The notes under the pieces: generated by a model | What the model saw: the letters and a program-made list of their open reading frames with translations, nothing else | The model's database searches: none | What the model was told of the DNA's origin: nothing | From: Candidatus Kapaibacterium sp. | GTDB taxonomy: Bacteria; Bacteroidota; Ignavibacteria; Palsa-1295 | Direction: 5' to 3' | NCBI GenBank assembly: GCA_035632315.1 | Contig: DASQGZ010000048.1 | Span: 64,740-128,739, forward strand | Length of the DNA stretch: 64,000 nucleotides | Made by a program: the position numbers and the translations under genes | Shown: piece by piece, positions 1-64,000 of the stretch | Position numbering within the stretch: the stretch's first letter is position 1 | Layout: the number at the start of each line of letters is the position of its first letter

Positions 1-710
1 CTTCTTCAAGTATTTTTTTTCTCCATATTTTCATTCCTCCGGCGCCAAGCAACAGTGGTTCATAGATGAATGCCGCGATATTGCGATCCGACGAACAATG
101 CTTCATCAGCGCGTCCAAAAATTTCTGCTCGTCATCCGAGAATTGTTCCGAATCATACTCCGGCGGAGTCGGGAACGGCAGATGGATCACATCGAAGAGC
201 ATCGGAGTAAATGCATCGGTAAATGTGCTGCGACTGCTTGCCGACATTGCCCCGAATGTGTCACCGTGATAGGAATGTTCGAGAGCGAGAAATGTCGTTC
301 GGGTTTCGCCGCGCAATTTCCAGTATTGCACTGACATTTTCAATGCAACCTCGACCGCCGTCGAACCGTCGTCGCTGAAAAAAACTTTTGTGAGTCCGTT
401 CGGCGTTCGTTCGATCAGTTTTTTTGCAAGCACCGATGCAGACTCGTGTGTAAAACCGGCAAAGATAACTTGCTCGAGTTTTGACGCTTGCTTTGCGATC
501 GCCTCGGCAATATACGGATGAGAATGTCCGTGCAGTGTCACCCACCATGAGGAGATCCCGTCAAAGATTTTTTTGCCATCCGCAAGAGTCAGATACGAAC
601 CGCTGGCACGTTCAACGCCCGGCACCTGCGGCGATAAGTGCATCTGCGTATATGGATGCCAAATGTATTCTGCATCCCATGACTCCCACGTATTTTTTTT
701 TTGCGGACAT
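1..710 (-). CDS. bioA: Adenosylmethionine-8-amino-7-oxononanoate aminotransferase (BioA), N-terminal ~230 aa. The gene runs off the window start. The start region contains an A10 run that puts ATG 710-708 out of frame with the BioA body.
   Basis: Manual minus-strand translation gives WESWDAEYIWHPYTQM...SWWVTLHGHSHPYIAEAI...YHGDTFGAMS, which aligns with E. coli BioA. It immediately follows the bioD stop (TGAtcaATG). It is not in the ORF track because of the frameshift and the window edge. Confidence 0.8.
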
Positions 711-713
711 TGA

Positions 714-1352
714 TCAGCTATTCTTTAATATATGTTGACGAAACGTATTGAAGTGTTCGTCATAAACCTGTTTTAATATTGTTTTATCAATCCTGCCAAG
801 CAGCGGAATGCGCCCGAGAATTTTTGTTTTCCCATGCGTCGCAATTGCCGTTTCATTTTGCGAATTTATTTCGCCTATCGTTACGCAGCCAGCAACTTCA
901 ATATTTCTCTTTCTGAGCGCTTCAAGTGTCAATAGCGTATGGTTGATCGTTCCGAGAGAAGACCGGGTTGCGATCACAACCGGGATCTGCCACATTGCAA
1001 TAACATCAACCTGAAGCACATTGTCGTTCATCGGCACAAGAACACCTCCTGCCGCTTCAATGATGAGGTCGCGTTCGGCCGGAAGGCCAAGTTTATTTTC
1101 ATCTATTGTTATGCCGTCGAGTCGGGCGGATAAATGCGGTGAGAGGGGCTGTTGAAGTTTATACACTTCAGCAATGATCCGGTTAGAACTACATTCGCTC
1201 AGACGACGAACCGTTTCGGGATCTGTCTCATCCTCCAAGCCGGACTGAACAGGCTTCCAATAATAAAGTGATTCAATCGAAGACATGAACAGTGCAGAGA
1301 GAATCGTTTTCCCAACACTTGTGTCCGTTCCAGCAATGACAATTCGCTGCAT
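714..1352 (-). CDS. bioD: ATP-dependent dethiobiotin synthetase
   Basis: 212 aa with the N-terminal P-loop GTDTSVGKT typical of BioD. It sits in the bio operon. Confidence 0.9.
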   Translation of the reverse strand: MQRIVIAGTDTSVGKTILSALFMSSIESLYYWKPVQSGLEDETDPETVRRLSECSSNRIIAEVYKLQQPLSPHLSARLDGITIDENKLGLPAERDLIIEAAGGVLVPMNDNVLQVDVIAMWQIPVVIATRSSLGTINHTLLTLEALRKRNIEVAGCVTIGEINSQNETAIATHGKTKILGRIPLLGRIDKTILKQVYDEHFNTFRQHILKNS

Positions 1353-2509
1353 CAGTCAATGAATTGTTTCTCGATCTCGATCAAGGAATTGCACAATAAT
1401 TCCAGCTCGGCTTGTGCATGAAGTGCATTGACAGTCAGTCGGAATCGCGAGGTGCCTTCAGCGACGGTCGGCGGACGAATAGGACGAACATCGACACCTC
1501 GTTCGGCAAGTGCATCAGCAACCCGACACGCCTCAGCATCCGCTCCAATAATGAGTGAAATGATCGGCGACCTGCCGTCATGTATCTTCCATCGTTTTAA
1601 ATTGCCTTGTAATGTTTTTCTGACAAACCCGGCATTCGAGAATACACGGTCACGAAGTTCGGGATGAGCGGTGATCTCATTCAATACTTCCGATATTTGC
1701 ATCGGAATAACCGGCGGAAGCGCTGTCGTAAAGATCATCGTACGCGCACGATTGATGAGATAACTTTTTACCGTCTCGGAGGAACACACAAACGCGCCTG
1801 CACCGGCGAGCGCTTTGCCACACGGATGAATGCTGAGATATACATGATCTCGAACTCCATTTTCGTCAATTAGCCCCCTGCCGTTCGTACCGAAGAGACC
1901 GGTTGCGTGAGCTTCATCGACAATAAGAATGAACCCATTCTCGCTGCAGAACGAAGCGATCTCTTTGATCGGCGCTTCATCGCCGTCCATCGAATATAAA
2001 CTTTCGATCACGACAAATACATCGCCTGCTCTTGTCATGGAAGATGCAGAAGCGTTCAATGATTCGAGCGAATTATGTTCGAAGCTTTTCTTCGATGCGA
2101 AGCTTGCATGAATGCCTTCGCGAAGGCTTGCATGAACACGTTCGTCAAAAAGAATCACATCGTGTCGCGTCGGCAGCGCCGTCAGCACCGCCATATTTGC
2201 TGCGTAACCGGACGTAAAATACAATGCTGCTTCGGCAGCTTCGAATTTCCTGAAATCTTCTTCGACTTGTTCGTGCCAAGTGTGATTTCCCCGAAGAAGC
2301 CGTGACCCTCCGGCGCCCAACGGAATGCTGCTCTCCGAAATTTTTCGTGCAATTCGTTCGCGGATCTCACCGCTATAGGTCAGTCCAAGATAATCGTTCG
2401 AAGTGAAATCGATCCCGCGTGGAAGCAGAAGCGTCCGCTTGCGTTTTTTTTCTTCGAGCGATGCAAGTTCGTTCTGCAATCGCATCTCTATCTTCGGCAC
2501 GATCGGCAT
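1352..2509 (-). CDS. bioF: 8-amino-7-oxononanoate synthase (PLP-dependent class II aminotransferase fold)
   Basis: 385 aa with SNDYLGL and SMDGD motifs like E. coli BioF. Its stop overlaps the bioD start. Confidence 0.85.
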   Translation of the reverse strand: MPIVPKIEMRLQNELASLEEKKRKRTLLLPRGIDFTSNDYLGLTYSGEIRERIARKISESSIPLGAGGSRLLRGNHTWHEQVEEDFRKFEAAEAALYFTSGYAANMAVLTALPTRHDVILFDERVHASLREGIHASFASKKSFEHNSLESLNASASSMTRAGDVFVVIESLYSMDGDEAPIKEIASFCSENGFILIVDEAHATGLFGTNGRGLIDENGVRDHVYLSIHPCGKALAGAGAFVCSSETVKSYLINRARTMIFTTALPPVIPMQISEVLNEITAHPELRDRVFSNAGFVRKTLQGNLKRWKIHDGRSPIISLIIGADAEACRVADALAERGVDVRPIRPPTVAEGTSRFRLTVNALHAQAELELLCNSLIEIEKQFID

Positions 2510-2513
2510 TGTC

Positions 2514-3476
2514 TTATGCCGTCACAGACATTTCCATTGCGAACGGAGCGGCCGCTTCGACGCCAAGTTTTTCGAGCAGCGATATATCCTCATTGAACGA
2601 TGGGTTCGGCGTCGTCAGCAATGTATCGCCGGTAAAAATAGAATTCGCACCCGCAAGAAATGCAAGTGTTTGAGCTTCTTTCGATAGTGACAACCTCCCG
2701 GCGCTCAGCCGCACACGAGACTTCGGCATCAAGATTCTGGCACAGGCAATGACGCGGATAAAATCGAATGGATCGAGCGGCGGAGCATCCGCTAGCGGTG
2801 TTCCGTCAACAGGAACGAGTGCATTGATCGGAACACTTTCCGGTTGAGGGTCGAAATTCGCAAGCGTATGTAAAAAAGCGACCCTGTCATCATCTGTTTC
2901 TCCCATTCCGAGAATGCCGCCGCAGCAAACAGAGATACCGCTCTCCTGAACGTTGCGCAGCGTATCGAGACGGTCCTGATATTCTCTGGTATGGATGATA
3001 GACCCATAAAAACTTTCTGAAGTATCGAGATTATGATTATATGCCGTCAGCCCTGCATCTTTCAAACGTTCGGCTTGTGGTTTGGTCACCATACCGAGTG
3101 TCGTACAAACTTCAAGACCGAGGCTTCGCACACCGCGCACCATTTGGAGCACGTTGTCGAAATCGCGACCGTCACGAACTTCGCGCCACGCAGCGCCCAT
3201 ACAAAAACGAGTTGCGCCGGCATCTTTCGCTCGTCTTGCAGTGCTCACGACTTCATCGACATCCAGCAGTTTCTCTGCTTCAACACCCGTATGATACCGA
3301 GCCGCTTGCGGACAGTATGCGCAATCCTCCGGACAGCCACCTGTTTTTACCGAGAGGAGCGTGCATAGTTGTATATCATCATATTGGTGATATGTTCGGT
3401 GTATAGCGCTCGCCTCTGACACTAATTTCAAAAAAGGGGTCTCGTAAAGCGAGCGAACTTCTTGTAATGAGATCAT
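2514..3476 (-). CDS. bioB: Biotin synthase (radical SAM)
   Basis: 320 aa with the CPEDCAYCPQ radical-SAM cysteine motif and overall BioB similarity. Confidence 0.9.
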   Translation of the reverse strand: MISLQEVRSLYETPFLKLVSEASAIHRTYHQYDDIQLCTLLSVKTGGCPEDCAYCPQAARYHTGVEAEKLLDVDEVVSTARRAKDAGATRFCMGAAWREVRDGRDFDNVLQMVRGVRSLGLEVCTTLGMVTKPQAERLKDAGLTAYNHNLDTSESFYGSIIHTREYQDRLDTLRNVQESGISVCCGGILGMGETDDDRVAFLHTLANFDPQPESVPINALVPVDGTPLADAPPLDPFDFIRVIACARILMPKSRVRLSAGRLSLSKEAQTLAFLAGANSIFTGDTLLTTPNPSFNEDISLLEKLGVEAAAPFAMEMSVTA

Positions 3477-3551
3477 ATAAAAACAGCGATTAATTTTCTT
3501 TTTAATACGATATCGGCTCTTTAAACATAAGTTATCTGTAATCGTTTTATA

Positions 3552-3914
3552 TCATTCTACCTCGACTTCAACCATCCCTTCGTCAATTCTGACCGGATAA
3601 ATTGGAATGCGCGGGCCGGTTCCGGGCCATGTGAGTGCTCCCGTCCGAAGCGAGAACACCCATGAATGCTCCGGGCATGTGATTTCATCATCAAAGACAT
3701 AACCATGTTCCATCGAAGTCCCTTGATGCGGGCAGATCGCTCCGCAGGAAAAGAGTTCAGACCCAGAGCGCATCACAAGTATCTGTTTGCCCGCGATGCT
3801 GCGGCATACGATCGACCCATTTGCCAATTCTTCATTTTTGACGATCTTCGTCCACATTCGTATATTTGTACTATTATAAACTGCAAAAATACCGCTCTCT
3901 AAGAGAAAGGACAC
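3552..3914 (-). CDS. Small Rieske [2Fe-2S] domain protein (NirD or Rieske-ferredoxin like)
   Basis: 120 aa with CPHQG...(16 aa)...CPEHSW, which is the CXH-X16-CXXH Rieske motif. Confidence 0.75.
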   Translation of the reverse strand: MSFLLESGIFAVYNSTNIRMWTKIVKNEELANGSIVCRSIAGKQILVMRSGSELFSCGAICPHQGTSMEHGYVFDDEITCPEHSWVFSLRTGALTWPGTGPRIPIYPVRIDEGMVEVEVE

Positions 3915-3942
3915 AATAGCTGCATCATTTGAGAACGGTATT

Positions 3943-5256
3943 GTGGATTTATATACTCATTCATCAATCAATCCCACTATGAAAAAAATCTTAAAGATCG
4001 TTGGTATCATTGTCGGTGCCATTGTTCTGCTTGTTGCAGGATTTATTGGTTTTCTCAAGGTAGCCGGGATGCCAAGTTTTAGCAATGTGAAGCGGCCCGA
4101 CGTTCATGTCGAGGTTACGCCAGTACGTGTCGAGCGGGGTCGCAAGATCATGGGTATGCTCTGTTATAATTGCCACTATAATGCAGCAACGAATAAGCTG
4201 AGCGGACATTTTCTCAATGAATCGCCGCCGGTCTTTGGGAAGATCTATTCCCACAATATCACGAGCGATAAAACGAACGGTATCGGAGGCTGGACAGACG
4301 GAGAAATTTTATACTTCCTGAGAACAGGTATTCATAAAAATAACGAATACGTCCCGCCATATATGCCGAAGTTTCCGCACATGGCAGAAGAAGATATTCA
4401 ATCGCTCGTAGCATATTTACGTTCGAATGACTCTCTTGTCGCACCGAGTACAGCACCCGATACTGCAGAAGAGCCCTCGTTGCTTGCTCTGTTTCTCGGA
4501 CGATTTGTTTTTAAGCCGTATTCGTATCCGACAGAAAATATTCCGTTACCTCCTGCCGGCAACTCCGTTGCTGTCGGGAAATATTGGGCGGCCAGTGTAC
4601 TTGATTGTTATCAGTGCCACAGTGCCGATTTTAAAACGAACGATGGTTTGAATCCGGAAAAATCAGTCGGATTTTTCGGCGGCGGCAACGAACTAACCGA
4701 TCCGATAGGTAAACCTGTCTTTTCAAGAAATATCACACCTGATATGGAACACGGTATCGGCAAGTGGACGCCGGGTATGTTCTTGCGTGCGCTCCGAGAC
4801 GGTCTTCGTCCGGATAATACGGCACTTCGTTACCCAATGGCACGCTTCCCGGAGCTCAGCGATTCTGAGATCGTTGCGATCTATGATTATTTACGAACCG
4901 TCCCGTCGCTTTCGACACCAAACAAGCAAAGTGCGGATTACAAATACGCAAATGCGAACCCCTCTGACGGTGAAAAAGTCTATTATAAATATGCGTGCTA
5001 TGCCTGTCACGGGCAGAACGGAATTGGGATGTGTGACCTGACGCATGCGTGTGATAAATATCATAGCGATGAAGAACTGACTAATTGGATCAAGAATCCG
5101 TCGAAGATCATCCCCGGCACGAAGATGCCGACGTGGGAAGGCACGATCCGCGAAGAAGAATTCGCGCCGCTGGTGCAATATGTCCGCCAACTCGGACATG
5201 AGACCCAAGCGAAGTTAAAAGAGAACAGCCAAAAAACAACGGCTTCTCTTAAGTAA
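3943..5256 (+). CDS. Membrane-anchored tri-heme c-type cytochrome
   Basis: 437 aa with an N-terminal TM helix and three CXXCH motifs (CYNCH, CYQCH, CYACH). Confidence 0.8.
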   Translation: MDLYTHSSINPTMKKILKIVGIIVGAIVLLVAGFIGFLKVAGMPSFSNVKRPDVHVEVTPVRVERGRKIMGMLCYNCHYNAATNKLSGHFLNESPPVFGKIYSHNITSDKTNGIGGWTDGEILYFLRTGIHKNNEYVPPYMPKFPHMAEEDIQSLVAYLRSNDSLVAPSTAPDTAEEPSLLALFLGRFVFKPYSYPTENIPLPPAGNSVAVGKYWAASVLDCYQCHSADFKTNDGLNPEKSVGFFGGGNELTDPIGKPVFSRNITPDMEHGIGKWTPGMFLRALRDGLRPDNTALRYPMARFPELSDSEIVAIYDYLRTVPSLSTPNKQSADYKYANANPSDGEKVYYKYACYACHGQNGIGMCDLTHACDKYHSDEELTNWIKNPSKIIPGTKMPTWEGTIREEEFAPLVQYVRQLGHETQAKLKENSQKTTASLK

Positions 5257-5279
5257 TCGCCATTATAACTTATGATGCC

Positions 5280-5314
5280 AATGGCGGGCCCGGAAAGACC
5301 CGCCGTTTTTTGTT
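5280..5314 (+). terminator. Rho-independent terminator after the cytochrome gene
   Basis: GGCGGGCCCGGAAAGACCCGCC hairpin followed by GTTTTTT. Confidence 0.5.
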
Positions 5315-5386
5315 GCACGTTTTTTTCCCATTCGTTGTATTATCTTTTTGTGTTGGGCGACGCTCTCCGCCGTCCGATAATCTGTT

Positions 5387-7270
5387 GTGTTGTCACGGAA
5401 ACGTTCTTGTTCTATGGATACGATCAATCTGGTAAAACGAATTGCGTGCTTTGTTGTTGTCGCAATTGTCTCGCTGCATTCTGCTCTTCATGCCGAAACA
5501 ACGTATAACCCTGGTAATTATGTCGTCAAAGATATTTGGGTCGACCCGTCGAATGGAGCTGATTCATACGACGGCTCAACCAGGGCAAAGGCCGTCAGAG
5601 ACATTAATACTGCCTGGGGCTTGATCCAGCAATTACAAATAACGACGACAGGCTATCGCATCATGCTCGTTGCCGGAATGTATTCTGCCGATTCGACACC
5701 AAACTTTCAATCTCTCGCGGCAACATTCAAATACCCGGTCATTATTCAAGCCGCGGACGGTAACGGCACTGCTTCGCTGCCGAGGATCACGGTGATCGGT
5801 TGCAGTTACCTGTATTTTATCGGCGTTAACATCCGAACTGTTTTTGGCGGTGATGCTTTCGGCGCGACAACAAGCGACCACTTGCTTCTGAGTAATTGCG
5901 GGATCGACGGCCTTAACAGTGATACTACAGGTTCCGAATCGCAAAATGCTGTCAGTTTCACTACCTGCCAGTATTGCTATATTGAAGATTGTACCATCAA
6001 GCATTCAACAAATGCGCTTGCATATTTCAGCGCGTGTCAATACGGACATATTCTACACTCAACTCTCGACTCGACTGCCGGAACAGGTATTTATGCCGGA
6101 AGCGGCTCAGCATATTTATACTTTGAACGCAATATGCTCCGTAATGCTGCCGGCAGAGGCTTTCTACTCGGCGGCACAAGTTACCTCGATTATGATTTTA
6201 TTACGCCCTGGCTGCATTACGATACCTACGATATCAAGATCGACAACAACATCATTGCCAACACACAAAAAGAAGCATTTTTGGTCAATGGCAGTTACGA
6301 TGCGCTCATTGCGTATAATACTTTTTATAAGACCGGCGATTCCGCTGCGACAATGTTTATCGTCGGGTTAGGAAACCGGACGTGCAATTACGATCAATTG
6401 AAATGTAAAACATTTCTCGACAGCGGCGCCTGGGGTACGGTACATATTTACCAGACTGATGACGATGCGGCATGGATACCGAATAAACACCTCTATATAT
6501 ATAATAATATCTTTTATAATCCTACCGGATCGCAAACGTCTTACGGCGAGCTTTCCGTCTGGGGTTCTCGTAAAGCGTTGAGCCATGCGTCGTGCCCCAA
6601 GCCAGCGTATGCTGACGACGATATGGAGTTCAAAGGCAATGTCATTTTCAATGGCGTGCTTTCAAAACCGTTGGGGCTTTCCGATACTTCCGGGTGCCAG
6701 GATTCGAATCTTACGTGCAATAAAAATCTGATCATTACGGAAAATTCTTTGAATATCCAAGAGCCTGATCTCGTCGGTGCGAGTAATGGCGACTTGCATC
6801 CGAAACCGGGCAGTTTTTTATTCAGTACAAAATTATTCGCGATCCCTAACTTTATCTGGACCGATCTGCCCGGTCGGCCGATAGAACCACAAGGCGATCT
6901 CTCAAATGCGATCACCATAGATTTCGACGGTAAGATCCGCAGTTCCGGCTCCGACGCTCCCGGTAGTTTCAAAAGCTCGACGGCATCGGTTCACCAAACA
7001 TCGCCTGCCGATTTTTCTGTCGGCGATCCTGTCCCGAATCCGGCATCCGATCACGCGGACATTTCGTTTTTGCTCACCGGCCGCGCTCTCGTTCGGGCCA
7101 GTGTTCACGATCTGCTCGGCAGAGAGATCGAACTCATTGCGAACGAATCATTCGAGCAAGGTATGTATCATCTGCCAATTTCAATAGCGAACCTTGCAAC
7201 TGGCGCATATTATATTTGCGTATCTGCCGAAGGGACAACGATCACTAAGGCTTTTTCCGTGATTCGATAA
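5387..7270 (+). CDS. T9SS-secreted right-handed parallel beta-helix (pectin-lyase fold) protein. The likely true start is the Met at 5414.
   Basis: Signal peptide MDTINLVKRIACFVVVAIVSLHSALHA and PbH1-like repeats. The C-terminal ~80 aa resemble a T9SS sorting domain (FPNPASDH...YICVSAEG...KAFSVIR). Confidence 0.7.
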   Translation: MLSRKRSCSMDTINLVKRIACFVVVAIVSLHSALHAETTYNPGNYVVKDIWVDPSNGADSYDGSTRAKAVRDINTAWGLIQQLQITTTGYRIMLVAGMYSADSTPNFQSLAATFKYPVIIQAADGNGTASLPRITVIGCSYLYFIGVNIRTVFGGDAFGATTSDHLLLSNCGIDGLNSDTTGSESQNAVSFTTCQYCYIEDCTIKHSTNALAYFSACQYGHILHSTLDSTAGTGIYAGSGSAYLYFERNMLRNAAGRGFLLGGTSYLDYDFITPWLHYDTYDIKIDNNIIANTQKEAFLVNGSYDALIAYNTFYKTGDSAATMFIVGLGNRTCNYDQLKCKTFLDSGAWGTVHIYQTDDDAAWIPNKHLYIYNNIFYNPTGSQTSYGELSVWGSRKALSHASCPKPAYADDDMEFKGNVIFNGVLSKPLGLSDTSGCQDSNLTCNKNLIITENSLNIQEPDLVGASNGDLHPKPGSFLFSTKLFAIPNFIWTDLPGRPIEPQGDLSNAITIDFDGKIRSSGSDAPGSFKSSTASVHQTSPADFSVGDPVPNPASDHADISFLLTGRALVRASVHDLLGREIELIANESFEQGMYHLPISIANLATGAYYICVSAEGTTITKAFSVIR

Positions 7271-7342
7271 CACCGAATCTGGCTTACGATTAGAACTTAC
7301 GGTTCGCACGAAAATTTTGCGACTATGTTGTAGTATTGCGTT

Positions 7343-8143
7343 ATGAAAACGGTGATAATAGCGGTGTTTGTCTTTGCGGTCTCCGCGCATGCTCAAATGT
7401 ATCAGGGTAAGCAGGTATCGAACATTTCCTTAGTTTCAGGGGCTGTTAAGCCCGGCAAGCCGTTCACGCTCGGCATTCATATTCTGATGGAATCTGGCTG
7501 GCATACATATTGGAAGACACCGGGTGATGCCGGTGCGGCACCTGTTGCCGAGATCATTGGTGCACCGGATCTTACCGCCGGAGAACTGCGCTACCCGACA
7601 CCACATAAGATGATTTCGAGCGACATTGTGACGTATGGTTACGACGAAGAAGTCGTTTTCCTGCTGCCGGTACGCCCGAATAATGCAAACGCACCACACC
7701 GCTTCAAATTAAAACTGAACTGGCTCGTTTGCAAAGAAGTGTGTCTGCCGGCAGAGGCGATCCTTGAATTCAATATCGATTCGCTCAATGCCGACAGCAT
7801 CAAAGAAAATCAGCGGCTGCTCGACAGGTGGACGGCAAGATTGCCGCAGCCCGGAGCGGGTTTCAATCTCGACCATGCCGGAGCGCTGGCAACTGTTACA
7901 AAAGACAGCGCGATCAATCTGTTTGTTAAATTCTTCGATGTCGCACCGAATACCATTACTGATTTTTTTCCCATCGACCAGGAAGATTTTGTCATCAATT
8001 ACAACAGCATCGCTGCAACGCGCGACGGCATTTCAATGACGCTCACACCGGGACGTAAAGGGGCCGAACTCAAACAGATTGCCGGTGTCGTTCTGATCGG
8101 CACGACGGGATACGAAGTGAATGTGCCGGTGACGAAACAATGA
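7343..8143 (+). CDS. Secreted DsbD N-terminal (alpha) domain-containing protein (ScsB or DsbD-alpha like)
   Basis: Signal peptide plus the HTYW and WLVCKEVCLP motifs characteristic of the DsbD N-terminal domain. Confidence 0.65.
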   Translation: MKTVIIAVFVFAVSAHAQMYQGKQVSNISLVSGAVKPGKPFTLGIHILMESGWHTYWKTPGDAGAAPVAEIIGAPDLTAGELRYPTPHKMISSDIVTYGYDEEVVFLLPVRPNNANAPHRFKLKLNWLVCKEVCLPAEAILEFNIDSLNADSIKENQRLLDRWTARLPQPGAGFNLDHAGALATVTKDSAINLFVKFFDVAPNTITDFFPIDQEDFVINYNSIAATRDGISMTLTPGRKGAELKQIAGVVLIGTTGYEVNVPVTKQ

Positions 8144-8144
8144 A

Positions 8145-8795
8145 TTGCACTATTTCGTATTTTATCCGGTGCCACCTGAACAATGCTATTATATGTATAT
8201 GAAATTTCTTATTATTCTTTTTTTTGTGATGTCAATTACGTCAATGACCTCTGCACACCCCATCGAGATCGGCAAATCGGCCCCCAATTTCACATTGCCC
8301 GACCTCGACGGCAAACCCGTCAAGCTTTCCGACTTCAAAGGCAAGATCGTCGTGCTTGAATGGATCAACGAAGGCTGTCCGTTCTCCCGCGGACATTATG
8401 AATCGGGCAATATGCAATCGCTGCAAAAAACGTACACATCGAAAGGCGTCATTTGGCTGACGATCAACTCGACTCGTCCCGATCATCCGGAAGCGTTCAA
8501 TTCCGCGAAGAGTAAACAAGTGCTCACCGAATGGAAATCGAATGCAACGACAAACCTAATGGATGAAGACCGTACAGTCGGGCATCTTTACGATGCAAAA
8601 ACAACGCCGCATATGTTCGTTATCGACGCAAACGGAATCGTTCGTTACCAAGGTGCGATCGACGATCATCGCGGCACTGACGGCGGAAAAAATGCACACG
8701 TCAACTATGTTCAAGAAGCGCTCGACGATATTCTTGCCGGGAAAGAAGTCACGGTCACGACAACAACACCGTACGGTTGTTCGGTGAAATATTAA
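8145..8795 (+). CDS. Secreted thioredoxin-fold redoxin family protein. The likely start is the Met at 8199.
   Basis: Signal peptide MKFLIILFFVMSITSMTSA and a thioredoxin-like region with a GCPF redox motif. The gap to the upstream DsbD-alpha gene is 1 nt. Confidence 0.6.
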   Translation: MHYFVFYPVPPEQCYYMYMKFLIILFFVMSITSMTSAHPIEIGKSAPNFTLPDLDGKPVKLSDFKGKIVVLEWINEGCPFSRGHYESGNMQSLQKTYTSKGVIWLTINSTRPDHPEAFNSAKSKQVLTEWKSNATTNLMDEDRTVGHLYDAKTTPHMFVIDANGIVRYQGAIDDHRGTDGGKNAHVNYVQEALDDILAGKEVTVTTTTPYGCSVKY

Positions 8796-8798
8796 AAC

Positions 8799-9506
8799 GT
8801 GGCTGAGCTTATCCTGCATCCTATTGGCGTGATTCGCACGCCGTTCATCGATAAATATGCAGCACCGCGACAGCCGGGGACAGATGGTGAGAGCGCTGTC
8901 GGAAAAGTAGTCCTCGAAAAAGGTCACAACTTCGAGCAAGCACTTAATGATCTCAACGGTTTCGAGAAGATCTGGCTGATCTATCAATTCGACCGCAATA
9001 CGAACTGGAAGCCGAAAGTTTTGCCACCGCGAAGCGATATTAAGCGAGGAGTGTTTGCGACGCGTTCTCCGCACCGGCCAAATCCGCTCGGGTTGTCAGT
9101 CGTTACACTGCTTGAGATTCGAGGCCGTACACTGATCGTCGAAGGCGTTGATATGCTCGATAAAACGCCGCTCTTCGACATCAAGCCATATCTTTCGGCG
9201 ACTGAATCATTTCCTGAAGCACGCATGGGCTGGGCGAGTGACACTGTTGAAAAAGATAATCATCAACGTACTTTTACATACGATAAAAACGTTGTTAAGA
9301 AATTAGAAGGCCTTCCCTTCCAAGAGCAGCACCATATTCGTGCACATATCGAGAAAATGCTTCAGTTCGATATTCGTCCTCACCCGTACAAACGGATTTC
9401 GGTACTTTCCGACGGCAGTTATATGCTTGCATATAAAACTTTGCGAATAACATTTTCTATGCAAGGTACAGATTCTGTCATTATCACGGATATTCGGCCT
9501 GCTTAG
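8799..9506 (+). CDS. tsaA: tRNA (adenine37-N6)-methyltransferase TsaA/TrmO (YaeB family)
   Basis: HPIGVIRTPF...PRQPG N-terminus typical of YaeB/TsaA. Confidence 0.8.
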   Translation: MAELILHPIGVIRTPFIDKYAAPRQPGTDGESAVGKVVLEKGHNFEQALNDLNGFEKIWLIYQFDRNTNWKPKVLPPRSDIKRGVFATRSPHRPNPLGLSVVTLLEIRGRTLIVEGVDMLDKTPLFDIKPYLSATESFPEARMGWASDTVEKDNHQRTFTYDKNVVKKLEGLPFQEQHHIRAHIEKMLQFDIRPHPYKRISVLSDGSYMLAYKTLRITFSMQGTDSVIITDIRPA

Positions 9507-9630
9507 TACATTTTCGGCGTTTTTTTCGTATATTTATGTCACTGTGAAGCTGCGGAGCATTCTTTCTCGCCACCTTACAGTATGTTACTGGAACAAACCG
9601 GATAAAAACGGTGTATTATATTTCACTAAT

Positions 9631-9653
9631 ATATGGGCAACCATATAAATGAG
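9631..9653. promoter_or_regulatory. Inverted repeat TATATGG-gcaa-CCATATA just upstream of marR. It is a candidate MarR operator.
   Basis: Perfect 7-bp arms ending 3 nt before the MarR start codon. Confidence 0.3.
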
Positions 9654-9655
9654 TC

Positions 9656-10174
9656 ATGAGCACTATTCCCCATTCAGTCTCTCTGGAAACTCGCAATATT
9701 ATAAACTCGATCCGCCGCTTAGTGCAATCGATCCGAGTGGCATCGCGGGATTCCGAAAAAAAAGTAGGACTTTCAGCAGCACAACTATTTGTGCTACAGA
9801 AACTCAAAGAAGAACACGGGCTCTCACTCAACGATCTGGCAGAGCGGACACTGACGCATCAAAGCTCAGTTTCGGTCGTGATCAAACGCCTTGTCGAAAA
9901 AGACCTTGTTCGACGCGAACGTTCCGATGAGGACGGCCGCCAACTTGTGTTGGGCATAACGCCGAAAGGCCGGCGGCTTCTCGTGCGGGCGCCTCACGCG
10001 AAACAGGATTGGCTCATCACGGCGCTCGAACAGATGAAACCAGTTTCCCGCAAACGGTTCGACAGGGCGTTTACCGAACTGCTCGAACTCTCCGGGCTTG
10101 CAAAGAAAGGCTATCCGCCATTGCTGTTTGCTGAAACAGGGCCGAATAAACTACATCAAAAAAAAAATAAATGA
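9656..10174 (+). CDS. MarR family transcriptional regulator
   Basis: 172 aa winged-helix MarR pattern (LSAAQLFVLQKL...LSLNDLAERT...DGRQLVLGITPKG). Confidence 0.85.
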   Translation: MSTIPHSVSLETRNIINSIRRLVQSIRVASRDSEKKVGLSAAQLFVLQKLKEEHGLSLNDLAERTLTHQSSVSVVIKRLVEKDLVRRERSDEDGRQLVLGITPKGRRLLVRAPHAKQDWLITALEQMKPVSRKRFDRAFTELLELSGLAKKGYPPLLFAETGPNKLHQKKNK

Positions 10175-12039
10175 TCGAGGGTGAAGTAGAACGATCTTCG
10201 ACGACGAACGGATTACCGGTCGCCCCCGGTATGGAAATGGCACTTGCCGGGATCGATGTCCCTCGTGAGCAGGCCATCTTCGACCGCCGCTCGATCGTTC
10301 TTACTGCTGGGTGTATGGCTCTTGCCATTGCCGCGGTATTTATAGCGCAAGGATTACAAGCGCTGATCGCATTTTTCACAAATCTATTTTTCTACGGTCA
10401 TTTCTCATTAGCAATCACTTCGCCCGCTGATAATCAGCTTGGCCTTGGCGTGCTTATTATTCCGGTCATCGGCGGCCTCATCGTCGGGGTGATGGCGCGG
10501 TTCGGTTCGAGCGCCATCAGAGGACACGGCATTCCCGAAGCAATGGAGCAAGTGCTTCTCAACGAAAGCCGCATTCATCCGTGGATGACATTCTTAAAGC
10601 CGATCTCATCGGCGATCGCGATCGGCAGCGGCGGACCGTTCGGTGCGGAGGGGCCAATTATTGCAACCGGCGGCGCACTCGGATCCGTGATCGGGCAGTT
10701 ATTGCCCATCACTGCGAATGAACGAAAAATATTGCTGACTGCCGGAGCAGCAGCAGGTATGACCGCGATATTTGGCACACCCGTCGCCGCGATCTTGCTC
10801 TCGATCGAATTATTATTATTCGAATTCAAAGCACGCTCGATCATTCCGATCGCGCTTGCGTCGGTAACAGCAGCGACTATCCGATATGCTCTCATCGGCA
10901 ATAAAGTGATCTTTGCGATGCCGAACCTCACTGAACCCGGTGCGTTGGCACTTACAATATATCTGGCGATCGGCGTCGTTGTCGGTGTTTGTTCTGTGTA
11001 TGTCAGTAAATTGGTCTATCTCGTTGAAGATCTCTTCGAAAAACTTCCGATCCATTGGATGTGGTGGCCGGCGATCGGCGCTGTTGCAGTTGGTATCTGC
11101 GGTTATTTCGTCCCGAGAACGCTTGGGGTCGGATACAACAACATTACAGATATTCTGACACATTCGCTTGCAACACAGACAGTACTAATTCTCTGTCTAG
11201 TAAAATTTATTTCGTGGGCGATCTCACTTGGAAGCGGAACATCGGGCGGAACGATGGCACCGCTTTTTACGATCGGCAGCGGACTCGGAATGCTGTTTGG
11301 TGTGATTGCATTGTGGCTCTTCCCAAACGTCGGGGTCGATCTGAGAATGGCAGCGCTCGTCGGCATGGCGGCACTTTTTGCCGGTGCAACGCGGGCGCTC
11401 TTGACGTCGGTAGTCTTGGCATTCGAAACAACTCTGCAACCTATCAGCCTCTTACCAGTGATCGGTGGGTGCTCGGCGGCGTATGTCGTCTCGAGCATTA
11501 TGATGAAGAATACGATCATGACGGAAAAGATCGCTCGGCGCGGTGTGCGCGTTCCGAGCGAATATCAAGCTGATTTTCTTGACCGCATTCTTGTCCGCGA
11601 TCTCGATCTTGCCGCACCGATCACCCTTGATGCTTCGCGAACGCTTGAGTCCGTTCGCGAGTGGATCGCCACCGGCACACCGGGTTCCGAACACCAAGGA
11701 TTTCCCGTACTCGAAAATGGAAATCTGATCGGCGTTATTACACGGCGCGACATCATCAGTCCGCGAATGAGCGGTGAAGCCAGTCTAAAAGATATTATTT
11801 CAAGGGCACCTATTTGTGTCTATGACGATTGTACGCTTCGCGAATCTGCCGATCATATGGTATCCCATAATGTTGGGAGACTGCCGGTGATCTCGCGAAC
11901 AACCCCTCCAAAATTGATCGGCATTATCACACGAAGTGATCTGCTCGCTGCTCACCGACAGCGCCTGGAAGAACATTATAAAGAACATCAGACGCTTCGC
12001 TTCAAACAAGTTTGGTCACCAAAGAAAGAGGAGACATGA
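10171..12039 (+). CDS. ClC family voltage-gated chloride channel / H+-Cl- antiporter with C-terminal tandem CBS domains
   Basis: GSGIPE-like (RGHGIPE) and GSGGPFGAEGP selectivity motifs, multiple TM segments and C-terminal CBS pairs. It overlaps the marR stop by 4 nt. Confidence 0.9.
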   Translation: MIEGEVERSSTTNGLPVAPGMEMALAGIDVPREQAIFDRRSIVLTAGCMALAIAAVFIAQGLQALIAFFTNLFFYGHFSLAITSPADNQLGLGVLIIPVIGGLIVGVMARFGSSAIRGHGIPEAMEQVLLNESRIHPWMTFLKPISSAIAIGSGGPFGAEGPIIATGGALGSVIGQLLPITANERKILLTAGAAAGMTAIFGTPVAAILLSIELLLFEFKARSIIPIALASVTAATIRYALIGNKVIFAMPNLTEPGALALTIYLAIGVVVGVCSVYVSKLVYLVEDLFEKLPIHWMWWPAIGAVAVGICGYFVPRTLGVGYNNITDILTHSLATQTVLILCLVKFISWAISLGSGTSGGTMAPLFTIGSGLGMLFGVIALWLFPNVGVDLRMAALVGMAALFAGATRALLTSVVLAFETTLQPISLLPVIGGCSAAYVVSSIMMKNTIMTEKIARRGVRVPSEYQADFLDRILVRDLDLAAPITLDASRTLESVREWIATGTPGSEHQGFPVLENGNLIGVITRRDIISPRMSGEASLKDIISRAPICVYDDCTLRESADHMVSHNVGRLPVISRTTPPKLIGIITRSDLLAAHRQRLEEHYKEHQTLRFKQVWSPKKEET

Positions 12040-12071
12040 GAATAGCAATATTCTCACTGGGTAAAAAGGGA

Positions 12072-12112
12072 AGCCCCTGCCAACTGTGTGCTGCCGGCGG
12101 GGGCTTTTTATT
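12072..12112. terminator. Bidirectional rho-independent terminator between convergent genes
   Basis: AGCCCCTGCC...GGCGGGGGCT stem followed by TTTTATT. Confidence 0.5.
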
Positions 12113-12144
12113 AAAGCCATCGATCAAACCGAAAGAGATTCTTT

Positions 12145-13167
12145 TCAGTAGAACAGGTCGGTAAATTTTCCGTTACGAACAGTAACGGGCGAACGGGATG
12201 AACCATCTTCTATATTGAACATAAATGTCCCTGAAATGCGGCGGCGAATCGTGTCGAAATCAGAAATGACAACCGCACTGGGGACGAGTGTCCGATTTGT
12301 ATCAGCAAACGCAAGCTCATTTTTCCCGCTCGATGAATCGAATCCATATTTACTGTAGATCGCGAAACCGGGCTCAATGTCAAATGTGCCGGGATGAATC
12401 GGTTTCCGAATGAGCATTGAAAAAGATTCATATCCGTCGGTCTTTGATTCGTCTGTCCGCATAACGATCGCAAAGTGTTCGCTGCTGCGGCCTTGACCAT
12501 TAATGTTTCCGAACCCATCGAATAATTTTGCCGACGAAAATCCGGATGTCCAGTTGGTACCGGCGATATCGGCCGTCATCACTTGCCCGCCTGCTTCACC
12601 TAATCTGAAATACAGATCGGTGAATGAGCCCTCCATCAAATGCTGAGTCTTTGTCAGAGGTGTATATATCATACATGTAAATATTCCGGAAATGCGTTTC
12701 GCGAGCGTATCTACTTTTGTAATTTGGAGTGATCCGCTGAGCGTTTTCTGAACCAGAATATTCGTCAGGCTGTCATTAAAACGGTAGCTGATCTGTGCGA
12801 CCCCGGCAAACGCACTGTCGGATATCGGGTACACCCCTGTCTTGACATCGACATCCAGCAGCATCAACGAAAGATAAACCGAGTCGGCATTCAGATCGAA
12901 ATTCAGAACGGAGTGAAATCCCCTGTCGAGATAATAACTATACTCATCTTTCATCGCCTGTCCTTGATAATATTCGGCATAATCGAAATTATCATTGAAG
13001 GGAAATTGCACGCCATCAATAAATATCGCGGAAAGCCCTGCCTGCGCAAGAGGATGATTATAGATAACCGTCTGATCTCCCGGGGCAGACACAGATGTAT
13101 CTTTGCACCCAAGAACACCATAGATGAGTGCCGTAATTACCGAAAATATTGCGACCGTTCTTTTCAT
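12145..13167 (-). CDS. Hypothetical lipoprotein
   Basis: Lipobox signal (VLGC). No recognisable catalytic motifs. Confidence 0.45.
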   Translation of the reverse strand: MKRTVAIFSVITALIYGVLGCKDTSVSAPGDQTVIYNHPLAQAGLSAIFIDGVQFPFNDNFDYAEYYQGQAMKDEYSYYLDRGFHSVLNFDLNADSVYLSLMLLDVDVKTGVYPISDSAFAGVAQISYRFNDSLTNILVQKTLSGSLQITKVDTLAKRISGIFTCMIYTPLTKTQHLMEGSFTDLYFRLGEAGGQVMTADIAGTNWTSGFSSAKLFDGFGNINGQGRSSEHFAIVMRTDESKTDGYESFSMLIRKPIHPGTFDIEPGFAIYSKYGFDSSSGKNELAFADTNRTLVPSAVVISDFDTIRRRISGTFMFNIEDGSSRSPVTVRNGKFTDLFY

Positions 13168-13283
13168 TTTGAGATAGCCAGCCGTTCTTTATTAGACACG
13201 TTCGATCTCGCTTTATTCCACATCTGCGACACCGTCAAGAACATTCATTCCCGGTCAAAATTCCACCAAGCCGGAACCACTCT

Positions 13284-13329
13284 ATAGGTGCCTATTCGTT
13301 TTATAAGAGTAGGTAAAATGGGCACCTAT
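13284..13329. promoter_or_regulatory. Two copies of the near-palindrome ATAGG(TG/CA)CCTAT in the Y-family polymerase promoter. The second copy overlaps the start codon. This is a candidate repressor operator.
   Basis: ATAGGTGCCTAT at 13284-13295 and ATGGGCACCTAT at 13318-13329. The same 12-mer recurs upstream of the VOC gene at 17592. Confidence 0.3.
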
Positions 13330-14713
13330 GGTTTCTGTTATCGATTGCAATAATTTCTACATCTCCTGCGAGCGGAAGCTCGACCCGTCACTCGAGAAGC
13401 GGCCGGTCGTGGTGCTGTCGAATAACGACGGCGTGGTGATCTCGCGCTCGAATGAAGTAAAAGCGATGGGTGTCACAATGGCAGGGGCTGCCTACCAGTA
13501 TCGCGACTTGTTCAAAAAACACAACGTCAAAGTCTTCAGCGCGAACTTCAATTATTATATGCAGATCTCCGAACAAGTGATGTCGGTGATCCGCGATTAT
13601 TCACCGGAGGTCGAAGTCTATTCGGTTGATGAGGCTTTTATCAATTTGCGCGGCTTAGAGTGGAAGAAGCCGGCGATCTACCTCAAGGGACTTCGCGACC
13701 GAATTTGGGACGAGATCGGCATTCCTGTTTCTGTCGGCATCGCAGAAACGAAAACGCTTGCGAAGGCAGCGACCGAATTTTGCAAAAAAGACGAATCGTT
13801 CGGCGGCGTGATGGATCTCTACGATAATCCAAAACGAAATGATTATCTGCGTACGCTGCCTGTCGGCGATTTGTGGGGCGTCGGCAGACAATTCAATATC
13901 TTTCTTGAACAACAGAACATCAAAACAGCACTCCAGCTTATTGAACAGCCAGATGAGTGGATACTGCGGCATTTGCATATCGGCGGATTAAAAATGGTGT
14001 GGGAGCTTCGCGGCATTCCGTGCATTCCGGTCGAGGCAAATCTCGCGCCGCCAAAGCAGATCATGCGCTCGCGTTCGTTCGGACGCTATATCACCACAAA
14101 AAGCGAACTCAAAGAAGCCGCCGCTCTCTTCATCAGTATGGCTGCAGAATCGCTTCGCGCACATAAACTCGTCGCAGGCGTTGCCGGTGTATTTGTGCAT
14201 ACCAACCGATTCAACGACGATCCGAAATATTCGAACTCGCTCGCTGACGCGCTGTCGGAACCGACGGCATATACTCCCGCGCTGATCGCGCATATTCATC
14301 GGTTGGTCGATCTGATCTTTAAGGACGGATTTAAATATCAGAAGGTTGGCGTCATCCTCACTGATCTCGGTCCTGCCGAAAAAATGCAACTGACATTTTC
14401 GTATGATGAAACCTCCCTTAGCAAGCGCGAAGCTGTGATGCGCGCACTCGACAAACTCAATGCAAAATACCGCGAAAATCATTTGGTAATGCTTGCCGCC
14501 GAAGGCATCGAACATGGCTGGCACTCGAAACAGGAACATCTGTCAACTACAAAACCGACATACGTCGAACCGACCGAGCGAACCAGATTCCTGACGACGG
14601 TTTCTGTCCCCGGCATACCACAGCGCCCGAAGAAAGATCACACGCTCGAACCCGCAATGCAATCCCGTGCGCTCGGGAAGCAGGTTGCCGAACGATTGAT
14701 GGCAAACTCATAG
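13328..14713 (+). CDS. Y-family translesion DNA polymerase (UmuC / DinB-like)
   Basis: N-terminus IDCNNFYISCERKLDP...VVVLSNNDG is typical of UmuC/ImpB. It is 461 aa. Confidence 0.85.
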   Translation: MVSVIDCNNFYISCERKLDPSLEKRPVVVLSNNDGVVISRSNEVKAMGVTMAGAAYQYRDLFKKHNVKVFSANFNYYMQISEQVMSVIRDYSPEVEVYSVDEAFINLRGLEWKKPAIYLKGLRDRIWDEIGIPVSVGIAETKTLAKAATEFCKKDESFGGVMDLYDNPKRNDYLRTLPVGDLWGVGRQFNIFLEQQNIKTALQLIEQPDEWILRHLHIGGLKMVWELRGIPCIPVEANLAPPKQIMRSRSFGRYITTKSELKEAAALFISMAAESLRAHKLVAGVAGVFVHTNRFNDDPKYSNSLADALSEPTAYTPALIAHIHRLVDLIFKDGFKYQKVGVILTDLGPAEKMQLTFSYDETSLSKREAVMRALDKLNAKYRENHLVMLAAEGIEHGWHSKQEHLSTTKPTYVEPTERTRFLTTVSVPGIPQRPKKDHTLEPAMQSRALGKQVAERLMANS

Positions 14714-14728
14714 AAATGTAAATTAAAA

Positions 14729-14757
14729 ATGTAAAATTACGCGTCATAATTTTACAT
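14729..14757. terminator. Hairpin ATGTAAAATTA-cgcgtca-TAATTTTACAT between convergent genes
   Basis: Perfect 11-bp inverted repeat, AT-rich. Confidence 0.4.
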
Positions 14758-16077
14758 CTACTTCTCGTATCTTCGGAGTCCCACAAGTTTGTAATTATCC
14801 TCGTCAAGCGCTCGGACCAGTACATCGCGATGCTGATAGAGCGAGATCGTTGAATAATTTTTCATTGCGATCGCGGCATACATGATCATTGCTGATGCAA
14901 ATGTTGTGTACGTAAGACGCTGTACCCATTTCTTTTCTAACGGCTTACATAAAGCGTAGAATGCGTACAGAACCATCAGCGGGAAAAACAACACCGCCGC
15001 ATGAGACGGCGGATCGACATGTGAGAATAACGATGATACGAAAAAAAGAAGAAAGCCGCCAAGAGCCAGAATAGCAACATTGCGGAACATCGCATCGCCG
15101 TGTTTTTTCGAGAAGAAGTTATAGAGCAAAAAGATCGACAGTGCGACGCCGATCACGCCGACAAAACCTGTAAACGGCGCCGCCCAAACATAGTCCTTCA
15201 TAAATTGCATTCGCTCTTCCGTATTACCGCCAATGAAGCGCGTAACATCGAAACTTGCATACGCGAGATATGTTGAAAGCATTTTGAAAATATCTCCGGC
15301 GTGCTCGAGGTGCAGCTCCACCATTCCGGAGACACTTTTCCCTTTTTCGGATGCAAGTCCGTAATTCAACAACGTCGGAATAAGCAAACTGCCGCTTGTT
15401 AAACATCCCGCAAGGAACGATGCAGTATTTGTAGCGATCGTTTTGACGTTTTTTGTTTTTAGTAAATAATAAAATGCAACTACAGTAAACGGACCGAGCA
15501 AAACCCACGACATGTGCAGTTGAAAAATCCAGAAGATACCAAAGCCGAAAAAGAAATAGCAGAGCGGCTTTGGCAGGATGTTCATTCGCAGCGGCTCGTA
15601 TGTTTCAAAGACACCGATGAAGAATAATATCGCTCCGGGGATAACGTGCGACGGATTGACAAGCCGCGTGAAGTAGCATACCGACCACGGGATTAGAAGT
15701 ACATACACCCAAATAAGCAATTTATTTATCTGCGGCAATCGTTTTGAAGCGTACCACGCAAAGAATCCGAGGCTGAGTGTTAATAATATATTCAACGTGA
15801 TATACGGCGCTTCCGGGATCTTCCAGACATACCACATCGCCGAAACAAGATATCCTTGCAATGCTCCGGGGATCTGAGAACCGTTATAGACAAGGTCGGC
15901 GCCGAAGAACGGATAGGTGTGTGTCGTAAACGATTTTAATCCGATGAGATAGATCTGCAGAACGTCTTCGTCAGGAAACCAGAATTCCGTTGTGAGGCTA
16001 TAAATAAATCTGAGGACGACAATTACACAAACGATAATGATAAAACCATACTTGTAGCGAGTATTTGTTGCTGCCAT
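14758..16077 (-). CDS. Polytopic membrane protein, possibly a GT-C fold glycosyltransferase (ArnT/PMT-like)
   Basis: 439 aa with more than 10 predicted TM helices and an N-terminal periplasmic-loop FPDED motif reminiscent of GT-C DE motifs. Confidence 0.4.
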   Translation of the reverse strand: MAATNTRYKYGFIIIVCVIVVLRFIYSLTTEFWFPDEDVLQIYLIGLKSFTTHTYPFFGADLVYNGSQIPGALQGYLVSAMWYVWKIPEAPYITLNILLTLSLGFFAWYASKRLPQINKLLIWVYVLLIPWSVCYFTRLVNPSHVIPGAILFFIGVFETYEPLRMNILPKPLCYFFFGFGIFWIFQLHMSWVLLGPFTVVAFYYLLKTKNVKTIATNTASFLAGCLTSGSLLIPTLLNYGLASEKGKSVSGMVELHLEHAGDIFKMLSTYLAYASFDVTRFIGGNTEERMQFMKDYVWAAPFTGFVGVIGVALSIFLLYNFFSKKHGDAMFRNVAILALGGFLLFFVSSLFSHVDPPSHAAVLFFPLMVLYAFYALCKPLEKKWVQRLTYTTFASAMIMYAAIAMKNYSTISLYQHRDVLVRALDEDNYKLVGLRRYEK

Positions 16078-16144
16078 TCTTTGATAACACTATTACATCC
16101 ACCGAAATCTCCGCTTTTCGATCGCTTTAAAGAATGTGTTGCGT

Positions 16145-16603
16145 TTACTCAAGCAGCCAATAAATCTCCGTCACTAATTTCGACGGATCGGGCTCAGTGC
16201 GCGGGTCGGATCGATACACTTCCCAGCACGGACCTTTCGGCTGTTTGTCGAGTGAGCCGACGTACTCGCGCATTTGCATCCATGCAGCTTGCAAGCCGCT
16301 ATACGGACCGGTATATTTCAAATATGCCGCCATTCCGCCGGGAATGGCATCCATCGTCATATCTCCGGACGAGGCGACATCATTTGCAATCGGCATACCA
16401 AGTTCTATTACGACATTATTCTCAACAAAATCGTGATAAATACACAGTGGCGCTCCGGCCATCTGTACGCCTGTTTCCGCAATGTACCCCCACATTTTCG
16501 GGTACCACTCATCAAAGAGCGACATAAACTCTTTCATTGTGGAGTGTTTCGTAACGCTCAATATGCGCTGTGACGGAATTGTTTTCGTGATTATTTCAGG
16601 CAT
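16145..16603 (-). CDS. GyrI-like / AraC-effector-binding domain small-molecule-binding protein
   Basis: 152 aa with overall similarity to the GyrI-like domain family. Confidence 0.55.
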   Translation of the reverse strand: MPEIITKTIPSQRILSVTKHSTMKEFMSLFDEWYPKMWGYIAETGVQMAGAPLCIYHDFVENNVVIELGMPIANDVASSGDMTMDAIPGGMAAYLKYTGPYSGLQAAWMQMREYVGSLDKQPKGPCWEVYRSDPRTEPDPSKLVTEIYWLLE

Positions 16604-16628
16604 TACTCAGATGGTATTTACTCATTAC

Positions 16629-16750
16629 ATCGTTGTCATTGCGAGCGAAACGAAGTGAAGCGAAGCAATCTAAAATATTTCAAATTATGTAACGCTTGAA
16701 TCATTTTTAGATTGCTTCGGTCGCTGCGCGACTCTCGCAATGACATCGTT
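16629..16750. repeat. Palindromic intergenic repeat, copy A. Two inverted units, each with GTCATTGCGAG ... CGAAGCAATCTAAAA around a variable core.
   Basis: Left arm 16635-16675 and right arm 16705-16745. Cores differ between the arms. The loop is ~30 nt. Confidence 0.6.
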
Positions 16751-16789
16751 AATACATTGTATAAAAGGAAAGTCCTCTTAATCTTACAT

Positions 16790-17566
16790 TCACTTCACCG
16801 CCATTTGATAGATCGCAAATCCGGCATGCTGCGGATCGTCGAGCACAGCGAAGCGCCCCATGTTCGGGATATCCTGCGGTCCGACGAAGACCTGTGCGCC
16901 GAGCGATTTTGCGAGCTCCGCCGTTTTGTCGCAATCGGCAACCATTACATACGACATCCAATGCGGCGGGACTTCGCCCCACTCTTTTTGGATCTGCATC
17001 ATACCACCGATGGATACGCCGTCGCTGTTCTTCCATTCGGCGTAATTCGCGTCACCGCCTGTCGTCCAGCCGAAGAGCGATGTATAGAATTTCTTTGCGC
17101 CTTCGATGTCGTTCGTGTAAAGCTCCCACCAGCAGAACGCACCGTTCTCGCCAACAAGCGAAGCACCCGGGAATTTGACCGGCTGCCAAAGGCAGATCAT
17201 TCCGCCGGTTGGATCTTTGACGATTGACATTCTGCCGTGTTCCATCACATCGAACGGCTCCATCAGAATTTGTCCGCCGAGCGATGCTGCTTTCTTTGTG
17301 GACTCATCGACATTTGTGACGGAGACGTACACATTCCAATGCGGCGGAATGCCGCGATCCATTTGTGCTTTATCCATTCCGTAGAGCGCTCCGACCGGCT
17401 TACCGCCGATCTCGAGCATCGTATAGAACTGGTCGGGTCCCATCGGGGAGTCGTTGATGTCCCAGCCGAAGACTTTGGAATAAAAGGACTTAGCCGCAGC
17501 CTGATCGCTGGTGACAAGCTCACACCAGCTAAAATTACCGGGCTTGTATGAGGTTACTGTTGCCAT
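16790..17566 (-). CDS. Tandem-domain VOC (glyoxalase / bleomycin-resistance / dioxygenase) family protein
   Basis: 258 aa with two glyoxalase-like halves (FGW...G...ICLWQ and FGWTTGGD...FAIYQ). Confidence 0.75.
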   Translation of the reverse strand: MATVTSYKPGNFSWCELVTSDQAAAKSFYSKVFGWDINDSPMGPDQFYTMLEIGGKPVGALYGMDKAQMDRGIPPHWNVYVSVTNVDESTKKAASLGGQILMEPFDVMEHGRMSIVKDPTGGMICLWQPVKFPGASLVGENGAFCWWELYTNDIEGAKKFYTSLFGWTTGGDANYAEWKNSDGVSIGGMMQIQKEWGEVPPHWMSYVMVADCDKTAELAKSLGAQVFVGPQDIPNMGRFAVLDDPQHAGFAIYQMAVK

Positions 17567-17591
17567 TGTTTCTTGATAATTGATTAATAAA

Positions 17592-17603
17592 AATAGGTGC
17601 CTA
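17592..17603. promoter_or_regulatory. ATAGGTGCCTAT palindrome 26 nt upstream of the VOC gene start
   Basis: Exact copy of the 12-mer found in the polymerase promoter. Confidence 0.3.
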
Positions 17604-17679
17604 TGATTAAGCCTTTTAATATATGAAGAAATTTTCGGAGGTGATGAAGAATTAATACAGCGAAGAAATACAGGTTTCG

Positions 17680-18000
17680 TTATGCCGGCTTCACGCTGAC
17701 CTGTGCATCAATATCATTGAAATAATCCTGACAGATCGCGTCGCCGATCGATGGGATAAGCAGCAGTGCGAGAAAAGCGACAACCTTGCTGATCTTCTCT
17801 TTCGTGATGTCCTCGACAGCCTCTGAATATTGCCAGAGCCACCAAAGATTCACGAACGGAATGATCATAAACCACGCCGACGGAATGTTCGCGCCAAAAC
17901 GGTTCATTTCGTTTTTCGTCTTGACGCGCCAAACGATAATATAAATTCCGAACGTGATAATGCTAAGAAAAAAAACGGCGATCGTGCTGCGTTTTGTCAT
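17680..18000 (-). CDS. Small membrane protein (DUF4234-like)
   Basis: 106 aa with two or three TM helices and an FGIYIIVW motif. Confidence 0.4.
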   Translation of the reverse strand: MTKRSTIAVFFLSIITFGIYIIVWRVKTKNEMNRFGANIPSAWFMIIPFVNLWWLWQYSEAVEDITKEKISKVVAFLALLLIPSIGDAICQDYFNDIDAQVSVKPA

Positions 18001-18140
18001 GGTTGGTGATGAATGAAATGAATTAAGTACAAAGATACGAGCGTTTTATGTACCTGTTTCAATTACATCTGTTACTCAGCTAACAACCCAGGACGGTTTC
18101 ACTTAGCGGAGGCTCTTCTTTCCTAAACATGGCCAGCTCC

Positions 18141-18587
18141 TCACTGTTTCTTATTCGGCTGTCCTTTGCCGGTGGTGATCAAGTTTCGCAAGCTGCCATT
18201 AACGTACGAACCCCATGCATTCGAGCAGATATCGAAGCATTCATATTCGGGGACTAACCCAAGTTGAGTGAAGCGAATCTCGGTTTTATTATCTTTTCGA
18301 GAAACTTCGAAAATAATTTTATTGCCGATCCACTCAGTCTTGTCTTTGGTGAAATTAAAGTAGTTATCTACCACATCCCAAACAACCTTTTTATTCGGAA
18401 TGAACTCCGTTATCTTCATCGTGCTGCGGTGTACGTCTTCATAATGATACTTCCACTCGGCGCCGAGTTTACCGGTACTGCCTTCGATCTCTTCCGACCA
18501 CCATCCCCGAGGATTATTGATCGCTGCGAAAGCTTCTTCGGGAGTTTGATCTACCGAGAACGCCGTCGTGTAATTTTGATTGTTCAT
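18141..18587 (-). CDS. SRPBCC superfamily protein (AHSA1 / activator of Hsp90 ATPase homolog-like)
   Basis: 148 aa. It is a paralog of the next gene (shared QTPEEAFAAINNPR.WW). Confidence 0.65.
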   Translation of the reverse strand: MNNQNYTTAFSVDQTPEEAFAAINNPRGWWSEEIEGSTGKLGAEWKYHYEDVHRSTMKITEFIPNKKVVWDVVDNYFNFTKDKTEWIGNKIIFEVSRKDNKTEIRFTQLGLVPEYECFDICSNAWGSYVNGSLRNLITTGKGQPNKKQ

Positions 18588-18596
18588 ATTGTCTTT

Positions 18597-19040
18597 TTAA
18601 AAAGTAGTTTTTTCCGCGACTCCTGTTGCAATCAGGGTTCGTAAACTTTTACCGACGAGTGACACCCATGCGCTCGAGCAGGCGTCATAACACTCGATCC
18701 CCGGGTATAAGCCGTCGTGCGTGAATCGCACTTCGGTCCGCTCGCCCTTCTTCGCGATATCAAAAGTTATTTTTGTGCCGTCCCACTCGCTTTTATCTTT
18801 GAGAAAATTAAGTTGACTTTCCGATACGAGCCAAACGACTTTCTTGCCTGGAATAAACTCTGTTACGGTCTGTTTGCTGTAGTGATGGGGTTCGTACTGA
18901 TAGGTAAACTCACTCCCAAGTTTATCGCTGTTGCCCTCGAATTCCCCAGTCCACCAGGCGCGGGGATTATTGATAGCTGCAAATGCTTCTTCCGGAGTCT
19001 GATCTACCGTAAAGGCAATTGTGTAATCTGATGTAGTCAT
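18597..19040 (-). CDS. SRPBCC superfamily protein (AHSA1-like), tandem paralog
   Basis: 147 aa, ~50% identical to the neighbouring gene. Confidence 0.65.
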   Translation of the reverse strand: MTTSDYTIAFTVDQTPEEAFAAINNPRAWWTGEFEGNSDKLGSEFTYQYEPHHYSKQTVTEFIPGKKVVWLVSESQLNFLKDKSEWDGTKITFDIAKKGERTEVRFTHDGLYPGIECYDACSSAWVSLVGKSLRTLIATGVAEKTTF

Positions 19041-19117
19041 TTTCTTTATATTTGTTAGTGTTAGAAATTTCAGAAATTAAACCTGTTATTAAATATTGTT
19101 TCATTGAATTGGTATCG

Positions 19118-19981
19118 TTAGTTCAACATTGCCTTCATTCCAAATGCAGTTAGAAAATTCTCATATTGCTCTTTGACATGTTTATTTGCAATTTCAGAAA
19201 AATTTCCGGTTGCAGGGTCTACAACAGTTCGTAAAGGTCTTTTGCCTTTAGGGGTATCAATCAGTTGTACAATTGCATCAGCAACTAATTGAGAGTTTGG
19301 TTTTAAGGCTTCGAACATTTGCTTAACACCTGCTCCGATTTGTTCAGGAACATTTGCAAGGTCACCATATCCTGCAATGACAGTAGCGTCTGAACCGGAT
19401 ACTATTTTTCCCCAAACTTCAGTAGGAAAAGCACCGGGTTGTACCATGACCACATCAATCCCCAATGGTCTTGTTTCATAATGCAAGCCTTCTGTCAAGC
19501 CTTCGATCGCAAACTTAGCGCTATTGTAAACTGTCTGAAACGGAAAAGAGAATCGGCCGGCGACGCTTGAGATATTAATAATCAATCCCTCGTGCTGCTT
19601 ACGCATTTGGGGTAACGCCGCTCTGATAACTCTCCAAGCTCCTATCACATCCACATCCATTATTTTGACGACATCGTCATCCGTAAATGTTTCAGCGATT
19701 CCGGTTGCGTAGACTCCTGCATTATTTACGACCACATCAATTCTGCCTTCTTTGTCAATGATGGTTGCAAGAGCATCAGTTACAGATCTTCCTTTGGTAA
19801 CGTCAACATCCAATACTTTTATATTTGCCTGCTGAACTAACGACTCTGCCTTGTCAGCATTGCGACCATTCGTGTCACGCATGGTAGCATATACTTTGTG
19901 TCCTAACGCGGCACAACTTTTAGCCGCAAGCCTGCCAAAACCGCTGTTTGTTCCGGTAATTAAAATGACTTTCTTTTCCAT
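19118..19981 (-). CDS. SDR family short-chain dehydrogenase/reductase
   Basis: TGTNSGFG glycine-rich NAD(P)-binding motif and a YxxxK catalytic region. Confidence 0.85.
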   Translation of the reverse strand: MEKKVILITGTNSGFGRLAAKSCAALGHKVYATMRDTNGRNADKAESLVQQANIKVLDVDVTKGRSVTDALATIIDKEGRIDVVVNNAGVYATGIAETFTDDDVVKIMDVDVIGAWRVIRAALPQMRKQHEGLIINISSVAGRFSFPFQTVYNSAKFAIEGLTEGLHYETRPLGIDVVMVQPGAFPTEVWGKIVSGSDATVIAGYGDLANVPEQIGAGVKQMFEALKPNSQLVADAIVQLIDTPKGKRPLRTVVDPATGNFSEIANKHVKEQYENFLTAFGMKAMLN

Positions 19982-19995
19982 GATTTTTCCCTTTC

Positions 19996-20385
19996 TTATT
20001 TGCCCTTTGGATATGTGAAGTTGATCTTTTCTTCGAGCGTCTTAATGGGACGCACCTGAATCCGAGCATTCACCGTATGTTTGTAGCTGAGTTCCGGATT
20101 CCCCTTTGCGATGGCGATTGCCTCATCGAGATCGGCTGCCAGAATGTGGTAATATCCGACGATAACCTCTTTTGATTCGATGAACGGACCGTCCTTGAAT
20201 GATCCCGGTCTACCGGATATCATCGCGCCCTCGTTCAAGAGCGGCTGCGCGCCGACCAGGTTGCCGTTCTTTATAAGGCCTTCGATATAGGTCGAGACTG
20301 CATTCAGGAACTCCAGATATTTCTCGGCTGACATCCCGTGGTCCTTGTCAATGTCATTATGGATCAGTATCATGAATTCTTTCAT
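19996..20385 (-). CDS. YciI-like (YCII-related) protein. The track ORF extends to 20439, but the likely start is MKEFMIL at 20385.
   Basis: ~129 aa with the size and pattern of YciI. It is adjacent to an ECF sigma gene as in ECF41/DUF6596-type clusters. Confidence 0.65.
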   Translation of the reverse strand: MKEFMILIHNDIDKDHGMSAEKYLEFLNAVSTYIEGLIKNGNLVGAQPLLNEGAMISGRPGSFKDGPFIESKEVIVGYYHILAADLDEAIAIAKGNPELSYKHTVNARIQVRPIKTLEEKINFTYPKGK

Positions 20386-20546
20386 AAGTTTAGTACGATT
20401 AAATAGTTTGAAAATAGTGCTTATTTGATGGGGAGACAAACAAGATTTGGGATTAGGGACATGCCAGGGAAAATTAAAAATGTAAAATGTAAAATTGGGG
20501 AAATCGAGGGGAATCGGACATTCCGGAGGGGAAATGTGCCTTCTAT

Positions 20547-21854
20547 TTAAGACTTCTCTTTCAGCGACATCTTTTTCTTTTCAAGCAATTCCTTTTCCGC
20601 CGGAAGCGGCGCGAGTTCGATCGCACGTTCCAGAGATTTGATCGCGTCAGACGTTTGCTCCAACTGGTCGTAAAACTCTGCCTGCGTAGAATAGAACAGA
20701 TGATACGATTTGACAGATGGATTCTCTTTTATTCTCTCAAGTTCAGCCAGTGCAGATTCGGCTCCGTGGACCTTCGAAAGCGAGATCGCACGATTGAGCA
20801 GAACGAGTGGCGAGCTATCGAGTTGGATCAGGCTATCGTAAAGAGAAAGGATGTTTTTCCAATCTGTAGATTTGTAATCGGCCGCAATGCAATACGTTGC
20901 CGAGATCGCGGCGAGAATATGGTAGATGCTGAGGTCTCCATTCTCAGTTGATTGCTGCAGATAGCTCAGACCGATACGTTGTTTTTGTGTATCCCATAAG
21001 CTGCGATCCTGTTCAGCCATTGTCAGCAGATTTCCTTCGGCATCCTGGCGCGCAGCAAATCGCGATGAATCCAGGAACATCAGCGAGAGCAACGCATATA
21101 CATTTCCTTTCTGCCGAATCGCATTATCGTCGGCCAGCATCTGCGCCAGTCTGATGGCTTCTTCGCATAGTTCGTAGCGAATAAGGTTAGTGCCTTTCGA
21201 TGCGCTGTAGCCTTCGTTGAAGAGAAGATAGATCGTTTCAAGAACGGTGCTCTGCCGCTTTTCGAGATTTTTTCCTTCGGGCACTTCAAACGGAATTTTA
21301 TCTTCGCGGATTTTTTGTCTCGCTCTGACTAATCGTTTATGAATATTAACTTCCGTTGTCAGAAATGCTCTCGCAATTTCGGGAATGCTGAATCCGCAGA
21401 GCGTTTTTAGTGCGAGAGCAATTTGTGAGTCCGCAGAGATCGATGGATGGCAGCAGGTAAAGATCATGCGAAGCTGGTCGTCCTGGATTTCTTCTTCGGA
21501 AAAAAGATGATTTAGCGCCGGCTCGGCAGTCCATTCTGATTGCAAATAATGTGAAACTTCGGTTACATACTCGTTCTTATATTTCTCGCGGTTAAGGACA
21601 TTGAGTGCCTTGTTCCTGGCGACGCGGTAGAGCCATGCCGTCGGGTTATCAGGCACGCCTTTTTCTTTCCACTGACCGAGTGCTTCGATGAGTGAGTCCT
21701 GTACGACGTCTTCAGCCATTTCCAGGTTTCTTGAGCCAAAGATACGCGTAAGAACGGAAACGATCCTTCCCGTTTCATGTCGGGACAAATTCTCAATGAG
21801 ATCGTTAATATCCAATGTTTCTTCTTCGGTAGGCATACTGAAGGGCGTCATCAT
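20547..21854 (-). CDS. ECF-type sigma-70 family factor with a long C-terminal extension (DUF6596-like)
   Basis: Region 2 (DVVQDSLIEAL..W) and region 4 HTH followed by a ~200-aa TPR-like tail. Confidence 0.7.
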   Translation of the reverse strand: MMTPFSMPTEEETLDINDLIENLSRHETGRIVSVLTRIFGSRNLEMAEDVVQDSLIEALGQWKEKGVPDNPTAWLYRVARNKALNVLNREKYKNEYVTEVSHYLQSEWTAEPALNHLFSEEEIQDDQLRMIFTCCHPSISADSQIALALKTLCGFSIPEIARAFLTTEVNIHKRLVRARQKIREDKIPFEVPEGKNLEKRQSTVLETIYLLFNEGYSASKGTNLIRYELCEEAIRLAQMLADDNAIRQKGNVYALLSLMFLDSSRFAARQDAEGNLLTMAEQDRSLWDTQKQRIGLSYLQQSTENGDLSIYHILAAISATYCIAADYKSTDWKNILSLYDSLIQLDSSPLVLLNRAISLSKVHGAESALAELERIKENPSVKSYHLFYSTQAEFYDQLEQTSDAIKSLERAIELAPLPAEKELLEKKKMSLKEKS

Positions 21855-21913
21855 GGCCGAAATTCATCCTAACAGAGTTATTTTTAAAGAAAACTCCTTA
21901 CAAAAATACAAAA

Positions 21914-22008
21914 TAAAAAAAACCGTTAACGCAGGGAGCTATAGCGGCTTCAATATATACCACCGGTGAAGACTTACTTTCCCAAGCCTGACTGGCTAAG
22001 TATTATCA
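21914..22008 (-). repeat. Decayed copy 1 of the 5S rRNA 3'-end plus terminator unit
   Basis: An A-run, a degenerate hairpin and ~45 nt matching the 5S 3' end (GACTTACTTTCCCAAGCCTGACTGGCTAAGTATTATCA versus 31124-31160). The stop codon of gene 21996-22595 lies inside it. Confidence 0.55.
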
Positions 22009-22595
22009 ATGCCCCCAGAGGAGAATGCAAGAATTATATTTGCGTAAGTTCGCCAGTCCTTCATGCTCGTATCAATTCTTAAGTATGGAAGACGAGTTTT
22101 GCCAAGAGCATCAATTCTTCTTTGTTGAGAGGTTTGAACTGCAGCTATCGCATTCTCTCGAGATCCGTAATATGCAATCATCACATCGGCATATTCATTA
22201 TTCTCAGTGCGGTCAATGGATCGGCGTTCAGTAAGTGAAGCTTCGAAGCTAAGCAAAATAATACAAGCCCCCAATTCAAACAGCCGTTTGTCGAAAGCTT
22301 CCAATTTTTCCCAATAAGGAAAGAGAGCGTAGCCTGTAGGATGAAATCGCTCAACAACAATTATCTCGGATGGCTGTTTTTCCTTATGCTGCTCAATGTG
22401 GCGAAGACTTACTTCCAATGCATCAAAATGCGGCTCTGCTTTCCATGATTCATCTCGTACTTGCTGCATAAGACTACCCAGAGTTTCCTCTTCAGAAATA
22501 TAATATGTTGTTGTCGGCAAGAGTGTTTTTAAGTCTCTGATAACGGAGCTTTTTCCCGATCCGGTAACACCTTCTATGATTATGATTCGATTCAT
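21996..22595 (-). CDS. P-loop NTPase / kinase-like protein
   Basis: Walker A motif EGVTGSGKSS. The C-terminal 4 codons are encoded by the 5S-like repeat. Confidence 0.5.
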   Translation of the reverse strand: MNRIIIIEGVTGSGKSSVIRDLKTLLPTTTYYISEEETLGSLMQQVRDESWKAEPHFDALEVSLRHIEQHKEKQPSEIIVVERFHPTGYALFPYWEKLEAFDKRLFELGACIILLSFEASLTERRSIDRTENNEYADVMIAYYGSRENAIAAVQTSQQRRIDALGKTRLPYLRIDTSMKDWRTYANIILAFSSGGIDNT

Positions 22596-22671
22596 CGCAC
22601 GGGTAATGAGGCACAGCGCAAAATAATTCTATAAAAAACCTGTCAACCCAGAGCAATTTCTCCTAAAAACT

Positions 22672-22732
22672 AAAAACTTACAACTAACGATTACCCCACC
22701 TACTTCCCCAAGCCGACTTGCTAAATATCATC
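22672..22732 (-). repeat. Decayed copy 2 of the 5S 3'-end unit
   Basis: CCTACTTCCCCAAGCCGACTTGCTAAATATCATC is ~85% identical to the 5S 3' end. It contains the stop codon of gene 22728-23255. Confidence 0.5.
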
Positions 22733-23255
22733 CACTGGTCTTCGGTTTGCGCTTTAGAATCAGAGCACAAATGAGGCTGATGAAGACACCGACTGGAAAG
22801 ATCTCGAGGAATGTCATCCCTAATTCTATGAACGGATTGGCGTACCACTGCTTCCACTCGGCCATTTCCTTCGTTTTTGCCAGAATTACTGAATCCGATG
22901 CGCCGCTCTTTTTCAGGTTATTCACCATTTGTGCAGCATATTTATCGGCAAAATCGGGCAAGGCGATGGAGGAATAAATTTTCCAGCTTACTACATAAAA
23001 CACCGAAGCAATGATCGAGATATAGAGGCCAATGAGAAACGCTCTCCCAAAAGTCACGCTGCCGCCCAAATAATTATCGCGGTAATTGCGAATGCCGAAG
23101 AAGATCATCGAAAGCGAAACGATCATCGTGGCATAGCCCACCACCATGGAAGTCGAACTGCCTTCGGATGCCAATGGCACCGAAAACGAAATGACCATTA
23201 AGACGACAATGATAAGCCCGGCAATAATGCCGTAGGTGAAAACAACTTTACGCAT
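22728..23255 (-). CDS. Hypothetical 4-TM membrane protein
   Basis: 175 aa with four hydrophobic helices. Confidence 0.4.
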   Translation of the reverse strand: MRKVVFTYGIIAGLIIVVLMVISFSVPLASEGSSTSMVVGYATMIVSLSMIFFGIRNYRDNYLGGSVTFGRAFLIGLYISIIASVFYVVSWKIYSSIALPDFADKYAAQMVNNLKKSGASDSVILAKTKEMAEWKQWYANPFIELGMTFLEIFPVGVFISLICALILKRKPKTSG

Positions 23256-23397
23256 AGGTGTATTGATTAATGATTTTTTTTTTTTGGTTTATTTCGATCA
23301 CATGAATCGACGGCAGCAAAAATAGCTATTTCCACCGGAAATGTCAATAGCACTTTAGTGTATTTCTGCAAAAATAATGACATTTAGCACTTTGGTG

Positions 23398-23832
23398 CTA
23401 TTCGATGAGACCAATACGGCGCGCTTTTTCGATCGCCTGTGTGCGGCGCTCGGCTTCGAGCTTCCGGAATAAGGTCGAAGTGTGCTTCTTGACGGTATTG
23501 AGCGAAAGAAATAATCTATCTGCGATTTCCTGATTGGAATGCCCGGCGGCGATCAGATGAAGCACTTCGCTTTCACGGGGACTGATACCGAGATCGGCAG
23601 GAGATATCCGGGCAGATTGAGCCACTTCGGCAAGCATGAACTGCGTTCGGTGAGTTGCCGTCAGCTTCCGGCCTATCCAAAGGCCGAGCAATGTGAACAC
23701 CAGAGCAATAACGCCGACATAGTACTCTATCTTCAGATCATAGACAAAGTATTTATAATCGACGAACTTCAGCAGCAACAGCAGTCCCGCCATCGAAAGC
23801 GCATATAAATAGATCGGTCGTTTCACGGACAC
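23398..23832 (-). CDS. Membrane-anchored LuxR/GerE-family HTH transcriptional regulator
   Basis: N-terminal TM helices and a C-terminal LuxR HTH (ESEVLHLIAAGHSNQEIADRLFLSLNTVKKH). Confidence 0.7.
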   Translation of the reverse strand: MSVKRPIYLYALSMAGLLLLLKFVDYKYFVYDLKIEYYVGVIALVFTLLGLWIGRKLTATHRTQFMLAEVAQSARISPADLGISPRESEVLHLIAAGHSNQEIADRLFLSLNTVKKHTSTLFRKLEAERRTQAIEKARRIGLIE

Positions 23833-23912
23833 AAAGATACGAAGAAAGCCAAAAAACCCGCTAGCACGAAGCGATAGCGCGCTAACATAGAAAAAACAAG
23901 AACTATGGGCAG

Positions 23913-24623
23913 TTATTCAGATTGTTTTCCAAAACCAAACAGTACGCCGAGGGTAATGCGAAAATCTCTGGTAAAAATTTTCTGATTATCAACCTCTCCT
24001 CCACCCAGATCTTTACCATATTGAGCATTAAGATTCGTTAACCCGTAATCATAGGCTGCTTCGAGAAAAATCATCGTCGTCGGACTAACATTATAGGTCG
24101 CCCCTACTCCACCTATAATTCCGAAATTTATTGAAGTAATGTCGCTATCAGGTATATCGATTGTCGAATCTGTCACAGACGTAGTAACTCTCTGCTTTGC
24201 AGAAAGTTTGAATCCAATCTCAGGCCCTATGAATACCATCGGCCTCACATTCCCAGAGCCGAACGATATTTTGAAAAGAATTGGGATTTCAAAATAAGAG
24301 CCATTATACGAGGATGAATATTTGTATGATGTACCAAATAATGTAAACGTCTGATCTGTGGTACCTCCTTTTTGCACATAAGACGGCTGCGCCGACACGC
24401 CAAAATGATCTGAAAACCAGTAGTCAAATTCCGCGCCGATGGCAATGCCGGTTGTCGATCCGTGCGTCAAGCCGGATATTGTGTCAGGGTCGAATGATAG
24501 CGAGCCGATATCAATTCCACCTCTAGCACCAATCCAGATACGAGGTGATTGAGCATGAAGCTGGCCTCCTGCAGTGGTGAGGAGCAACAATGCCCCGAGA
24601 ACCCAAACATGACGTTGTTCCAT
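23913..24623 (-). CDS. Outer-membrane beta-barrel (porin-family) protein
   Basis: Signal peptide, alternating amphipathic strands and a C-terminal aromatic-rich strand. Confidence 0.6.
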   Translation of the reverse strand: MEQRHVWVLGALLLLTTAGGQLHAQSPRIWIGARGGIDIGSLSFDPDTISGLTHGSTTGIAIGAEFDYWFSDHFGVSAQPSYVQKGGTTDQTFTLFGTSYKYSSSYNGSYFEIPILFKISFGSGNVRPMVFIGPEIGFKLSAKQRVTTSVTDSTIDIPDSDITSINFGIIGGVGATYNVSPTTMIFLEAAYDYGLTNLNAQYGKDLGGGEVDNQKIFTRDFRITLGVLFGFGKQSE

Positions 24624-24679
24624 ATAAAGGTCATTGAGTGAATTACAACAAAGATACTAAAGAATCTTGATGCGAGATA

Positions 24680-24745
24680 AAAAAAAACTCGAATGCAAGA
24701 GCGATAGCGGGGTAACATACAACCCCCTGACGATGACCTACTTTC
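24680..24745 (-). repeat. Decayed copy 3 of the 5S 3'-end plus terminator unit. It is a candidate distal boundary of the island.
   Basis: AAAAAAAACTCGAATGCAAGAGCGATAGCGGGGTAACATACAACCCCCTGACGATGACCTACTTTC is ~85% identical to 31068-31135 (terminator, flank and the last 25 nt of 5S). Confidence 0.55.
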
Positions 24746-25037
24746 AGATTCTTCGCGGAGTTTTCACTGAGCAGATGTGAATGTGCTCAGAATGACACCG
24801 CTGGTTGAGCTTTATAGATTAATATCACAAAAGTATATAAAAATTTGATAAATTACACTATTTATCAATATTTTATCAATAATACTTGCATTTTTGATTT
24901 TTATTTCGTATATTTGCAGCCAGAGATTAGCCAACATATCTGAAGCCGGCATCCTGCCCGCTCATCATTCAGCGTTTCCGGCACCTCCTTCATTCAAGTA
25001 CTGCGAAGTACATTTATTGCCAAGTACTTTTATCGTT

Positions 25038-26426
25038 ATGCAACAGACAACTCCTTCCGAGTTCGCGCATTCGCGGCTTGGGCTTACTTCATGGAAAAAA
25101 TTCGATGCCATTTTCGAAGCCGTCGAAGCGGGGCATCGGCGCATACTCGTTCGAAGCGCAAATGGCGTCGGCAAAACGACGGCGCTTGCGGCGCTTTGCA
25201 ACTGGAAGCTTTCGACTTCGGACGAATGCATCGTCCTCACCACAAGCTCCAGCGAAAAACAGCTTCGGCATAATCTTTGGGGTGAGATCAGGGCGCAGGC
25301 GATGAAAGCGAATCTGTATGAACCGAAAGATATCACTGATACGCGCATCAAGCTCGGCGAAAAAAGATTTATGCTTGCGGTTTCTCCTGCAAAGCCAGAA
25401 TCCGCGCAGGGGTTTCATGCTGCAAGCATGCTCATTGCCGTTGATGAAGCCACCGGGGTTCGCCGCGATATTCTTTCTTCGCTGATCGCAACGGCAAGCA
25501 GTGACGACGTGCAGATCGTGATGATCTATAATCCCATCACACCCGATAGTTTTGTTTATGAAGCAGAGCGATCGGGCGATTGGCACCTCGTCACGATCAG
25601 CGCGCTCGAACATCCGAACGTTGCAAAGAAAAAAACGAAGATCGCAGGCGCCGTTACCTTGAAAGCGACGGAGCATAACCTCAAACTCTGGAGCGAAGAA
25701 GCGGCGCCGGATGACGGCGAATCGTTCGAGCTGCACGGCAAATGGTGGCGCAAGACGCTCGAAGTCTGCCGCCGCATTCTCGGTCAGTGGTACGACGATT
25801 TTGGCGAAGGTATCATCTCGCGCGCGCTCGTGAATGCTGCAATCACCAATACAAATGCCGAGCGCGGAGCGAAGTCGATGGGTGTCGATCTTGCCGGCGG
25901 CGGCAAGGACGAGACCGTGATCGCCCGCTTCGATGGAGGCATCGGGTTGCCGCTGATCGTTATGCGCTCATCAAAAATTCTTGATATCGTTTCACGCATC
26001 GAAGAAGAATACCGCTCAGGATTTACGCGCATTGCCATCGATGAAACAGGTGTCATCGGCACGGCGTCCGAACTGCTTGCTGTGCGCGATATCAAGGTGC
26101 ATTCGGTTGCATTCTCGGCAAAGGCGATCGGCACATACGACAGCCGCGTCCGAACGCTCGGCAACAGGCGAATGGAAATGTATTACCATCTGCGCGAAGA
26201 ACTGCGCGCCGAAAAATTGCAATTAGTAGATGACGGAAAACTTGCCGAAGAACTTTGCACGATGAAGCTATCGACCAAAAGCACGAACGATAAATATTAC
26301 CTCGAACCGAAAGAGAATATCACCGCCCGCCTCGGCCACTCCCCCGATCGCGCCGATGCTACAGCGCTGGCACGATATGCGAATTTATTAGCGGAATATG
26401 ATGCCAAACCGCTCGTGATGTTTTGA
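25038..26426 (+). CDS. Phage terminase large subunit-like protein (ATPase plus RNase-H-like nuclease). The track ORF starts at 24894, but the likely start is MQQTTPSEF.
   Basis: Walker A NGVGKTT, Walker B VDEA and a C-terminal nuclease domain beginning GVDLAGGGKDETVIA and ending PDRADA. Upstream is a Bacteroidetes-type -7 element TATATTTG. Confidence 0.65.
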   Translation: MQQTTPSEFAHSRLGLTSWKKFDAIFEAVEAGHRRILVRSANGVGKTTALAALCNWKLSTSDECIVLTTSSSEKQLRHNLWGEIRAQAMKANLYEPKDITDTRIKLGEKRFMLAVSPAKPESAQGFHAASMLIAVDEATGVRRDILSSLIATASSDDVQIVMIYNPITPDSFVYEAERSGDWHLVTISALEHPNVAKKKTKIAGAVTLKATEHNLKLWSEEAAPDDGESFELHGKWWRKTLEVCRRILGQWYDDFGEGIISRALVNAAITNTNAERGAKSMGVDLAGGGKDETVIARFDGGIGLPLIVMRSSKILDIVSRIEEEYRSGFTRIAIDETGVIGTASELLAVRDIKVHSVAFSAKAIGTYDSRVRTLGNRRMEMYYHLREELRAEKLQLVDDGKLAEELCTMKLSTKSTNDKYYLEPKENITARLGHSPDRADATALARYANLLAEYDAKPLVMF

Positions 26427-26465
26427 GGGCATATCCGTTTGGGATTGAAAGTGGCTCCGAGAGGC

Positions 26466-26975
26466 TTAACGTTTCAATCTTGCCGAGAATTCAACCCCAA
26501 TTTCCGCAACAAAATCAGAATCATTGACCCAGCGAACATTCATATTTTCACAGACATTTGGAATTCTTACATTTCTTGCACTTGGGGCAGTTACTTTCCC
26601 CTCCTTGGTAACAACGCAAGCATTTTCTTTCATAGCGTGTGCAATTACCCAAGGGTCAGCAAGCGACCGATTCCTTCTATTATCCACGAGAAACTTATGC
26701 AGTGGATTCGTGTCGTATATTTTTTGCAAACATTTTGTAACTTCTTCATCTATTGGCTTTTTCTCTATGCTACTTTCTCGCAACCATTCTGCCAGGTCAT
26801 CATCCGTTTTCGTAATTTCTTCGAAGACATTTTCTGGTAGAAAAATTATCCCCGTGTGACCAATATCATTGAGAATACTCCAATAATCCGGGCAGAATTT
26901 TGGAGAATAATAAAATTGCCAAGCCTGAATAAGGACGTTGGCGTCCAAACAATATTTATCAGAGCGTGGGGGCAT
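26466..26975 (-). CDS. DUF4411-like PIN-fold protein, putative nuclease/toxin
   Basis: 169 aa with the N-terminus YCLDANVLIQAW. It lies 8 nt downstream of the ImmA/IrrE gene, so it is an operon partner. Confidence 0.55.
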   Translation of the reverse strand: MPPRSDKYCLDANVLIQAWQFYYSPKFCPDYWSILNDIGHTGIIFLPENVFEEITKTDDDLAEWLRESSIEKKPIDEEVTKCLQKIYDTNPLHKFLVDNRRNRSLADPWVIAHAMKENACVVTKEGKVTAPSARNVRIPNVCENMNVRWVNDSDFVAEIGVEFSARLKR

Positions 26976-26983
26976 TATTAAAA

Positions 26984-28168
26984 TTAATAAAGCTGTGCTA
27001 GCATTTTAGGGAATTTAGTGAGTGAAATATTTAATAAGCTGCTTGCCTGGGTCGGTTGAATAAATCCACCTTTGAAAGCATCAATAACAGTCTGTGTAAA
27101 TAATTTGCCATTTTTATTTGCAAGCAACAAATAATAGTTAGGCCCCCCTTCTTTCTCTTTAGAAGCAAGTTTCTTGGCAGTCTCCTTTTCAATGTATTTC
27201 TGAAACTCTTTGTCGAGTATATTCTTAATAACCCTGTATTTCTCTAAGGAAATTAAACCTAAATTGTACCCGCGTACTAACAACGCTAACGAGCTTACGC
27301 CAAAAATTTTTGAAGTCTTGTACAATTTTTCCTGAGAATGGAAAAGTGACGGATCCAACTTCTTGATTATCTGGTAAGGCATTAATGCCGATGCGGCTAC
27401 TTCATTGCAAAAATATTCAACTGGTTCAGGATGGCCTGCAGATTTTGCCTGCGGAATTATGTCATTAGAAATTCCGGATGCTGCAATCCAAACATGTGCA
27501 AGTTCATGTACAAGTGTAAATAACTGAGGAGTATCCCAATCATTGGAATTGATAAACACGAATGGTGCATGCTGGTCGGCAAGAGCAAAACCTTGCATCT
27601 CGTCGCTATCTAATAAGAGTTTCGAATGTATTAAGCTTGTTCTTGAAATAAATATCCCAGCCCGTTCAGCGCTTGCAATCCATTCACGATACGGATTCAC
27701 CGTTTTATAGTGAGCTGGATCAATTTGCAAGGTCTGTAGGATATCAGCAGCTACCTTTGCCGGGTCATCTGATGAAGAAAATTTTCCAACGAACGGAAGC
27801 TTCTCTTCTCCATTCTCTTGGTAAAATTCTCTCATCCATTCTTGTTTTTGACGAAGTTCTCTAATAATAAATTCGGATGCCGTCCCCAATGGCTTCGCAC
27901 TTTTTTTTCGAAAATCCTTTAATGGTTGAAAGTCTATTGGGGGCTCGGGAAGAAAGAAAATGGCAAAGGGTCTTTTATAGACTTTCGCTAATTTCTGTGC
28001 TTGTTTAATAGTTGGCAGGCCTGTACCGGCTTCCCATTCCAGTAACTTGTCAGTATCAATTGCCGCTTTTAAGGCAGCAATTTCAGGAGAAATTTTTGCA
28101 GTTTCTCGAGCCCACTTAAGGACGACGGGTGTAACGTTTGCTCGGTCTGCCATTAGAGATGAAAACAC
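26984..28168 (-). CDS. XRE-type HTH fused to an ImmA/IrrE family zinc metallopeptidase (DUF955 / M78)
   Basis: N-terminal HTH and the HELAHVW HEXXH motif. Confidence 0.8.
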   Translation of the reverse strand: MFSSLMADRANVTPVVLKWARETAKISPEIAALKAAIDTDKLLEWEAGTGLPTIKQAQKLAKVYKRPFAIFFLPEPPIDFQPLKDFRKKSAKPLGTASEFIIRELRQKQEWMREFYQENGEEKLPFVGKFSSSDDPAKVAADILQTLQIDPAHYKTVNPYREWIASAERAGIFISRTSLIHSKLLLDSDEMQGFALADQHAPFVFINSNDWDTPQLFTLVHELAHVWIAASGISNDIIPQAKSAGHPEPVEYFCNEVAASALMPYQIIKKLDPSLFHSQEKLYKTSKIFGVSSLALLVRGYNLGLISLEKYRVIKNILDKEFQKYIEKETAKKLASKEKEGGPNYYLLLANKNGKLFTQTVIDAFKGGFIQPTQASSLLNISLTKFPKMLAQLY

Positions 28169-28202
28169 ACAAGCACCTATAAAGTGGTTCCATAATGTAG
28201 AC

Positions 28203-28754
28203 TTATATTACTTCCCAGGCAGAAATTTTGGCCTGTTGATGGATAGGATGCTTTAAACCAGTACGTATTTGCTCTATACGATTCCCCAATTTAATTTTTA
28301 CTACCGATTTTGCAATTGCCTCAAAAGATTTTAAAAGAGGTTCAGTGCTAATAATAGCCGGACTATGTTCATAGCTAATCGTTAACACTGCTTTTCTTTC
28401 CTTACCCTTCCATTCCCGAAGTTTTAAGCAATCGCCTATCGCGCTTGAATTCCCCGGATATGGATGGAGGAGATTCACTGTCCAATTTTCAGCTTCTTTG
28501 CCGTTATCACCATACGGCCGTGCAATTTTAAACTCAATTGCCCAATAATCTTCTATCAGAAGATCTGGATTGCGTTTTGCCTTGCATCGCCCATCGAAAT
28601 GTTTAAGCTGATTCAGGTAGTATTCTATTCTCTTGACCAGTTGCGGCTCACCATACGGCCCGACTCCGGGATGATAGGCCTTAAACGGCGGATCGTTTTT
28701 ATCAATTTGAACCAGTGCATCTGAGATGTCTTTTACAACATTGTTCAGTGTCAT
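28203..28754 (-). CDS. Hypothetical protein with a PD-(D/E)xK-like nuclease motif
   Basis: RNPD-LLI-EDYWAIEFK fits D...(D/E)xK spacing. It lies 34 nt upstream of the ImmA/IrrE gene on the same strand. Confidence 0.35.
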   Translation of the reverse strand: MTLNNVVKDISDALVQIDKNDPPFKAYHPGVGPYGEPQLVKRIEYYLNQLKHFDGRCKAKRNPDLLIEDYWAIEFKIARPYGDNGKEAENWTVNLLHPYPGNSSAIGDCLKLREWKGKERKAVLTISYEHSPAIISTEPLLKSFEAIAKSVVKIKLGNRIEQIRTGLKHPIHQQAKISAWEVI

Positions 28755-28881
28755 AGTAGTAAGATATTTCTTGAAAGAAATAAAAGTTGCTTATGCAGAG
28801 TGATAGTCGTTTACCATACAATCCCTGTCAACGATCCGTTCGCCACCGATCACCTTTTGCGATCTTGGGAGAGCCGAATTT

Positions 28882-28903
28882 CTGGTGATTAAAAATCACC
28901 AGT
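28882..28903. promoter_or_regulatory. Perfect palindrome CTGGTGATT-aaaa-AATCACCAG ~130 nt upstream of the PD-(D/E)xK gene. It is a candidate operator.
   Basis: 9-bp arms. This is the only such site in the window. Confidence 0.3.
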
Positions 28904-28976
28904 TAATATATGTTGCTCCGAAGTGACGACATATAACTTATTGTTCACTATTTATCACATTTAACAATTTACACCT

Positions 28977-29147
28977 ATGAAAACCCAATACATGAATAAC
29001 GTCCCGTTTCTTCCGGGAGAATTAACCATTGTGACATCCGATCATGCCGAGCTGGCGATGCAGCATTCGGCGCGGCTTGCCGATTCGTTTCGCAGGGCGC
29101 GGCTGAACGGGAATAATAGGGGTGAAAACACTGTTTTATCAATGTGA
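28977..29147 (+). pseudogene. 5' fragment (49 codons plus RBS) of a paralog of gene 29696-30400. It forms direct repeat 1 (28975-29109).
   Basis: ~95% nucleotide identity to 29694-29828. The reading frame is open for 49 codons and then diverges and stops. Confidence 0.6.
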
Positions 29148-29320
29148 AAAAACTCACAATCGAAACCAATACCCACCTCAACGACCGCGATAAGCGGCGG
29201 GCTGCTATTGTGCATTCGGTCATTGCGTCGTCCCGGATCGAAGGGATATTGTTGACCAAAGCGCAGGAAGAAGCCATTGCCCGTCGGGTTGACAAGCGTC
29301 TTAAAAAAGACTCCGAATGA
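29144..29320 (+). CDS. VbhA/YhfG-like Fic-antitoxin remnant (58 codons, GTG start)
   Basis: Contains SSRIEGI, matching the (S/T)xxxE(G/N) Fic-inhibitory motif. It is convergent with, and overlaps, the Fic fragment. Confidence 0.4.
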   Translation: MKKLTIETNTHLNDRDKRRAAIVHSVIASSRIEGILLTKAQEEAIARRVDKRLKKDSE

Positions 29321-29600
29321 TCCGTTTCATCGGTTCATAGTTTTCATCGGCGGCCGCCTGGACCGCTGCAACATATTCGTCAAATCGTTCTTCTGTGATC
29401 TTCTCGAAGTGCAGTAATTCGAACCCCTGCTGAACAGCCATTGCATTTGCCAGAATTCGCATCACGCGACCGTTGCCTTCGCGGAACGGATGGATGAATA
29501 ACAACTCGGCATGGACGACGGCGATCGCATCTATCAATGCGTCACGACCCGGATACAGCAGCGGCAATTGTTTTAGAATATCCGTTTCGAATTTCTGCAT
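29301..29600 (-). pseudogene. N-terminally truncated Fic (filamentation induced by cAMP) domain protein
   Basis: HPFREGNGRVMR is the canonical Fic motif. At 99 aa it lacks the N-terminal helices. Confidence 0.6.
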
Positions 29601-29650
29601 TGTCAGCGGCAGGTACTTTCAGGTAAGAGCGTAATCAACCACCCCAACCC

Positions 29651-29680
29651 CGCCTTGAAAAGGCGAGACAGATTTTTTTT
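29651..29680 (+). terminator. Hairpin CGCCTT-gaaa-AGGCG followed by a T8 run
   Basis: Seen directly in the sequence. Confidence 0.45.
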
Positions 29681-29695
29681 AATCTATCAACATCT

Positions 29696-30400
29696 ATGAA
29701 AACCCAATATATGAATAACGTCCCGTTTCTTCCGGGAGAATTAACCATTGTGACATCCGATCATGCCGAGGCGACGATGCAGCACTCGGCGCGGCTTGCC
29801 GATTCGTTTCGCAAGGCGCGGCTGAACGTCCTTGTCATTAATTGCGGGATGAACGAGCGCCGCTTCCGCCAGCATTATCACGATACGTACGGCTCCGGTA
29901 TCGATACAACACCGACGGTGATCCTGAAGACATCGCTTTTAGGAAATGTCGCCGGCGACCGCGAAGGGATCGATCAGATCGTGCGCGAAGCGAAGATCGG
30001 CGTCGTGATCCTTGCCGGCTGGGAATTTGCATCGGGAACGCGCCGCCGCCGCAACAAATTATTCTTTTACCTTCGCGAGCTCATGGCCGAACGCGATATT
30101 GCCGTCATCGTGTATTCGCAAACGATGAATAATCCTGTTGCCGGAAAAATGGGCGCACTCGGAAAGCTTGCCGCCGCGGCAATGGAAGTGGTGAAGATCG
30201 ATTCGTCGAAAGTGCTGGAAGCGGTCGTGAAAAAGCCGCCCGTGATCGCGTGGGAATCGGCAGATGAGATGCATACCATTGAACAGGGGGTACAGCGATT
30301 AGTCAGGAATATCAATGAGTTAGCAGACCATCAGTGCACATCGGATGAAGATGCACGGCAAATAGAGAATGACGATGGAGACTACGGCGTGGCGGTGTGA
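29696..30400 (+). CDS. Hypothetical protein. The beta-strand pattern suggests a RecA-like fold without a Walker A motif.
   Basis: 234 aa. Its first 49 codons are duplicated upstream at 28977. Confidence 0.35.
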   Translation: MKTQYMNNVPFLPGELTIVTSDHAEATMQHSARLADSFRKARLNVLVINCGMNERRFRQHYHDTYGSGIDTTPTVILKTSLLGNVAGDREGIDQIVREAKIGVVILAGWEFASGTRRRRNKLFFYLRELMAERDIAVIVYSQTMNNPVAGKMGALGKLAAAAMEVVKIDSSKVLEAVVKKPPVIAWESADEMHTIEQGVQRLVRNINELADHQCTSDEDARQIENDDGDYGVAV

Positions 30401-30442
30401 AAAAGCCGATGTACGAATTTCCGTTGCCGAAGGGCCAGGGAT

Positions 30443-31069
30443 ATGTATATTTGCAAGAAGGATATAATTATGATACTACCTAAACTGTTACTTTCACTGA
30501 TCATCTCGGTTTCTATTTATAGTTTTTTCCCTCAGGGCGACGATCTGAATCTCGGATTTGAGCGAGTTGGTTACAAAGCCAAACCCATTGGCTGGTATGC
30601 CGGAGGAGGAGGAGGAAAGAAAGATGACCTTGACGGTTATCTCGGAGAGTGCGATTCGACGACAGTTCACTCGGGAAAATATTCTTTGCACTTGAAATAT
30701 CTCAAAGGTGACGGCTTCGGAGTCGGAACGAAAACACTCGACATCGCCCCACTCAGAGGCAAAACCATTCGCTTCAGCGGCTGGATCAAAACCCACAACG
30801 TCGGCGGGAAGAAAGATCACAATTTCGACGGGTACGCAGGTTTGTGGTGGAGAGTAGATGGGCCGGATCACAAGACGTTAGCCTTCAATAATATGCAAGA
30901 TAGCTTGGTCAACGGTACCCGTGATTGGCAGAGATATTCATTTGAATTACCGGTGGGAGAAACCGCTACGAATATAGATTTCGGAGTTCAAATGGCAGGG
31001 AAAGGCGAAGCATGGTTCGATGATCTGTCCATCGATACCAACGGGGTCCATTATTTAGGTTGGAAATAA
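30443..31069 (+). CDS. Hypothetical secreted protein
   Basis: Signal peptide and a G-rich linker. No catalytic motifs. Confidence 0.4.
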   Translation: MYICKKDIIMILPKLLLSLIISVSIYSFFPQGDDLNLGFERVGYKAKPIGWYAGGGGGKKDDLDGYLGECDSTTVHSGKYSLHLKYLKGDGFGVGTKTLDIAPLRGKTIRFSGWIKTHNVGGKKDHNFDGYAGLWWRVDGPDHKTLAFNNMQDSLVNGTRDWQRYSFELPVGETATNIDFGVQMAGKGEAWFDDLSIDTNGVHYLGWK

Positions 31070-31074
31070 AAAAA

Positions 31075-31106
31075 CCCTCGAACGCAAGAGCGATCGAGGG
31101 TTAACA
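31075..31106 (-). terminator. rRNA operon terminator (CCCTCGA...TCGAGGG hairpin followed by U-run on the minus strand)
   Basis: Sits immediately 3' of the 5S gene. Confidence 0.5.
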
Positions 31107-31111
31107 TACAA

Positions 31112-31228
31112 CCCCTGGCGACGACCTACTTTCCCAAGCCTGACTGGCTAAGTATCATCGGCTTACAAGGGCTTAACTGCTCTGTTCGGAATGGGAAGAG
31201 GTGTAGCCCCTTGGATATAGTCGCCAAA
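31112..31228 (-). rRNA. rrf: 5S ribosomal RNA
   Basis: Minus-strand sequence CCATTCCGAACAGAG...GTTAAGC...GGGAAAGTAGGTCGTCGCCAGGGG has the canonical 5S helices. Confidence 0.85.
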
Positions 31229-31439
31229 AGGAAACTTTATGAGTGGTCAGTGATCAGTGGCCGGTGGTCAGCTGATCAAAGACAGCGAACGGTGTGAATT
31301 GCGAATGATACGAGTATCGAACTATTGAATCTACATTCAATAAGTCTAAATTGTGACGAACACTATACCAAACACTATAGTAATGCGGTAGTAAGGTGTT
31401 TTGCGCGAGAATGTCGCACAAACTATCTCTACTACGAAA

Positions 31440-34425
<2,986 letters not shown>

Positions 34426-34985
34426 CATAATACAGATAGCAGTTGCAGCATCCTCTGAATCCCACATAATATAGTTGCCTACATTATATGACAAACGCAA
34501 GAACGCCTTACTACCTTTGATGCATTACTACAGTGTTCGATACCGAAGGCTCGTTGAGGCATATCTAAGTCGTTGAAAATCAACGATCTAAATTTACACA
34601 TAACAAATCCTTCGTTACTTTAGAATTTGGGGATTGACTGACATTCTCTCTGATTGCTCGTTGAGATAGCCAATCAACCTTATTATGCTCGATACTTGCG
34701 GTCACAGTCACTTTTATTTGCATAAAAATGGCTGCTCCCATTTACTTATACTTAAGTCGTCTCATTCGCGGTCTTCACGTCTCCAATGGGCTTTCGCTTA
34801 CCTGAAAACGATCAGATTTCACACCGCTTCGCTTGTCAAAGAACTTCCCCTTTTGTCAAGGGAGCGGTAAAACGCCAACTCACTCCCGTGAAGTTCCAAA
34901 TTGCCGGAATATTTCTGAAAAAAGATTGTAACCTTCTAAAATTTTAAGTGTCTTTTGGTAGGAAGAATGAACTAAAGAACTACTA

Positions 34986-37061
34986 ATGGCACGCTTTCTA
35001 TTCATAATACTTTTTTCTTTCACCATCACCAGTCCGTGTTACGCCCAATGGTTACAATCTAGCGGACCAGCAGGTTCAGGAGTTTCAGACTTTTCTATAT
35101 TGGGTAATAAATTATTTTCAGCCTCCTTTGATGGAATATATGCTTCTACCGATTACGGAAAGACATGGGAATACAGTAATTTTACACAGCCAGTCAGTTC
35201 ACTTTGTGTAATCGGAAACAAGATCCTCGCAATGAACAACTATCAGGATCATGGACTCTATCAATCAGATGATTCAGGCATTAGTTGGCATCAATTATTC
35301 CCCAATACATGGGTTGGACAAGCACGAACAGATAATACTCGCTTATTCGCCCTTACGAGCGACGGAATATTCATGTCAGAGGACAGTGGGAAAATTTGGA
35401 TTCAAATCGACTCTCAGATCAATGGTAATGTGTTCCGGGGGCAATTAGACCTCGTAGGCAATGGCGTCTTGTACAGGGATGACTATGGAATTACTGTTTA
35501 CAGAACTACTGACCTCGGGAGAACCTGGCAACGCTTTGACAGTACGGGGTTTAATATTTCTCAGAAGATTGTCGTCGTTGATGATACTACTGCTTTTGCA
35601 GAAATAAATACAAACTCTGGTGCCGCTTTGATTCAATCGAAAGACGGAATTCACTGGAGTATCGTTGATTCGACAAACATACTCAATATTTCCAGTTTAA
35701 ATACAGGTATCAGAATCGGTAATTCAATCATGTTGGGTGGTTGGAATGGTTTGCTTATCTCAATGAACGATGGAAAAAGTTGGAGTCATTATACGAATTT
35801 AGGAGAACAACAAATTGATGTTGCGGTCCTCAAAGTCTCGGGTGAAATGGTTTTCGCAGGGTGTAGAAAAGGGGTTTATATCAGTAACGATACCGGACTA
35901 ACATGGACAGCAATGCAACAAGACATTGGGGATAGGTCATTGACTGCGATCGGATCGAGTAGTAGTCTTATCCTCGCCGGTGGAGTAAATGGAAGGCTCT
36001 TTGAAACAACTGATAATGGACTTCATTGGAACACAGTATCCTCTTTTGACTCTGTCCGTCGAATCAATGAGATCCAGTTTGTCGGTACAAATGCATTCGT
36101 ATGCTCGACATCAGGCTTTTATAAGTCAATTGACAATGGAGATAACTGGTCACTCCTTACAGGTTCAATACCTGATTCTAACGTGACCTGTTTCTTATTC
36201 GCGGGTAGCAGAATGTACATCGGCACATGGAATGGGATATTCCGTTCAACTGATTTCGGCAAATCATGGCAAGAAGTAAATAATGGCCTTGCAAATTTGT
36301 ATGCTCTATCACTATGCTCGAATGATCAATATCTTTTTGCCGGAACGGCAAACGGCATTTTCCGTAGCGAAGACTTCGGTGATCATTGGGTTCGGAAAAG
36401 TGACGGACTTAGTAGTGTTGATGTTCAAAATTTCAGTACCGACCCACCGTACATATTTGCCGGCACAACGAATACAATATGCCGTTCGAGTGATAATGGA
36501 GAGCATTGGCAATCTCTGGATTCCCCATCTGTCGATATAATGGCAATGAAAACCATCAATAATGTTATCATAGCATCAACAGGTTTGCCAGTTGAAGTAT
36601 ATGCATCTACCAATCATGGGGATAGCTGGAAAATTATTTCCGACGGAATAGATAAAGATTGGATTCAAGGCACATATCCGAAAATTACCTCTTTCGCGAA
36701 CGACGGTCAATTCATTTATGCTGCAAGTGACGGGCAGGGGGTGTGGAAAAGGAAAATTGATGAAAAAATAACAGCAGATGTCCGACAACCGATAAGTATA
36801 CCAAGCTCAACAATCTCATCTTTTCCCAATCCATGTAATGATGAAAGTACTATTCGATTTACTCTTTCAAATCCCTCAATTGCATCGGTGGTACTAACCG
36901 ATATCCTTGGCAAACAGGTTACTCTTGTACGGAACACATCCTATAATGCGGGCACTTATGATCTCCCAATTAATTTGACCGGATATTCCAGCGGAATCTA
37001 TTCCTGCAAAGTTATTACCCGAGATGGTATGCAAGAAATTAAGATTGTAAAAGCAAAATAG
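34986..37061 (+). CDS. T9SS-secreted BNR/Asp-box repeat (beta-propeller) protein
   Basis: Signal peptide, at least 12 SxDxGxTW repeats and a C-terminal T9SS sorting domain. Confidence 0.75.
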   Translation: MARFLFIILFSFTITSPCYAQWLQSSGPAGSGVSDFSILGNKLFSASFDGIYASTDYGKTWEYSNFTQPVSSLCVIGNKILAMNNYQDHGLYQSDDSGISWHQLFPNTWVGQARTDNTRLFALTSDGIFMSEDSGKIWIQIDSQINGNVFRGQLDLVGNGVLYRDDYGITVYRTTDLGRTWQRFDSTGFNISQKIVVVDDTTAFAEINTNSGAALIQSKDGIHWSIVDSTNILNISSLNTGIRIGNSIMLGGWNGLLISMNDGKSWSHYTNLGEQQIDVAVLKVSGEMVFAGCRKGVYISNDTGLTWTAMQQDIGDRSLTAIGSSSSLILAGGVNGRLFETTDNGLHWNTVSSFDSVRRINEIQFVGTNAFVCSTSGFYKSIDNGDNWSLLTGSIPDSNVTCFLFAGSRMYIGTWNGIFRSTDFGKSWQEVNNGLANLYALSLCSNDQYLFAGTANGIFRSEDFGDHWVRKSDGLSSVDVQNFSTDPPYIFAGTTNTICRSSDNGEHWQSLDSPSVDIMAMKTINNVIIASTGLPVEVYASTNHGDSWKIISDGIDKDWIQGTYPKITSFANDGQFIYAASDGQGVWKRKIDEKITADVRQPISIPSSTISSFPNPCNDESTIRFTLSNPSIASVVLTDILGKQVTLVRNTSYNAGTYDLPINLTGYSSGIYSCKVITRDGMQEIKIVKAK

Positions 37062-37064
37062 TAT

Positions 37065-38279
37065 TCAATCATACCGCAACGCTTCGATCGGATCAAGCGC
37101 AGAGGCTTTCTTCGCAGGGTAGAATCCGAAGAAAAGCCCGACTGATGTTGCCGCAAGAAATGACAGAAGCATCGCCTGCGTTGAGATGATCAGAATCCAA
37201 CCGTTATTTTTTGAAATGAGATAGCTCGCGCCGACGCCGACAAGCACGCCGATAATTCCGCCGACGAGACTCAGCGTCAAGGCTTCAACAAGAAATTGCG
37301 TTAGGATCACTCGCGGCTTTGCACCGATGGATTTACGAATGCCGATCTCGTGTGTGCGTTCGGTCACGCTGACAAGCATAATGTTCATAATGCCAATACC
37401 GCCGACGAGCAAAGAAATAATTGCAGCGCTTGTTAATAACTGTGTCAGTGTACCTGAACTCGCAGCTGCTGCTTGTGCGAGCTCAACCTGCGAACGGACA
37501 CGAAAATCATCGCCTTTGCCGGTGAGGCGGTGCTGATCGCGGAGAATGTTCGTGACATCGGCAATCGCTACATCGGTCATATCGCTTGAGAATGTGGTTA
37601 CAAAGATATCCTCGAGCCACGTCGTGCCCATGATACGTTTTTGCACGGTTGTTGTCGGACCGACGATGAAATCGTCCTGATCGAAGCCATTCGAGTTAAA
37701 TCCTTTCGGCTGCAGCACACCGAGAACGATCATCGGGACAGGCCCGACACGAATTTCCTGACCGATCGCATTTTCGGCGCTGCCGTATAATTGTTCTGCG
37801 ACAGTGTTGCCGAGATCACACACTTTCCGATCGCTTGCAACATCCTGGTCGGTAAAAATCGAACCGACAGCGATCTTGTAATTACGAATATCCAGACAGT
37901 TTGGTGTCGTCCCGAGGACGCGGGTATTCCAATTCATATTCGATCCGATGACCTGCACCCGTGAATCAACTGACGGTTCGACCGCCGAAAGAAAAATTGA
38001 CCGACGGAGCGCTTCGACATCTTTTTCGGTGAGATTGATATTTGCTGTTGAGACTACGCCGTTTCGTTGGCTCGGAGCCGGATCTATCTGAAGCAAATTG
38101 GTACCCATCGACTGTATCCTGTTCGCAATGTCATTCGCAGCTCCTTCGCCGATCGCCGTCAGTGCGATCACCGATGCAACTCCGATGATAATTCCCAGCA
38201 TTGTTAAAAGCGCTCGCGTCTTGTTCGACGCCAGCGCCGCGAATGCCATATCAATACTTGAGAGTAGTTGGGTTACCAT
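37065..38279 (-). CDS. ABC transporter permease, FtsX/MacB-like
   Basis: MacB periplasmic core plus a C-terminal FtsX 4-TM domain. Confidence 0.8.
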   Translation of the reverse strand: MVTQLLSSIDMAFAALASNKTRALLTMLGIIIGVASVIALTAIGEGAANDIANRIQSMGTNLLQIDPAPSQRNGVVSTANINLTEKDVEALRRSIFLSAVEPSVDSRVQVIGSNMNWNTRVLGTTPNCLDIRNYKIAVGSIFTDQDVASDRKVCDLGNTVAEQLYGSAENAIGQEIRVGPVPMIVLGVLQPKGFNSNGFDQDDFIVGPTTTVQKRIMGTTWLEDIFVTTFSSDMTDVAIADVTNILRDQHRLTGKGDDFRVRSQVELAQAAAASSGTLTQLLTSAAIISLLVGGIGIMNIMLVSVTERTHEIGIRKSIGAKPRVILTQFLVEALTLSLVGGIIGVLVGVGASYLISKNNGWILIISTQAMLLSFLAATSVGLFFGFYPAKKASALDPIEALRYD

Positions 38280-38593
38280 ATATGTAATATAACACCATAC
38301 ATATGGGAATATTTTTCAATTGTTTTTGATATTCATCCTAATATATAAAGATAGTCGCATAACGAATTGAACTCCAGTTCAGAGCCGCTTCTCAAATGTG
38401 AGATCAAAACAAGAGCTTATTTATAGTGTCAAAAAATGCAAAAAAGTGGAATTTTCCTGCTTATTTGTGGTTTTCACCAAAAGCATATTGTTTTGTCGCG
38501 GAGTGCGAAAGCCGTAAAATGAAAGAATTTTCATAATTTTCGTCGTTACTCACTCCACATCACAGCGTATGTCACTGTGTGTACATTTAAATC

Positions 38594-40516
38594 TTGTCGA
38601 TGATGAATATTAAGCGACTGGCAACTACCATTCCTATTACCTTAATTGTCTTCTTCCTTCTCGTGCCAAATTCCAAGGCGCAAACAACGGCGCCGGCTGA
38701 TAATACAAAATCTGATATTACCTACCCACACCGGCTGACATTCGGCCTCGGAGCAGGTATCAATATGAACTTCGCGAAAGGTACCTATACCGATCAGGCG
38801 AATTCATATTCGAGCGGCTTTGGTGCGGCGCCGACCTTTTTTGCGCTGCTCGAAATACCGCTCGCCGATAAATGGATGCTTGTGCCGCGTGTCCATTACA
38901 GCGATTACAGCGGAAGCTTCACCGATGGAACCCCTGCCGGCAATGCCATCCAAGTAAAGAACTTCGCATATAATGTGCAAACGATCGGGCTTGATATTCT
39001 CGGTAAGTATGCAGTGCTCGATAATTTCCATATTCTCTTTGGCCCGTCGATCGCGACGATGATCAAGAAAAGCTTTGCTCACGGCACATCGAGCGACGCG
39101 AGTTCTTCGAGTACCGACCTGCCGGGAACAGGAAGCGTCTATGCGGCGATCGGCGCAGGAATTGGGTACGATATTCCGATCAATTCAAAGCATACGGTCT
39201 GGCTCTCGCCGGAATTGTTCTATAGTTTTCCGCTGACGAATCTCGGCGGCTCGAACGGCGATCTGAAGATCTCGACGCTTCGCGCGGCTCTGTCAGTGAA
39301 GTTCGATATCGGGCCAGACGAAAAACCTGCTGAGGCGCAGCCTGCCGCACCGCAGATCAGCGTAAGTGCAAAAGGCGTTCTGCCAAACGGCGACCCGTCA
39401 CAGGATCTGACCGTCGGCGAACAAGTAACGCGAACCCGCACTTCGATGCCGATGCTTCCGTATATTTTCTTTGATTATAACAGCGCAGAGATTCCGACAC
39501 GATACGTTCGCAACAATTCCACCGGATACAGCACCGATATGCTCGAAGGCAAAGATGCACTCGAAGCAAATCACAATGGCCTTGATGTTCTCGGTGCAAG
39601 AATGCGTCAGTATCCTGATGCAACAGTAACACTGACCGGCACGAATTCCAACAGCGGCAAAGAACGGAACAATATCGAACTTTCCCGCTTGCGTGCGATG
39701 GCCGTTCGCGATTATCTTGTCAAGCAATGGAATATCGATCCGAAGCGCATCATCGTCGACGAGCGAAACTTACCGGAGCTTCCGACGAATCCGGTCACGA
39801 AAGCCGGTATGGAAGAAAATCGCCGCGTCGAAATTTCTTCGAGCGATACTCGCATGACAGAACCTATAAAGATCGAAAAGAAAAATTCGCAAAACATCGG
39901 CGAAACGCTTGCCCGATTTGAAACATCGGTCACAGCAGACCCGCGTATCAATATCGTTCGCTGGGATGTCACTGCCGATGAGAACGGTACGCCGCTCGCC
40001 GCAGACAGCGGCAAAGGCACACCGCCTCACGTGCTCACCGTGAAAATTCCGAACGCATCGAATTACGTCGGTCAGCCGGTGCATTATCAGATGAACATTT
40101 ACGATGCCGACGGAAAGAAATACAGCGCTGACGGAATGACCCGCATTTCGAGCAAACCGGTTGAGAGTGCGAAGCTCGAAAAATATGCGATGCTCTCGTT
40201 CGATTTCAATCTTTCGGATATTAATCCTCGTGCCCAGCAGATGATAGGGCTGATCGGCGAAAGTATTTCGCGTGATGCGACGGCAGTGAATGTTACCGGC
40301 TTCTGCGATAATACCGGGGCCGACGATTATAATCAGGCGCTCTCCGAAGCGCGTGCCGATGCCGCTCGTAAAAATTTGCAAACACTGACGAGAATGCCGG
40401 CAAACACGAACGTCATCGGAATGGGAAAGCGTGCTCCGAAATTTACAAACGATCTGCCCGAAGGCAGAATGCTCAATCGCCGTGTCGAAGTAGATATTCA
40501 AAAGTCGAGTAAATAA
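38594..40516 (+). CDS. OmpA-family outer membrane protein (beta-barrel plus two OmpA-like peptidoglycan-binding domains)
   Basis: Signal peptide, N-terminal barrel strands and two NxxLSxxRA OmpA-C motifs. Confidence 0.8.
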   Translation: MSMMNIKRLATTIPITLIVFFLLVPNSKAQTTAPADNTKSDITYPHRLTFGLGAGINMNFAKGTYTDQANSYSSGFGAAPTFFALLEIPLADKWMLVPRVHYSDYSGSFTDGTPAGNAIQVKNFAYNVQTIGLDILGKYAVLDNFHILFGPSIATMIKKSFAHGTSSDASSSSTDLPGTGSVYAAIGAGIGYDIPINSKHTVWLSPELFYSFPLTNLGGSNGDLKISTLRAALSVKFDIGPDEKPAEAQPAAPQISVSAKGVLPNGDPSQDLTVGEQVTRTRTSMPMLPYIFFDYNSAEIPTRYVRNNSTGYSTDMLEGKDALEANHNGLDVLGARMRQYPDATVTLTGTNSNSGKERNNIELSRLRAMAVRDYLVKQWNIDPKRIIVDERNLPELPTNPVTKAGMEENRRVEISSSDTRMTEPIKIEKKNSQNIGETLARFETSVTADPRINIVRWDVTADENGTPLAADSGKGTPPHVLTVKIPNASNYVGQPVHYQMNIYDADGKKYSADGMTRISSKPVESAKLEKYAMLSFDFNLSDINPRAQQMIGLIGESISRDATAVNVTGFCDNTGADDYNQALSEARADAARKNLQTLTRMPANTNVIGMGKRAPKFTNDLPEGRMLNRRVEVDIQKSSK

Positions 40517-40562
40517 GTTTACGAGTCGGGCCAACGAGGCAAGATTCGTTTCATTGGTGAAT

Positions 40563-40602
40563 GGGTCGGGGTAAGCAATGCGCTTCCCCGACCTTTTCAT
40601 TT
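40563..40602 (+). terminator. Rho-independent terminator after ompA-like gene
   Basis: GGGTCGGGG...CCCCGACC followed by TTTTCATTT. Confidence 0.5.
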
Positions 40603-40627
40603 GACCGTGATTCTCGGGATGTAAAGG

Positions 40628-41608
40628 ATGAACACGATCTTTATTGTCATTCCGAACGGAATGGAGCAAAGTGAGGAATCTGTCGATAAAAAAGTCCTTA
40701 TTTTTGTAAACTTTACATTCATCAAATTAATGTCCGTACAAGCAACTCAAGACTCGCTCCCAAATTTCGATACCCTCTGGAATTACGGTAAGCCTGCCGA
40801 GACTCGAGAGAAATTTCTCGAAATCCTTCCTCGCGCCGAAACGTCGAATGATACAAATTATCTTGCTCAATTGCTGACCCAGATCGCTCGTACCTATTCG
40901 CTGGAAAATAGATTTACTGACGCTCATTCGATTCTCGATCGAGCAGAAAAAATGCTGACAGCCGATCTGAGGCTCACTCGTGTCAGGTATTTGCTTGAAC
41001 GAGGCAGGAGCTTCAACTCTGCCGGCGAGGTTTCACGCTCGCTCCCGCTCTTCAAAGAAGCACATCATCTCGCAGTCGAGATCGGCGAGATGCGCTACGC
41101 CATTGATGCCATTCACATGATCGCTATTGCAGAATCAGATCCGAAGAAGCAAGTCGAATGGAATCTCAAAGGTATCACAATGACCGAGCCTGATGAAAAA
41201 CTTCATGGCTGGCTTTGGGCATTATACAATAATATCGGAGAAAGTTATCTCAAGCTTCATGATTACGACAATGCATGTAAATATTTCCACTTACTTTCCG
41301 AGTACCAAATAAAGAAAAACGGCGAAGCCGATATGTTCACGTTGAAAGACGAAGCGAAGTCATTGCGGTTCGCGGGACATCCTGAAAGATCGCTTGCGAT
41401 CATCCAGCAGGTCTTCGAAAAACTTTCTGCCGAGAAAAAAGACGATGGATATATCCGACAAGAACTTGCTGAAGCATTATTTGCACTTGGAAAGATAGAT
41501 GAAGCAAAACCACATTTCATTAAAGCATCCGAACTCCTTTCGAAAGATGACTGGTTTATAAAGAACTGTCCGGATGAATTGAAACGGCTCGATGCAATGT
41601 CAAAGTGA
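40628..41608 (+). CDS. TPR-like helical repeat protein. An alternative start is at 40730.
   Basis: All-alpha repeat pattern with no catalytic motif. Confidence 0.45.
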   Translation: MNTIFIVIPNGMEQSEESVDKKVLIFVNFTFIKLMSVQATQDSLPNFDTLWNYGKPAETREKFLEILPRAETSNDTNYLAQLLTQIARTYSLENRFTDAHSILDRAEKMLTADLRLTRVRYLLERGRSFNSAGEVSRSLPLFKEAHHLAVEIGEMRYAIDAIHMIAIAESDPKKQVEWNLKGITMTEPDEKLHGWLWALYNNIGESYLKLHDYDNACKYFHLLSEYQIKKNGEADMFTLKDEAKSLRFAGHPERSLAIIQQVFEKLSAEKKDDGYIRQELAEALFALGKIDEAKPHFIKASELLSKDDWFIKNCPDELKRLDAMSK

Positions 41609-41664
41609 TCTGTGAAAATCCGCTCGATCCGTCTCATCCGCATGCTATTACCGTTATTTTCTGA

Positions 41665-42669
41665 ATGAAAAAACTTTCTGCCATCGTTGCTCTCGCCGCC
41701 GTCATCGGACTTGCCGTTGTCCTCGCTTCTCTTTTCTGGAAGAATCCTGCGAACGGTACCGGCGAAGTTGTCATCTTTGTTCCCAAAGGAGCGTCACTAT
41801 CTTCGGTCACCGATTCGCTTGCCAAACATGATCTCATTCGCTCGAAACTACTGTTCAAACTGGCGGCTCGTTTCGAAGGCGCGTCGTCTGCTCTGCAGCC
41901 CGGAAATTATCGGATGAATTACGGACTGTCCAACATCGACATTCTCACGCGTCTGCTCGGCACTGAGTTCGCTATTATTTTCGAAGCGACGTTTCCAGAA
42001 GGGAGTACGATTCGTAAAGTTGCGTCGATCGCAAAAGAAAAACTCGGTCTCGATTCTGCGATGATCGTTCGCCTTTCGCACGATACTGCGTTTTTGCATT
42101 CGATCGGCGCCCCAAATGAGGCCATGACTGCCGAAGGGTTTCTCTTCCCTGACACGTATCGTTTTTATCTGATGATGACGCCGAAAGAATTGCTCGTGAG
42201 AATGCTCGCGAGATTCAAAGAGGTGATCAACGATTCGATGCTTGCCGAAGGTGCATTGGAAGAGCTCTCGCCCTACGAAGTGCTGACCCTTGCATCCATC
42301 ATCGAAGCAGAAGCTAAGCGTTCCGACGAGCGCGACACGATCGCCGGCGTATATCTCAATCGAATTCAAATGGGAATGAAGCTCGACGCCGACCCAACCG
42401 TGCAATACGGTCTCGGACTCACTCGCCCCATTACTCACGACGATCTTTTGAAAGACAATCCGTATAATACGTATTTGAATGAAGGCTTACCGCCCGGACC
42501 GATCAATAATCCCGGCAAAGCCGCCATCCTCGCCGCACTGCATCCCGCGCATCACAACAAGATCTATTTCGTCGCCCGCCGCGACGGCTCCGGCGGACAC
42601 TATTTCTCGCGCACTGCCGCCGAACAGGAGCGAGCCATCAAAGCGTCGAATCGAAATGAGGCGGAGTGA
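41665..42669 (+). CDS. mltG: Endolytic murein transglycosylase MltG (YceG-like)
   Basis: N-terminal TM helix and the YceG signature region (EAE...DADPTVQYG, LPPGPI). Confidence 0.8.
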   Translation: MKKLSAIVALAAVIGLAVVLASLFWKNPANGTGEVVIFVPKGASLSSVTDSLAKHDLIRSKLLFKLAARFEGASSALQPGNYRMNYGLSNIDILTRLLGTEFAIIFEATFPEGSTIRKVASIAKEKLGLDSAMIVRLSHDTAFLHSIGAPNEAMTAEGFLFPDTYRFYLMMTPKELLVRMLARFKEVINDSMLAEGALEELSPYEVLTLASIIEAEAKRSDERDTIAGVYLNRIQMGMKLDADPTVQYGLGLTRPITHDDLLKDNPYNTYLNEGLPPGPINNPGKAAILAALHPAHHNKIYFVARRDGSGGHYFSRTAAEQERAIKASNRNEAE

Positions 42670-42753
42670 ATAGATATTCTCCCCAAACCATTACCCCCCT
42701 CCTCGTGTTTTGCTTAGTCTATAATTCTATCACCGAACCGGAGACCAGATTTA

Positions 42754-43497
42754 ATGGATTTTTCCTTTCTTTTGCATACGTGGTGGGGCGCACTGATCGT
42801 TGTTGTTGTTGCAGGGCATTTTACTATTATGTGCACGTCGCTCTACCTGCACCGCTCGCTGACGCATCAAAGCGTCACCTTTTCGCCGATCGCTGCATTT
42901 CCGATGCGCGTATGGCTATGGCTCTTTACCGGAATGTCTGCTCGCCAGTGGGTTGCCGTCCACCGCAAGCATCATGCCTTTGTCGATACTGAGAACGACC
43001 CGCATTCGCCGGTAATCCACGGCTGGGCGCATATCCTCTTTCTTGGCGTGATGTATTATCGCAAAGCATATGGTGATGAAGCAACACTCGAAAAATACTC
43101 CCGTGGGTTGAAAGAAGATTTTTTTGAGAAGTATATTTTCGTCCCGTTGAAATATGGCGGACCCGTCGCGCTCTATGGCATTACGGCATTGACGTTCGGA
43201 CCACTGACCGGTTTATTCGTGTGGATTGGTTTGGTACTCTGGGTACCGTTCTGGGCGGCTGGCGTTGTGAATGGGCTTGGGCATACGGTCGGTTATCGCA
43301 ACTTCCCGGTCGAAGATGCTAGCACGAACATCGTACCGGTCGGTTTACTGCTTTCGGGCGAAGAACTTCATAACAATCACCACAAGATGCCATCGAATCC
43401 GAAGTTCTCCGTCAAATGGTTCGAGTTCGATATGGGATGGGTCTATATTTCGATCCTGAGATTCCTCCATTTGGCAAAGCTGCGGACAGCAGAGTGA
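42754..43497 (+). CDS. Membrane acyl-lipid / acyl-CoA delta-9 desaturase
   Basis: Three His boxes (HRSLTH, HRKHH, HNNHH). Confidence 0.8.
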   Translation: MDFSFLLHTWWGALIVVVVAGHFTIMCTSLYLHRSLTHQSVTFSPIAAFPMRVWLWLFTGMSARQWVAVHRKHHAFVDTENDPHSPVIHGWAHILFLGVMYYRKAYGDEATLEKYSRGLKEDFFEKYIFVPLKYGGPVALYGITALTFGPLTGLFVWIGLVLWVPFWAAGVVNGLGHTVGYRNFPVEDASTNIVPVGLLLSGEELHNNHHKMPSNPKFSVKWFEFDMGWVYISILRFLHLAKLRTAE

Positions 43498-43569
43498 ATT
43501 GAGAATGCAGAATTGAGAATTGAGAACGTTGGGGTATAGCGTTCTTTTCTCCATTTACAATTCTCAATT
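43498..43569 (+). promoter_or_regulatory. Nested hairpins with GAATTGAGAA tandem repeats. An inner terminator-like stem GAACG...CGTTC plus a T-run is enclosed by a 12-bp outer stem AATTGAGAATTG / CAATTCTCAATT.
   Basis: Seen directly in the sequence. It lies between the desaturase gene and the pgsA-like gene. Confidence 0.4.
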
Positions 43570-43612
43570 TCCGAGTAGAGACAATTTCCGCCCTGAAGTT
43601 GTTGGCAGGTCA

Positions 43613-44233
43613 ATGAGTTTACCGATGATACTGACGGTATTGCGGATGCTGCTGGCGCCGTTGTTCTACATCCTCATTGCCGTGATCACGCCGCCTTCGT
43701 ATCGTTGGGCAGCGATCGTCTTTACCCTCGCTGCAGTTACGGATTGGTACGACGGTTATTTCGCGCGCCTTTGGAAACTCACCTCGCCGCTCGGCGCATT
43801 TCTCGATCCGCTTGCCGATAAAATGTTAACATCTGCCGCATTTATCGCTTTCGCTGCCAATGACATTATTCCCGTATGGTGCGTCGTGCTTATTATTATT
43901 CGCGATGTGTATCTTACGCTCTACCGAATGATCGCCGATGCATTGCACGAGCCGATCAAGACAAGCCGCCTCGCAAAATTCAAAACTTTTTTTCAGATGT
44001 CGTTCATCATCTATATACTTGCGGCGCTTTTGATGAAATATGAACTTCACGGCGCAGCATGGATCAATGCAGGAACAGTGATGCTCGATGAACGAATTAT
44101 GCTGACGCTCGCGGTCGTCGTCACTGCACTGACACTCCTGAGCGCGGCGCAGTACACATATGATAACATCAGCGTACTGAAGCTTGCCGCAAAGAGATAT
44201 ATTTTGAAACGTTCTCCGCAAAATTTGTCGTAA
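43613..44233 (+). CDS. pgsA: CDP-alcohol phosphatidyltransferase (PgsA-like)
   Basis: DWYDGYFAR...GAFLDPLADK is the CDP-OH phosphotransferase motif. Confidence 0.7.
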   Translation: MSLPMILTVLRMLLAPLFYILIAVITPPSYRWAAIVFTLAAVTDWYDGYFARLWKLTSPLGAFLDPLADKMLTSAAFIAFAANDIIPVWCVVLIIIRDVYLTLYRMIADALHEPIKTSRLAKFKTFFQMSFIIYILAALLMKYELHGAAWINAGTVMLDERIMLTLAVVVTALTLLSAAQYTYDNISVLKLAAKRYILKRSPQNLS

Positions 44234-44238
44234 ACAAT

Positions 44239-44778
44239 ATGTCAGAGAATGCTGCCCTCGCGAAAGCGCGCTCGCGGTTGTGGAAACCGATGAGCCCGAA
44301 GATGAAAGATGTGCCGGTGTGGGCATTATTGATCGGTTCGTTCGGGTTTGCCGGGCTGTCGCCTGTTTCAAGCGGCACTGTCGGCAGCGCTGTAGCGGCG
44401 GCATTGTATTATTTTATTACTCCGCTGCAGTCGCTTTGGGTTCTTGCTGTCTGCTGTATCGTTGTGCTCGTTATCGGCACTGTCGCCGCAGATGTGATCG
44501 CATTGAAACTCGGCGAGCACGATCCGTCGGTCGTTGTGATCGACGAAGTACTCGGGCAATGGATCGCGTGCTTTACATGGGTGTATAAAGGCGATCTGAC
44601 GTACGTCATTATCGCATTTATCGCATTTCGCGCATTCGACATTTTCAAAACATACCCGGCATCGATCTTCGAAAAAAGAGAAGGCGGCTCTGCCGTGATG
44701 CTTGACGATGCTGTTGCGGGAGTGTATGCGAATATCATCGCCCATCTTACGATGTTTGCGATCTCGGCGTTACGATAA
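44239..44778 (+). CDS. pgpA: Phosphatidylglycerophosphatase A
   Basis: PgpA-like membrane pattern. It is in an operon with pgsA. Confidence 0.7.
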   Translation: MSENAALAKARSRLWKPMSPKMKDVPVWALLIGSFGFAGLSPVSSGTVGSAVAAALYYFITPLQSLWVLAVCCIVVLVIGTVAADVIALKLGEHDPSVVVIDEVLGQWIACFTWVYKGDLTYVIIAFIAFRAFDIFKTYPASIFEKREGGSAVMLDDAVAGVYANIIAHLTMFAISALR

Positions 44779-46028
44779 TGCTTACTTGCGAGATACTTTC
44801 GATCGGCGACGAACTGCTCATCGGGCAGGTCGTCAATACGAATGCGTCCTATATTTCCGAAAAACTCAACAGCATCGGTATTGATGTAACACGAGTAACG
44901 ACGGTTGGGGACGATGCCACAGTCATTACTAAAGCGATCAAGAGAGCATGGAAAGAGCAGAACATTGTTATTGCGACCGGCGGACTCGGGCCGACGCATG
45001 ATGATATTTCGAAGAATATCGTCGCTAAATTCTTCGGAAAGAAATTAATACTTCATAAACAAACACTCGCTCGCGTCAAGGCACGCTTCGCATCGTTCGG
45101 CTACAAGAAAATGCCGGAAGCAAATATCGGCCAGGCGATGATACCGCAAGGATTCACCGTCCTTCCGAACGATCGCGGCACAGCGCCGGGGCTGCTCTAT
45201 CATTTCAACCGCAAGACATTTATCATCCTGCCGGGCGTCCCGCATGAGATGAAATTCTTGATGGAGAACAGCGTCATCAAGCTCCTTAGAAAGATACATA
45301 AGAAAAAACTTGGAGATGTCATTGCTCATAGAACACTGCTTACAACCGGCATCGGCGAATCGATGCTTGCCGAAAAAGTCGGTGATGTGAACAATTTTCT
45401 TGTTGGGGGAGCTACACTCGCCTACTTACCGAAAACAAGCGGCGTCAGGATGCGCATCAGTGTCCGCGCGAAGAGTGAACAAATCGCAAAAAATATCATT
45501 GAAAAGATTGAGCGCCATATTCGTTCACGCATCGGCGCGCATATTTACGGGATGAACGACGAAACGCTTGAAGGCGCAGTCGTCGCATTATTAAGAAAAA
45601 GAAAAGAACGGATCGCCGCTGCCGAAAGCTGTACCGGCGGAATGCTCTCGATGCGCATTACGAATGTACCCGGCGCTTCCGAAATATTTCCGGGCGGAGT
45701 GGTATCCTATTCAAATGATATTAAAATGCAAGAGCTTGGCGTGTCGGAAGCAACCTTACATACGTATGGAGCCGTGAGCGAAGAATGTGCGATCGCAATG
45801 GCAGAAAGCGCGCTGAAAAAATTCGGTACGACATACGCCATCGCGATTACCGGCATTGCAGGGCCGGACGGCGGCACGAGCGAACGGCCGGTCGGCACCG
45901 TCTGGATTGCACTTGCCGATTCATACGGCACGACCACAAAGCTCTTTCACTTCGGCGGCGAACGCGCGATCATCCGTGAACGCAGCTCTGATGCAGCGCT
46001 CGATATGCTGCGAAAGAAACTGATATGA
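44778..46028 (+). CDS. cinA: CinA (MoCF-binding N-domain plus nicotinamide-nucleotide amidohydrolase C-domain)
   Basis: Full-length CinA architecture. Confidence 0.85.
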   Translation: MLTCEILSIGDELLIGQVVNTNASYISEKLNSIGIDVTRVTTVGDDATVITKAIKRAWKEQNIVIATGGLGPTHDDISKNIVAKFFGKKLILHKQTLARVKARFASFGYKKMPEANIGQAMIPQGFTVLPNDRGTAPGLLYHFNRKTFIILPGVPHEMKFLMENSVIKLLRKIHKKKLGDVIAHRTLLTTGIGESMLAEKVGDVNNFLVGGATLAYLPKTSGVRMRISVRAKSEQIAKNIIEKIERHIRSRIGAHIYGMNDETLEGAVVALLRKRKERIAAAESCTGGMLSMRITNVPGASEIFPGGVVSYSNDIKMQELGVSEATLHTYGAVSEECAIAMAESALKKFGTTYAIAITGIAGPDGGTSERPVGTVWIALADSYGTTTKLFHFGGERAIIRERSSDAALDMLRKKLI

Positions 46029-46091
46029 AGGAATGACACTCCCTTCGCCCGCGTTTGCTAACAACATTCTTTTTTTTACTCTATATTATAG

Positions 46092-47921
46092 ATGGCAGCC
46101 CCCAAGCGATACGACCTGAAAGATTTTTTTCGCACACCCGACGAGTCCGGGTATCACATTTCACCCGACGGGAATTGGATCTCCTATCTCGCTCCGTATG
46201 AGCGCCGCAAGAATATATTTGTGATGCCGCGCACTGGCGGCGAGGCAAGGCGCGTCACGAGTGAAACGGCGCGCGATATGGCTGGATATTTCTGGAAAGA
46301 CAGCAATCGCATTATTTATGCAAAAGATTTTGCCGGCGATGAAAATTTTCATCTTCTTTCGGTCGGCGTTGATGGGAGCGATCTGAAAGATCTCACGCCG
46401 TTCGACGGCGTTACTGTCCGCATTATTGACGATCTGGAAGAGCATCCCGCAGAGATGATCATTTCGATGAACAAACGCGATAAAGAAGTCTTTGATGTGT
46501 ATCGCATCAATGTCGTCACTGCCGAAATGAAGCTGATCGCTGAAAATCCCGGTAACATTACGCGCTGGGTCACCGATCACGACGGTAAACTCCGTGTCGC
46601 TCAAACAACCGATGGCGTCAATTCGACGCTGCTCTACCGTGAGACTGAAGACGCCGAGTTCAAGCCGGTCATCACCACGAACTTCCGCGAAAGTATCTCG
46701 CCGATCTTCTTTATGTTCGATAACACGAACCTCTATTGTGCGAGCAACATCGGCCGCGATACCGAAGCGATCGTATTGATCGAGCCGGCCACCGGCAAAG
46801 AAAAGAAAACGATCTTCGAACACCCGGAAGTGGACGTCGAGCATTTGCATTATTCGAAGAAACGCAAGATCATCACGCATGCAACCTATATTACTTGGAA
46901 GACCGAGCGCCACTTCTTCGATCACGCGACAGAAAAATTATTTGCGAGGCTAAAAGAACTGCTCCCGAACTACGAAATCTCTTTTCCGAGTAAAAATAAA
47001 GAAGAAGATATTCTTATTGTTCGCACGTACAGCGACCGCTCGCTCGGCGCATTTTATCTCTACGAAAAAAATACCGACAAACTCACGAAGCTTGCCGATG
47101 TCAGTCCGTGGCTTGATGAGAACGATCTTTGCGAAATGAAACCTGTCACCTATACTTCTCGCGACGGCTTCACCATTCACGGGTATCTTACACTTCCGAA
47201 GAACAGCGACGGAAAAAATCTTCCGGTCATCGTCAATCCCCATGGCGGACCTTGGCATCGCGATGTGTGGGGCTATAATCCCGAAGTGCAGTTCTTTGCC
47301 AATCGCGGCTATGCGATCTTCCAAACGAATTTTCGCGGCTCGACCGGTTATGGCAGGAAATTCTGGGAAGCATCGTTCAAGCAATGGGGGAAAAATATGC
47401 AGAACGATGTAACCGACGGTGTCGAGTGGCTTATTTCGCAATCTATCGCAAACCCGAAACGCATTGCGATCTATGGAGGCAGCTACGGCGGCTATTGTAC
47501 GCTTGCGGGTATGACGTTCACTCCCGATCTGTACGCCTGCGGCATTGATTATGTCGGCGTCTCGAATCTTTTCACATTTATGACAACGATTCCGCCATAT
47601 TGGAAGCCATTGCTTGAGATGATGTACGAAATGGTTGGAGATCCGGAAAAAGATAAAGAGCTGCTGCGTTCGGCATCGCCGGTGTTTCATGTCGATAAAA
47701 TAAAATCGCCGCTTTTCGTCATTCAAGGTGCGAAAGATCCGCGTGTGAATATCAACGAATCGAACCAGATCGTCGAAGCGCTCCGCTCGCGTGGCATCGA
47801 CGTACCGTATCTCGTCAAAGAGAACGAAGGCCACGGCTTCCACAACGAAGAGAACCGCTTCGAAGTCTATGAAGCGATGGAGAAATTTTTAGAGAAGCAT
47901 TTGGATGGAATCGGGCATTAA
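46092..47921 (+). CDS. S9 family serine peptidase (prolyl oligopeptidase / acylaminoacyl-peptidase-like)
   Basis: An N-terminal beta-propeller and an alpha/beta hydrolase domain with the GGSYGGY nucleophile elbow. Confidence 0.8.
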   Translation: MAAPKRYDLKDFFRTPDESGYHISPDGNWISYLAPYERRKNIFVMPRTGGEARRVTSETARDMAGYFWKDSNRIIYAKDFAGDENFHLLSVGVDGSDLKDLTPFDGVTVRIIDDLEEHPAEMIISMNKRDKEVFDVYRINVVTAEMKLIAENPGNITRWVTDHDGKLRVAQTTDGVNSTLLYRETEDAEFKPVITTNFRESISPIFFMFDNTNLYCASNIGRDTEAIVLIEPATGKEKKTIFEHPEVDVEHLHYSKKRKIITHATYITWKTERHFFDHATEKLFARLKELLPNYEISFPSKNKEEDILIVRTYSDRSLGAFYLYEKNTDKLTKLADVSPWLDENDLCEMKPVTYTSRDGFTIHGYLTLPKNSDGKNLPVIVNPHGGPWHRDVWGYNPEVQFFANRGYAIFQTNFRGSTGYGRKFWEASFKQWGKNMQNDVTDGVEWLISQSIANPKRIAIYGGSYGGYCTLAGMTFTPDLYACGIDYVGVSNLFTFMTTIPPYWKPLLEMMYEMVGDPEKDKELLRSASPVFHVDKIKSPLFVIQGAKDPRVNINESNQIVEALRSRGIDVPYLVKENEGHGFHNEENRFEVYEAMEKFLEKHLDGIGH

Positions 47922-49432
47922 GCCTCTTCCATTAACGCAATCTTCATCGGCACCTCCACATTCACAATGTTCGACGGTGTGCTTTTATTGCCCGCAAGGT
48001 CGTAGGCGCGGACGTAGTACTGATATTTTCTGCCGCTTTGCGCGAGGTTATCGGTGTACATCGAGACCGTCACCGAATAGATGTGATCGAAATTCTTTCC
48101 GCTGTTCTCCGAGCGCCAAATTTCATAACCCGCGACCTCCTCATTATCGGTCGCGGCTTCCCAGTTAAGCCTGATCTGATTTGTTCGTGCAAGAAATTTT
48201 AGCGGCTCATCAGATTTCCATTCCGGCGCGATAGCATCGTCACTCAGCGGAGCCTGCTTCATTCCTTTCGGCCAAAGACCGCAGACGACTTCGTGAAATG
48301 TTTCGTCGAGCGCTTTGCAGACGTTCCAATAAATGCACTTGACTATTTTTTCGGGAGCACCTTCGCGAATCTTCTTGATGATGTCAGGATCGGCAAGCAG
48401 TCCGCGCGCCATGCCGATAAGATCGGCGCGGTCGTTCTGCAAAATTTCTTCTGCCAAATCGGGCGTGGAAATTTTTCCGGTCGATATCACAGGCGTCGTG
48501 AGTCCGTGCTTGCGAAGCTTGCGCCGCGCGGCTTCGCCCATGTGCAAATTATATGCATCGGGATATTCCGCGGGCGGCATACAACGGTCGCCGGAATACC
48601 CGGTGTACGGGTAAAGCACTTCGCCTTCTTTATGAATCGCGTCCTCGAACTTCCCACCGGCAGAAAGCGAAAGATAATCCGCGCCCTCTTCAGCGAAACG
48701 CACGGCGATCTCTGACGATTCTTCGCTCGTGTAACCGCCTTTGATAGCTTCTTCGCCGAGGAATCTGATGCCGATCGGAAAATCTTTGCCGATGCTCTTG
48801 CGAACTTCGTGCAGCACTTGTATCGGCACTCGTAACCTGTTCTCGAGCGATTTGCCGCCGAATTCATCCGGACGCTTATTCTTGCGAGAAAGAAACGAAC
48901 TCATCGTGTAGGCATGCGCCATGTGCAGTTCTACTCCATCGAAACCACATTCGCGGGCTCGAGCCGCCGCTTCCCCATATTGCTTGATGATGAGCTTAAT
49001 ATCTTCGACAGATAGATCTTCGATCCTCTGCCGCCAACCCGAACGAGCTATTTTCAGGAAATGAATGATCTGCGGAATAATTTTCGATGAGCTTTCGCTA
49101 TGTACTTTTTTTGCGATCTCCGTCAAGCCCGGTTTAAATTCATCGCTTGAAATTTTCAGAAGCGGACCGCTCTTCGCGCCATGCACTGACATTGCCTCGA
49201 CGACGACGAGCCCCGTTTCGCCTTTTGCAAAACGGACATAACGATCCATGATCGCAGCGTTGACCATCCCGTCCTCGCCGGAGAGCCGCGTCACCATCGC
49301 CGGTACGACGAGCCGGTTCGCTAGCTTCATCGACCCGATCGTCAACGGAGAAAGAAGCTTTTCGTACATCTTTTTTTTTAACAGCGTACCACTTGTGAAG
49401 GTTACTGACAAAGAAGCCCTCGCAGATTGCAA
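47918..49432 (-). CDS. Old Yellow Enzyme family NADH:flavin oxidoreductase with a C-terminal fibronectin type III domain. The likely start is MYEKLL at 49369.
   Basis: OYE TIM-barrel motifs (ANRLVVPAM, HMAHAY) followed by a ~90-aa FN3-like tail. Confidence 0.7.
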   Translation of the reverse strand: MQSARASLSVTFTSGTLLKKKMYEKLLSPLTIGSMKLANRLVVPAMVTRLSGEDGMVNAAIMDRYVRFAKGETGLVVVEAMSVHGAKSGPLLKISSDEFKPGLTEIAKKVHSESSSKIIPQIIHFLKIARSGWRQRIEDLSVEDIKLIIKQYGEAAARARECGFDGVELHMAHAYTMSSFLSRKNKRPDEFGGKSLENRLRVPIQVLHEVRKSIGKDFPIGIRFLGEEAIKGGYTSEESSEIAVRFAEEGADYLSLSAGGKFEDAIHKEGEVLYPYTGYSGDRCMPPAEYPDAYNLHMGEAARRKLRKHGLTTPVISTGKISTPDLAEEILQNDRADLIGMARGLLADPDIIKKIREGAPEKIVKCIYWNVCKALDETFHEVVCGLWPKGMKQAPLSDDAIAPEWKSDEPLKFLARTNQIRLNWEAATDNEEVAGYEIWRSENSGKNFDHIYSVTVSMYTDNLAQSGRKYQYYVRAYDLAGNKSTPSNIVNVEVPMKIALMEEA

Positions 49433-49463
49433 GGGCTTCCGGAAATTAGTTTGTTATCGATTA

Positions 49464-50150
49464 TTACATTACCGGGCATTCGATCTTGTTCTCTCTGACG
49501 ACGCCGGTGAGCATATTATAATACGCGCTGGCGCTTTTGCGGGCAGCTTCGATGGCGCGGTCTTCGTCTTCTTTCGAAGTGACGAGCGAATCGAGCATAT
49601 CGCGTTCGGCGCGGCGATGAACTTCATCGGCTTCGCTGTGAACCGTGAAGAACGACAAACCATAATCCGACTCGACTCCGTAAAATTTCTTCAACCCGTC
49701 GATCTTCGTCTTCGAGACTTCCGGGATCTGCGATTCATATCCGTAGAGCGCGGCGATGCCTTCGAGCGTCGAAGCATTGCGGGTCATGCCCATCATCGTG
49801 CTATCGAGCATCACCGTTTCTGGATATGCCGCTGCCGAGCGGACATCGGAACGAGATGCGCCGAGCGACTCGGCAAAGCGCAGCCATAATTCGGGATGAT
49901 TCTCCTCACCCCATTCTTCTTCGAGCAGATTTTCGAGCAATTGCTTGCGAACCGACGCATCCTCGGCGCCGCTATGGACAGCCGAAACGTAGCGCGGGAA
50001 GTTGCGCTCGAACTGGTAGTACTGCTTTGCATACTCCTGCAACTGAGCATTGGTCAGCGTGCCGGCATTCCATGCCTGGTAGAACGGATGCGACAGCACC
50101 GCATATTCCGAGATCGCGGCATCGAGCCGTGAGAGAAAGTCAGATGTCAT
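49464..50150 (-). CDS. TenA/PqqC-family (heme-oxygenase-like fold) protein
   Basis: HPFYQAW...QYYQF pattern of PqqC/TenA/CADD-like proteins. Confidence 0.5.
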   Translation of the reverse strand: MTSDFLSRLDAAISEYAVLSHPFYQAWNAGTLTNAQLQEYAKQYYQFERNFPRYVSAVHSGAEDASVRKQLLENLLEEEWGEENHPELWLRFAESLGASRSDVRSAAAYPETVMLDSTMMGMTRNASTLEGIAALYGYESQIPEVSKTKIDGLKKFYGVESDYGLSFFTVHSEADEVHRRAERDMLDSLVTSKEDEDRAIEAARKSASAYYNMLTGVVRENKIECPVM

Positions 50151-50662
50151 AATAGTAGGTCGTTAAAATTGATGAACGAGTTGTAAACACCGGTACAAAA
50201 ATAATCATTTTATGAATAATTCGCCCTCACTTTCTACTTTCTCCTTCTCTCGTTTGCTGTAAACTTCGGTCCGTAAGTACTTTATTTCTCATCCCATCCG
50301 CTGTACCACACACAACTTTCCCCCTGAAACGGCGAAACCGGCATTTCGCCGGCTCATATCAAATCCTGGATCAATCCTTTTCATCCTGAGAATCATGGTT
50401 ACAAAGATACGAATAACTTGACAAAAAGTCAATAGGTGCACATCGTTTTATTTTTGGAAAAAAATTTCGTGCCAGCATTACTAGCCAATGGACACTAGCC
50501 ACGGAACACCGTCCCTACTCCACAATTGCACAAGGTATACCCCTGCCGAGTGAAATCTGCTTCATGCACCCTCCGAACAGATCGAAAATTTCAAGCGTTG
50601 CGTCGGAGAGATTTGTGAAAGAGAGTGTCTTGATTGGCTGAACCGTACTCACAGCGTGTTAC

Positions 50663-51253
50663 TCAAAATTTATCAACTTCCACATTTGTAATTACGCCAT
50701 TTTGTACTTGAATCGTATCGGCTGAACTCTTTGCTCCAATTTTTATTGCTGTAAAACTGAAGAAGCCTCTAATTATTGGCAATCTGCCACTGGGACTTGG
50801 ATCGGAATCTGCGGGGTTAATTTTTGAAATATGTAATATTCCCGTGTGGACCGAGTCTGTAGTCCACAATGATCCGTCAGAAAGACGGACAAGCGCAGAG
50901 CCGAATTGCGCATTTCGAGAGAGACTAGAAGAAGGGAAGGTTCCCCTAATGAATGAAGTGTCGCAAGGTGATTTTAACAAGCAGGTACATGTATCAAACT
51001 TATCATTAGGCACAGCAAAATAAATCGAATCATCCGCCCTTATTGAGAATACTGAATCAGCATAAAATCCAAGAATTGATGATGGAAGTGCTTCGCCACA
51101 ACAATAATCTGCTAAATGAATATTCCTCTCATTCACCGTATAATTAACAAAAATACTATCTACGAGCATAGAATGGGGGAAAAGAATTTCTGTCGAACAA
51201 TCACTCAAGGAAAAAGTGAGAAGAATGGACCCTATAAAAAAAAATAGTTTCAC
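50663..51253 (-). CDS. Hypothetical secreted protein
   Basis: Signal peptide. It lies in an AT-rich region with long flanking intergenic stretches. Confidence 0.4.
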   Translation of the reverse strand: MKLFFFIGSILLTFSLSDCSTEILFPHSMLVDSIFVNYTVNERNIHLADYCCGEALPSSILGFYADSVFSIRADDSIYFAVPNDKFDTCTCLLKSPCDTSFIRGTFPSSSLSRNAQFGSALVRLSDGSLWTTDSVHTGILHISKINPADSDPSPSGRLPIIRGFFSFTAIKIGAKSSADTIQVQNGVITNVEVDKF

Positions 51254-51670
51254 GGTTAATTAATTAACTAAAAAAAATTTGAACCTAGTTCCATAAATAA
51301 TAAATTATTTGAAGAGTCCACCCAAGTACACCGCCCTTTCAGGGCTGAAATAATGATGGTGATTTCTTTTCCCAGGGTTCCGCTTCGCTTTACCCTGGGC
51401 TGTGAATACATCGTCGCTCTGCGACTATTGCTGGACACTAGCCACTACCTACTAATTTTCACAAATCTCACCGTATTGGTTCCGAAGCGCGCCAAATAGA
51501 CCCCAGCCGCAAGACTCCTAATATCCACAGGGCCACGTTCGCTGCACCTGACGCGATTATTGCTGTCATCAGTCTAAGGCAACTACGTTAAGAACATTAC
51601 TTATATTTTACTGAATTCTATAAGCTAATTTAGCTTGACACAAACCACGGATTTATTTTTTTAACCAACC

Positions 51671-52126
51671 TTATAGAGAATCTTTCCTGTAGCACGTTAT
51701 CTTTAATTCCAATGAATCTCTTGTTGTTTGATAAGTAAATGAGTTGCCTGAAATTTCAAAAATAATACCGGTATTGTTACCTGATAAATCAACATTTTTG
51801 TCTATCTTACCATAGTAATTGCTGGAGTCAAACACTATTCTCCAATAATGCGAACTATAATTGTAGTCATCAACATGGATCTGAAATATTCCACGTATAA
51901 AGAGTATTTCTTTTGTTGAATCGTTCGTGATCATGGCATTAACTATTGTATCAGCCTCAATAATAATTGCGGAGCAAGAATCCGGCGATGTTGGGATTCC
52001 AACTTGAGACCATATACCAAGAAAAGTCCCTGGCTTAGGATAATTAATTACTGAAGGTCCATTAATCGACGAGCATGACCATAAAGCTATCGACAATAAA
52101 ATAATATATCTAATACAATGTTTCAT
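51671..52126 (-). CDS. Hypothetical lipoprotein
   Basis: Lipobox LWSC. Confidence 0.4.
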   Translation of the reverse strand: MKHCIRYIILLSIALWSCSSINGPSVINYPKPGTFLGIWSQVGIPTSPDSCSAIIIEADTIVNAMITNDSTKEILFIRGIFQIHVDDYNYSSHYWRIVFDSSNYYGKIDKNVDLSGNNTGIIFEISGNSFTYQTTRDSLELKITCYRKDSL

Positions 52127-52259
52127 TCACTGAGCGGTTGTTGTTCAACGAACCGAATCCCCTTTGAATTGATTCTCATTGCCTTAGAATCTTAGGTGGG
52201 GCGCGACATATCTGTCGCCGGAAACCCTTACCCCCGATTACGGTTTTACTATTATACTC

Positions 52260-54167
52260 GTGGCTTGTGTCTTGGCAAACCCGGAGGTTATCACTGGAGT
52301 GAGGTATCGCCGTTCGATCTGTCTCTTTTTTCTCATCACCGCCATCCCGGCTCTGCATCGGGATATAGCGGCGCAATGGAAGCTTGTCTCGACGAATTTA
52401 TATTCGTCGTTCGATATGCTCGATACGCGGGTCGGGCTCGCAGGCCAGTTCGGCGTCGGGCTGCCGACGCTCTGCCGCTACGATAACGGCGCGATCACCG
52501 GCATTTTCACAGCGAGCGGGCTTATCAGCAATATCGTCATTCTCGATACGAACGTTGCGTTCTTCTCCGTCTTCGGCGACGGCATCTACGAAGCGTCGCT
52601 TCATTGGTCGCAATTCACGAAAGTTCACGATGCCGATACCAGCACGGTTCTCACGGTACTCGGAAGGACGGTCGTCGTTAACATCCACCGCTCACTTGCC
52701 GTCAGTTCCGATGGCGGGAACACATTCGGATTTTCAAAAGGCATTCTTGCGCGCGATTCGGTGTGCGCTGTCGGCATTTATGATTCGAGCACGATGATCG
52801 CCGTTGCCGATTCCGATCTGTATCGTTCAGTCGATGGCGGCGCACACTGGAGCCTTGTGCTCGATACGATCCGGCGCACGCATTCAATATATATAGACCG
52901 AGCACACAAATATATTTATGTTGGTGGCGTAAACCTCATGCGTTCGTCCGACGGCGGCGCAAACTGGGTAGAACTCAGAAGCATTTTCTTCGGATCGCTT
53001 TCCGGACCTGTTGTTGGCGTGAACGATTGCACGGGCGTACTCTATCTCGGACCGGATAATGTGTATCGCGGCGAACTGCTTCGCTCTGTCAATCTCGGCA
53101 AATTTTTTCAGAGCGTCGGGCAGGCGAATTTTGCACAGACTCATTTAAATAAAGGCATCGCGCTCGATCGCGGCTCGACATTTTTCTGGCTCGATTCGGG
53201 CGGTGTGATGTCGATGACGACAGTCGGCGTGGATGGCACGATCACGGACAGCGTTGCAGATCATGTCATCGTCGGTATTGATACGGTGCTGCATAATTCG
53301 CTCTGCGCGAACACACCGGCATCGACCTACACATTCAGAGTGCGATATGACCAGTGTACAGGGATCGTTCTCGATTCACTCCTGCAAGTATCTGCAAATC
53401 CGGCATTCAAAGTACAATTTTTACCGAAATTTCTCGGCGATACGGAAATCAAATTTAGTTTTTCGTTCCGCGCACGCGCCGAAGGACCCGATAGTGTGCG
53501 GTATCGTCTGAAATTCCATTCGCCTATTACGGGAAATTACGAACAGATTTTTTTCACCATTCCGGGCGTTGGCGATGCAAGCAGCGCGGTTGTTTCATTT
53601 TCTGTCCCCGAAGTCGATTTTGGGAAGATCGGCATCGACTCCGCACGGCGGAAGATATTTTCGATCTTGAACACCGGATGTGATACACTTATAATTACGT
53701 CAGTCACATCCTCGAATATTGTCTCGTTCCAGATCGCCGCAAAACAATATCCGATCGTTCTCTTGCCCGGGCAGAGCGTGTCGCTAACAGTAACTTTTTT
53801 GCCAAGCGCCGAAGGAGATTATCTTGAATCGGCAGTTATTGCAACGAACATCGGCACACGGTATCTGACACTACGCGGGACCGGAACAATTGGCGGCGGC
53901 GGAGATACATCGTTAGTTGTTATGCAACGCGAATTAGTCACGGTATCTATTTTTCCGAACCCTGCGCGAGATATATTATATCTGGAAGTGTCAGAAACAA
54001 TACCGATCTCGCAGATCGAGATCATTGACGAACTTGGGCGTGTGATCCGGCCGGCTGTTATTAATGAAAGCGGCGAACGGATCGCTCTTGATATTCATAC
54101 TCTTCCTGCCGGATCGTATCTGCTCAGCGGGGGCGATAGTATTCGAAAGAGGTTCATCAAATTTTGA
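52260..54167 (+). CDS. T9SS-secreted BNR/Asp-box repeat protein
   Basis: SxDGGxxW/F repeats and a C-terminal T9SS sorting domain. Confidence 0.65.
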   Translation: MACVLANPEVITGVRYRRSICLFFLITAIPALHRDIAAQWKLVSTNLYSSFDMLDTRVGLAGQFGVGLPTLCRYDNGAITGIFTASGLISNIVILDTNVAFFSVFGDGIYEASLHWSQFTKVHDADTSTVLTVLGRTVVVNIHRSLAVSSDGGNTFGFSKGILARDSVCAVGIYDSSTMIAVADSDLYRSVDGGAHWSLVLDTIRRTHSIYIDRAHKYIYVGGVNLMRSSDGGANWVELRSIFFGSLSGPVVGVNDCTGVLYLGPDNVYRGELLRSVNLGKFFQSVGQANFAQTHLNKGIALDRGSTFFWLDSGGVMSMTTVGVDGTITDSVADHVIVGIDTVLHNSLCANTPASTYTFRVRYDQCTGIVLDSLLQVSANPAFKVQFLPKFLGDTEIKFSFSFRARAEGPDSVRYRLKFHSPITGNYEQIFFTIPGVGDASSAVVSFSVPEVDFGKIGIDSARRKIFSILNTGCDTLIITSVTSSNIVSFQIAAKQYPIVLLPGQSVSLTVTFLPSAEGDYLESAVIATNIGTRYLTLRGTGTIGGGGDTSLVVMQRELVTVSIFPNPARDILYLEVSETIPISQIEIIDELGRVIRPAVINESGERIALDIHTLPAGSYLLSGGDSIRKRFIKF

Positions 54168-57100
54168 AGTTTCGAATATTCATACTGGCTGTTTTTCTCT
54201 GTACGATTCTCACGGAGTCGCGGCTTGCTGCGCAGCCGCATTGGACACTTGTGTTCAATGCTCCCGCATGCGGAAGCTCGGCTTATTTTATCAATCCGAA
54301 TGAAGGCTGCATCGGCATCGGAAATTATCCCGGAGGTTTCCCCGCGCAAATTTATTATACCCGTAACGGCGGAGCTACATGGACACGCTCGGTGATGCCG
54401 AATATGACAATGCTCGGGCAGGTCACCGATATTTTCTTCAGAGACCGGCTCAATGGGTGGGCATGCGTTCGCGAAGCGATCGAACACGGATGGAGCGGAC
54501 TCTATCGGACGTTCGACGGCGGCGAGACGTGGCAGCAATGGTACCAATCTATTTTTCCGGTCTCTGTCCGCGAAACATCTCGCGGCGTCTATCTTTCCGA
54601 CCGCACTGCTTCCGCCGGGGGCGTTGAATTCTCGAACGACGGAGGAAATACGTTTAAATATATTGTCATCAGCAGCGGCGCGCTCGGTCTTGATTTTCTC
54701 GACGATAATATCGGCATCTTCTCAACCGAAGGAAATACGACCGAGCCATATCTTGTGACCTCTGACGGAGGAACGACGTGGACGCCCTTCCCGCTGCGTT
54801 TAGAATCGTGGTCAACATTTGCCGACCCGGCAACAAAAAAATTATTCTTCTGCAGCGAGCGCGATGTTCCCTATCCCGGCACACAATCGACGATCGGAAT
54901 GACGAAGGATCTTGGGATCACGTATAATCAAAACCTCGCGCTCGATACAACAGATGTATTTTCGGGCGGCATCAACGGAAATAAAGGATGCCGTTCGGCC
55001 ATCTATGTTCAGCAGGAAGTAAAAGGCAGAAATTTTTCCGGCGGCCTTATCCGCTCGACCGACGGCGGCACGACGTGGGTGAATGTCGGCGGACCATACA
55101 ATTATAACGACAAGCGTTTTGCCGTTACGGGCAGAGGAGCCGTTGTGTATGCATTCGACCGTACGGGCGGCGTCTGGAAAACATCAGACGGCGGCGACGG
55201 CAAACTCAGCTCGTCGGTGCTTGGCTCGGTCGCGTTCTCGACGTTGCCATCGTCGAACAGCATTTCATCGAAACTCTGCGACAGCGCGAGCGAAGTTATT
55301 CATCTTGCATACTCCGATTGCGATTCGGTCTCGCTAGAAAAAATAAATTTTATCAATGACGGTCTCGGTGAGCTTTCGACGAGTCATCAGACAGTATTTT
55401 TTGGACACAGCGGTTCATCCAGCGACTCGGCGATCATCACATTCAAACCAATGCAGATCGCAAGTAAAACCGAACGCATCAGGCTCACGATCCGTCAAGG
55501 AGACGGATATTTGCAGGATACGATCATCACGCTCGACCTGCAGGGGCTTGCGGCAAATGATGTGCCGTCTATCGCTGAAGTGCGCGGCGACTCGCTCGGG
55601 TTCGGAACACGAAGCGTTTGCGGCGACGATTCGGTTCGCGTGATCACCATCACAAATGCCGGCTGCGCACCGATGAATGTTATTTCGCTTTCTGTTTCAG
55701 GTAGCGCATTTTCATTGCTCTCAAGTTTCTCACCGATCGCACTTGGTCCCGGGATATCAAGGCAATATCTTATTCGCTTCAATCCGAATTTGATCGGAAC
55801 CCAGTTCGGCGCGCTGATTCTGCAAACAGGAAATGCCCGGGATTCTGTCGTGCTGAGTGGCATCGGCAGACCCGGCAGCCGGGGATATAAACTCTCGCAG
55901 CCGAACATCACATCAACGATGTGCGATTCTGCCGAAGGGACGCTTGTCCTGCGAAATATTTCTTGTACACAAGTGACGATCAGTTCGATCGGCATCGCTC
56001 CGCCGTTCCGTTTCGATCCTGTCGCAACACCCGTCACGATGGCAACCGATTCAGCGATCGTGCTGAAGTATCACTTCGTGCCGAATACGCCCGGCATGTA
56101 TAATGCGGCTGTCACGATCAATTCGCTCAACGTGAATGATGTGTTCGATACGTCCCTCACACTCGTCGGTGTTGCAACCGAAGGGACAGCGAACATTTCA
56201 TATTCGCCGCCGGCATTAAATTTCGATTCTGTTTCTGTTTGTTCGCTGAGGGAATTTGATATATCGATCGCCAGTACCGGGTGCGATACGCTTGCGATTC
56301 CGCTGGATACTTTAACAACCGATACTACTGAGTTTCATATCGTCTCCGATGTCAGTTCACGAGCCGTTCTTCGCGGCGACACAGTTCATATCAAAGTGCG
56401 TTTTCATCCGCCCGGCGTTGGGTCGTTCTCGAGTGTGCTGCATATCCAAACAAATACCGGTCCGATCAATATTCCGATGCAGGGCATTGGCTCGAGCGAT
56501 CCGGGTGTGCTCTCGCTTTCAGGTGTTACGCTCGGGAATATTCTTACGTGTAAGGATACAACATTCTCGTTCACCATCGAGAACACGACTTGCGATTCGC
56601 TTGTGCTTGATTCAATCCGTGTCACCGGCATCGGAAGAAGCGATTACGTAACGACCTACACTGCACCTACGCCGCTTGGCCTCGGAGCAAAAAATACATT
56701 CACAACTCATTTCATCCCGCAAGCAGGCGGCAACCGAAATGCGATACTTCACTGCTACCTGCACAAAACGGACGGGACACTCGTCGAAAAAAATACTCCA
56801 TTGAACGGTGTTGGCGTCGCGCCGGTACCGATCCGCCTGTCATTGCCAAGTATTACCTACTCGACTCTTGCAGGCGCGCCGATTCAAATTCCGGTTACGG
56901 TGCTCGATACAAGTTATATCGATGTTGGGACGACGACGTTCAGCTTGTCACTGAACACCGACCTGCTCACGCCGACAAATTTTGATCTCACCGGAAGCAT
57001 ATTTGGTGGCGCTTCGGTGATCGGTTTCAACGTGGTAAAGACCGGCGTGACGATCTCGCTGTCAGTTCCGCCAGGCGAACGATTTCATTCCGGTTTGCTC

Positions 57101-57571
57101 GGAACGCTCGATTGCATTCCATTCGTAAGCGATACGATCACCACAGATATTATCGAAAGCACATTTACAGCATTTGATAAGGATACTTCCGCAAACTGCT
57201 TGCCGACCGCACTCATCACGCCGCCGCAAACGATCACTTCGTTCACGCTCGCGCCGGCGTGCGGCATTTCGACACTGACAAAATATCTGCGCTATGGCCC
57301 AAGCGGAATTTTTATTCAAAGTATTTCACCAAACCCTGCCCATTCGGAAATAATATTCTCTGCGTTACTTGATCCGATCCCTGACGGCGACCTTGCCATT
57401 GATATTCTCGACGATGCCGGCGCACTCGTGCAAAGCGAACATATCCCGCACTCAGAGCTTCGCTCGCCGTTCGTTCATACGATGAACATCCTCGGCGCCA
57501 GCGGCACAAGAACACTGCGATTACAAAGCGGCGCGTCGGAAACGCTCGGCCGGTTCGTGTTAGTGAAATAA
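54164..57571 (+). CDS. Giant T9SS-secreted protein: N-terminal BNR beta-propeller, multiple Ig-like domains and a C-terminal sorting domain
   Basis: 1135 aa with Asp-box repeats (TRNGGATW, FDGGETW, SDGGTTW). It overlaps the upstream gene by 4 nt. Confidence 0.7.
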   Translation: MKFRIFILAVFLCTILTESRLAAQPHWTLVFNAPACGSSAYFINPNEGCIGIGNYPGGFPAQIYYTRNGGATWTRSVMPNMTMLGQVTDIFFRDRLNGWACVREAIEHGWSGLYRTFDGGETWQQWYQSIFPVSVRETSRGVYLSDRTASAGGVEFSNDGGNTFKYIVISSGALGLDFLDDNIGIFSTEGNTTEPYLVTSDGGTTWTPFPLRLESWSTFADPATKKLFFCSERDVPYPGTQSTIGMTKDLGITYNQNLALDTTDVFSGGINGNKGCRSAIYVQQEVKGRNFSGGLIRSTDGGTTWVNVGGPYNYNDKRFAVTGRGAVVYAFDRTGGVWKTSDGGDGKLSSSVLGSVAFSTLPSSNSISSKLCDSASEVIHLAYSDCDSVSLEKINFINDGLGELSTSHQTVFFGHSGSSSDSAIITFKPMQIASKTERIRLTIRQGDGYLQDTIITLDLQGLAANDVPSIAEVRGDSLGFGTRSVCGDDSVRVITITNAGCAPMNVISLSVSGSAFSLLSSFSPIALGPGISRQYLIRFNPNLIGTQFGALILQTGNARDSVVLSGIGRPGSRGYKLSQPNITSTMCDSAEGTLVLRNISCTQVTISSIGIAPPFRFDPVATPVTMATDSAIVLKYHFVPNTPGMYNAAVTINSLNVNDVFDTSLTLVGVATEGTANISYSPPALNFDSVSVCSLREFDISIASTGCDTLAIPLDTLTTDTTEFHIVSDVSSRAVLRGDTVHIKVRFHPPGVGSFSSVLHIQTNTGPINIPMQGIGSSDPGVLSLSGVTLGNILTCKDTTFSFTIENTTCDSLVLDSIRVTGIGRSDYVTTYTAPTPLGLGAKNTFTTHFIPQAGGNRNAILHCYLHKTDGTLVEKNTPLNGVGVAPVPIRLSLPSITYSTLAGAPIQIPVTVLDTSYIDVGTTTFSLSLNTDLLTPTNFDLTGSIFGGASVIGFNVVKTGVTISLSVPPGERFHSGLLGTLDCIPFVSDTITTDIIESTFTAFDKDTSANCLPTALITPPQTITSFTLAPACGISTLTKYLRYGPSGIFIQSISPNPAHSEIIFSALLDPIPDGDLAIDILDDAGALVQSEHIPHSELRSPFVHTMNILGASGTRTLRLQSGASETLGRFVLVK

Positions 57572-57573
57572 AA

Positions 57574-57604
57574 AATGGCTTCATCAAGAAGCCATTTTAA
57601 AAAA
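57574..57604. terminator. Bidirectional terminator AATGGCTTC-atcaa-GAAGCCATT flanked by A/T runs
   Basis: Seen directly in the sequence. Confidence 0.5.
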
Positions 57605-57638
57605 TCCCATTAATCCCAGAAATCGCGGTTCAGACAAC

Positions 57639-59021
57639 CTACAGCCCTCTTAGATCATTAAAGACCATGAACACCATTAGTAGTAACAGCACCGTCACGC
57701 CAACCTGCTGAAAGCGAAGCTTAAATTTTTGTGAAAGTTCGCGGCCAAGCACCGCTTCGACAAGAATGATAATGAGATGTCCGCCATCGAGCGCAGGGAC
57801 TGGCAAGATATTCAAAAATGCAAGCGATAACGAGAGGATCGCCATGAAACCCAAGTACGCCGCAGCGCCGCTCTTTGCAGCATGTCCCGCGATCTGCGCG
57901 ATCCTGATCGGGCCGCCGACATTCTTCGTAAAATTCACTTTGCCCGTAAAGAGCATAAAAATATTTTGGATATAGAGCCGCGTCTGAGTGAAGAGATCAC
58001 TGATGCCGGTAGAAATCGCTTCGCCGAACGAGTAATCCAGCTTCGTCGTCTTACCCATAAACGGTGCCTGTGAAATTTGCACACCGATCTGCCCGGCGTT
58101 ATTCGGCGTAATGCTGGTTGACATTTCTTTGCCGTCGCGGATCCACGTCAGATTGATCGGCTGATTGGCATGCGGCTTAATAAGATCGATCATTGCAACT
58201 TCGTTGAGCACCGGAACGTCGTTGATCTTTATAACGCGATCTCCTGTTTTGATGCCCGCATGATCGGCAGGATAAGAAGATGTCACATCGTTTACAAATG
58301 CCCCGCCCGCACCTTCAGGATATAAACCGAAATTTTTATCAACCTCCGCCGGCTCTGTTGTCAGATCGCTCGTATGATATTGCACCGTGAACTGCGTTCC
58401 GGCGCGTTCGAGCGTCATTGCGAAGTCGCGGCCGAGGTGCCCGATCGTTGCTTCAATATCAACATCCTGCCAGTTCGTCATTGGCTTACCATCGATCGAA
58501 ACGATCTTATCACCGGGGACGATACCGAGTTTTGCAGAAACAGATTGCTGTGCGACATAGCCGACCGTTGTGGTATTCCAAATGATCTTCCCTTCGGAAT
58601 ATTTGAGTCCGATAAAGATAGCGCCCGCAAGAAGAAAATTTAATGTCACACCGGCACAAATAACGATGGACTTTTTCCACCAGCTTTTTGAACGGAATTC
58701 CCACTGCTGAGCAGGACCGGTCAGTTCTTCACGTTGGGTTTCATCGATCATTCCTGCAATTTTCGCATAGCCGCCGATCGGCAGCAGTGACAACCGGTAA
58801 TCGGTATGTTTACCAAGTTCTGCTTCTAATTCCTCAGAAAGCGGACCGAATGTAAACCCATTGAGCTTATTCCACCCGAATAATCGGCGTCCCATCCCGA
58901 TCGAATAGACCGGCACATACATCCCAAAGATGCGCGCAGCAATGAAATGGCCGAATTCATGAATGGAAACGAGGACGAAGATCGTCAGGATAAAGTAAAA
59001 GATCGTTTGTAAGAAATCCAT
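57639..59021 (-). CDS. rseP: RIP site-2 zinc metalloprotease RseP
   Basis: HEFGHF HEXXH motif in a TM helix, PDZ domains and a C-terminal LDG motif region. Confidence 0.85.
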   Translation of the reverse strand: MDFLQTIFYFILTIFVLVSIHEFGHFIAARIFGMYVPVYSIGMGRRLFGWNKLNGFTFGPLSEELEAELGKHTDYRLSLLPIGGYAKIAGMIDETQREELTGPAQQWEFRSKSWWKKSIVICAGVTLNFLLAGAIFIGLKYSEGKIIWNTTTVGYVAQQSVSAKLGIVPGDKIVSIDGKPMTNWQDVDIEATIGHLGRDFAMTLERAGTQFTVQYHTSDLTTEPAEVDKNFGLYPEGAGGAFVNDVTSSYPADHAGIKTGDRVIKINDVPVLNEVAMIDLIKPHANQPINLTWIRDGKEMSTSITPNNAGQIGVQISQAPFMGKTTKLDYSFGEAISTGISDLFTQTRLYIQNIFMLFTGKVNFTKNVGGPIRIAQIAGHAAKSGAAAYLGFMAILSLSLAFLNILPVPALDGGHLIIILVEAVLGRELSQKFKLRFQQVGVTVLLLLMVFMVFNDLRGL

Positions 59022-59079
59022 AGGAGCTTTAAAATGCTTATTTGGTCACTTGCGTTCGGGGAGAAAAATGTATCTTTTT

Positions 59080-59109
59080 TGTCATTGCGAGCGCAGCGAA
59101 GTAATGACA
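59080..59109. repeat. Palindromic repeat family, short copy B (TGTCATTGCGAGCGCAGCGAAGTAATGACA)
   Basis: Shares the GTCATTGCGAGCG...CGAAG terminus with copies A and C. It abuts the dxr stop codon. Confidence 0.5.
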
Positions 59110-59110
59110 A

Positions 59111-60304
59111 TTAGAACATTTTCCCAACCCTTGTTCTCGTTTCTACGTCCGCATCATATATCCGTTTCAGCCCCTGTGCAATATCTGATTCACTGGAGAT
59201 AACGAATGCTTCGTCGGATCGCGCTGGGGCGTTATCTATGGCGGATTCGATGAGTTTCGGAATGTCGGTGAAGCGTATCTTCTCATTCAAAAAGGCGTCA
59301 ACGGCAACTTCATTTGCCGCATTGAGAATGCAGGGATAAGCACCGCCGCGAGCAGCCGCTTCGCGTGAAAGCCGAAGTGTAGGAAAACGGTCGGTATCGG
59401 GCGCTTCGAAATCGAGACGATTATTTTTCAGAAGATCGAGCAGATCGTATGATGCCGACGCGCGTTCGGGAAATCCGAGCGCATATTGGATCGGCAATCT
59501 CATATCCGGCGCGCCGAGCTGCGCTTTGACGCTGCCGTCGGTGAACTCCACCATCGAATGGATAATAGATTGCGGATGTACGATAACATCGACTTTTTCG
59601 AGGGGAACACCGAAGAGCCACCGTGCTTCGATGACCTCTAAGCCTTTATTCATCAACGTTGCCGAGTCGATCGTGATCTTTCGGCCCATTACCCAATTCG
59701 GATGCTTGAGCGCGCGCTCAACTGTAATACTGTCAAATTCTTCTTTCGGTGCCGTGCGGAACGGCCCGCCGCTTGCCGTGAGAATGATCCGCTTCACTGC
59801 ATCAACCGTTTCGCCAACAAGACATTGCAGCACTGCTGAATGCTCAGAATCTATCGGGATGATCTCTGCGCCGGTTTGCGCTGCAAGGCCAGTCATAAGT
59901 TCACCGGCAACAACAAGCGTCTCTTTATTTGCAAGGGCGATGCGTTTTCCTGCATGGATCGCCGCGATCGTCGGCTTTAATCCTGCAAAACCGACAAGAG
60001 CTCCGACGACCGTATCGATGTTGTTGCTTTCGGCGATCAGTTCGAGGGCTTCGTCACCGAATTGGATATCAACATCCTTCGGAGCTTTCTCGCACAGTTC
60101 ACGAAATGCGCCATTGTCGGTCATCACCACTGTCTTTGGGCGGAATTCGGCGATCTGTTCGAGAACAATATCAACCGAACGATGTGCTGAAATCGCTTCG
60201 ACCGAGAAACGTCCCGGATTATGGCGAACGACATCGAGCGTATTACGTCCGATGCTGCCCGTCGAACCGAGAATGGCGATACGATGTGGATTTTTCACGT
60301 TCAC
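59111..60304 (-). CDS. dxr: 1-deoxy-D-xylulose 5-phosphate reductoisomerase
   Basis: ILGSTGSIG NADPH-binding motif and full-length Dxr similarity. Confidence 0.9.
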   Translation of the reverse strand: MNVKNPHRIAILGSTGSIGRNTLDVVRHNPGRFSVEAISAHRSVDIVLEQIAEFRPKTVVMTDNGAFRELCEKAPKDVDIQFGDEALELIAESNNIDTVVGALVGFAGLKPTIAAIHAGKRIALANKETLVVAGELMTGLAAQTGAEIIPIDSEHSAVLQCLVGETVDAVKRIILTASGGPFRTAPKEEFDSITVERALKHPNWVMGRKITIDSATLMNKGLEVIEARWLFGVPLEKVDVIVHPQSIIHSMVEFTDGSVKAQLGAPDMRLPIQYALGFPERASASYDLLDLLKNNRLDFEAPDTDRFPTLRLSREAAARGGAYPCILNAANEVAVDAFLNEKIRFTDIPKLIESAIDNAPARSDEAFVISSESDIAQGLKRIYDADVETRTRVGKMF

Positions 60305-60400
60305 CGGAGCAAATGCAACAATTTGAAAATTCTCGCGTTAGTTGAACGTTGACAAACAACAACAAGACTGAAACAGAGCCGGGGAATATTATCATTCAAT

Positions 60401-60514
60401 AGATGTCATTGCGAGCATGGCGTACGCCATGCGAAGCAATCTAATATTTCGAAACAGTCTCCTCGCTTCAAGATATTAGATTGCTTCGTCGCTTCGCTCC
60501 TCGCAATGACATCT
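60401..60514. repeat. Palindromic intergenic repeat, copy C (AGATGTCATTGCGAG-core-CGAAGCAATCTAATAT, inverted twice)
   Basis: Left arm 60401-60447 and right arm 60473-60514. The cores differ. The left-arm core CATGGCGTACGCCATG is itself a palindrome. Confidence 0.6.
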
Positions 60515-62545
60515 CTTTTGGTCGTTTCAACTGTTGCCTCAGCCCAAACAACCGCGCTTACTTCCGACACGACCAAGCATCGGGACTCGACCCACGTCAT
60601 TACTTCGAAAGCATTTCGATGCCCGATTGCAGTAACTGCCGGACCAACAACGATCATCTCCAACGATGCCGTTCGCTATTACGGCTCACCGCAAACATTT
60701 TCAGCAGTGATCGAAGAATCCGTTTCGGCAATGCCGCTGATGCTTGACGATCAAGGGTATGGACGCGAGACATTTCTTTCGACTTCGCGATACAACGAAC
60801 CGTTCGTTACCACATTCATCAATGGTGTTCTGCCGCTTAACGATCCGATCACCGGAAATTCGATGTTGAATTATTTTCCTCTCGAACTTGCATCGAATAT
60901 CGAATTAATGCGCGGTGGAGAATTTGGTTCGCTTGACCACGCATCAAGTGATGCGGTAAATCTCAGGCTCGAAACATTTCGAGCGCCGATCGCTTATTCG
61001 CGTTTTCATTATACGCAGGAATTGTCGCACAGCTTTTCAAATTTCGAAGGACTCTTCAGCGTCAATACTTCTGAAGCGATGAACCTTGTCTTCGCCGTCT
61101 ATCGCAGAGGCTCGGGCAGCGCATTGACATCCACGACACTCAATCTTAACCCACGCGCTGACGACTGGTGGATTCGTACGCAGGCTAACTACGATACCAA
61201 AAGCGTTCATGCGCTGTTCTTGATGTTATATACATCGGCGTTCAGCGGACTCAACGGAGGCACATTCAAGATCGACTCCGCGACCGATGTCTTCGACGAG
61301 CAGCTTGCTCCGGTGCAGTATTCACAGTCATACGATCACCGCACCCGAATCGATCTATTGGGGCAAACAGCATTTTCGCTGCTTTCTGAAAAAGATCCGA
61401 CACGGCTTTCGGCGTATCTGACGGCATCATCGAGATTACTTCATATCGCTGACACGAATTTCCCGCCAAATACTCCGACACTTTCTAACGGCGATCGTTT
61501 TGGATTCAGCTTCGAACAGCCGGCGGCGCTTTCGATCGGTGAATTTTCGACGCGAGCGCTCGTTCGCGCCGATGCCCAAGTGTTGTCGCGTTCGACCCCA
61601 AGCGTCATTGTGAACGATATTATCGAAAAGCGTTACTCTGCACTTGCCGGCGATTCGCTCGCTATCGGCGGCGCATACGGACTCAGCGCGAACGGCTTTT
61701 TTCGTTGGACATTCTCGGAATTATCAATTGATAAAGCAGCCCAGCCGAGCCTCGCGCTGACGAACTTCGGTCTAGAGGGTTCTGCGCGGCTTTCAAAGGC
61801 ACTGACCATAACCGCAGACCTTACATATATGCGTGACCGCGCGGTGCAATCGCCGGACCCGACCGCGACGTATGAACTAAAAAATCTCGGCGCATTTGCT
61901 TCGCTCGGCATTCCGCTCGGCATATCCGATAGTATCGCGTTATCGGCAGGAGTTCTCGATCGTGTCGAACCTGAAGGCATCGTTTTAAAGCCTCTCGACG
62001 CGAATGACAGTCTCTACACGCTTACATTTTCTTCGACCGCAATTCATACACATGGAATTAATGGAGCCGTGCAATGCTGGTTCGATAAATTTCGATTGTC
62101 TGCACAAGCAGAATATTTGCCAAGCATTCATCCGGCGAGTTCATATACGAACATCCCCGCGCTGCAATCCGATCTCGGCAACAGGATCTTCGGTGCGGCA
62201 GGTTTGTACTATGAGAATGACATTGCCGAAGGGAATATGCGCCTTTCGCTCGGTGCACGCGTTCGTTATTACAATTCCATCACACCGGCGCTGAGCTATG
62301 AGGCTGCAACAGATTATTATGTTTATCACGGCTTGCCTCGTTTTATGGCAGGCGCGCTTACCGACTCACGATTGACAACTCCGAAATATCCGATCGACAT
62401 TCTTGCCTCGGCATTGATCGATCAGCGCGCACAGATTAATATCGAGTTTCTGAATATTCTCGGTACACCGTATTTCAACACAATGATCTTCCCGCGCGAA
62501 GGCTTTACGTTCCGCCTCGACGTGACGTGGGCATTTTTGGATTAA
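60506..62545 (+). CDS. TonB-dependent receptor-like outer membrane protein (plug-like region plus beta-barrel)
   Basis: The plug-like segment IELMRGGEFGSLDHASSDAVNL and a long beta-strand-rich C-terminal region. The start codon lies inside repeat copy C. Confidence 0.5.
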   Translation: MTSLLVVSTVASAQTTALTSDTTKHRDSTHVITSKAFRCPIAVTAGPTTIISNDAVRYYGSPQTFSAVIEESVSAMPLMLDDQGYGRETFLSTSRYNEPFVTTFINGVLPLNDPITGNSMLNYFPLELASNIELMRGGEFGSLDHASSDAVNLRLETFRAPIAYSRFHYTQELSHSFSNFEGLFSVNTSEAMNLVFAVYRRGSGSALTSTTLNLNPRADDWWIRTQANYDTKSVHALFLMLYTSAFSGLNGGTFKIDSATDVFDEQLAPVQYSQSYDHRTRIDLLGQTAFSLLSEKDPTRLSAYLTASSRLLHIADTNFPPNTPTLSNGDRFGFSFEQPAALSIGEFSTRALVRADAQVLSRSTPSVIVNDIIEKRYSALAGDSLAIGGAYGLSANGFFRWTFSELSIDKAAQPSLALTNFGLEGSARLSKALTITADLTYMRDRAVQSPDPTATYELKNLGAFASLGIPLGISDSIALSAGVLDRVEPEGIVLKPLDANDSLYTLTFSSTAIHTHGINGAVQCWFDKFRLSAQAEYLPSIHPASSYTNIPALQSDLGNRIFGAAGLYYENDIAEGNMRLSLGARVRYYNSITPALSYEAATDYYVYHGLPRFMAGALTDSRLTTPKYPIDILASALIDQRAQINIEFLNILGTPYFNTMIFPREGFTFRLDVTWAFLD

Positions 62546-62579
62546 GCCAAAACAGCGACATTTCTCGCAGCATTATTGT

Positions 62580-63470
62580 TTGACCATCCGAGAAATTATG
62601 GGCTTATTTTCCAGATCGAAAAGCAACCTTCTGAAACCGGCATGGCGCTTCAACGCTCGAGCGGGAAAGATCATTTGGCGGCTGCTGATCAGTCCGACGG
62701 GTGTGCTTGCCGGTGAAGAACGCGATCCGGAGAATAAGACATCGTCGCTCTTCGCGCTCGATGTGCCAACGGGCAATGTTCTTTGGCGTGACATTAATAT
62801 CGACGAGCCGTGGTGGTTTCACACGGCGCTGATGACGGCGGAAAATATCTATGTTCATCGGTTTCGCAAACCCGATATGCCCGAGCCGCTCGGCATTATT
62901 GCTCTCGATGCCGCCGACGGATCGCTCCGCTGGGAGCAGCCTGATGTGGCGATGCTTTTCGAATACGGCGGAAAAGTCTATGCCCAACGCGACGCACTTG
63001 GGAGAAAAGAATTTTTTTCGCTCGACAGCAAGACGGGCGAAGTGCTCGAAGCATTCGGTTCCGAGAAAGAGAATATCCTTTCGCTCGAATCGCTCGCACA
63101 CAGCGACGACACTCATTCTGTGTATTCGCTTCCGATCAGACCCGATGACGAGATATTCGGCGAGATATCGAATGTACTGACCGATGTGATGAATGTCCGT
63201 GAACTCCGTGGAGCGATCGACTTTACCGAGTTCGGCTCAAATCTGGTTATGAGCTACCACGAGCGTATCACGAACAATGCCGAAGCTGCGCTCGGAAATT
63301 TGCTTTCGAATCATCTCACGATACTCGCCAAAGAAAGCGGCGAAGTGATCTATCAGGACATATTGAATAAGCAAACGCCGTATCCGGTCGGCGATAATTT
63401 TTTTATTCACCGTGGAATACTCATCTATGTTAAAGAAACAACCGAAATCGTCGGCATTGCACTCGAGTAG
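62580..63470 (+). CDS. Hypothetical protein with PQQ-like beta-propeller repeats
   Basis: Repeated G..LW / GSLRWE beta-propeller-like motifs. Confidence 0.35.
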   Translation: MTIREIMGLFSRSKSNLLKPAWRFNARAGKIIWRLLISPTGVLAGEERDPENKTSSLFALDVPTGNVLWRDINIDEPWWFHTALMTAENIYVHRFRKPDMPEPLGIIALDAADGSLRWEQPDVAMLFEYGGKVYAQRDALGRKEFFSLDSKTGEVLEAFGSEKENILSLESLAHSDDTHSVYSLPIRPDDEIFGEISNVLTDVMNVRELRGAIDFTEFGSNLVMSYHERITNNAEAALGNLLSNHLTILAKESGEVIYQDILNKQTPYPVGDNFFIHRGILIYVKETTEIVGIALE

Positions 63471-63930
63471 CCTTGCCATATTGTTTTTGTGTGTGGCGGC
63501 GCTTGCGAGCTGCGACCGTGGTGCGACAGAGCAAATACAAGCCGCCGAACGGTTCGCCGATGCGACTGCACGCAATAACGTAAGTCTGCGCGATTCGATG
63601 ATCGCTACACGATTGTTCAAATCGTATTTCAAGAACGAGTATGTTTCGAGTGAATTCATTACCTGGATCCAATCGCTCTACGATTTTCATAATCATAAAT
63701 TCACCTTTTCTGCCAACGCCGATGTTGACCGCGATCTCAAAGCCGACCTCAAAGACGGACTGATCGATCCTTCGGAGATCGAAGAAACAGGAATCGTAAA
63801 GGTCGGATCGAGAAACGAGCCTGACCAGGCGGCATACTTCTATATGGTCAAGCAAAAAGGCCAACACTGGAAAGTCGCGATGGTCACCAAAGGTGAAGCA
63901 CAGGTAAATTTTAATAACGTTTCACAATAA
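63412..63930 (+). CDS. Hypothetical lipoprotein
   Basis: Lipobox LASC after a hydrophobic segment. Confidence 0.4.
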   Translation: MEYSSMLKKQPKSSALHSSSLAILFLCVAALASCDRGATEQIQAAERFADATARNNVSLRDSMIATRLFKSYFKNEYVSSEFITWIQSLYDFHNHKFTFSANADVDRDLKADLKDGLIDPSEIEETGIVKVGSRNEPDQAAYFYMVKQKGQHWKVAMVTKGEAQVNFNNVSQ

Positions 63931-63935
63931 TCGTA

Positions 63936-64000
63936 ATGCTCACAGTTGGCGACAAAGCCCCGAATTTTTCAGGTATCGATGATTCCGGAAAAACGATTTC
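63936..64000 (+). CDS. Thiol peroxidase (Bcp / peroxiredoxin-like), N-terminal fragment. It continues past the window end.
   Basis: MLTVGDKAPNFSGIDDSGKTI matches the Bcp N-terminus. Confidence 0.55.
   Translation, partial: MLTVGDKAPNFSGIDDSGKTI

Follow-up and report, generated by a model that had tools for sequence, protein, structure and literature searches.

The window, by which we mean the whole 64-kb stretch of DNA analysed, holds seven units of a palindromic repeat: two inverted doublets, one single unit and two units of sister subfamilies (Table 1). The doublets, at 16635-16744 and 60405-60510, are composed of units of the form GTCATTGCGAG-core-CGAAGCAATC. The first of these motifs, GTCATTGCGAG, has just five copies in the window (16635+, 16744-, 59081+, 60405+ and 60510-), against a chance expectation of about 0.03 for an 11-mer in 128 kb, and CGAAGCAATC closes four of these five units, 13-16 nt downstream. 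A glyoxalase/VOC gene and a GyrI-like gene flank doublet 1, and doublet 2 lies in the divergent spacer between dxr and an ORF of 679 aa (60506-62545); the single unit begins 2 nt past the dxr stop codon, upstream of rseP.

A sequence-only reading of the same DNA had described three intergenic copies of inverted units with hypervariable cores, next to GyrI-like/VOC genes and to rseP, dxr and a TonB-dependent receptor gene. The three loci were recovered as described, all of them intergenic, and the four quoted cores were exact; however, only two of the loci are doublets, the third being a single unit that does not end in CGAAGCAATCTAA, and two more units, those of the sister subfamilies, add to the count of three. 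The hypervariability of the cores is likewise not random, as detailed below. Of the neighbouring genes, the GyrI-like/VOC and rseP/dxr assignments stood, but the supposed receptor, the 679-aa ORF, has no Pfam match at E<=0.01. A relaxed scan of the window for degenerate units returned noise only (15 matches versus 8 in the reversed control).

Table 1. Coordinates of the repeat units and associated features in the window.
Feature	Coordinates	Strand	Description
Unit 1a, ATTGC type (left arm, doublet 1)	16635..16670	+	GTC tag, ATTGC/GCAAT stem, GAG/CGAA loop, 3' C; core CGAAACGAAGTGAAG, a run of CGAAG-like pentamers
Doublet 1 spacer	16671..16709	.	Inner ends TAAAAT.../...ATTTTTA lengthen the inverted repeat; variable centre
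Unit 1b (right arm, doublet 1)	16710..16744	-	Core AGTCGCGCAGCGAC, GTCGC/GCGAC apical hairpin
Single ATTCT/AGAAT-subfamily unit	24747..24796	-	GTCATTCTGAG...GCGAAGAATC; in divergent intergenic region; abuts a stretch resembling the 3' end of a 5S rRNA gene
Single ATTCC/GGAAT-subfamily unit	40646..40680	+	GTCATTCCGAAC...GTGAGGAATC; 3' of an OmpA-like gene and its terminator
Single 'double-foot' unit	59081..59108	+	GTCATTGCGAG-CGCAG-CGAAGTAATGAC; 8-bp stem with one G.T pair
Unit 3a (left arm, doublet 2)	60405..60441	+	Core CATGGCGTACGCCATG, a perfect palindrome
Doublet 2 spacer	60442..60478	.	Inner ends TAATAT.../...ATATTA
Unit 3b (right arm, doublet 2)	60479..60510	-	Core GAGCGAAGCGA, second GAG...CGA module
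ATG within terminal CTCGCAATGAC of doublet 2	60506..60508	+	Apparent start of the 679-aa ORF

One copy was also said to supply the apparent start codon of the adjoining gene. This copy is doublet 2, and after a stop at 60350 the ATG within its terminal CTCGCAATGAC is the sole canonical start in frame with the 679-aa ORF. The N-terminus of the encoded protein, MTSLLVVSTVASAQ, is a weak signal peptide which begins inside the repeat, and orthologues of the ORF gave a faint Porin_10 signal only. In genomes other than this one, genuine genes have been called too long, reaching into the ATG or TGA of the element, and peptides such as ...LRRFAPRND... and ...VIARSEATKQS... arise from the element itself, in agreement with the spurious small ORFs that had been anticipated.

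The plan of a unit, read from its 5' end, comprises an unpaired (T)GTC tag, a basal stem of 5 bp whose first pair is A-T, a purine loop of GAG opposite CGA(A), an apex, and a C. The GAG/CGA(A) loop probably forms tandem sheared G.A pairs, and we refer to the class as 'GA-type'. The apex is free in both sequence and length (3-40 nt) and mostly self-complementary; the cores are for the most part apical hairpins, as in CATGGCGTACGCCATG and AGTCGCGCAGCGAC, or (CGAAG)n runs, and the core of unit 3b, GAGCGAAGCGA, belongs to the most frequent core class outside the window. Each arm folds alone as a hairpin, in which ATTGC pairs with GCAAT and GAG lies opposite CGAA. The long hairpins that had been predicted were also found, as the doublets fold end-to-end into structures of 106-110 nt with z-scores of -6.5 and -9.4. 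The cores of the two arms of a doublet do not match each other; the functional module is the unit and not the doublet, and the arm cores need not match. Of 362 related units, 336 carry the GTC tag, and TGTC opens all seven units of the window; the 3' C is present in 350 of the 362 and in six of the seven, the exception being the unit at 59081, which may be a degenerate copy because a G replaces the C after its 5-bp palindrome.

Since the variable apex makes a fixed alignment unreliable, covariation was assessed by regular-expression tests with reversed-sequence controls in place of a covariance model. A pattern that imposes no pairing on the basal stem (GTC N5 GAGC N1-9 GCGA N5 C) gave 73 matches, and none in the reversed-sequence control; all five basal pairs were formed in 69 of the 73, the first pair was A-T in 67, and pairs 2-5 alternated among T-A, C-G and G-C in a compensatory manner. 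Compensatory changes likewise relate the stems of the subfamilies, ATTGC/GCAAT, ATTCT/AGAAT, ATTCC/GGAAT, ATCCC/GGGAT, ATCCT/AGGAT, ACCCT/AGGGT and ATGCT/AGCAT. Because the basal stem covaries, the hairpin structure is under selection. Pairing extends into the cores: 210 ATTGC units from viral contigs contained 144 distinct cores, and when nested pairs were counted from the outside in, 35% of the cores from these units had at least three Watson-Crick or G.T pairs, compared with 3.7% after shuffling (65% versus 12% when G.A pairs were allowed). Chimeric or nested arms were also observed, in L136 (about 1790-1850), L159 and L161; one example joins a GTCATTCCGAG 5' foot to a CGAAGCAATC 3' end around a core of about 37 nt that recurs in several Kapaibacterium loci.

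Copies are by no means limited to one duplicated segment. The exact doublet pattern, CGAAGCAATCTAA-N15-45-TTAGATTGCTTCG, was found in 54 stretches from 15 GTDB species genomes, on many contigs, including 10-14 exact doublets on separate contigs in each of three Candidatus Kapaibacterium MAGs; exact doublets also occur in MAGs labelled Ignavibacteriae, Chlorobiaceae, Ferruginibacter/Bacteroidota, Bdellovibrionales, Desulfobacterales, Gammaproteobacteria, Patescibacteria and Melainabacteria. Among 53 doublets selected by their inner 26 nt only, 43 have an exact outer foot at both ends. The unit pattern GTCATTGCGAG-N8-24-CGAAGCAATC matched at least 120 viral-contig stretches with at least 157 units, in which nearly all cores differ and many are palindromic. 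Units are present on plasmids of cultured Methylosinus, Methylocystis, Novosphingobium, Legionella, Halomonas and Nostocales, and Calothrix carries a doublet. Being multi-copy, dispersed and shared across phyla, the family is REP/MITE-like in kind, as first suggested. Single units are far more frequent than doublets, and both orientations relative to flanking genes are seen (23 versus 33 in co-directional contexts). In L035 and L038, inverted units about 600 nt apart enclose no gene. A literature search with the literal sequence of the element returned unrelated primers only; at the gathering threshold, Rfam recognised the 23S and 5S rRNA alone in the window, and a permissive search of the copies (E<=10) gave sub-threshold, generic miRNA-hairpin matches and no family.

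One phage-like viral contig, L011 (IMGVR_UViG_3300010328_000003), carries units of three subfamilies at 3300-7200 and 12700-13050, where they sit in most of the short gaps that separate co-directional structural genes, directly upstream of the Shine-Dalgarno sequence; ORF callers stretch the genes of this contig into the ATG of the unit.

Comparison of related loci revealed both gain and loss. In the dxr loci of L179 and L180 (78% and 71% protein identity), synteny is kept and both the single unit and doublet 2 are absent; the gene spacings of a closer relative (89% dxr identity) fit the presence of doublet 2 and the absence of the single unit. L168 carries a doublet within a 170-nt spacer (1090-1260) between two genes, one of them PgpA-like by synteny, which in the window overlap (TAATG, at 44740-44760), and the site orthologous to the ATTCC unit of the window holds ATTGC doublets instead in L137 and L130. 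Orthologous copies in L156 and L174, at 92% nucleotide identity, have identical cores; over short periods, therefore, the cores are not hypermutable. Across 58 doublets, the flanking sequence contained no consistent target-site duplication; all that it showed was a weak continuation of the inverted repeat (YGTCAT...ATGACR).

Chenal et al. (Nat Commun 2025) described SsnA of Neisseria meningitidis, a 94-aa GIY-YIG protein which binds the NTS hairpin (CGTCATTCCCGCGMAVGCGGGAATCYRG); binding is to ssDNA only, in a single orientation, and not to RNA, and the cut lies upstream of the GTC tag, at a distance of a few nucleotides, cleavage being governed by the three nucleotides 5' of the palindrome and binding most critically by the C after it, with a reported need for stem sequence besides structure (PMC11893778). 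Ssn-related motifs (SRM) were found near 71% of Ssn homologues, the NTS-ssnA-NTS arrangement is IS-like, and the system restricts transformation in Neisseria (PMC11893778). Like the SRM, including the NTS/dRS3 of Neisseria, the units described here have an unpaired GTC 5' of the palindrome, a stem that starts with A-T and a C after the palindrome; both are hairpins of 20-50 nt with many intergenic copies, which bracket a single-domain GIY-YIG gene of about 94 aa (SRM-ssn-SRM). In contrast to the NTS, with its 8-bp GC-rich stem and 3-4-nt loop, the window class has 5 continuous bp, the GAG/CGA(A) loop and a free apex, whereas the N. meningitidis enzyme is reported to need the stem sequence of its target; unlike SRM, moreover, the window class occurs mostly as doublets with conserved inner ends TAAAAT, and its host is a member of the Kapabacteria. 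The published SRM pattern, HGTCWYN(0-2)YYVSBRHN(0-5)WNVSBRGN(0-2)RNCYNB, matched none of the seven window units and none of 298 gene-flanking units, since ATTGC and the GAG loop prevent a match at its YY and S positions; the GA-type class is undetected by this pattern, and surveys using it would miss the class.

Di Nocera et al. (BMC Genomics 2013) had earlier defined CGTC/TGTC-tagged REPs in four families, CGTC-1 to -4, from Proteobacteria, Chlorobi, Bacteroidetes, Spirochaetes and Thermotogae; these elements, mostly arranged as head-to-head dimers, open their stems with A-T and carry a short tail on the 3' side, and no dedicated transposase, nor any flanked by them, was found (PMC3733652). 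The window class resembles these REPs in its TGTC tag (seven of seven window units), in a stem opening A-T, T-A, in an unpaired 3' tail from the C, in the predominance of head-to-head dimers, often heterodimers, and in the lack of a linked transposase. It is nonetheless absent from the four described families (PMC3733652), which have an unbroken stem of 8-9 bp and a loop of 4-5 nt, unlike the internal G.A module and hypervariable apex seen here. The window class hence falls outside the operational definitions of SRM and of CGTC-1 to -4, yet it shares their functional hallmarks: the GTC tag, the A-T start, the 3' C, the dimers and the gene linkage.

The gene linkage is strong. In the 1.56 Mb of loci analysed there are only two small GIY-YIG genes (PF01541), and both are bracketed by units, that of L137 by an inverted ATTCC unit on each side and that of L171 by an ATTGC doublet on each side. 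The association was then measured in 80 metagenome loci picked by protein similarity alone, in which the gene product is 94-100 aa. A unit lay within 150 nt of the GIY-YIG gene upstream in 64 of the 80 loci, downstream in 61 and on both sides in 55; together the loci held 298 units, versus 0 in the reversed control, and the density of units was 7.7 per kb beside the gene versus 0.20 per kb more than 400 nt away, a 38-fold difference. The commonest bracket, found in 28 of the 55, is inverted (+,-), with the GTC feet outward. The association of gene and unit seen here independently reproduces the published Ssn/SRM linkage.

These modules share their ends with the doublets. The motif GTCATTGCGA(G/C)... 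lies upstream of the gene in L171, L271, L272, L273/4, L275/6 and L277-284, and ...CTCGCAATGAC lies downstream of it in most of them; for the clade nearest the L171 protein, this amounts to five independent loci with the upstream motif and four with the downstream one. The inner ends of the L271 module, GCAATCTAA and TTAGATTGC, are also the inner ends of the window doublets.

A 94-aa protein of N. gonorrhoeae which is flanked by canonical NTS served as a stand-in reference for N. meningitidis SsnA. Protein P0121 is 45% identical to it (E=9e-26) and the L171 protein 39%; judged by this homology, the protein linked to GA-type units is a member of the Ssn family, and matches to solved UPF0213 proteins were only marginal. 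No ssn gene is present within the 64-kb window; one was found in the related Kapaibacterium MAGs L137 and L285, from which we infer that the source MAG would encode a cognate Ssn. Homologues of the family (P0121-P0240) are 60-70% identical across distant phyla, their hosts including MAGs labelled Chloroflexi, Magasanikbacteria (CPR), Betaproteobacteria and Nitrosopumilaceae (archaeal), which suggests very recent horizontal spread, or else mis-binning. On viral contigs ssn is scarce, with only two good homologues found, even though units are common there. Several annotated GIY-YIG proteins end in ...SSLRSE* because their ORF runs into the downstream unit; with this, the repeat class explains very common spurious ORFs (the ...RFAPRND..., ...VIARSEATKQS... 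and ...SSLRSE* peptides) as well as mis-called gene starts and ends in many phyla and on viral contigs. An Ssn-family gene with GA-type hairpins was also noted in a defence island of Planktothrix agardhii plasmid p1 (L262, 695-979), where its neighbours are an MmeI-type restriction-modification gene and the DISARM gene drmA.

The linkage to a GIY-YIG gene bears directly on whether these might be classical REPs or REPINs mobilised by a RAYT, a Y1 HUH tyrosine transposase of the IS200 superfamily. The build resembles that of REPINs, with two inverted hairpins and a spacer in intergenic DNA and no target duplication (Bertels & Rainey 2011; Quentin et al. 2018, PMC6006769); Y1 subclasses 2.4 and 2.6 in Bacteroidetes and Cyanobacteria include 'double-foot' REPs; and, by analogy, repeats that bracket a single-copy partner gene would resemble a REPtron, with recognition likewise on ssDNA (PMC6006769). 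The tag, however, is TGTC (GTCA) and not GT[AG]G, a regex-level motif scan of about 1.4 Mb of loci found no HuH...Y..NP ORF, no transposase flanked by CGTC REPs was found by Di Nocera et al. (PMC3733652), and the genes bracketed by units encode GIY-YIG proteins instead of a Y1 HUH transposase. REPIN/RAYT systems are, moreover, mostly vertical, whereas here the partner gene and the repeats are common to several phyla at high identity. We therefore regard mobilisation by a RAYT as very improbable. An ordinary TIR-type MITE, derived from an insertion sequence with a DDE transposase, fares worse still and is in our view scarcely credible: the terminal inverted repeats of at least 11 bp, the size of 106-110 bp, the many copies, their presence or absence among relatives and an ATCGTT at both flanks of copy 1 would suit such an element, but ATCGTT is not repeated in other doublets and the 58 doublets have no consistent target-site duplication, single units far outnumber doublets, the arms carry independent hairpin cores, and no DDE transposase was found bracketed by units, the 'transposase' neighbour in Calothrix being only an IS1595 zinc-ribbon fragment 320 nt away.

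A primary role in RNA, whether in stabilising or processing mRNA, in terminating transcription or in regulating translation, would account for stable hairpins between co-directional genes, often past stop codons or just upstream of Shine-Dalgarno sequences; the covariation speaks for a structure under selection, and the REPs of other bacteria have such secondary roles (PMC3733652). Against it stand the use of both orientations relative to flanking genes, the lack of a U-tract at the window copies, the lack of any Rfam family even at E<=10, and the tight linkage to ssn; furthermore, the two conserved features, an unpaired GTC and a 3' C, are those on which, according to published work, a DNA enzyme that does not bind RNA depends (PMC11893778). 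We hold such a primary role to be unlikely. Readings as an integron attC, a LicT RAT antiterminator, a K-turn or a terminator were set aside, given the lack of an array and of a GTT core, the two orientations, a bulge of 1 nt rather than 3, and the missing U-tract.

It is likely, in our judgement, that the repeats constitute a divergent GA-type class of Ssn-related motifs (SRM/NTS), that is, of CGTC/TGTC-tagged REP hairpins, and the hairpins are probably recognised by the adjoining tiny GIY-YIG ssDNA nuclease, Ssn. On this reading they are an outlying branch of a system that was described only lately, and no novel type of element is involved. The outer feet of the doublets (GTCATTGCGAG / CTCGCAATGAC) and their inner ends (GCAATCTAA / TTAGATTGC) match those of full modules, and for this reason the doublets appear to be REPIN/MITE-like derivatives of SRM-ssn-SRM modules that lack ssn; in terms of sequence, this identity of ends supports the idea in the literature of IS-like elements with miniature derivatives.

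A cognate Ssn would recognise the base of the GA-type hairpin and ignore its apex. Units would act where DNA is single-stranded, as in replication, repair or incoming DNA, and would there mark sites of Ssn cleavage. Of the two arms of a doublet, a given strand would present just one in the cleavable orientation, so that the cuts would lie on different strands, immediately beyond the element. The doublets would spread in trans or by recombination as non-autonomous derivatives, and the long transcript hairpins, the perturbed gene starts and the spurious ORFs would be by-products. A more far-reaching version, which we put forward only tentatively and consider rather doubtful, is that the doublets are active non-autonomous mobile elements, internal-deletion derivatives of SRM-ssn-SRM which Ssn copies via an ssDNA intermediate. 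If so, they would parallel the REPIN/RAYT system with a GIY-YIG enzyme in the place of the RAYT, and would use a transposition chemistry so far unrecognised in prokaryotes; the GA-type hairpin, with its 5-bp stem, tandem G.A pairs and free apex, would amount to a new, minimal and modular recognition code for site-specific ssDNA nucleases.

The Ssn/SRM system of 2025 is extended by these data to the Kapabacteria and Bacteroidota. For technology, the arrangement of GTC, 5 bp, a G.A module and C around a free apex would be an attractive programmable substrate for ssDNA cutting, if Ssn cuts it.

Several other features of the window were noted. The 23S and 5S rRNA genes lie at 31113-34416 on the minus strand, with a 691-aa ORF (34986-37061) directly upstream of the 23S gene; the window contains no 16S rRNA gene and no tRNA gene, and the arrangement looks like an unlinked rRNA operon. 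Two stretches, 21936-22007 and 24700-24746, are similar to the 3'-terminal part of the 5S rRNA gene and to the DNA that directly follows it (76% identity over 72 nt at 21936), and an A-run followed by AGCGATAGCG..TAACATACAA recurs at 23870, 24674, 28773, 31063 and 35886; Rfam returned nothing at E<=0.1 for the 5S-like stretches or the A-run sites. A 150-nt direct repeat at 28960-29109 and 29679-29828 is 92% identical between its copies, which are 719 nt apart. Finally, 54164-57571 and its neighbours encode very large secreted proteins (1135 aa and partners), with faint BNR/Sortilin-type matches in the window copy and a faint Por_Secre_tail signal (type IX secretion) only in the orthologues and neighbouring genes of L179 and L180; large secreted proteins with these signals fit a host of the Bacteroidota-Chlorobi group.

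Follow-up and report, generated by a model that had tools for sequence, protein, structure and literature searches.

Genomic islands anchored on RNA genes are textbook knowledge for tRNA and tmRNA genes. The integrases that act on these genes have a hallmark, which is the partial duplication of the 3' end of the RNA gene together with restoration of the gene. In Neisseria, minimal mobile elements are hypervariable regions that are exchanged through conserved flanks. Exchange through conserved flanks is also described for HVR2 of SAR11, a hypervariable region located between the 23S and 5S genes (PMC2217521). Our literature searches returned no report of a 5S rRNA gene as the anchor of an island, and no description of an integrase-less array of modules closed by copies of the 5S tail.

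The window, i.e. the whole 64-kb stretch of DNA analysed here, carries on its minus strand a full-length 23S rRNA gene (31490-34416; Rfam LSU, 2797.7 bits) and an intact 5S rRNA gene (31113-31228; Rfam RF00001, 85.5 bits, model positions 1-120), the latter being the anchor of an array. As Rfam and a tRNA search detected neither a 16S rRNA gene nor a tRNA gene anywhere in the 64 kb, this is an unlinked 23S-5S operon. The 5S gene is followed by what we call the master module (31065-31112, minus strand), which comprises a 12-nt spacer, a terminator hairpin (ACCCTCGA-T-CGC-TCTT-GCG-T-TCGAGGGT) and a T7-ATT run. This module folds at -20.7 kcal/mol (z -6.8) and is terminator-like by terminator call. 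The conserved distal flank of the array is the gene of an ECF sigma factor with DUF6596 (20547-21854, minus strand, Pfam), which is followed by YCII, SDR and two AHSA1 genes (Pfam). Orthologous ECF-sigma flank blocks are present in the related loci L010, L011, L136 and L138. The interval between the 5S gene and the sigma gene measures 9.2 kb in the window, and the variable region of L011 measures 3.4 kb. In the window, the array consists of five modules (A-E) of one to four genes, and each of them is closed distally by a relic composed of a 5S tail (0-47 nt), the spacer and the 5S terminator.

The window was searched for copies with the master unit (31040-31240; nhmmer and blastn-short) and, as an independent check, with a profile made solely from the terminator modules of relatives. 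This revealed five decayed copies (c1-c5), which share the orientation of the 5S gene and are confined to the interval between it and the sigma gene. The relatives-only profile gave exactly five matches in the window, all on the minus strand between 21.9 and 31.1 kb (the master module with an E value of 9e-12, c3, c1, c4 and c5), and neither search found a copy in the other ~55 kb. The first-pass annotation had reported three copies, all of which are real and oriented as the 5S gene. Their number was understated, as c4 and c5 were missed, and the identity of 85-95% given for them has to be lowered to about 76-89% overall. Its views that the copies are module boundaries and that the terminator belongs to the duplicated unit are supported.

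The copies, all on the minus strand, differ in their state of preservation. Copy c1 (21911-22010; nhmmer E 4e-11 at 21911-22007) retains 47 nt of 5S, the spacer, a partly kept hairpin and a T8-ATT run. It is identical to 5S positions 31127-31155 at 29/29 nt, with 76% ungapped identity over 72 nt, has an E value of 1.7e-5 with the relatives-only profile and folds at -10.9 kcal/mol. Copy c2 (22633-22742) comprises ~36-47 nt of 5S from GATGATA, a degenerate spacer and hairpin, and a T-run. It is a weak match (blastn-short E 0.002, 89% of 36 nt; nhmmer E 0.04 at 22697-22742), recognisable in its 5S part only, and its degenerate terminator part gave no hairpin on folding. Copy c3 (24665-24754, nhmmer E 1.7e-11) holds the last ~21 nt of 5S, the spacer and a hairpin, with 87% identity over 69 nt and an E value of 1e-5 with the relatives-only profile. 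Its hairpin is a hybrid, with a left arm (CCCCGCTA) of the c1/c4/L011f type and a right arm (TCGAG) of the master type. Because the arms are of two types, the stem no longer pairs (-4.7 kcal/mol, z -0.2). Copy c4 (23850-23892, E 1.4e-4 with the relatives-only profile) has no 5S part, but its spacer is followed by an intact hairpin and a T-run; it is terminator-like, folds at -12.5 kcal/mol and, by eye, most resembles the copy preceding GerE in L011. Copy c5 (28773-28843, nhmmer E 0.008; E 0.03 with the relatives-only profile) begins with ~21 nt from the end of 5S, which are followed by the spacer and by a hairpin that has decayed and is no longer stable. Although it is the copy nearest to the 5S gene, its decay has gone further than that of c3, which is at odds with any simple timeline. 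Three of the six window units (the master and the five copies) fold; since c2, c3 and c5 no longer do, selection on all copies as terminators was rejected.

Module A (21996-22595, minus strand) is an AAA/thymidylate-kinase-like ORFan (Pfam), of which only 7 homologs were found in 5.8 billion proteins. This ORF ends with GAT AAT ACT TAG, which differs from the 5S sequence GATGATACTTAG by a single change; its last three sense codons and its stop codon are therefore encoded by c1. Module B (22728-23832, minus strand) contains the genes of a GerE/LuxR regulator (23398-23832) and a DUF4199 membrane protein (22728-23255; Pfam), the latter ending at the TGA of GATGATA in c2 according to a comparison of C-termini. 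Inspection of the sequence thus agrees with the first-pass annotation, which had placed the stop codons of the kinase and DUF4199 genes inside c1 and c2 and had attributed the last four kinase codons to the repeat. As the 5S tail contains stop codons in all three frames, a gene reading into it is closed within 35 nt. Module C (23913-24623, minus strand) is an outer-membrane beta-barrel gene (PF13568, E 4e-28). Module D (24755-28772, Pfam) comprises a 183-aa unknown ORF, a pair encoding an M78/IrrE peptidase and a DUF4411 (PIN-like) protein, and a solitary homolog of the terminase large subunit on the plus strand (phrog_2, E 1e-24). Module E (28844-31064, Pfam) comprises two unknown plus-strand ORFs (30443-31069 and 29696-30400) and a truncated Fic ORF (29301-29600, minus strand) flanked by a separate 150-nt direct repeat. 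Modules D and E are of foreign composition, the GC content being mosaic in module D (0.37-0.56) and reaching 0.53 in module E.

The same architecture, with different genes, was found in eleven related metagenome or MAG loci of a Kapabacteria-like lineage. In ten tallied loci (the window, L011, L033, L049, L057, L070, L077, L078, L102 and L132), 22 extra copies were counted; every one of them is on the 5S strand, and they separate modules of one to four genes. Modules are mostly 0.7-4 kb long and are not islands; in the window and its relatives they contain toxin-antitoxin pairs, phage remnants and ORFans, for instance a phage-derived Bro-N protein in L070. The retained 5S length ranges from 0 to ~106 nt over the 22 copies (nhmmer boundaries), the most distal copies of L049 and L057 being nearly full-length (96-106 nt kept). 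Beyond this tally, L136 has one further decayed relic. An unrelated family of 56-nt intergenic repeats was also observed in L136. A decayed copy between the DUF4199 and sigma genes of L011 was considered and dropped, as the match was no better than those of shuffled sequences (p 0.36-0.8). Among loci with at least 1.5 kb downstream, extra copies occur in 7 of 12 Kapabacteria-like loci versus 8 of 76 loci from other lineages, and two of these 8 are complete second rrn operons.

The variable islets anticipated by the first-pass annotation are borne out, as relatives differ in the region between the 5S gene and the conserved distal flank (window versus L011; L049 versus L057 versus L078; L102, in which a copy adjoins the AHSA1 pair). 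L049 and L057 have in common a distal FkbM methyltransferase gene (91% aa identity) and carry different modules. Conserved flanks, variable content and the absence of mobility genes are combined in both window/L011 and L049/L057. The order GerE/LuxR-DUF4199-sigma is colinear with L011 (66-87%, 76% and 78% protein identity), which indicates that the block of module B is old. The kinase module is missing at the corresponding position in L011; it is located distal to this old block and is bounded by well-preserved copies. Therefore, insertions did not all take place at the 5S gene, and being farthest does not imply being oldest. Apart from the source MAG, the exact window proteins turned up in a single Logan run, identically arranged. 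The exact genome is carried by one sample only. Neither a circular intermediate nor an empty site was seen, and neither was any gain or loss at strain level. A metagenome search for the window-type helix IV pattern gave no match, and a genome-collection search with the sigma protein yielded nothing but paralogs or orthologs that were distant (33-68% identity) and had no rRNA gene nearby.

Two discrete cassettes are found in different arrays. The kinase gene fused to a 5S fragment recurs among other neighbours in the arrays of L132-L135, and the closest kinase homolog (73%) is again fused to a 5S fragment. The YoeB pair is present in L132 and L136 (75% DNA identity). By eye, the kinase 5' UTR is alike in the window and L132 up to the preceding T-run, whereas the hairpin after the kinase gene is unrelated. 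In addition, the window-specific GGCTTGGG is present in the 5S part of c1, and GGTTTGGG in its L132 counterpart. As the hairpin behind the common kinase differs between the two arrays, the unit appears to be partly resident-derived and not borne by the cassette. Between the 97%-identical strains L132 and L135, an insertion of 21 nt has shifted from one unit to an adjacent one. In L057, the distal copy matches its own master at 98% identity over 144 nt, versus 82% for the flanking coding DNA compared with L049. Together with the hybrid hairpin of c3, these two cases are indirect signs in the sequences that units may recombine with each other and that homologous exchange may follow the uptake of DNA.

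Pfam detected no recombinase domain in the window, where the scans covered array ORFs of at least 99 aa and, of the other ORFs, those of at least 170 aa free of overlap with a longer ORF or with the rRNA genes. The Pfam-scanned modules of L011, L049, L057, L070, L102 and L132 gave an equal result: no integrase was found in ~25 modules of scanned arrays, not even beside the intact 5S gene. Three scans of viral contigs for the 5S tail or the terminator gave no match and hence no attP candidate, and BLAST against phage and plasmid collections gave generic 5S similarity only. The Bacteroides phage LoVEphage has a 5S-like gene, without an adjacent integrase. Independent junctions lie within a few nucleotides of GATGATAC in c1, c2, copy 1 of L070 and perhaps L011, which hints at a preferred, possibly enzyme-defined site. 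A single site-specific junction was not upheld, as boundaries spread over 0-106 nt of retained 5S in spite of these four clustered junctions, and the GATGATAC claim is a weak one; later erosion could contribute to the spread. A dif/Xer site in the spacer was discarded upon inspection, as the likeness does not extend beyond TATGTTAA in this genome and relatives do not show it. Inspection and folding of the units showed neither an attC-like R''/R' core nor a RYYYAAC/GTTRRRY pair. Likewise, intI, attI and Pc were not found at the head of the array, which is the 23S-5S operon.

Based on these observations, we slightly favour the view that the 9.2 kb form a cassette array, i.e. an additive hypervariable island on the 3' end of the 23S-5S operon, built by target-duplicating crossover and reshuffled by homologous recombination. 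Incoming DNA with a segment of 5S tail and terminator would be joined to the resident 5S tail, or to a relic, by one reciprocal crossover of the Campbell type. Such a crossover would restore an intact 5S gene and terminator on the proximal side, and on the distal side a partial copy would remain immediately after the incoming gene. A gene that reads into the relic would be closed by the stop codons of the relic, which are present in all three frames. The relics could then provide portable homology, and recombination among them may delete, insert, convert or exchange modules, at internal positions too. This module turnover would explain why the relics are still recognisable and of the resident 5S type despite anciently diverged neighbouring genes. 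The catalyst is most likely host homologous recombination acting on homologies of 50-150 nt, as no site-specific recombinase was found in or near any array examined. Founding events were possibly integrations of phages or other elements, and an integrase may act in trans. However, 20-50-nt homologies at 80-90% identity are poor RecA substrates, and homologous recombination alone leaves the origin of new gene-to-5S junctions unexplained.

Several other explanations were weighed against this one. The first-pass annotation had proposed successive tandem integrations. In the classical integrase-mediated form of this model, phages or integrative elements whose attP bears the 5S tail and terminator would have entered the 5S gene in succession, the integrase genes and most of the cargo having been deleted later to leave att-flanked remnants of CIME type. 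The boundary copies and the variable region stand in its support. The hallmark repeat is indeed present, since c1, c2, c3 and c5 hold 21-47 nt of 5S tail in direct orientation with an intact 5S gene proximally. Phage-derived genes (the terminase homolog and Bro-N), the mosaic GC of modules D and E, and the junctions recurring near GATGATAC, next to the palindromic helix IV, point in the same direction. Nevertheless, we consider tandem accretion rather unlikely. No integrase was found in ~25 scanned modules, including those beside the intact 5S gene where the newest element is expected, and the scans placed the 5S tail on no viral contig. Furthermore, anything from 0 to 106 nt of 5S is retained, one young module is distal to an old block, and several modules are single genes. 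An integron-like system, with a recombinase encoded elsewhere, the 5S-tail/terminator hairpin as attC and the end of the 5S operon as attI, would account for cassettes that are mostly co-oriented and often limited to one ORF, for the abundance of toxin-antitoxin modules as in chromosomal integrons, for one cassette in two different arrays, for the sharp 3' limit of every unit at T6-8ATT and for a trait that is lineage-wide. This system appears improbable, since no recombinase adjoins any array, R''/R' attC motifs were not seen on inspection, half of the six window units no longer fold and the hairpin behind the common kinase cassette differs between two arrays. As regards the lineage, we give tentative and rather limited credence to an integron-analogous cassette capture in Kapabacteria and relatives, with the 5S tail and terminator as the site at which genes would be inserted, excised and exchanged by a trans recombinase or through homology. 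The genes concerned in that reading are single genes, many of toxin-antitoxin or defence type.

The two remaining explanations do not involve a capture system. Tandem 5S genes are known in other bacteria, and the nearly full-length distal copies of L049 and L057 (96-106 nt) are what decayed duplicates of rrn operons or tandem 5S genes, with unrelated genes inserted by ordinary rearrangement, could leave. Yet 23S fragments accompany no copy, the serial copies, up to five in number, each have a terminator and each coincide exactly with a gene boundary, close relatives differ in module content, and the kinase with its 5S fragment recurs elsewhere; this makes such an origin very unlikely. A generic genome-wide repeat (a REP-, MITE- or uptake-sequence-type terminator) merely resembling the 5S terminator has the lowest probability of all and is hardly credible. 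The 56-nt family of L136 indicates that such repeats exist in these genomes, and the first-pass annotation had regarded dispersal of the unit away from 5S genes as the mark of a generic repeat. L138 does contain an orphan 5S fragment, with no 5S gene within 6.8 kb upstream. Within the 64 kb, however, the unit is not dispersed: all five matches are in the 9.2-kb array and on one strand, with none outside 21.9-31.1 kb. Genuine 5S sequence is also part of the copies, reaching 47 nt in the window and 106 nt in relatives.

The favoured cassette array on the 23S-5S operon, with its one-gene modules, its lineage-wide recurrence and no integrase found, would take a place between genomic-island accretion and integron-type arrays. 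Should the exchange depend on homology alone, species would be exchanging genes by way of a universally conserved rRNA tail that acts as portable homology; with a trans-acting recombinase as the driver, this would be a new cassette system. In practice, rRNA annotation can be misled and assemblies interrupted by such 5S relics, whose presence also points to a predictable hotspot of accessory and defence genes.

With regard to tRNA and tmRNA islands with tandem accretion and to their derivatives that lack an integrase (CIMEs, cis-mobilisable elements), the likeness lies in direct repeats that are the 3' part of a structural RNA gene, in a gene rebuilt proximally, in serial copies that delimit the inserts and in variable content next to a conserved flank. 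The differences are that the anchor is a 5S rRNA gene, that the repeat also carries the operon terminator, that no integrase was found in the scanned modules of one to four genes, that the retained length varies from 0 to 106 nt and that internal copies also receive insertions. Sedentary chromosomal integrons and CALINs have in common with this array short, mostly co-oriented and often single-ORF cassettes rich in toxin-antitoxin genes and ORFans, a structured repeat after each cassette and the occurrence of one cassette in different arrays. In contrast to them, the array has no intI, attI or Pc, and its repeat is a 5S-derived sequence with an intrinsic terminator instead of attC, has lost its hairpin in half of the cases and appears partly resident-derived. 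As in SAR11 HVR2 and the minimal mobile elements, an rRNA gene acts as a conserved recombination flank and, in the favoured model, no dedicated recombinase is needed. Those, however, are single replacement islands devoid of internal flank copies, whereas here the flank is partly duplicated after every module.

The rRNA genes of the window comprise a complete 23S (31490-34416) and a complete 5S (31113-31228), both identified with Rfam on the minus strand; neither 16S nor tRNA is found anywhere in the 64 kb. In L057, a related metagenomic locus, the 16S is likewise missing from the 4 kb upstream of the 23S, and the rRNA genes are unlinked in the lineage of the two. The 23S match of L057 (4323-8049) spans 3727 nt versus 2925 nt for the model, the gene containing an insertion of approximately 800 nt, either an intervening sequence or an intron. 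A terminator module (31065-31112; fold of -20.7 kcal/mol, z -6.8) lies 3' of the window 5S, its 12-nt spacer leading into a strong hairpin that is followed by a T-run. The window arrangement is found again on an independent Logan contig.

When the window was queried with the master unit (intact 5S 3' end, spacer and terminator), the three copies reported in the first-pass annotation were all recovered, and the set was extended to five, all on the minus strand: c1 (21911-22007; E 4e-11, core identical at 29/29), the weak c2 (22697-22742; E 0.002-0.04, 89% of 36 nt), c4 (23850-23892), c3 (24665-24754; E 1.7e-11, 87% of 69 nt) and c5 (28773-28843). A second profile, made solely from modules of relatives, gave five window matches (master, 9e-12; c3, 1e-5; c1, 1.7e-5; c4, 1.4e-4; c5, 0.03). 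As all five fall within 21.9-31.1 kb on one strand, the unit is not a dispersed repeat in the window. The hairpin still folds only in the master, c1 and c4; c2, c3 and c5 are decaying units. Two genes had also been proposed to terminate inside copies, and in both the stop codon is indeed copy sequence. The kinase ORF (21996-22595, minus) ends in GAT AAT ACT TAG, differing from 5S GATGATACTTAG by a single change, and the DUF4199 gene stops at the TGA within GATGATA of c2. All three frames of the 5S tail contain stop codons, and similar read-in is observed in relatives (antitoxin of L049, 749-aa protein of L070, kinase of L132).

The copies separate five modules. Module E, nearest the 5S, holds unknown ORFs and a Fic remnant; D, a 183-aa ORF, an M78/IrrE gene with DUF4411, and a terminase-large-subunit homolog; C, an OMP beta-barrel; B, GerE/LuxR and DUF4199; and A, the farthest, the AAA/thymidylate-kinase-like ORFan. 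Beyond A lie the ECF sigma, YCII, SDR and two AHSA1 genes. GC content is mosaic in modules D and E (0.37-0.56 versus a background of about 0.44). The terminase homolog (24894-26426, plus; phrog_2, E 1e-24) has a GC content of 0.53-0.56 versus about 0.44 in its surroundings, and is solitary, other phage structural genes being absent nearby. The M78/IrrE-type peptidase (394 aa) and, immediately after it, the DUF4411 PIN-like protein (169 aa) are encoded at 26466-28168 (minus) and likely form a toxin-antitoxin or abortive-infection pair; the GC content of this stretch, 0.37-0.41, is the region's minimum. The truncated Fic ORF (29301-29600, minus; HPFREGNGR motif) is bracketed by a direct repeat of 139-150 nt (28960-29109 and 29679-29828; 95% identical) that is not 5S-derived, and the Logan assembly from the same sample apparently breaks close to both repeat copies.

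Among the relatives, locus L011 has the order 23S end, 5S, terminator, NmrA gene, second 5S tail with terminator, 181-aa ORF, GerE, DUF4199, sigma, YCII and AHSA1, so the neighbourhood of rrn and sigma is conserved. The interval between them is 3.4 kb in L011 versus 9.2 kb in the window, and L011 carries a one-gene module of its own. GerE, DUF4199 and sigma are colinear (66-87%, 76% and 78% identity), so module B is old. Distal to this old block, however, sits the kinase module, which L011 lacks; no relic is detectable at the matching position there.

A metagenome scan with the 22-nt 5S end yielded 120 loci. Extra copies number four in L070, two each in L049, L057 and L078, and one each in L077, L102 and L033; with the window, L011 and L132 included, 22/22 lie on the 5S strand. 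Among loci whose downstream sequence extends for 1.5 kb or more, extra copies occur in 7/12 Kapabacteria-like loci versus 8/76 others, and these eight include two complete second rrn operons and three cases of a different termite-gut phenomenon (L026, L074, L084). The relatives' modules encode PIN and PBECR2 toxins, Bro-N, a T9SS protein and unknowns. L049 and L057 have in common a distal 5S copy of nearly full length and, also distal, an FkbM gene (91% aa, 82% DNA), yet differ in module content. In L102, the AHSA1 pair directly adjoins the copy and sigma is missing. L138 carries an orphan 33-nt 5S 3' fragment (6845-6885; 2 mismatches to lineage-B 5S) 60 nt upstream of the sigma ortholog, with no 5S inside 6.8 kb; this relic is separated from its rRNA operon. 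Housekeeping genes lie upstream of it on the opposite strand.

The kinase has only seven homologs among 5.8 billion proteins. The closest (73% identical; three MAG contigs and one Logan contig) follows the order gene, 5S fragment, antitoxin/YoeB, 5S fragment, kinase, 5S fragment with terminator. In both genomes, protein homology stops at ...LAF, beyond which the sequence is 5S-like. By eye, the kinase 5' UTRs are alike up to the preceding T-run and the 3' hairpins are unrelated. The 5S part of c1 has the window-specific GGCTTGGG, its L132 counterpart GGTTTGGG. As a neutral relic inherited alongside 73%-identical proteins should be unrecognisable, relics must undergo renewal from the resident 5S. 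The c3 hairpin is a hybrid (left arm of c1/c4/L011f type, right arm of master type), the L057 distal copy and its master share 98% identity over 144 nt, and in L132 and L135, strains 97% identical, an insertion of 21 nt has been transferred between neighbouring units. The relics of L132 (1019-1120, 1647-1775) and L135 (195-344) contain small hairpin insertions, TCGAAGATTCGCTGCGGCGAA of 21 nt and another of 23 nt, shared mosaically across neighbouring units and strains.

In a different lineage, a second 5S-like element immediately follows the 5S and terminator (L064 340-1039, L074 1-420, L026 1-330, L084 190-460, and L018); GC-rich hairpins are inserted between its 5S segments, and its terminus reproduces the 5S 3' end exactly, T-run included. 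This element may represent either a 5S-derived RNA that has expanded or a decayed copy into which small palindromes have moved. By their names, several of these contigs seem to come from termite-gut metagenomes. In L136, several genes are followed by members of another intergenic repeat family, GC-rich and 56 nt long (399-453, 1591-1646, 4418-4450, 5224-5260), one site lying between a YoeB module and sigma. Bacteroides phage LoVEphage (OY731433.1) carries a barrnap-annotated 5S-like gene (57700-57805), 85% identical to the window 5S over the aligned 59 nt, with no adjoining integrase.

The first-pass annotation had read the array as successive tandem integrations at the 5S 3' end. This reading is partly supported. 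The RNA-gene-anchored additive island is upheld; no recombinase domain was found in the Pfam-scanned array ORFs, in the window's other scanned ORFs of at least 170 aa, or in the relatives' Pfam-scanned modules. Classical integrase accretion is a possible origin of the founding events, as modules contain phage genes and four junctions lie near GATGATAC, next to the palindromic helix IV, although no integrase, the defining feature of such islands, was found in the scanned modules. An integron-like system with a recombinase acting in trans seems improbable. We lean towards target-duplicating recombination at the 5S tail, which would then be followed by homologous recombination among the 5S-tail copies. 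Together, these two steps would explain why all copies share one orientation and have their boundaries at gene ends, how the kinase module came to be inserted internally, why recombinase genes are missing and, with erosion from the 5' side, why the retained length varies. They would also explain the resident-type relics, which a Campbell-type crossover within the 5S part predicts exactly.

Literature searches returned no description of 5S-anchored arrays, and this island variant is apparently undescribed. The nearest published case is HVR2 of SAR11, located between the 23S and 5S genes (PMC2217521). The array described here is a lineage-wide variant form of the additive islands anchored on RNA genes, and its organisation is integron-like.

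Follow-up and report, generated by a model that had tools for sequence, protein, structure and literature searches.

A series of 5S rRNA 3'-end scars behind a 23S-5S operon of Candidatus Kapabacteria and its possible origin by recombination

The region behind the rRNA operon

The window analysed here, a 64-kb stretch of a Candidatus Kapabacteria genome, contains a 23S rRNA gene (Rfam LSU_rRNA_bacteria, 2797.7 bits) and downstream of it an intact 5S rRNA gene (Rfam RF00001, 85.5 bits, model positions 1-120). Neither an SSU rRNA nor a tRNA gene was found in the window, and the 23S-5S operon in it is unlinked from 16S. The rrn terminator is common to the 5S gene and the convergent gene p208 (stop codon 31067-31069) and has homologues 3' of the 5S gene in eight related loci. 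The variable region that starts there spans 9.3 kb or more (21.9-31.1 kb). From the operon outwards the following features were found.

31490-34416 (-), 23S rRNA gene, the long conserved homology arm in the mechanism proposed below
31113-31228 (-), intact 5S rRNA gene
31068-31112 (-), rrn terminator, read from the sequence: spacer, hairpin CCCTCGA..TCGAGGG (31075-31100) and T-run
30443-31069 (+), p208, secreted hypothetical protein, adjoining the rrn terminator
29696-30400 (+), p234, RecA/DnaB fold without P-loop (AF2, Foldseek), right-hand scaffold gene of the defence slot
29301-29600 (-), C-terminal fragment of a Fic-domain gene (Pfam Fic 2.9e-10, profile positions 54-92 of 93)
29144-29320 (+), 58-aa ORF convergent with the Fic fragment; termed VbhA-like from its SxxxEG motif (SSRIEG) alone, without a Pfam match
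28960-29109 (+), p234', a second copy, 150 nt long, of the start of p234, comprising 17 nt of upstream sequence and codons 1 to 44-45
28765-28845 (-), scar c5: decayed terminator and about 24 nt of the 5S 3' end (nhmmer E=3.7e-17, alignment)
26466-28754 (-), low-GC cargo operon of three genes (Pfam, PADLOC, PHROG): p183 (28203-28754, 183 aa), HTH-ImmA/IrrE (26984-28168, Pfam Peptidase_M78 3e-13) and DUF4411 PIN-like (26466-26975, Pfam DUF4411 7e-38)
25038-26426 (+), lone TerL-family ATPase-nuclease (profiles), left-hand scaffold gene of the slot
24800-24930 (+), AT-rich, putatively promoter-like region upstream of TerL (by eye)
24674-24745 (-), scar c2: 21-22 nt of 5S, spacer and a chimeric hairpin that has lost its pairing
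23913-24623 (-), OMP beta-barrel porin, single-gene segment (Pfam OMP_b-brl_2 3.7e-28)
23851-23892 (-), scar c4: terminator and spacer, 0 nt of 5S (nhmmer E=5.8e-9, alignment)
22728-23832 (-), two-gene segment: LuxR/GerE regulator (23398-23832, Pfam GerE 8e-19) and DUF4199 (22728-23255, 1.5e-30)
22633-22732 (-), scar c6: 47 nt of 5S and decayed terminator (blastn 88.9% over 36 nt, alignments)
21996-22595 (-), 199-aa P-loop kinase-like protein, single-gene segment (weak Pfam AAA_22 and Thymidylate_kin matches)
21911-22007 (-), scar c3, the outermost: 47 nt of 5S and terminator (blastn 79.8% over 99 nt, E=4e-14)
20547-21854 (-), ECF sigma factor with DUF6596 (Pfam), first gene past the scarred region

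The comparators are all MAG or metagenome contigs, each genome being seen in fragments only; the relative called R was joined from L004 and L087 through a 1441-nt overlap of 100% identity. p208 probably represents the original convergent neighbour of 5S. In R a frameshifted homologue (L004 7993-8561) adjoins a 5S scar, in L086 one adjoins a terminator that by eye looks homologous, and in L085 one lies 6 kb away from the 5S gene.

Scars of the 5S 3' end in the window and its relatives

A sequence-only reading of this locus had noticed one decayed copy of the 5S 3' end and terminator and took it, together with the true 5S gene, for the two att sites of a single 6.4-kb element. The duplication is real. 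The distal copy at 24674-24745 aligns with 31063-31133 at 86% identity over 72 nt (blastn E=7e-17; nhmmer E=1.4e-20), it comprises 21-22 nt of the 5S 3' end, spacer, terminator hairpin and A-run, and a 29-nt degenerate pattern matches just these two sites with 0 matches expected by chance (shuffling). The observation was incomplete, as four further scars and the 150-nt p234' duplicate had been missed. Five scars and the true 5S end make up six copies in one orientation (E-values 1e-22 to 6e-9 in 64 kb), confined to the 9.3 kb downstream of the 5S gene; nhmmer found no further scar elsewhere in the window, and the repeat is not a dispersed one. A single element does not fit, since both of its supposed ends are members of this series and scar c5 falls inside the proposed island, within the slot between TerL and p234.

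The scars delimit small segments. Most carry one or two genes, and most run in the direction of the rRNA operon; the downstream end of each segment is one decayed copy of the 5S 3' end and rrn terminator. The DUF4199 stop codon overlaps the inner edge of scar c6, and that of the 199-aa kinase-like gene lies within scar c3. The same architecture with different cargo recurs in at least four related Kapabacteria genomes, with seven scars in R, two in L085, three to four in L095 and one in L096 (1731-1811), which by eye looks orthologous to c5 and has the same downstream hairpin. The length of 5S retained varies from scar to scar (0, 0, about 14-20, 21, 24, 39-47, 45, 47, 47, 47, 52, 62, 84 and 85 nt), 5 of 14 inner boundaries lying 45-47 nt from the 5S 3' end. 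Stop codons lie at most about 20 nt from the scar in most segments and within it in 5 of 11, about 20 scar-bounded genes are co-oriented with rrn against 2-3 opposite, and the start codon of a scar-bounded gene follows the previous T-run by 9-57 nt. The 5S variant of the scars follows their own lineage: c3 bears the window-specific G of CCCAAGCC, as does c6, and all R-type scars have an A. Terminator stems covary and the inner stem-loop is conserved. Many scars are degraded (60-87% identity), with the hairpin or most of the sequence gone in c2, c6, R_B, R_E and L085 scar 1. In L095 one cassette was duplicated along with its scar, and a Bro-N protein is among the cargo.

Integrase and transposase domains were absent from the scanned segments and from about 40 Pfam-annotated ORFs of the window, and about 25 segments of five genomes gave no recombinase. 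No segment has a phage structural gene, and no viral contig bears a 5S end; for the 6.4-kb interval the lack of integrase and phage structural genes had already been noted. Comparison with relatives, suggested earlier as a proof of mobility through empty and occupied sites, gave a divided answer: cargo differs at every interval, but the order TerL ... p234 ... 5S is kept between the window and R, and neither a donor-recipient pair nor a clean empty site was found among the related genomes compared.

The TerL-p234 scaffold and its slot

Is the terminase-like gene the relic of a virus? The assignment as a large-subunit homologue stands. The gene matches phrog_2 (1e-24), its family profile matches the PDB large-terminase chains 8dkr (2e-8) and Sf6 gp2, and the protein is 26-27% identical to phage TerLs across 95-98% of its length, with a Pfam Terminase_6N score of 21.2 bits, slightly below the cut-off of 22. 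Walker A K46, Walker B D136/E137 and the nuclease residues D284, D335, D437 and D440 are invariant across 28 homologues. The proposal of a degraded prophage is not supported, as the gene is intact and constrained by strong purifying selection (91% amino acid identity between window and R, dN/dS 0.077 at a dS of about 0.67) and is no decaying remnant. Its lineage, of lone TerLs, is conserved across Kapabacteria along with p234. A search of IMG/VR viral contigs gave a best match of 30% identity for TerL and no relatives of p234, and no small-terminase candidate was found. In the putative promoter region a cgTATATTTGca motif is seen, which by eye also occurs upstream of TerL in R and L002.

The claim that p234 is RecA-like was borne out at the fold level: an AF2 model (pLDDT 78.5) matches DnaB, RadA, KaiC and RAD51 paralogues in Foldseek (E about 1e-6), and a Walker A motif is absent from the family (27 sequences). 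Its dN/dS against R is 0.17. TerL and p234 are also paired in L002, L003, L021, L087 and L088; the slot between them holds differing defence genes in five genomes (window, R, L002, L003, L088) and is empty in L021. TerL and p234 are an old two-gene scaffold around a slot for interchangeable anti-phage genes. In L002, L003, L021 and L088 the pair lies away from the 5S gene and has no scars.

In the window the slot holds the operon of HTH-ImmA/IrrE (RmrA-like), DUF4411 and p183, with matches to PADLOC RmrA (2e-14) and phrog_2439 (1.5e-54) and a GC content of 40-41%, lower than in the window as a whole (47.8%) or in TerL and p234 (53.5%). p183 has no Pfam, PHROG, PADLOC or PDB match and its single-sequence model (pLDDT 32) is unusable; D64, E74 and K76, at least 90% conserved across the family, are consistent with a PD-(D/E)xK motif and make it a candidate member of that group. 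The Fic fragment retains the HPFREGNGR motif and lacks the N-terminal half (PADLOC PDC-S04 1.8e-35, model positions 104-200 of 205). p234' is 92% identical to 29679-29828 and 91% to p234 of R; L096 has its own p234', ending at the same point, and a TerL remnant of the last 30 aa only. The earlier assignments of ImmA/IrrE, DUF4411 and truncated Fic, and of the cargo as accessory and defence-like, agree with these results, and of the three natures then offered (degraded prophage, satellite, defence island) the last fits best.

Such a slot resembles the P2/P4 hotspots (PMC9122126) and the core defence hotspots cDHS1/2 of P. aeruginosa (PMC10250203), whose flanks are conserved genes or non-coding RNAs, in that two conserved genes flank interchangeable anti-phage cargo, with one genome empty and no mobile-element hallmark. 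Transfer by homologous recombination through the flanks was proposed for cDHS (PMC10250203). The slot described here differs in that a terminase homologue of domesticated appearance and a RecA-fold protein, not housekeeping genes, form its flanks, and in being embedded in an rrn-anchored scar array.

Possible origins of the scar series

We consider it about an even bet (probability roughly 0.5) that the region behind the rrn operon is a long-lived hotspot of recombination with this conserved operon as its anchor, not one decayed virus inserted by an integrase. DNA would repeatedly be exchanged or added by recombination, with the 23S-5S operon as homologous arm and, in the inner slot, TerL and p234 as homology arms; the other end would be joined illegitimately, within or just past the resident 5S end. 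Each event would regenerate an intact 5S gene and terminator, and the old end would move outward as a scar and then decay. In its favour are the confinement of the six copies to the 9.3 kb behind 5S, the recurrence of the architecture with other cargo, the variable 5S lengths, the lack of recombinases in the scanned segments, the partial copies of p234 and TerL, the lineage-specific 5S variants of the scars, the selection on both scaffold genes, the changing content of their slot, the low GC of the cargo operon and the distance from viral sequences. Three routes are conceivable: homology-facilitated illegitimate recombination with incoming DNA, rrn copies exchanging sequence ectopically, or repair of breaks at the rrn 3' end. 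The first is described for natural transformation (de Vries and Wackernagel, 2002; Prudhomme et al., 2002; via PMC2884548): one arm is homologous, the other end is illegitimate, and foreign DNA can be added and partial anchor copies left behind; it is known from laboratory crosses and, for this locus, is no more than a proposal. In SAR11 the flanking 23S and 5S genes of HVR2 were proposed in 2007 as homologous recombination sites spreading variants (PMC2217521). That hypervariable region is likewise attached to a split rRNA operon, but it is located between the 23S and 5S genes, its content is of cell-surface and LPS genes together with an integrase gene, and the source passages on it make no mention of rRNA-end scars; the region studied here is downstream of 5S, scarred, and filled with defence, toxin-antitoxin and miscellaneous single genes.

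Homology-facilitated illegitimate recombination alone leaves the clustered boundaries, the co-orientation and the tight gene-scar junctions unexplained. These regularities, like the short T-run spacing, are unexpected under random illegitimate joining and would be compatible with a directed cassette-forming or site-specific process. Since only genome fragments were seen, a recombinase could act in trans, and serial integrase-driven insertion or an integron-like cassette system is possible.

In the former, integrase elements (prophages, satellites, islands) would have inserted successively at the 5S 3' end, duplicating the att core each time, with integrases and most element genes deleted later; this is the model of the sequence-only reading turned into a tandem array. 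Tandem islands at tRNA and tmRNA genes likewise have an intact RNA gene at one end and same-orientation partial 3'-end copies between accessory blocks, the boundary classes (about 20-24 and about 45-47 nt) could reflect two or three integrase specificities, and TerL, Bro-N and the toxin-antitoxin modules are typical of mobile elements. We nevertheless regard it as unlikely. The target here is a 5S gene with its terminator, a full-text literature search gave no report of elements targeting a 5S 3' end, and the roughly 25 segments are devoid of recombinases and often consist of one gene of 0.5-0.8 kb, too small for an element. Furthermore, the repeat length is inconstant, with boundaries also at 0, 52, 62 and about 85 nt, scar c5 lies within the conserved TerL-p234 pair, p234 and TerL bear the same kind of partial duplication, and viral contigs with a 5S end are lacking.

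In an integron-like platform, promoterless cassettes, each ending in a hairpin site that arose from 5S-end and terminator sequence, would be inserted and shuffled at the 5S 3' end by a recombinase encoded elsewhere and expressed through read-through from the rRNA promoter. The compact, co-oriented, apparently promoterless genes, each ending in a hairpin repeat with its stop codon adjoining or overlapping the scar, the short gap between T-run and start codon, the strong promoter beside them, the covarying stems with their conserved inner stem-loop and the cassette duplicated in L095 recall integron arrays. Yet no IntI-type integrase or other recombinase was found near the array, the repeats are of 5S-end and terminator origin and show a decay not expected of sites maintained for recombination, the scars follow the host lineage instead of travelling with cassettes, and p208 is the sole cassette seen in two arrays, so that this explanation appears quite improbable.

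Alternatively, TerL and p234 might be the engine themselves: a terminase-like nuclease would cut near the rrn 3' end, the adjacent region would be packaged as in lateral transduction into capsids from a phage or an HK97-type cluster elsewhere in the genomes, and the scars would be cleavage ends recombined in recipients. Defence-gene lateral transduction is documented elsewhere (PMC12829572). TerL retains its catalytic residues under selection and lies within the array in the window and R, some MAGs have a second TerL paralogue, which in JBBQWV01 lies beside a portal gene and whose lineage is found within a portal-protease-capsid module in other MAGs, and boundary clustering could reflect preferred cut sites. 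This is highly doubtful, as the pairs away from 5S have no scars, L085 and L095 show arrays without TerL in the sequence seen, the L096 scar persists with TerL down to 30 codons, and a small-terminase candidate is lacking.

Chance similarity, a generic dispersed repeat or mis-assembly as source of the 5S repeats is refuted: 29022-29740, between both p234 5' copies, lies outside the independent Logan contigs, but these reproduce 20470-29021 at 100% and 29741-31683 at 99.8%, the E-values, the confinement to 9.3 kb and the shuffling result speak against chance, and the same pattern is found in four other assemblies.

5S-derived scars in the window and its relatives

Behind the 23S-5S rRNA operon of the window lies a series of decayed copies of the 5S 3' end and the rrn terminator, here called scars. 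The window belongs to a Candidatus Kapabacteria / Kapaibacterium MAG, the name under which NCBI lists proteins identical to its own.

31490-34416, minus strand: 23S rRNA gene
31113-31228, minus strand: 5S rRNA gene
28765-28845: scar, about 24 nt of 5S and a decayed terminator
24674-24745: scar, last 21-22 nt of 5S, spacer and terminator
23851-23892 (c4): scar, terminator and spacer only
22633-22732 (c6): scar, 47 nt of 5S and a decayed terminator
21911-22007 (c3): scar, 47 nt of 5S and terminator

The partial duplication of the 5S 3' end proposed from the sequence alone was confirmed, as 24674-24745 matches 31063-31133 with 86% identity over 72 nt (blastn E=7e-17; nhmmer E=1.4e-20), and a degenerate 29-mer matches these two places only, with zero matches expected in shuffles. 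The four additional scars, found by repeat finding and with a profile made from the copies, have the same orientation as 24674-24745, and no comparable copies occur elsewhere in the 64-kb window. Rfam at permissive threshold detected the true 5S alone between 21.8 and 31.3 kb, since their shortness or decay keeps the scars from scoring. A generic dispersed repeat was discarded as an explanation because the copies are confined to the DNA behind the 5S.

As five scars lie in the 9.3 kb behind the 5S, this stretch is cut into segments. Outward from the 5S, the first carries p208 (a secreted hypothetical protein), p234 (a RecA-fold protein), a Fic fragment, a VbhA-like ORF and a 150-nt duplicate of the p234 5' end, and closes with a scar; the second consists of the p183/ImmA/DUF4411 operon and a lone terminase-large-subunit-like gene (TerL) and closes with the scar at 24674-24745. 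Further outward follow a porin, a scar, LuxR and DUF4199 genes, a scar, a small P-loop protein, a scar and an ECF sigma factor. The island that the sequence-only reading had drawn at 24680-31228 does have the repeat at both borders, but it is not a single element and comprises two segments of a longer series.

The 5S end is followed by a spacer of 11-12 nt, a strong hairpin (CCCTCGA..TCGAGGG, 31075-31100) and a T-run that is touched by the stop codon of the convergent gene p208. In the hairpin of 24674-24722 the left arm (CTCGA) corresponds to the present-day terminator and the right arm (TAGCGGGG) to the ancestral type found in relatives and older scars, and this chimera suggests a crossover inside the terminator loop. 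Neither 16S nor tRNA genes are present anywhere within the 64-kb window, so the 23S-5S operon is unlinked from the 16S; SSU rRNA and tRNA genes are also absent from the 2.7 kb upstream of the 23S in the relative L095 (L095 5056-11226).

The same scar phenomenon with different cargo is found in five related assemblies. One 5S sequence is identical in R, L093, L095, L096 and L098, five other related assemblies, and that of the window (31113-31228) deviates from it at several positions, for example CCCAAGCC versus CCCAAACC in relatives. Because of this deviation the first database scans, with a pattern containing the window-specific G (CCCAAGCCTGACTGGCTAAGTA), gave 0 matches in genome or metagenome contigs; a corrected degenerate pattern led to 7 metagenome loci. 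The closest relative, R, is a composite of two loci, L004 and L087, that overlap by 1441 nt at 100%, and its TerL and p234 are 91% and 84-88% identical to those of the window.

Gene orders in relatives (numbers of aa denote proteins; TA, toxin-antitoxin)
R: 263 aa, scar; 228 aa and frameshifted p208, scar; TA pair, scar; 138 aa, TerL, HD-CE, ORC/CDC6-like, CARF-like, scar; 184 aa, scar; p234 and PIN/DUF433 TA, scar; 196 aa, scar; 160 aa, terminator-5S-23S
L085 (23S 91% identical, 5S 96%): 5S; YoeB TA; scar; JmjC; scar; HNH, Arr, DUF6252, hydrolase, p208
L095: 5S; T9SS protein; scar; Bro-N; scar; two small genes; scar; one gene
L096: 5S, 470 nt, p234' (a p234 copy cut at the same point as p234' of the window), scar, T9SS protein, TerL remnant

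None of these four relatives offers a clean empty allele, and the cargo between scars differs. The scar of L096 resembles, by eye, an ortholog of the window scar at 28765-28845, and its TerL is reduced to the last 30 codons. Longer 5S fragments are present in L094, L097 and L099. The p208 homologue of R (L004 7993-8561) is split by a frameshift into ORFs of 97 aa and 92 aa; immediately after it comes a 5S fragment, about 84 nt long, that lacks a terminator. No 5S remnant accompanies the p208 homologue in L084, and in L086 none was detected by nhmmer, a decayed one being suspected by eye. In L095 the gene ends of two neighbouring cassettes (860-960 and 1650-1760) are homologous and their junctions identical (ataaaaccg|tctgtgattcatggg); here one cassette is duplicated in tandem along with its own scar.

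Several regularities hold across the series. The lengths of 5S kept in the scars are 0, 0, about 14-20, 21, 24, 39-47, 45, 47, 47, 47, 52, 62, 84 and 85 nt and cluster partly, at 45-47 nt (5 of 14 inner boundaries) and at 14-24 nt. Scars bear the 5S variant of their own lineage, with G in c3 and c6 of the window and A in all R-type scars. Moreover, the scar-bounded genes are almost all co-oriented with the rrn and start 9-57 nt after the preceding T-run, which leaves little room for promoters. Most segments have a stop codon no more than about 20 nt away from a scar, and in 5 of 11 it falls within the scar. Several cassette ORFs thus end on a stop codon supplied by 5S-derived sequence (window 21996-22007 and 22728-22732; L087 9764-9776 and 10462-10464; L095 2684-2721).

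The slot between the terminase-like gene and p234

The assignment of a terminase large-subunit homolog proved sound: TerL matches phrog_2 (1e-24), phage TerLs are 26-27% identical over 95-98% of its length, and its family profile matches terminase chains in the PDB (8dkr, 2e-8; Sf6 gp2, 2e-4), with a Pfam Terminase_6N score 0.8 bit under the cut-off. An N-terminal Walker A/B ATPase is joined to a C-terminal RNase H-like nuclease with conserved acidic residues, and all of 28 homologues share Walker A K46, Walker B D136/E137 and nuclease D284, D335, D437 and D440. Compared with its counterpart in R, the TerL of the window has a dS of 0.67 and a dN/dS of 0.077; the gene is under purifying selection and is not prophage debris. 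A recent single insertion was likewise rejected, since the relative at dS of about 0.67 shares the linkage TerL ... p234 ... 5S. TerL is the only PHROG structural match in the interval, no portal or capsid gene stands beside the lone TerL in the window, R, L002 or L003, and relatives in IMG/VR are at most 30% identical.

The fold of p234 is predicted to be of RecA/DnaB type without a P-loop, in agreement with the RecA-like hypothetical of the sequence-only reading; its dN/dS between the window and R is 0.17, and IMG/VR holds no relatives of it. TerL and p234 have a GC content of about 53.5%, the cargo operon between them 40-41% and the window 47.8%. The two genes flank differing defence cargo in several genomes and are found empty in one, as hotspot flanks would be.

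Cargo between TerL and p234
Window: RmrA-like and DUF4411
R: CARF-like (8.5e-68), HD-CE and ORC-like
L003: NsnB/AriA-like ATPase
L002: PD-Lambda-5_A-like, C5-MTase, HNH and AbiEii (5e-129)
L088: Type II MTase and REase-like genes
L021: none, TerL and p234 adjacent

The sequence-only reading was right about the defence character of the interval. In the window, DUF4411 (7e-38) and the HTH-ImmA/IrrE domain (3e-13, together with 13 PADLOC RmrA models) were both recovered. The 394-aa ImmA/IrrE protein also matches Peptidase_M78, and its best RmrA match has an E-value of 2.2e-14; RmrA we take to be the RosmerTA antitoxin. RmrT models did not match the neighbours of this protein, and DUF4411 (PIN-like) or p183, the first gene of the operon, could be its toxin partner. 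p183 gave no match to Pfam, PHROG, PADLOC or PDB profiles, and a single-sequence AF2 model had a pLDDT of 32; its family shares an almost invariant D..ExK pattern, as would fit a PD-(D/E)xK nuclease. The Fic toxin is indeed truncated, to the C-terminal half of the domain, and the 58-aa ORF called VbhA-like on its SSRIEG motif alone is convergent with it and has no Pfam match; with an incomplete Fic domain and a candidate antitoxin that is not co-oriented, the two do not form a typical Fic/VbhA pair. Exact-protein look-ups of the porin, p234 and p208 matched only Logan contigs of the same organism.

The 150-nt duplication of the p234 5' end is direct (28960-29109 versus 29679-29828, 92% identical), and the duplicates flank the VbhA-like ORF and the Fic fragment. 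The copy at 28960-29109, p234', is 91% identical to the p234 of the relative and truncated at the same point as in L096, and the 5S scar adjoining it has decayed to about 60%.

Origin of the scar series

How could such a series arise? The usual explanation for variable islands is that integrases act at tRNA genes. We consider it about an even bet (probability roughly 0.5) that recombination has recurred here over a long time, with the rRNA operon as the anchor of the hotspot, and infer the following mechanism for it. The conserved 23S-5S would provide a homologous arm, a role that TerL and p234 may take at the inner slot, and illegitimate joining within the resident 5S end, or shortly behind it, would close the other side. 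This would rebuild the 5S and its terminator, and the previous end would come to lie farther out, as a scar. Anchoring on the rrn would explain the common orientation of the scars, the variable joints, the scars made from protein anchors and the lack of recombinases; it would also explain why scars carry the 5S variant of their own lineage and why the cargo differs in every relative despite a conserved backbone. Neither a donor-recipient pair nor an empty allele was recovered among the loci examined.

Parts of this scheme have precedents. For SAR11, homologous recombination was proposed to take place at the 23S and 5S genes on either side of HVR2 (PMC2217521), and core defence hotspots of P. 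aeruginosa are flanked by conserved genes or non-coding RNAs (PMC10250203). Homology-facilitated illegitimate recombination is established in the laboratory, going by the references cited in PMC2884548. Tandem accretion linked to RNA genes is of a known kind, but here the target, the 5S, is unusual and a recombinase is absent; defence hotspots with conserved flanks are known as well, but here the scaffold is an unusual terminase/RecA-fold pair.

Clustered boundaries, scar-linked stop codons, co-orientation and the chimeric hairpin are not explained by anchored recombination, and for this reason three rival explanations stay alive. The first, serial integrase-driven insertion at the 5S 3' end, is unlikely. 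Classical att-type integration, as initially proposed, is made unlikely by the lack of any recombinase in about 25 segments of five genomes and by retained 5S lengths from 0 to about 85 nt; unlike in one family of integrase elements, the crossover position is not constant. In line with the sequence-only reading, neither integrases nor phage structural genes were found in the interval or in the roughly 40 window ORFs scanned with Pfam; transposases were likewise not found there, and no integrases were found in L004, L095 and L096. Many segments consist of one gene of 0.5-0.8 kb, a scar sits between TerL and p234, a conserved pair elsewhere, and partial duplication is not specific to the 5S, as seen in the 150-nt p234 duplicate and in the truncated p234' and 30-codon TerL remnant of L096. 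Furthermore, a scan of viral contigs for a 5S-end attP gave 0 matches, and literature searches found no element targeting the 5S 3' end, SAR11 HVR2 being an analogy only. A single decayed prophage must also be abandoned, as structural, replication, lysis and capsid-hijacking genes are missing apart from TerL and viral TerL relatives are at most 30% identical.

An integron-like platform with a recombinase acting in trans is slightly less likely still: no integrase is near the array, and the scars stem from the 5S and its terminator and have in many cases lost their fold. Transfer driven by TerL itself is improbable. An artefact is hardly credible; two independent Logan contigs from SRR6788488 match the window, at 20470-29021 with 100% and at 29741-31683 with 99.8%.

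It could be imagined, though this is doubtful, that a natural array of gene cassettes uses the 5S 3' end and terminator as its recurring recombination site, with the domesticated terminase and its RecA-fold partner promoting exchange between cells. Compact promoterless genes co-oriented with the rrn would then be captured, stacked behind the strongest promoter of the cell and expressed by read-through. If true, the array would be a functional analogue of an integron without integron integrase.

Returning to recombination anchored on the rRNA operon, in at least five genomes of a phylum that has hardly been studied the operon end documents, scar by scar, how genes were gained again and again. 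If the anchor is indeed the operon, foreign genes can land, in whatever species, on the most conserved DNA of the cell, and the mechanism can be read from a series of dated junctions. A terminase homologue kept by purifying selection as the fixed flank of a defence-gene slot is moreover a new, easily searchable marker for anti-phage systems in Bacteroidota/Ignavibacteriota relatives.

Further observations on the loci

The gene upstream of the 23S encodes a BNR/T9SS protein. In the left flank of the window lies a Y-family DNA polymerase gene (IMS, IMS_C, DUF4113; 13328-14713), and the other genes of both flanks are ordinary housekeeping genes (biotin synthesis, cytochrome c, CLC channel, DXR, RseP-like protease). 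In L096 two tandem copies of the Acido-Lenti-1 RNA motif (RF01687), both scoring above the gathering threshold, lie between p234' and the 5S scar (1591-1637 and 1663-1709); a sub-threshold copy is in the TerL-p234 cargo of L002 (16679-16725), and no copies were detected in the window. A dispersed hairpin repeat (cctcaccccNgccctctcc-loop-ggagaggg) is present in intergenic hotspot DNA of several Kapabacteria loci (L003 5440-5690; L087 9660-9710; L095 1650-1670; L021 8930-9070).

A second TerL paralogue lineage, 40-47% identical, is the sole lineage found in an HK97-type head module. This syntenic module (TerL, opposite-strand membrane protein, portal, protease, major capsid, head-tail adaptor) is present in at least 10 different Ignavibacteriota/Kapabacteria MAGs (L014, L016-L020, L022-L025, L033; e.g. 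L020 9320-21066) and adjoins a gene that by eye resembles glycogen phosphorylase. Since its position is conserved across species, the module may be a GTA-like cluster that became domesticated, or a prophage of great age. Two TerL paralogues each are carried by 2 MAGs, JBBQWV01 (L003 and L012) and JAUZOQ01 (L004 and L008).

Follow-up and report, generated by a model that had tools for sequence, protein, structure and literature searches.

A predicted toxin-antitoxin pair of the HTH-ImmA/DUF4411 type and an adjacent restriction-endonuclease-like gene in an island flanked by 5S rRNA-derived repeats on a Candidatus Kapabacteria contig

The window analysed here, a stretch of 64,000 nucleotides of a 128,911-nt Candidatus Kapabacteria contig, contains three co-directional minus-strand open reading frames at positions 26466-28754, hereafter g1, g2 and g3 in their 5' to 3' order on that strand (Table 1). 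As called, the reading frames are separated by 34 nt (g1-g2) and 8 nt (g2-g3), in agreement with a preliminary description of the locus, and g2 runs from a GTG at 28168 (26984-28168, 394 aa). Homologous loci share ATGGCAGAC at the g2 start codon ATG 28153 (protein start MADRAN...), and their g2 proteins are 385-392 aa long. From this comparison, the g2 start is most likely ATG 28153 rather than GTG 28168, giving a protein of ~389 aa, and the g1-g2 gap is thus 49 nt.

Table 1 Features of the locus and their coordinates in the window.
Feature	Position	Strand	Remarks
Left repeat copy: decayed 5S rRNA 3' end and downstream hairpin	24674-24747		aligns locally to the right copy with a score of 92
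g3: DUF4411 PIN-like protein, predicted nuclease toxin	26466-26975	-	169 aa
g2: XRE-type HTH and ImmA/IrrE-type (Peptidase_M78, COG2856/DUF955) HEXXH metalloprotease, predicted antitoxin/regulator	26984-28153	-	
Conserved g2-g3 leader (GGAACCACTTTATAGGTGC...)	28154-28190	-	from the alignment with loci L081 and L088
g1: restriction-endonuclease-like protein (PD-(D/E)xK-type) of a widespread, unannotated family	28203-28754	-	183 aa
Perfect 9-bp inverted repeat, CTGGTGATT-n3-AATCACCAG	28882-28902		arms 28882-28890 and 28894-28902
Right repeat copy: last ~22 nt of the intact 5S rRNA gene and downstream hairpin	31063-31135		
Intact 5S rRNA gene	31113-31228	-	

The three genes are located in a 6.4-kb mosaic island beside the 3' end of a 5S rRNA gene, and the island is flanked by direct repeats of ~72 bp that derive from this 3' end, an unusual apparent integration site. 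The island also contains a terminase-like gene. A possible third, degenerate copy of the repeat was detected at 28793-28834 (score 31, compared with a shuffle mean of 21.9, sd of 2.1 and maximum of 31). The compositions of g1, g2 and g3 are near-identical (GC 0.40-0.41, GC3 0.35-0.36) and unlike those of the other island genes, which is compatible with the three genes having arrived or resided together.

The protein encoded by g2 had been described as an XRE-type HTH fused to an ImmA/IrrE-type protease, and this assignment was upheld. Residues 194-299 matched Peptidase_M78 (E = 3.4e-13; 49.9 bits, curated cut-off 22), with the motif VHELAHVW (HELAH) inside the match, and the match to HTH_3 was weak (E = 0.012, under the cut-off). 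The entire protein matched phrog_2439, a "transcriptional regulator" (1.5e-54), and 16 PADLOC models of RmrA, i.e., PDLC03949 (2.2e-14 over residues 13-328) and 15 others. The HEXXH motif was retained in 69/69 full-length g2 homologues. The predicted g3 product, likewise correctly described as a DUF4411 PIN-like protein, is a single-domain protein that matched the full Pfam DUF4411 model (E = 7e-38; 130.4 bits, cut-off 23.5; model positions 1-159 of 159) and phrog_11126 (5e-43); its match to canonical PIN was weak (E = 1.3e-3, under the Pfam cut-off). Residues D11, E53, D98, D107 and D152 showed no variation among 35 homologues, of which the window protein is one, and probably represent the catalytic positions of the PIN-like domain. 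Neither g3 nor g1 matched a PADLOC model at E ≤ 0.1, and g3 thus has no RmrT match. These conservation patterns indicate that selection acts on the predicted catalytic motifs of both g2 (HEXXH) and g3 (acidic residues).

The pairing of g2 and g3 is a recurrent one, as the preliminary description had held. A g2 homologue was encoded directly upstream of the DUF4411 gene in 83 of 85 loci, overlapping it by 4 nt in 68, and the two loci lacking such a homologue are both cut by contig ends. The pair was found standing alone in four further contexts, and pairs of this type are present on 44 plasmids; on a Leptospira plasmid, the two genes are annotated as "XRE family transcriptional regulator" and "DUF4411 family protein". 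They are rare in sequenced phages (two remote matches), and one locus was found in IMG/VR. No third gene was conserved on either flank of the pair, the biggest flank cluster being three near-identical contigs, and no separate XRE repressor gene was conserved beside it, the HTH being fused to the protease. The closest relative of the pair in the window (79% identity; locus L081) sits in another context and lacks g1.

A different picture was obtained for g1, which contains KRNPDLLIEDYWAIEFK and belongs to a large family of ~500 representatives, whose members are 55-63% identical across bacterial phyla and some archaeal metagenome-assembled genomes (MAGs). No match to the family was found in Pfam, NCBIfam, PHROGs or PADLOC, even when 51 divergent members were included; sequence and profile searches against the PDB returned noise only, and tblastn detected nothing in phages. 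An alignment of 41 homologues shows no variation at E36, D64, E74 or K76, and among 51 divergent members (down to 28-35% identity) each of these residues is still conserved to at least 90%. The AF2 model (pLDDT 89.4, pTM 0.88) has an αβββαβ core formed by a helix at 33-48 (with E36), strands at 57-59, 65-67 (with D64 at the start) and 71-78 (with E74 and K76), a helix at 105-113 and a strand at 120-129. Given the conserved E...D...ExK signature and the modelled core, the earlier proposal that g1 encodes a PD-(D/E)xK nuclease is plausible. Restriction-endonuclease ancestry is likely, because one divergent member of the family sits in a classic arrangement with Vsr and m5C methylase genes; in this case (P0320), the g1-like gene is 8 nt downstream of a C5 methylase gene, with a divergently oriented Vsr gene.

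In other genomes, genes of the g1 family are almost always solitary among unrelated genes, and the closest relatives of g1 (61-62% identity) sit in other contexts. The genes directly flanking the family members on either side in 77 loci included no conserved partner, and no conserved flanking DNA motif was detected around the copies by k-mer enrichment. The neighbours that could be named by Pfam are mostly metabolic or housekeeping genes (RNR, GAPDH, ThiC, GuaA and PEP-utilising enzymes), with each family found in few loci. Some copies sit just past the terminator hairpin of the upstream gene.

The preliminary description had combined g1, g2 and g3 into a candidate novel three-gene module and had held that the absence of such co-occurrence in other genomes would refute it. 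No relative of g2 or g3 was detected within 6 kb of a g1-family gene in any of 79 loci, and no g1 relative was detected at any of 85 DUF4411 loci; 52 of the 83 loci carrying the pair have at least 650 nt upstream of g2, i.e., room for g1. Because the three genes do not co-occur in other genomes, the three-gene system fails by its own standard. On these comparisons, the placement of g1 49 nt upstream of g2 is peculiar to this Candidatus Kapabacteria contig, and the trio is a one-off adjacency. We conclude, with a probability of about three in four, that g2 and g3 together form the functional unit, a two-gene module, and that g1 is an independent gene and not a conserved part of it.

Alignment with loci L081 and L088 revealed where this module begins: other g2-g3 loci become similar to the window sequence 12 nt past the g1 stop codon, which marks the module boundary, and the shared part includes the conserved leader directly upstream of g2. 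In other g2-g3 subgroups, a conserved proximal box of their own precedes the ATG by ~8-15 nt and often resembles the Bacteroidota -7 motif TAnnTTTG. A promoter or operator belonging to the module itself probably lies in the leader. A scan for sigma-70 promoters and terminators returned counts at or below the shuffle expectation and was uninformative, this group of organisms probably using other promoter rules. The stretch between g1 and g2 showed no terminator-like site, and read-through from g1 into g2-g3 is therefore possible.

The inverted repeat upstream of g1 had been put forward as an operator for the HTH. Its perfect 9-bp arms are as described, the spacer being 3 nt rather than 4 nt and the end at 28902 rather than 28903. 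It is unlikely to have arisen by chance, the pattern (with up to three mismatches) being expected 0.02 times per window in shuffles, a figure calculated post hoc. The repeat precedes the g1 ATG by 128 nt, so that g1 lies between it and the g2 start, which is ~730 nt away. We found no further copies in the window or in 165 related loci, and no comparable palindrome upstream of 62 g2 homologues; the region had no Rfam match and an unremarkable RNA fold (z = -1.7). Given its distance from g2, the lack of further copies, the lack of anything conserved upstream of g2 homologues and the presence of a separate leader at g2, we rejected the repeat as a supported operator.

Several readings compete with an independent two-gene module, the most serious of which concerns g1 and is possible, if doubtful. 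It assigns g1 to a restriction-modification system, as the nuclease, and supposes that the matching methyltransferase is encoded elsewhere or has been lost; the locus would then be no single system but a small "defence islet" in which an R-like nuclease, a Rosmer-like TA and Fic/anti-Fic remnants are independent of one another. The Vsr, m5C methylase and g1-like arrangement of P0320 fits this reading, as does locus L006, whose g1 homologue (59% identity) has a related C5 methylase, a Vsr and an MTaX1 protein encoded in its vicinity, and locus L059, with an N6_N4 methylase two genes off; an adjacent methylase is thus present for the divergent relative in locus L177, and possibly in L006 and L059. 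In the window itself, a Fic fragment and an anti-Fic-like ORF adjoin the three genes. However, neither phmmer (C5 and N4/N6 queries) nor a motif search, which alone covered other classes such as Dam/D12, detected a DNA methylase in the 64-kb window, and none was found within 6 kb of 77 of the 79 close g1 homologues, with their largely metabolic and housekeeping neighbours. The identity of the family across phyla is also unusually high for restriction enzymes, suggesting a constrained and possibly domesticated function. A domesticated repair or processing nuclease would be moderately interesting if true, and is a question separate from the three-gene claim. We consider it very unlikely that g1 was captured before the TA module in this lineage and now forms a transcriptional and functional unit with it, e.g., as a DNA nuclease under the g2 repressor/protease, which would make a new nuclease, ImmA and PIN system. 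The shared strand, the 49-nt gap with no terminator-like site, the almost equal GC and GC3 that set the three genes apart from their island neighbours, and the improbability of the palindrome by chance all favour such a coupling, and g1-family genes elsewhere adjoin other TA pairs (L170) and occur in the methylase/Vsr island of L006. Against this, co-occurrence was zero in both sets of loci, even the closest g2-g3 relative lacks g1, the pair has its own conserved leader just past the g1 stop, the palindrome is near no g2 homologue, and a single occurrence is indistinguishable from chance adjacency in a mosaic island. Still less probable is the specific form in which g1 was recruited before the HTH-ImmA/DUF4411 genes as part of a tricistronic unit, with one sensor-repressor-protease controlling DNA-acting and RNA-acting nucleases from the palindrome as operator; if true, Rosmer-like systems would have a three-gene form not described before, known so far from this one locus.

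The nature of the pair itself can also be read differently. As a regulatory switch of a mobile element, g2 would act like ImmR/ImmA of ICEBs1 or IrrE/DdrO, i.e., sense damage and control the genes of the element as a repressor-protease, and g3 would be a regulated non-toxic nuclease, with a role in, e.g., element replication or RNA processing. ImmA and IrrE are cited as precedents in PMC2701414 and PMC5499597, and Makarova 2009 (PMC2701414) left open that Xre-COG2856 is a generic regulator; COG2856 proteins alone were non-toxic in S. pneumoniae (PMC4257102), and the pair sits in an island with a terminase-like gene and on 44 plasmids. We nevertheless regard a switch as unlikely. The pair occurs as an isolated unit on chromosomes, where the surrounding genes are unrelated and include no conserved element genes, behaviour suggesting a selfish TA-type module and not the regulator of a particular element. 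It is also rare in sequenced phages and in IMG/VR, and the same antitoxin architecture has been validated as RosmerTA, of which an rmrA deletion was unobtainable (10.1101/2022.05.11.491447).

For the preferred two-gene TA module, the domain assignments suggest how it might work. The PIN-like (DUF4411) nuclease g3 would most likely be a toxin that arrests growth by cutting RNA, and g2 would most likely restrain it by binding the toxin and/or by acting as repressor of the operon at a site within the short conserved leader. The toxin may then be released through the protease domain of g2 on a trigger such as phage infection or DNA damage. The toxicity of g3 and its neutralisation by g2 are extrapolated; no experiment on any DUF4411 protein, toxicity assays included, was found in the literature searched. 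Data on the toxicity, neutralisation or phage defence of any DUF4411 member would fill a long-standing gap, for which this locus offers no special advantage.

With the type II restriction endonucleases of m5C methylase/Vsr systems, g1 shares the E...(P/C)D...ExK signature and the αβββαβ core; it differs from them in that g1 and 77 of its 79 close homologues have no nearby methylase, in that its family is far more conserved than typical restriction enzymes, and in lacking sequence matches in Pfam, NCBIfam and the PDB. The ImmR/ImmA (ICEBs1) and IrrE(PprI)/DdrO (Deinococcus) systems have in common with g2 an HEXXH M78 metalloprotease associated with an XRE-type HTH, and in both the protease inactivates the repressor on damage or other signals. 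Protease and repressor are separate proteins there and control element or repair genes, whereas g2 combines HTH and protease in one protein, with a PIN-like nuclease as its sole conserved partner. VapBC resembles g2-g3 in that the gene for a PIN-fold nuclease follows that of a DNA-binding partner, the two forming a tightly coupled bicistron; however, VapBC antitoxins are small RHH, AbrB or Phd proteins, g2 is ~390 aa with a protease domain, and DUF4411 is only distantly related to canonical PIN.

The pair is closest to predicted or validated systems with the same kind of antitoxin. In RosmerTA, which protects against phage and whose rmrA-deleted form could not be transformed (Millman et al. 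2022 preprint, 10.1101/2022.05.11.491447), an HTH and Zn-peptidase antitoxin likewise forms a two-gene operon, and g2 matches the RmrA models; g3 matches no PADLOC RmrT model, the antitoxin gene comes first here, and RmrT of phage Kita depolarises the membrane (PMC10440598) and is not a PIN nuclease, unlike the predicted g3. ImmA/Rosmer antitoxin nodes paired with PIN-like toxins were reported by Ernits 2023 (PMC10440598), systems of COG2856-Xre with PIN or RelE were predicted by Makarova 2009 (PMC2701414), and Matelska 2017 (PMC5499597) considered DUF4411.1 proteins downstream of fused DUF955-HTH genes to be potential toxins of three-component (HTH, protease and nuclease) TA systems. The g2-g3 pairing is therefore already described as a predicted TA architecture (HTH-COG2856/DUF955 with DUF4411) and is not new. 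The window pair has the architecture and order of the Xre-HTH/COG2856 and DUF4411.1 class, with HTH and M78 fused in one gene and a single-domain DUF4411 gene directly after it, the HEXXH and acidic PIN-type residues kept, and a scattered mobile distribution that includes plasmids. There is no substantive difference from this class, which is itself predicted only, and g2-g3 is one more member of the widespread HTH-ImmA/DUF4411 class predicted in 2009 and 2017.

ORF calling returned three genes in the same direction on the minus strand, as in the preliminary description: g1 (nuclease-like protein), g2 (HTH-protease) and g3 (DUF4411 protein). In Pfam, g2 matched Peptidase_M78 (IrrE N-terminal-like; E=3.4e-13) and weakly HTH_3 (E=0.012), in agreement with the proposed HTH and ImmA/IrrE-type protease, and g3 matched DUF4411 over its full length (E=7e-38) and PIN weakly, in agreement with a DUF4411 PIN-like protein. 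g1 had no Pfam family and is 100% identical to a protein labelled 'hypothetical protein' in a Candidatus Kapabacteria contig record. Judging from related sequences, the true start of g2 is almost certainly the ATG at 28153 (MADRAN…) and not the GTG at 28168; ATGGCAGAC is shared at this position by homologous loci, where the proteins encoded from that start are about 385–392 aa long. The gap between g1 and g2 is therefore 49 nt, not the 34 nt first stated. With minor corrections to the g2 start, this gap and the spacer of the upstream palindrome, the original observation as a whole (genes, motifs and palindrome) was confirmed.

Features of the g1–g3 region and its surroundings (positions in the window)
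Feature	Position	Strand	Remark
Direct repeat, left copy	24674-24747		~72 bp, ~87% identity between copies
Enclosed segment (island)	24748-31062		6.4 kb
Terminase-large-subunit-like gene	24894-26426	plus	phrog_2 1e-24, weak Terminase_6N
g3	26466-26975	minus	169 aa ORF
g2	26984-28168	minus	ORF, 394 aa counted from GTG
g1	28203-28754	minus	183 aa ORF
Palindrome arms	28882-28890, 28894-28902		9 bp each
150-bp repeat, upstream copy	28960-29109		92% identity between copies
Truncated ORF	28977-29147		56 aa, from upstream copy of 150-bp repeat
Anti-Fic-like ORF	29144-29320	plus	58 aa, SRIEG motif
Fic/DOC C-terminal fragment	29301-29600	minus	99 aa, HPFREGNGR; PADLOC PDC-S04 positions 104-200 of 205
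150-bp repeat, second copy	29679-29828
234-aa gene	29696-30400
208-aa ORF	within island
Direct repeat, right copy	31063-31135		overlaps end of 5S rRNA gene
5S rRNA	31113-31228	minus	Rfam
23S rRNA	31490-34416	minus	Rfam

The pairing of g2 with g3 recurs, as had been expected. We collected 85 loci with DUF4411 relatives (4 from closest-homologue look-ups, 80 from metagenomes and 1 from IMG/VR), and in 83 of them a g2 homologue was directly upstream of the DUF4411 gene on the same strand; the two loci without one were both interrupted by a contig end. The paired genes overlapped by 4 nt in 68 of the 81 pairs with a scorable gap. This conserved architecture was accompanied by conserved catalytic motifs, i.e., HEXXH was kept in all full-length g2 homologues (69/69), and the acidic residues D11, E53, D98, D107 and D152 of g3 were invariant (n = 35 homologues). 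When every ORF lying up to 2 kb from the pair on both sides was clustered, no conserved third gene emerged, and the largest flank-ORF cluster came from three near-identical contigs only. The pair is rare among sequenced phages and is also plasmid-borne; on a Leptospira interrogans plasmid its genes are labelled 'XRE family transcriptional regulator' and 'DUF4411 family protein'. These loci identify g2–g3 as a self-contained module.

By analogy with HTH-protease/PIN families, g3 would act as a toxin of the PIN-like RNase type and g2 both as its antitoxin and as an autorepressor, with the metalloprotease domain of g2 possibly coupling toxin release to a trigger, e.g., phage infection or DNA damage. 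The data show the architecture, its conservation and the catalytic motifs, from which toxicity, neutralisation, trigger and operator position are inferred. The main alternative, in which g2–g3 would serve a mobile element as a regulatory switch of the ImmR/ImmA kind, is disfavoured, as the pair stands by itself with unrelated genes around it.

The preliminary description had included g1 in a novel three-gene conflict module, and this proposal is contradicted by the absence of the trio elsewhere, a result that the preliminary description had itself named as refuting. A pattern scan across genomes, one for each species, gave 143 g1 relatives, and 80 loci with 6-kb flanks were retained; a g2 or g3 relative was near g1 homologues in 0/79 scorable loci, and a g1 relative was detected in 0/85 pair loci, although room for g1 (at least 650 nt upstream of g2) was available in 52 of the 83 that carried the pair. 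In the nearest g2–g3 locus (L081; 79% identity for g3) the place upstream of the pair is taken by a 94-aa ORF and a DUF2283 gene, and the nearest g1 relatives (61–62% identity) adjoin a peptidase M20 gene, SurA, or other TA pairs in an array. Membership of g1 in the g2–g3 module is thus not supported by the gene neighborhoods, and it is very improbable that the three genes form a functional trio specific to this lineage. The best remaining argument for a common history in this lineage is their shared composition (GC 0.40–0.41, GC3 0.35–0.36; the terminase-like, Fic and 234-aa genes of the same island have a GC3 of 0.54–0.63), which is a weak argument because several host genes have similar values.

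The region before g2 suggests that the pair may have its own promoter with a very short leader or a leaderless transcript. When the sequence upstream of g2 was aligned with L081 and a second related locus, L088, similarity began at GGAACC (~28190), 12 nt beyond the stop codon of g1, and continued into the ATG. Other g2 subgroups have their own conserved sequence close to the start, and by our reading many modules (loci L097–L164) have a TAnnTTTG-like box, e.g., TGTATTTTTGA, ~8–15 nt before the ATG of the g2 homologue; this box would correspond to the Bacteroidota −7 promoter motif.

The palindrome, proposed earlier as the operator of the g2 HTH, does have perfect 9-bp arms and is rare by chance (0.02 matches expected per window), with a spacer of 3 nt rather than 4. 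The operator proposal is unsupported because no palindrome of at least 8 bp recurred upstream of g2 homologues (n = 62), CTGGTGATT was absent from all 165 related loci searched, and the palindrome is ~730 nt from the g2 start, with g1 in between. Rfam and folding were uninformative for this region. Between the palindrome and the g1 start codon, 28793–28834 may be a further copy, the third and degenerate, of the ~72-bp island repeat (~74% identity over 38 nt); it scored 31 in the alignment, which lies at the limit of the shuffles (mean 21.9, s.d. 2.1, maximum 31 of 200).

We conclude that g1 is a predicted restriction-endonuclease-like protein of an undescribed and mostly solitary family, because of its conserved residues, its AlphaFold core, and the methylase and Vsr neighbors of some members. 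The family has >1000 clusters at 90% identity, with members 55–63% identical to g1, and 515 representatives were recovered by an exhaustive profile search; its hosts include Acidobacteriota, Chloroflexota, Planctomycetota, Actinomycetota and archaeal MAGs. No member matched Pfam, NCBIfam, PHROGs, PADLOC or PDB sequences. Residues E36, D64, E74 and K76 are invariant in close homologues and at least 90% conserved among members only 28–35% identical. In the AlphaFold model, which is of high confidence (pLDDT 89, pTM 0.88), these residues are on the expected elements of an αβββαβ order, supporting the predicted PD-(D/E)xK fold.

In L177 (356–2488) the order is Vsr, a C5 DNA methylase oriented divergently from it and, 8 nt further downstream, a divergent member of the g1 family (P0320), the classic arrangement of type II R-M. 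A related C5 methylase is found in L006 (2457–6564), along with MTaX1 ('methylase-associated X1'), Vsr, a 158-aa membrane protein and a 59%-identical g1 homologue. An N6_N4 methylase is two genes upstream of the g1 homologue in the archaeal L059 (4318–6549), and a Vsr-like ORF is just downstream of the family member in L178. No DNA methylase was detected within 6 kb of g1 homologues in the other 77 loci, or in the 64-kb window; neighbors with Pfam names were unrelated metabolic or housekeeping genes, e.g., class II RNR, GAPDH, ThiC, GuaA and PEP-utilising enzymes. The methylase and Vsr neighbors point to a restriction-endonuclease origin of an otherwise solitary family.

In L005, L008, L013, L016, L021, L024 and L075, a GC-rich hairpin with a T-run precedes the g1 homologue by ~20–40 nt, which we read as the terminator of an upstream co-directional gene, e.g., one annotated as class II ribonucleotide reductase, and which leaves little promoter space for the homologue; the upstream neighbor was co-directional in 33 of 40 (scorable subset). 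In L170 (927–5687), a 61%-identical homologue is within a same-strand array of TA pairs (Gp49/HTH, RelE/MqsA, DUF433/DUF5615 and Unstab_antitox/ParE) that resembles a TA island or cassette array. On a haloarchaeal plasmid (L175; Halomarina sp. BND7, NZ_CP100458.1, 1616–3579), the gene for a distant g1-like protein labelled 'transcriptional regulator' (25% identity, E=3e-7) shares 4 nt with the end of a gene of the GIY-YIG nuclease family (456 aa).

The segment with g1–g3 has the appearance of an element that inserted at the 5S rRNA 3' end. The 5S rRNA gene is intact, and its final ~22 nt together with the hairpin downstream of it make up the right direct repeat; the genes outside the repeats are ordinary chromosomal genes. 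No integrase is present in the island. The 64-kb window contains no 16S rRNA or tRNA gene, and the 16S gene appears unlinked from the 23S–5S pair. The composition of the island is mosaic (GC3 0.35–0.63). Its terminase-like gene (GC 0.52, richer than its neighbors) stands alone, with other recognisable phage structural genes not nearby. The Fic fragment converges on and overlaps the 58-aa ORF, whose SRIEG motif resembles the inhibitory (S/T)xxxE(G/N) helix of VbhA-type Fic antitoxins, and together they look like a disrupted Fic toxin-antitoxin remnant. Both are bracketed by the copies of the 150-bp direct repeat, a duplication of the start of the 234-aa gene (the first ~45 codons and the region upstream).

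Fusions of COG2856 and Xre that share operons with PIN or RelE toxins were previously reported, and a three-component TAS was proposed (Makarova et al. 2009, PMC2701414). Matelska et al. (2017, PMC5499597) placed DUF4411.1 genes downstream of fused DUF955-HTH genes and counted them among the potential toxins of three-component TA systems. The Zn-peptidase-antitoxin configuration was later named RosmerTA, with Matelska cited (Millman et al. 2022, 10.1101/2022.05.11.491447), and PIN-like toxins were paired with ImmA/Rosmer antitoxin nodes (Ernits et al. 2023, PMC10440598). We found no experimental study of any DUF4411 protein in the literature searched, where five papers mention the domain. In PADLOC, g2 matched RmrA models (2e-14), whereas g3 matched no RmrT model and g1 matched none at all. 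By analogy, the locus would work like a Rosmer-type system, and it is outside formal two-HMM membership because only g2 has its match. We conclude that g2–g3 adds one member to a two-gene class that is already described, though as a prediction, and that the restriction-endonuclease-like gene next to it in the small mosaic island is unannotated and unrelated to the pair.
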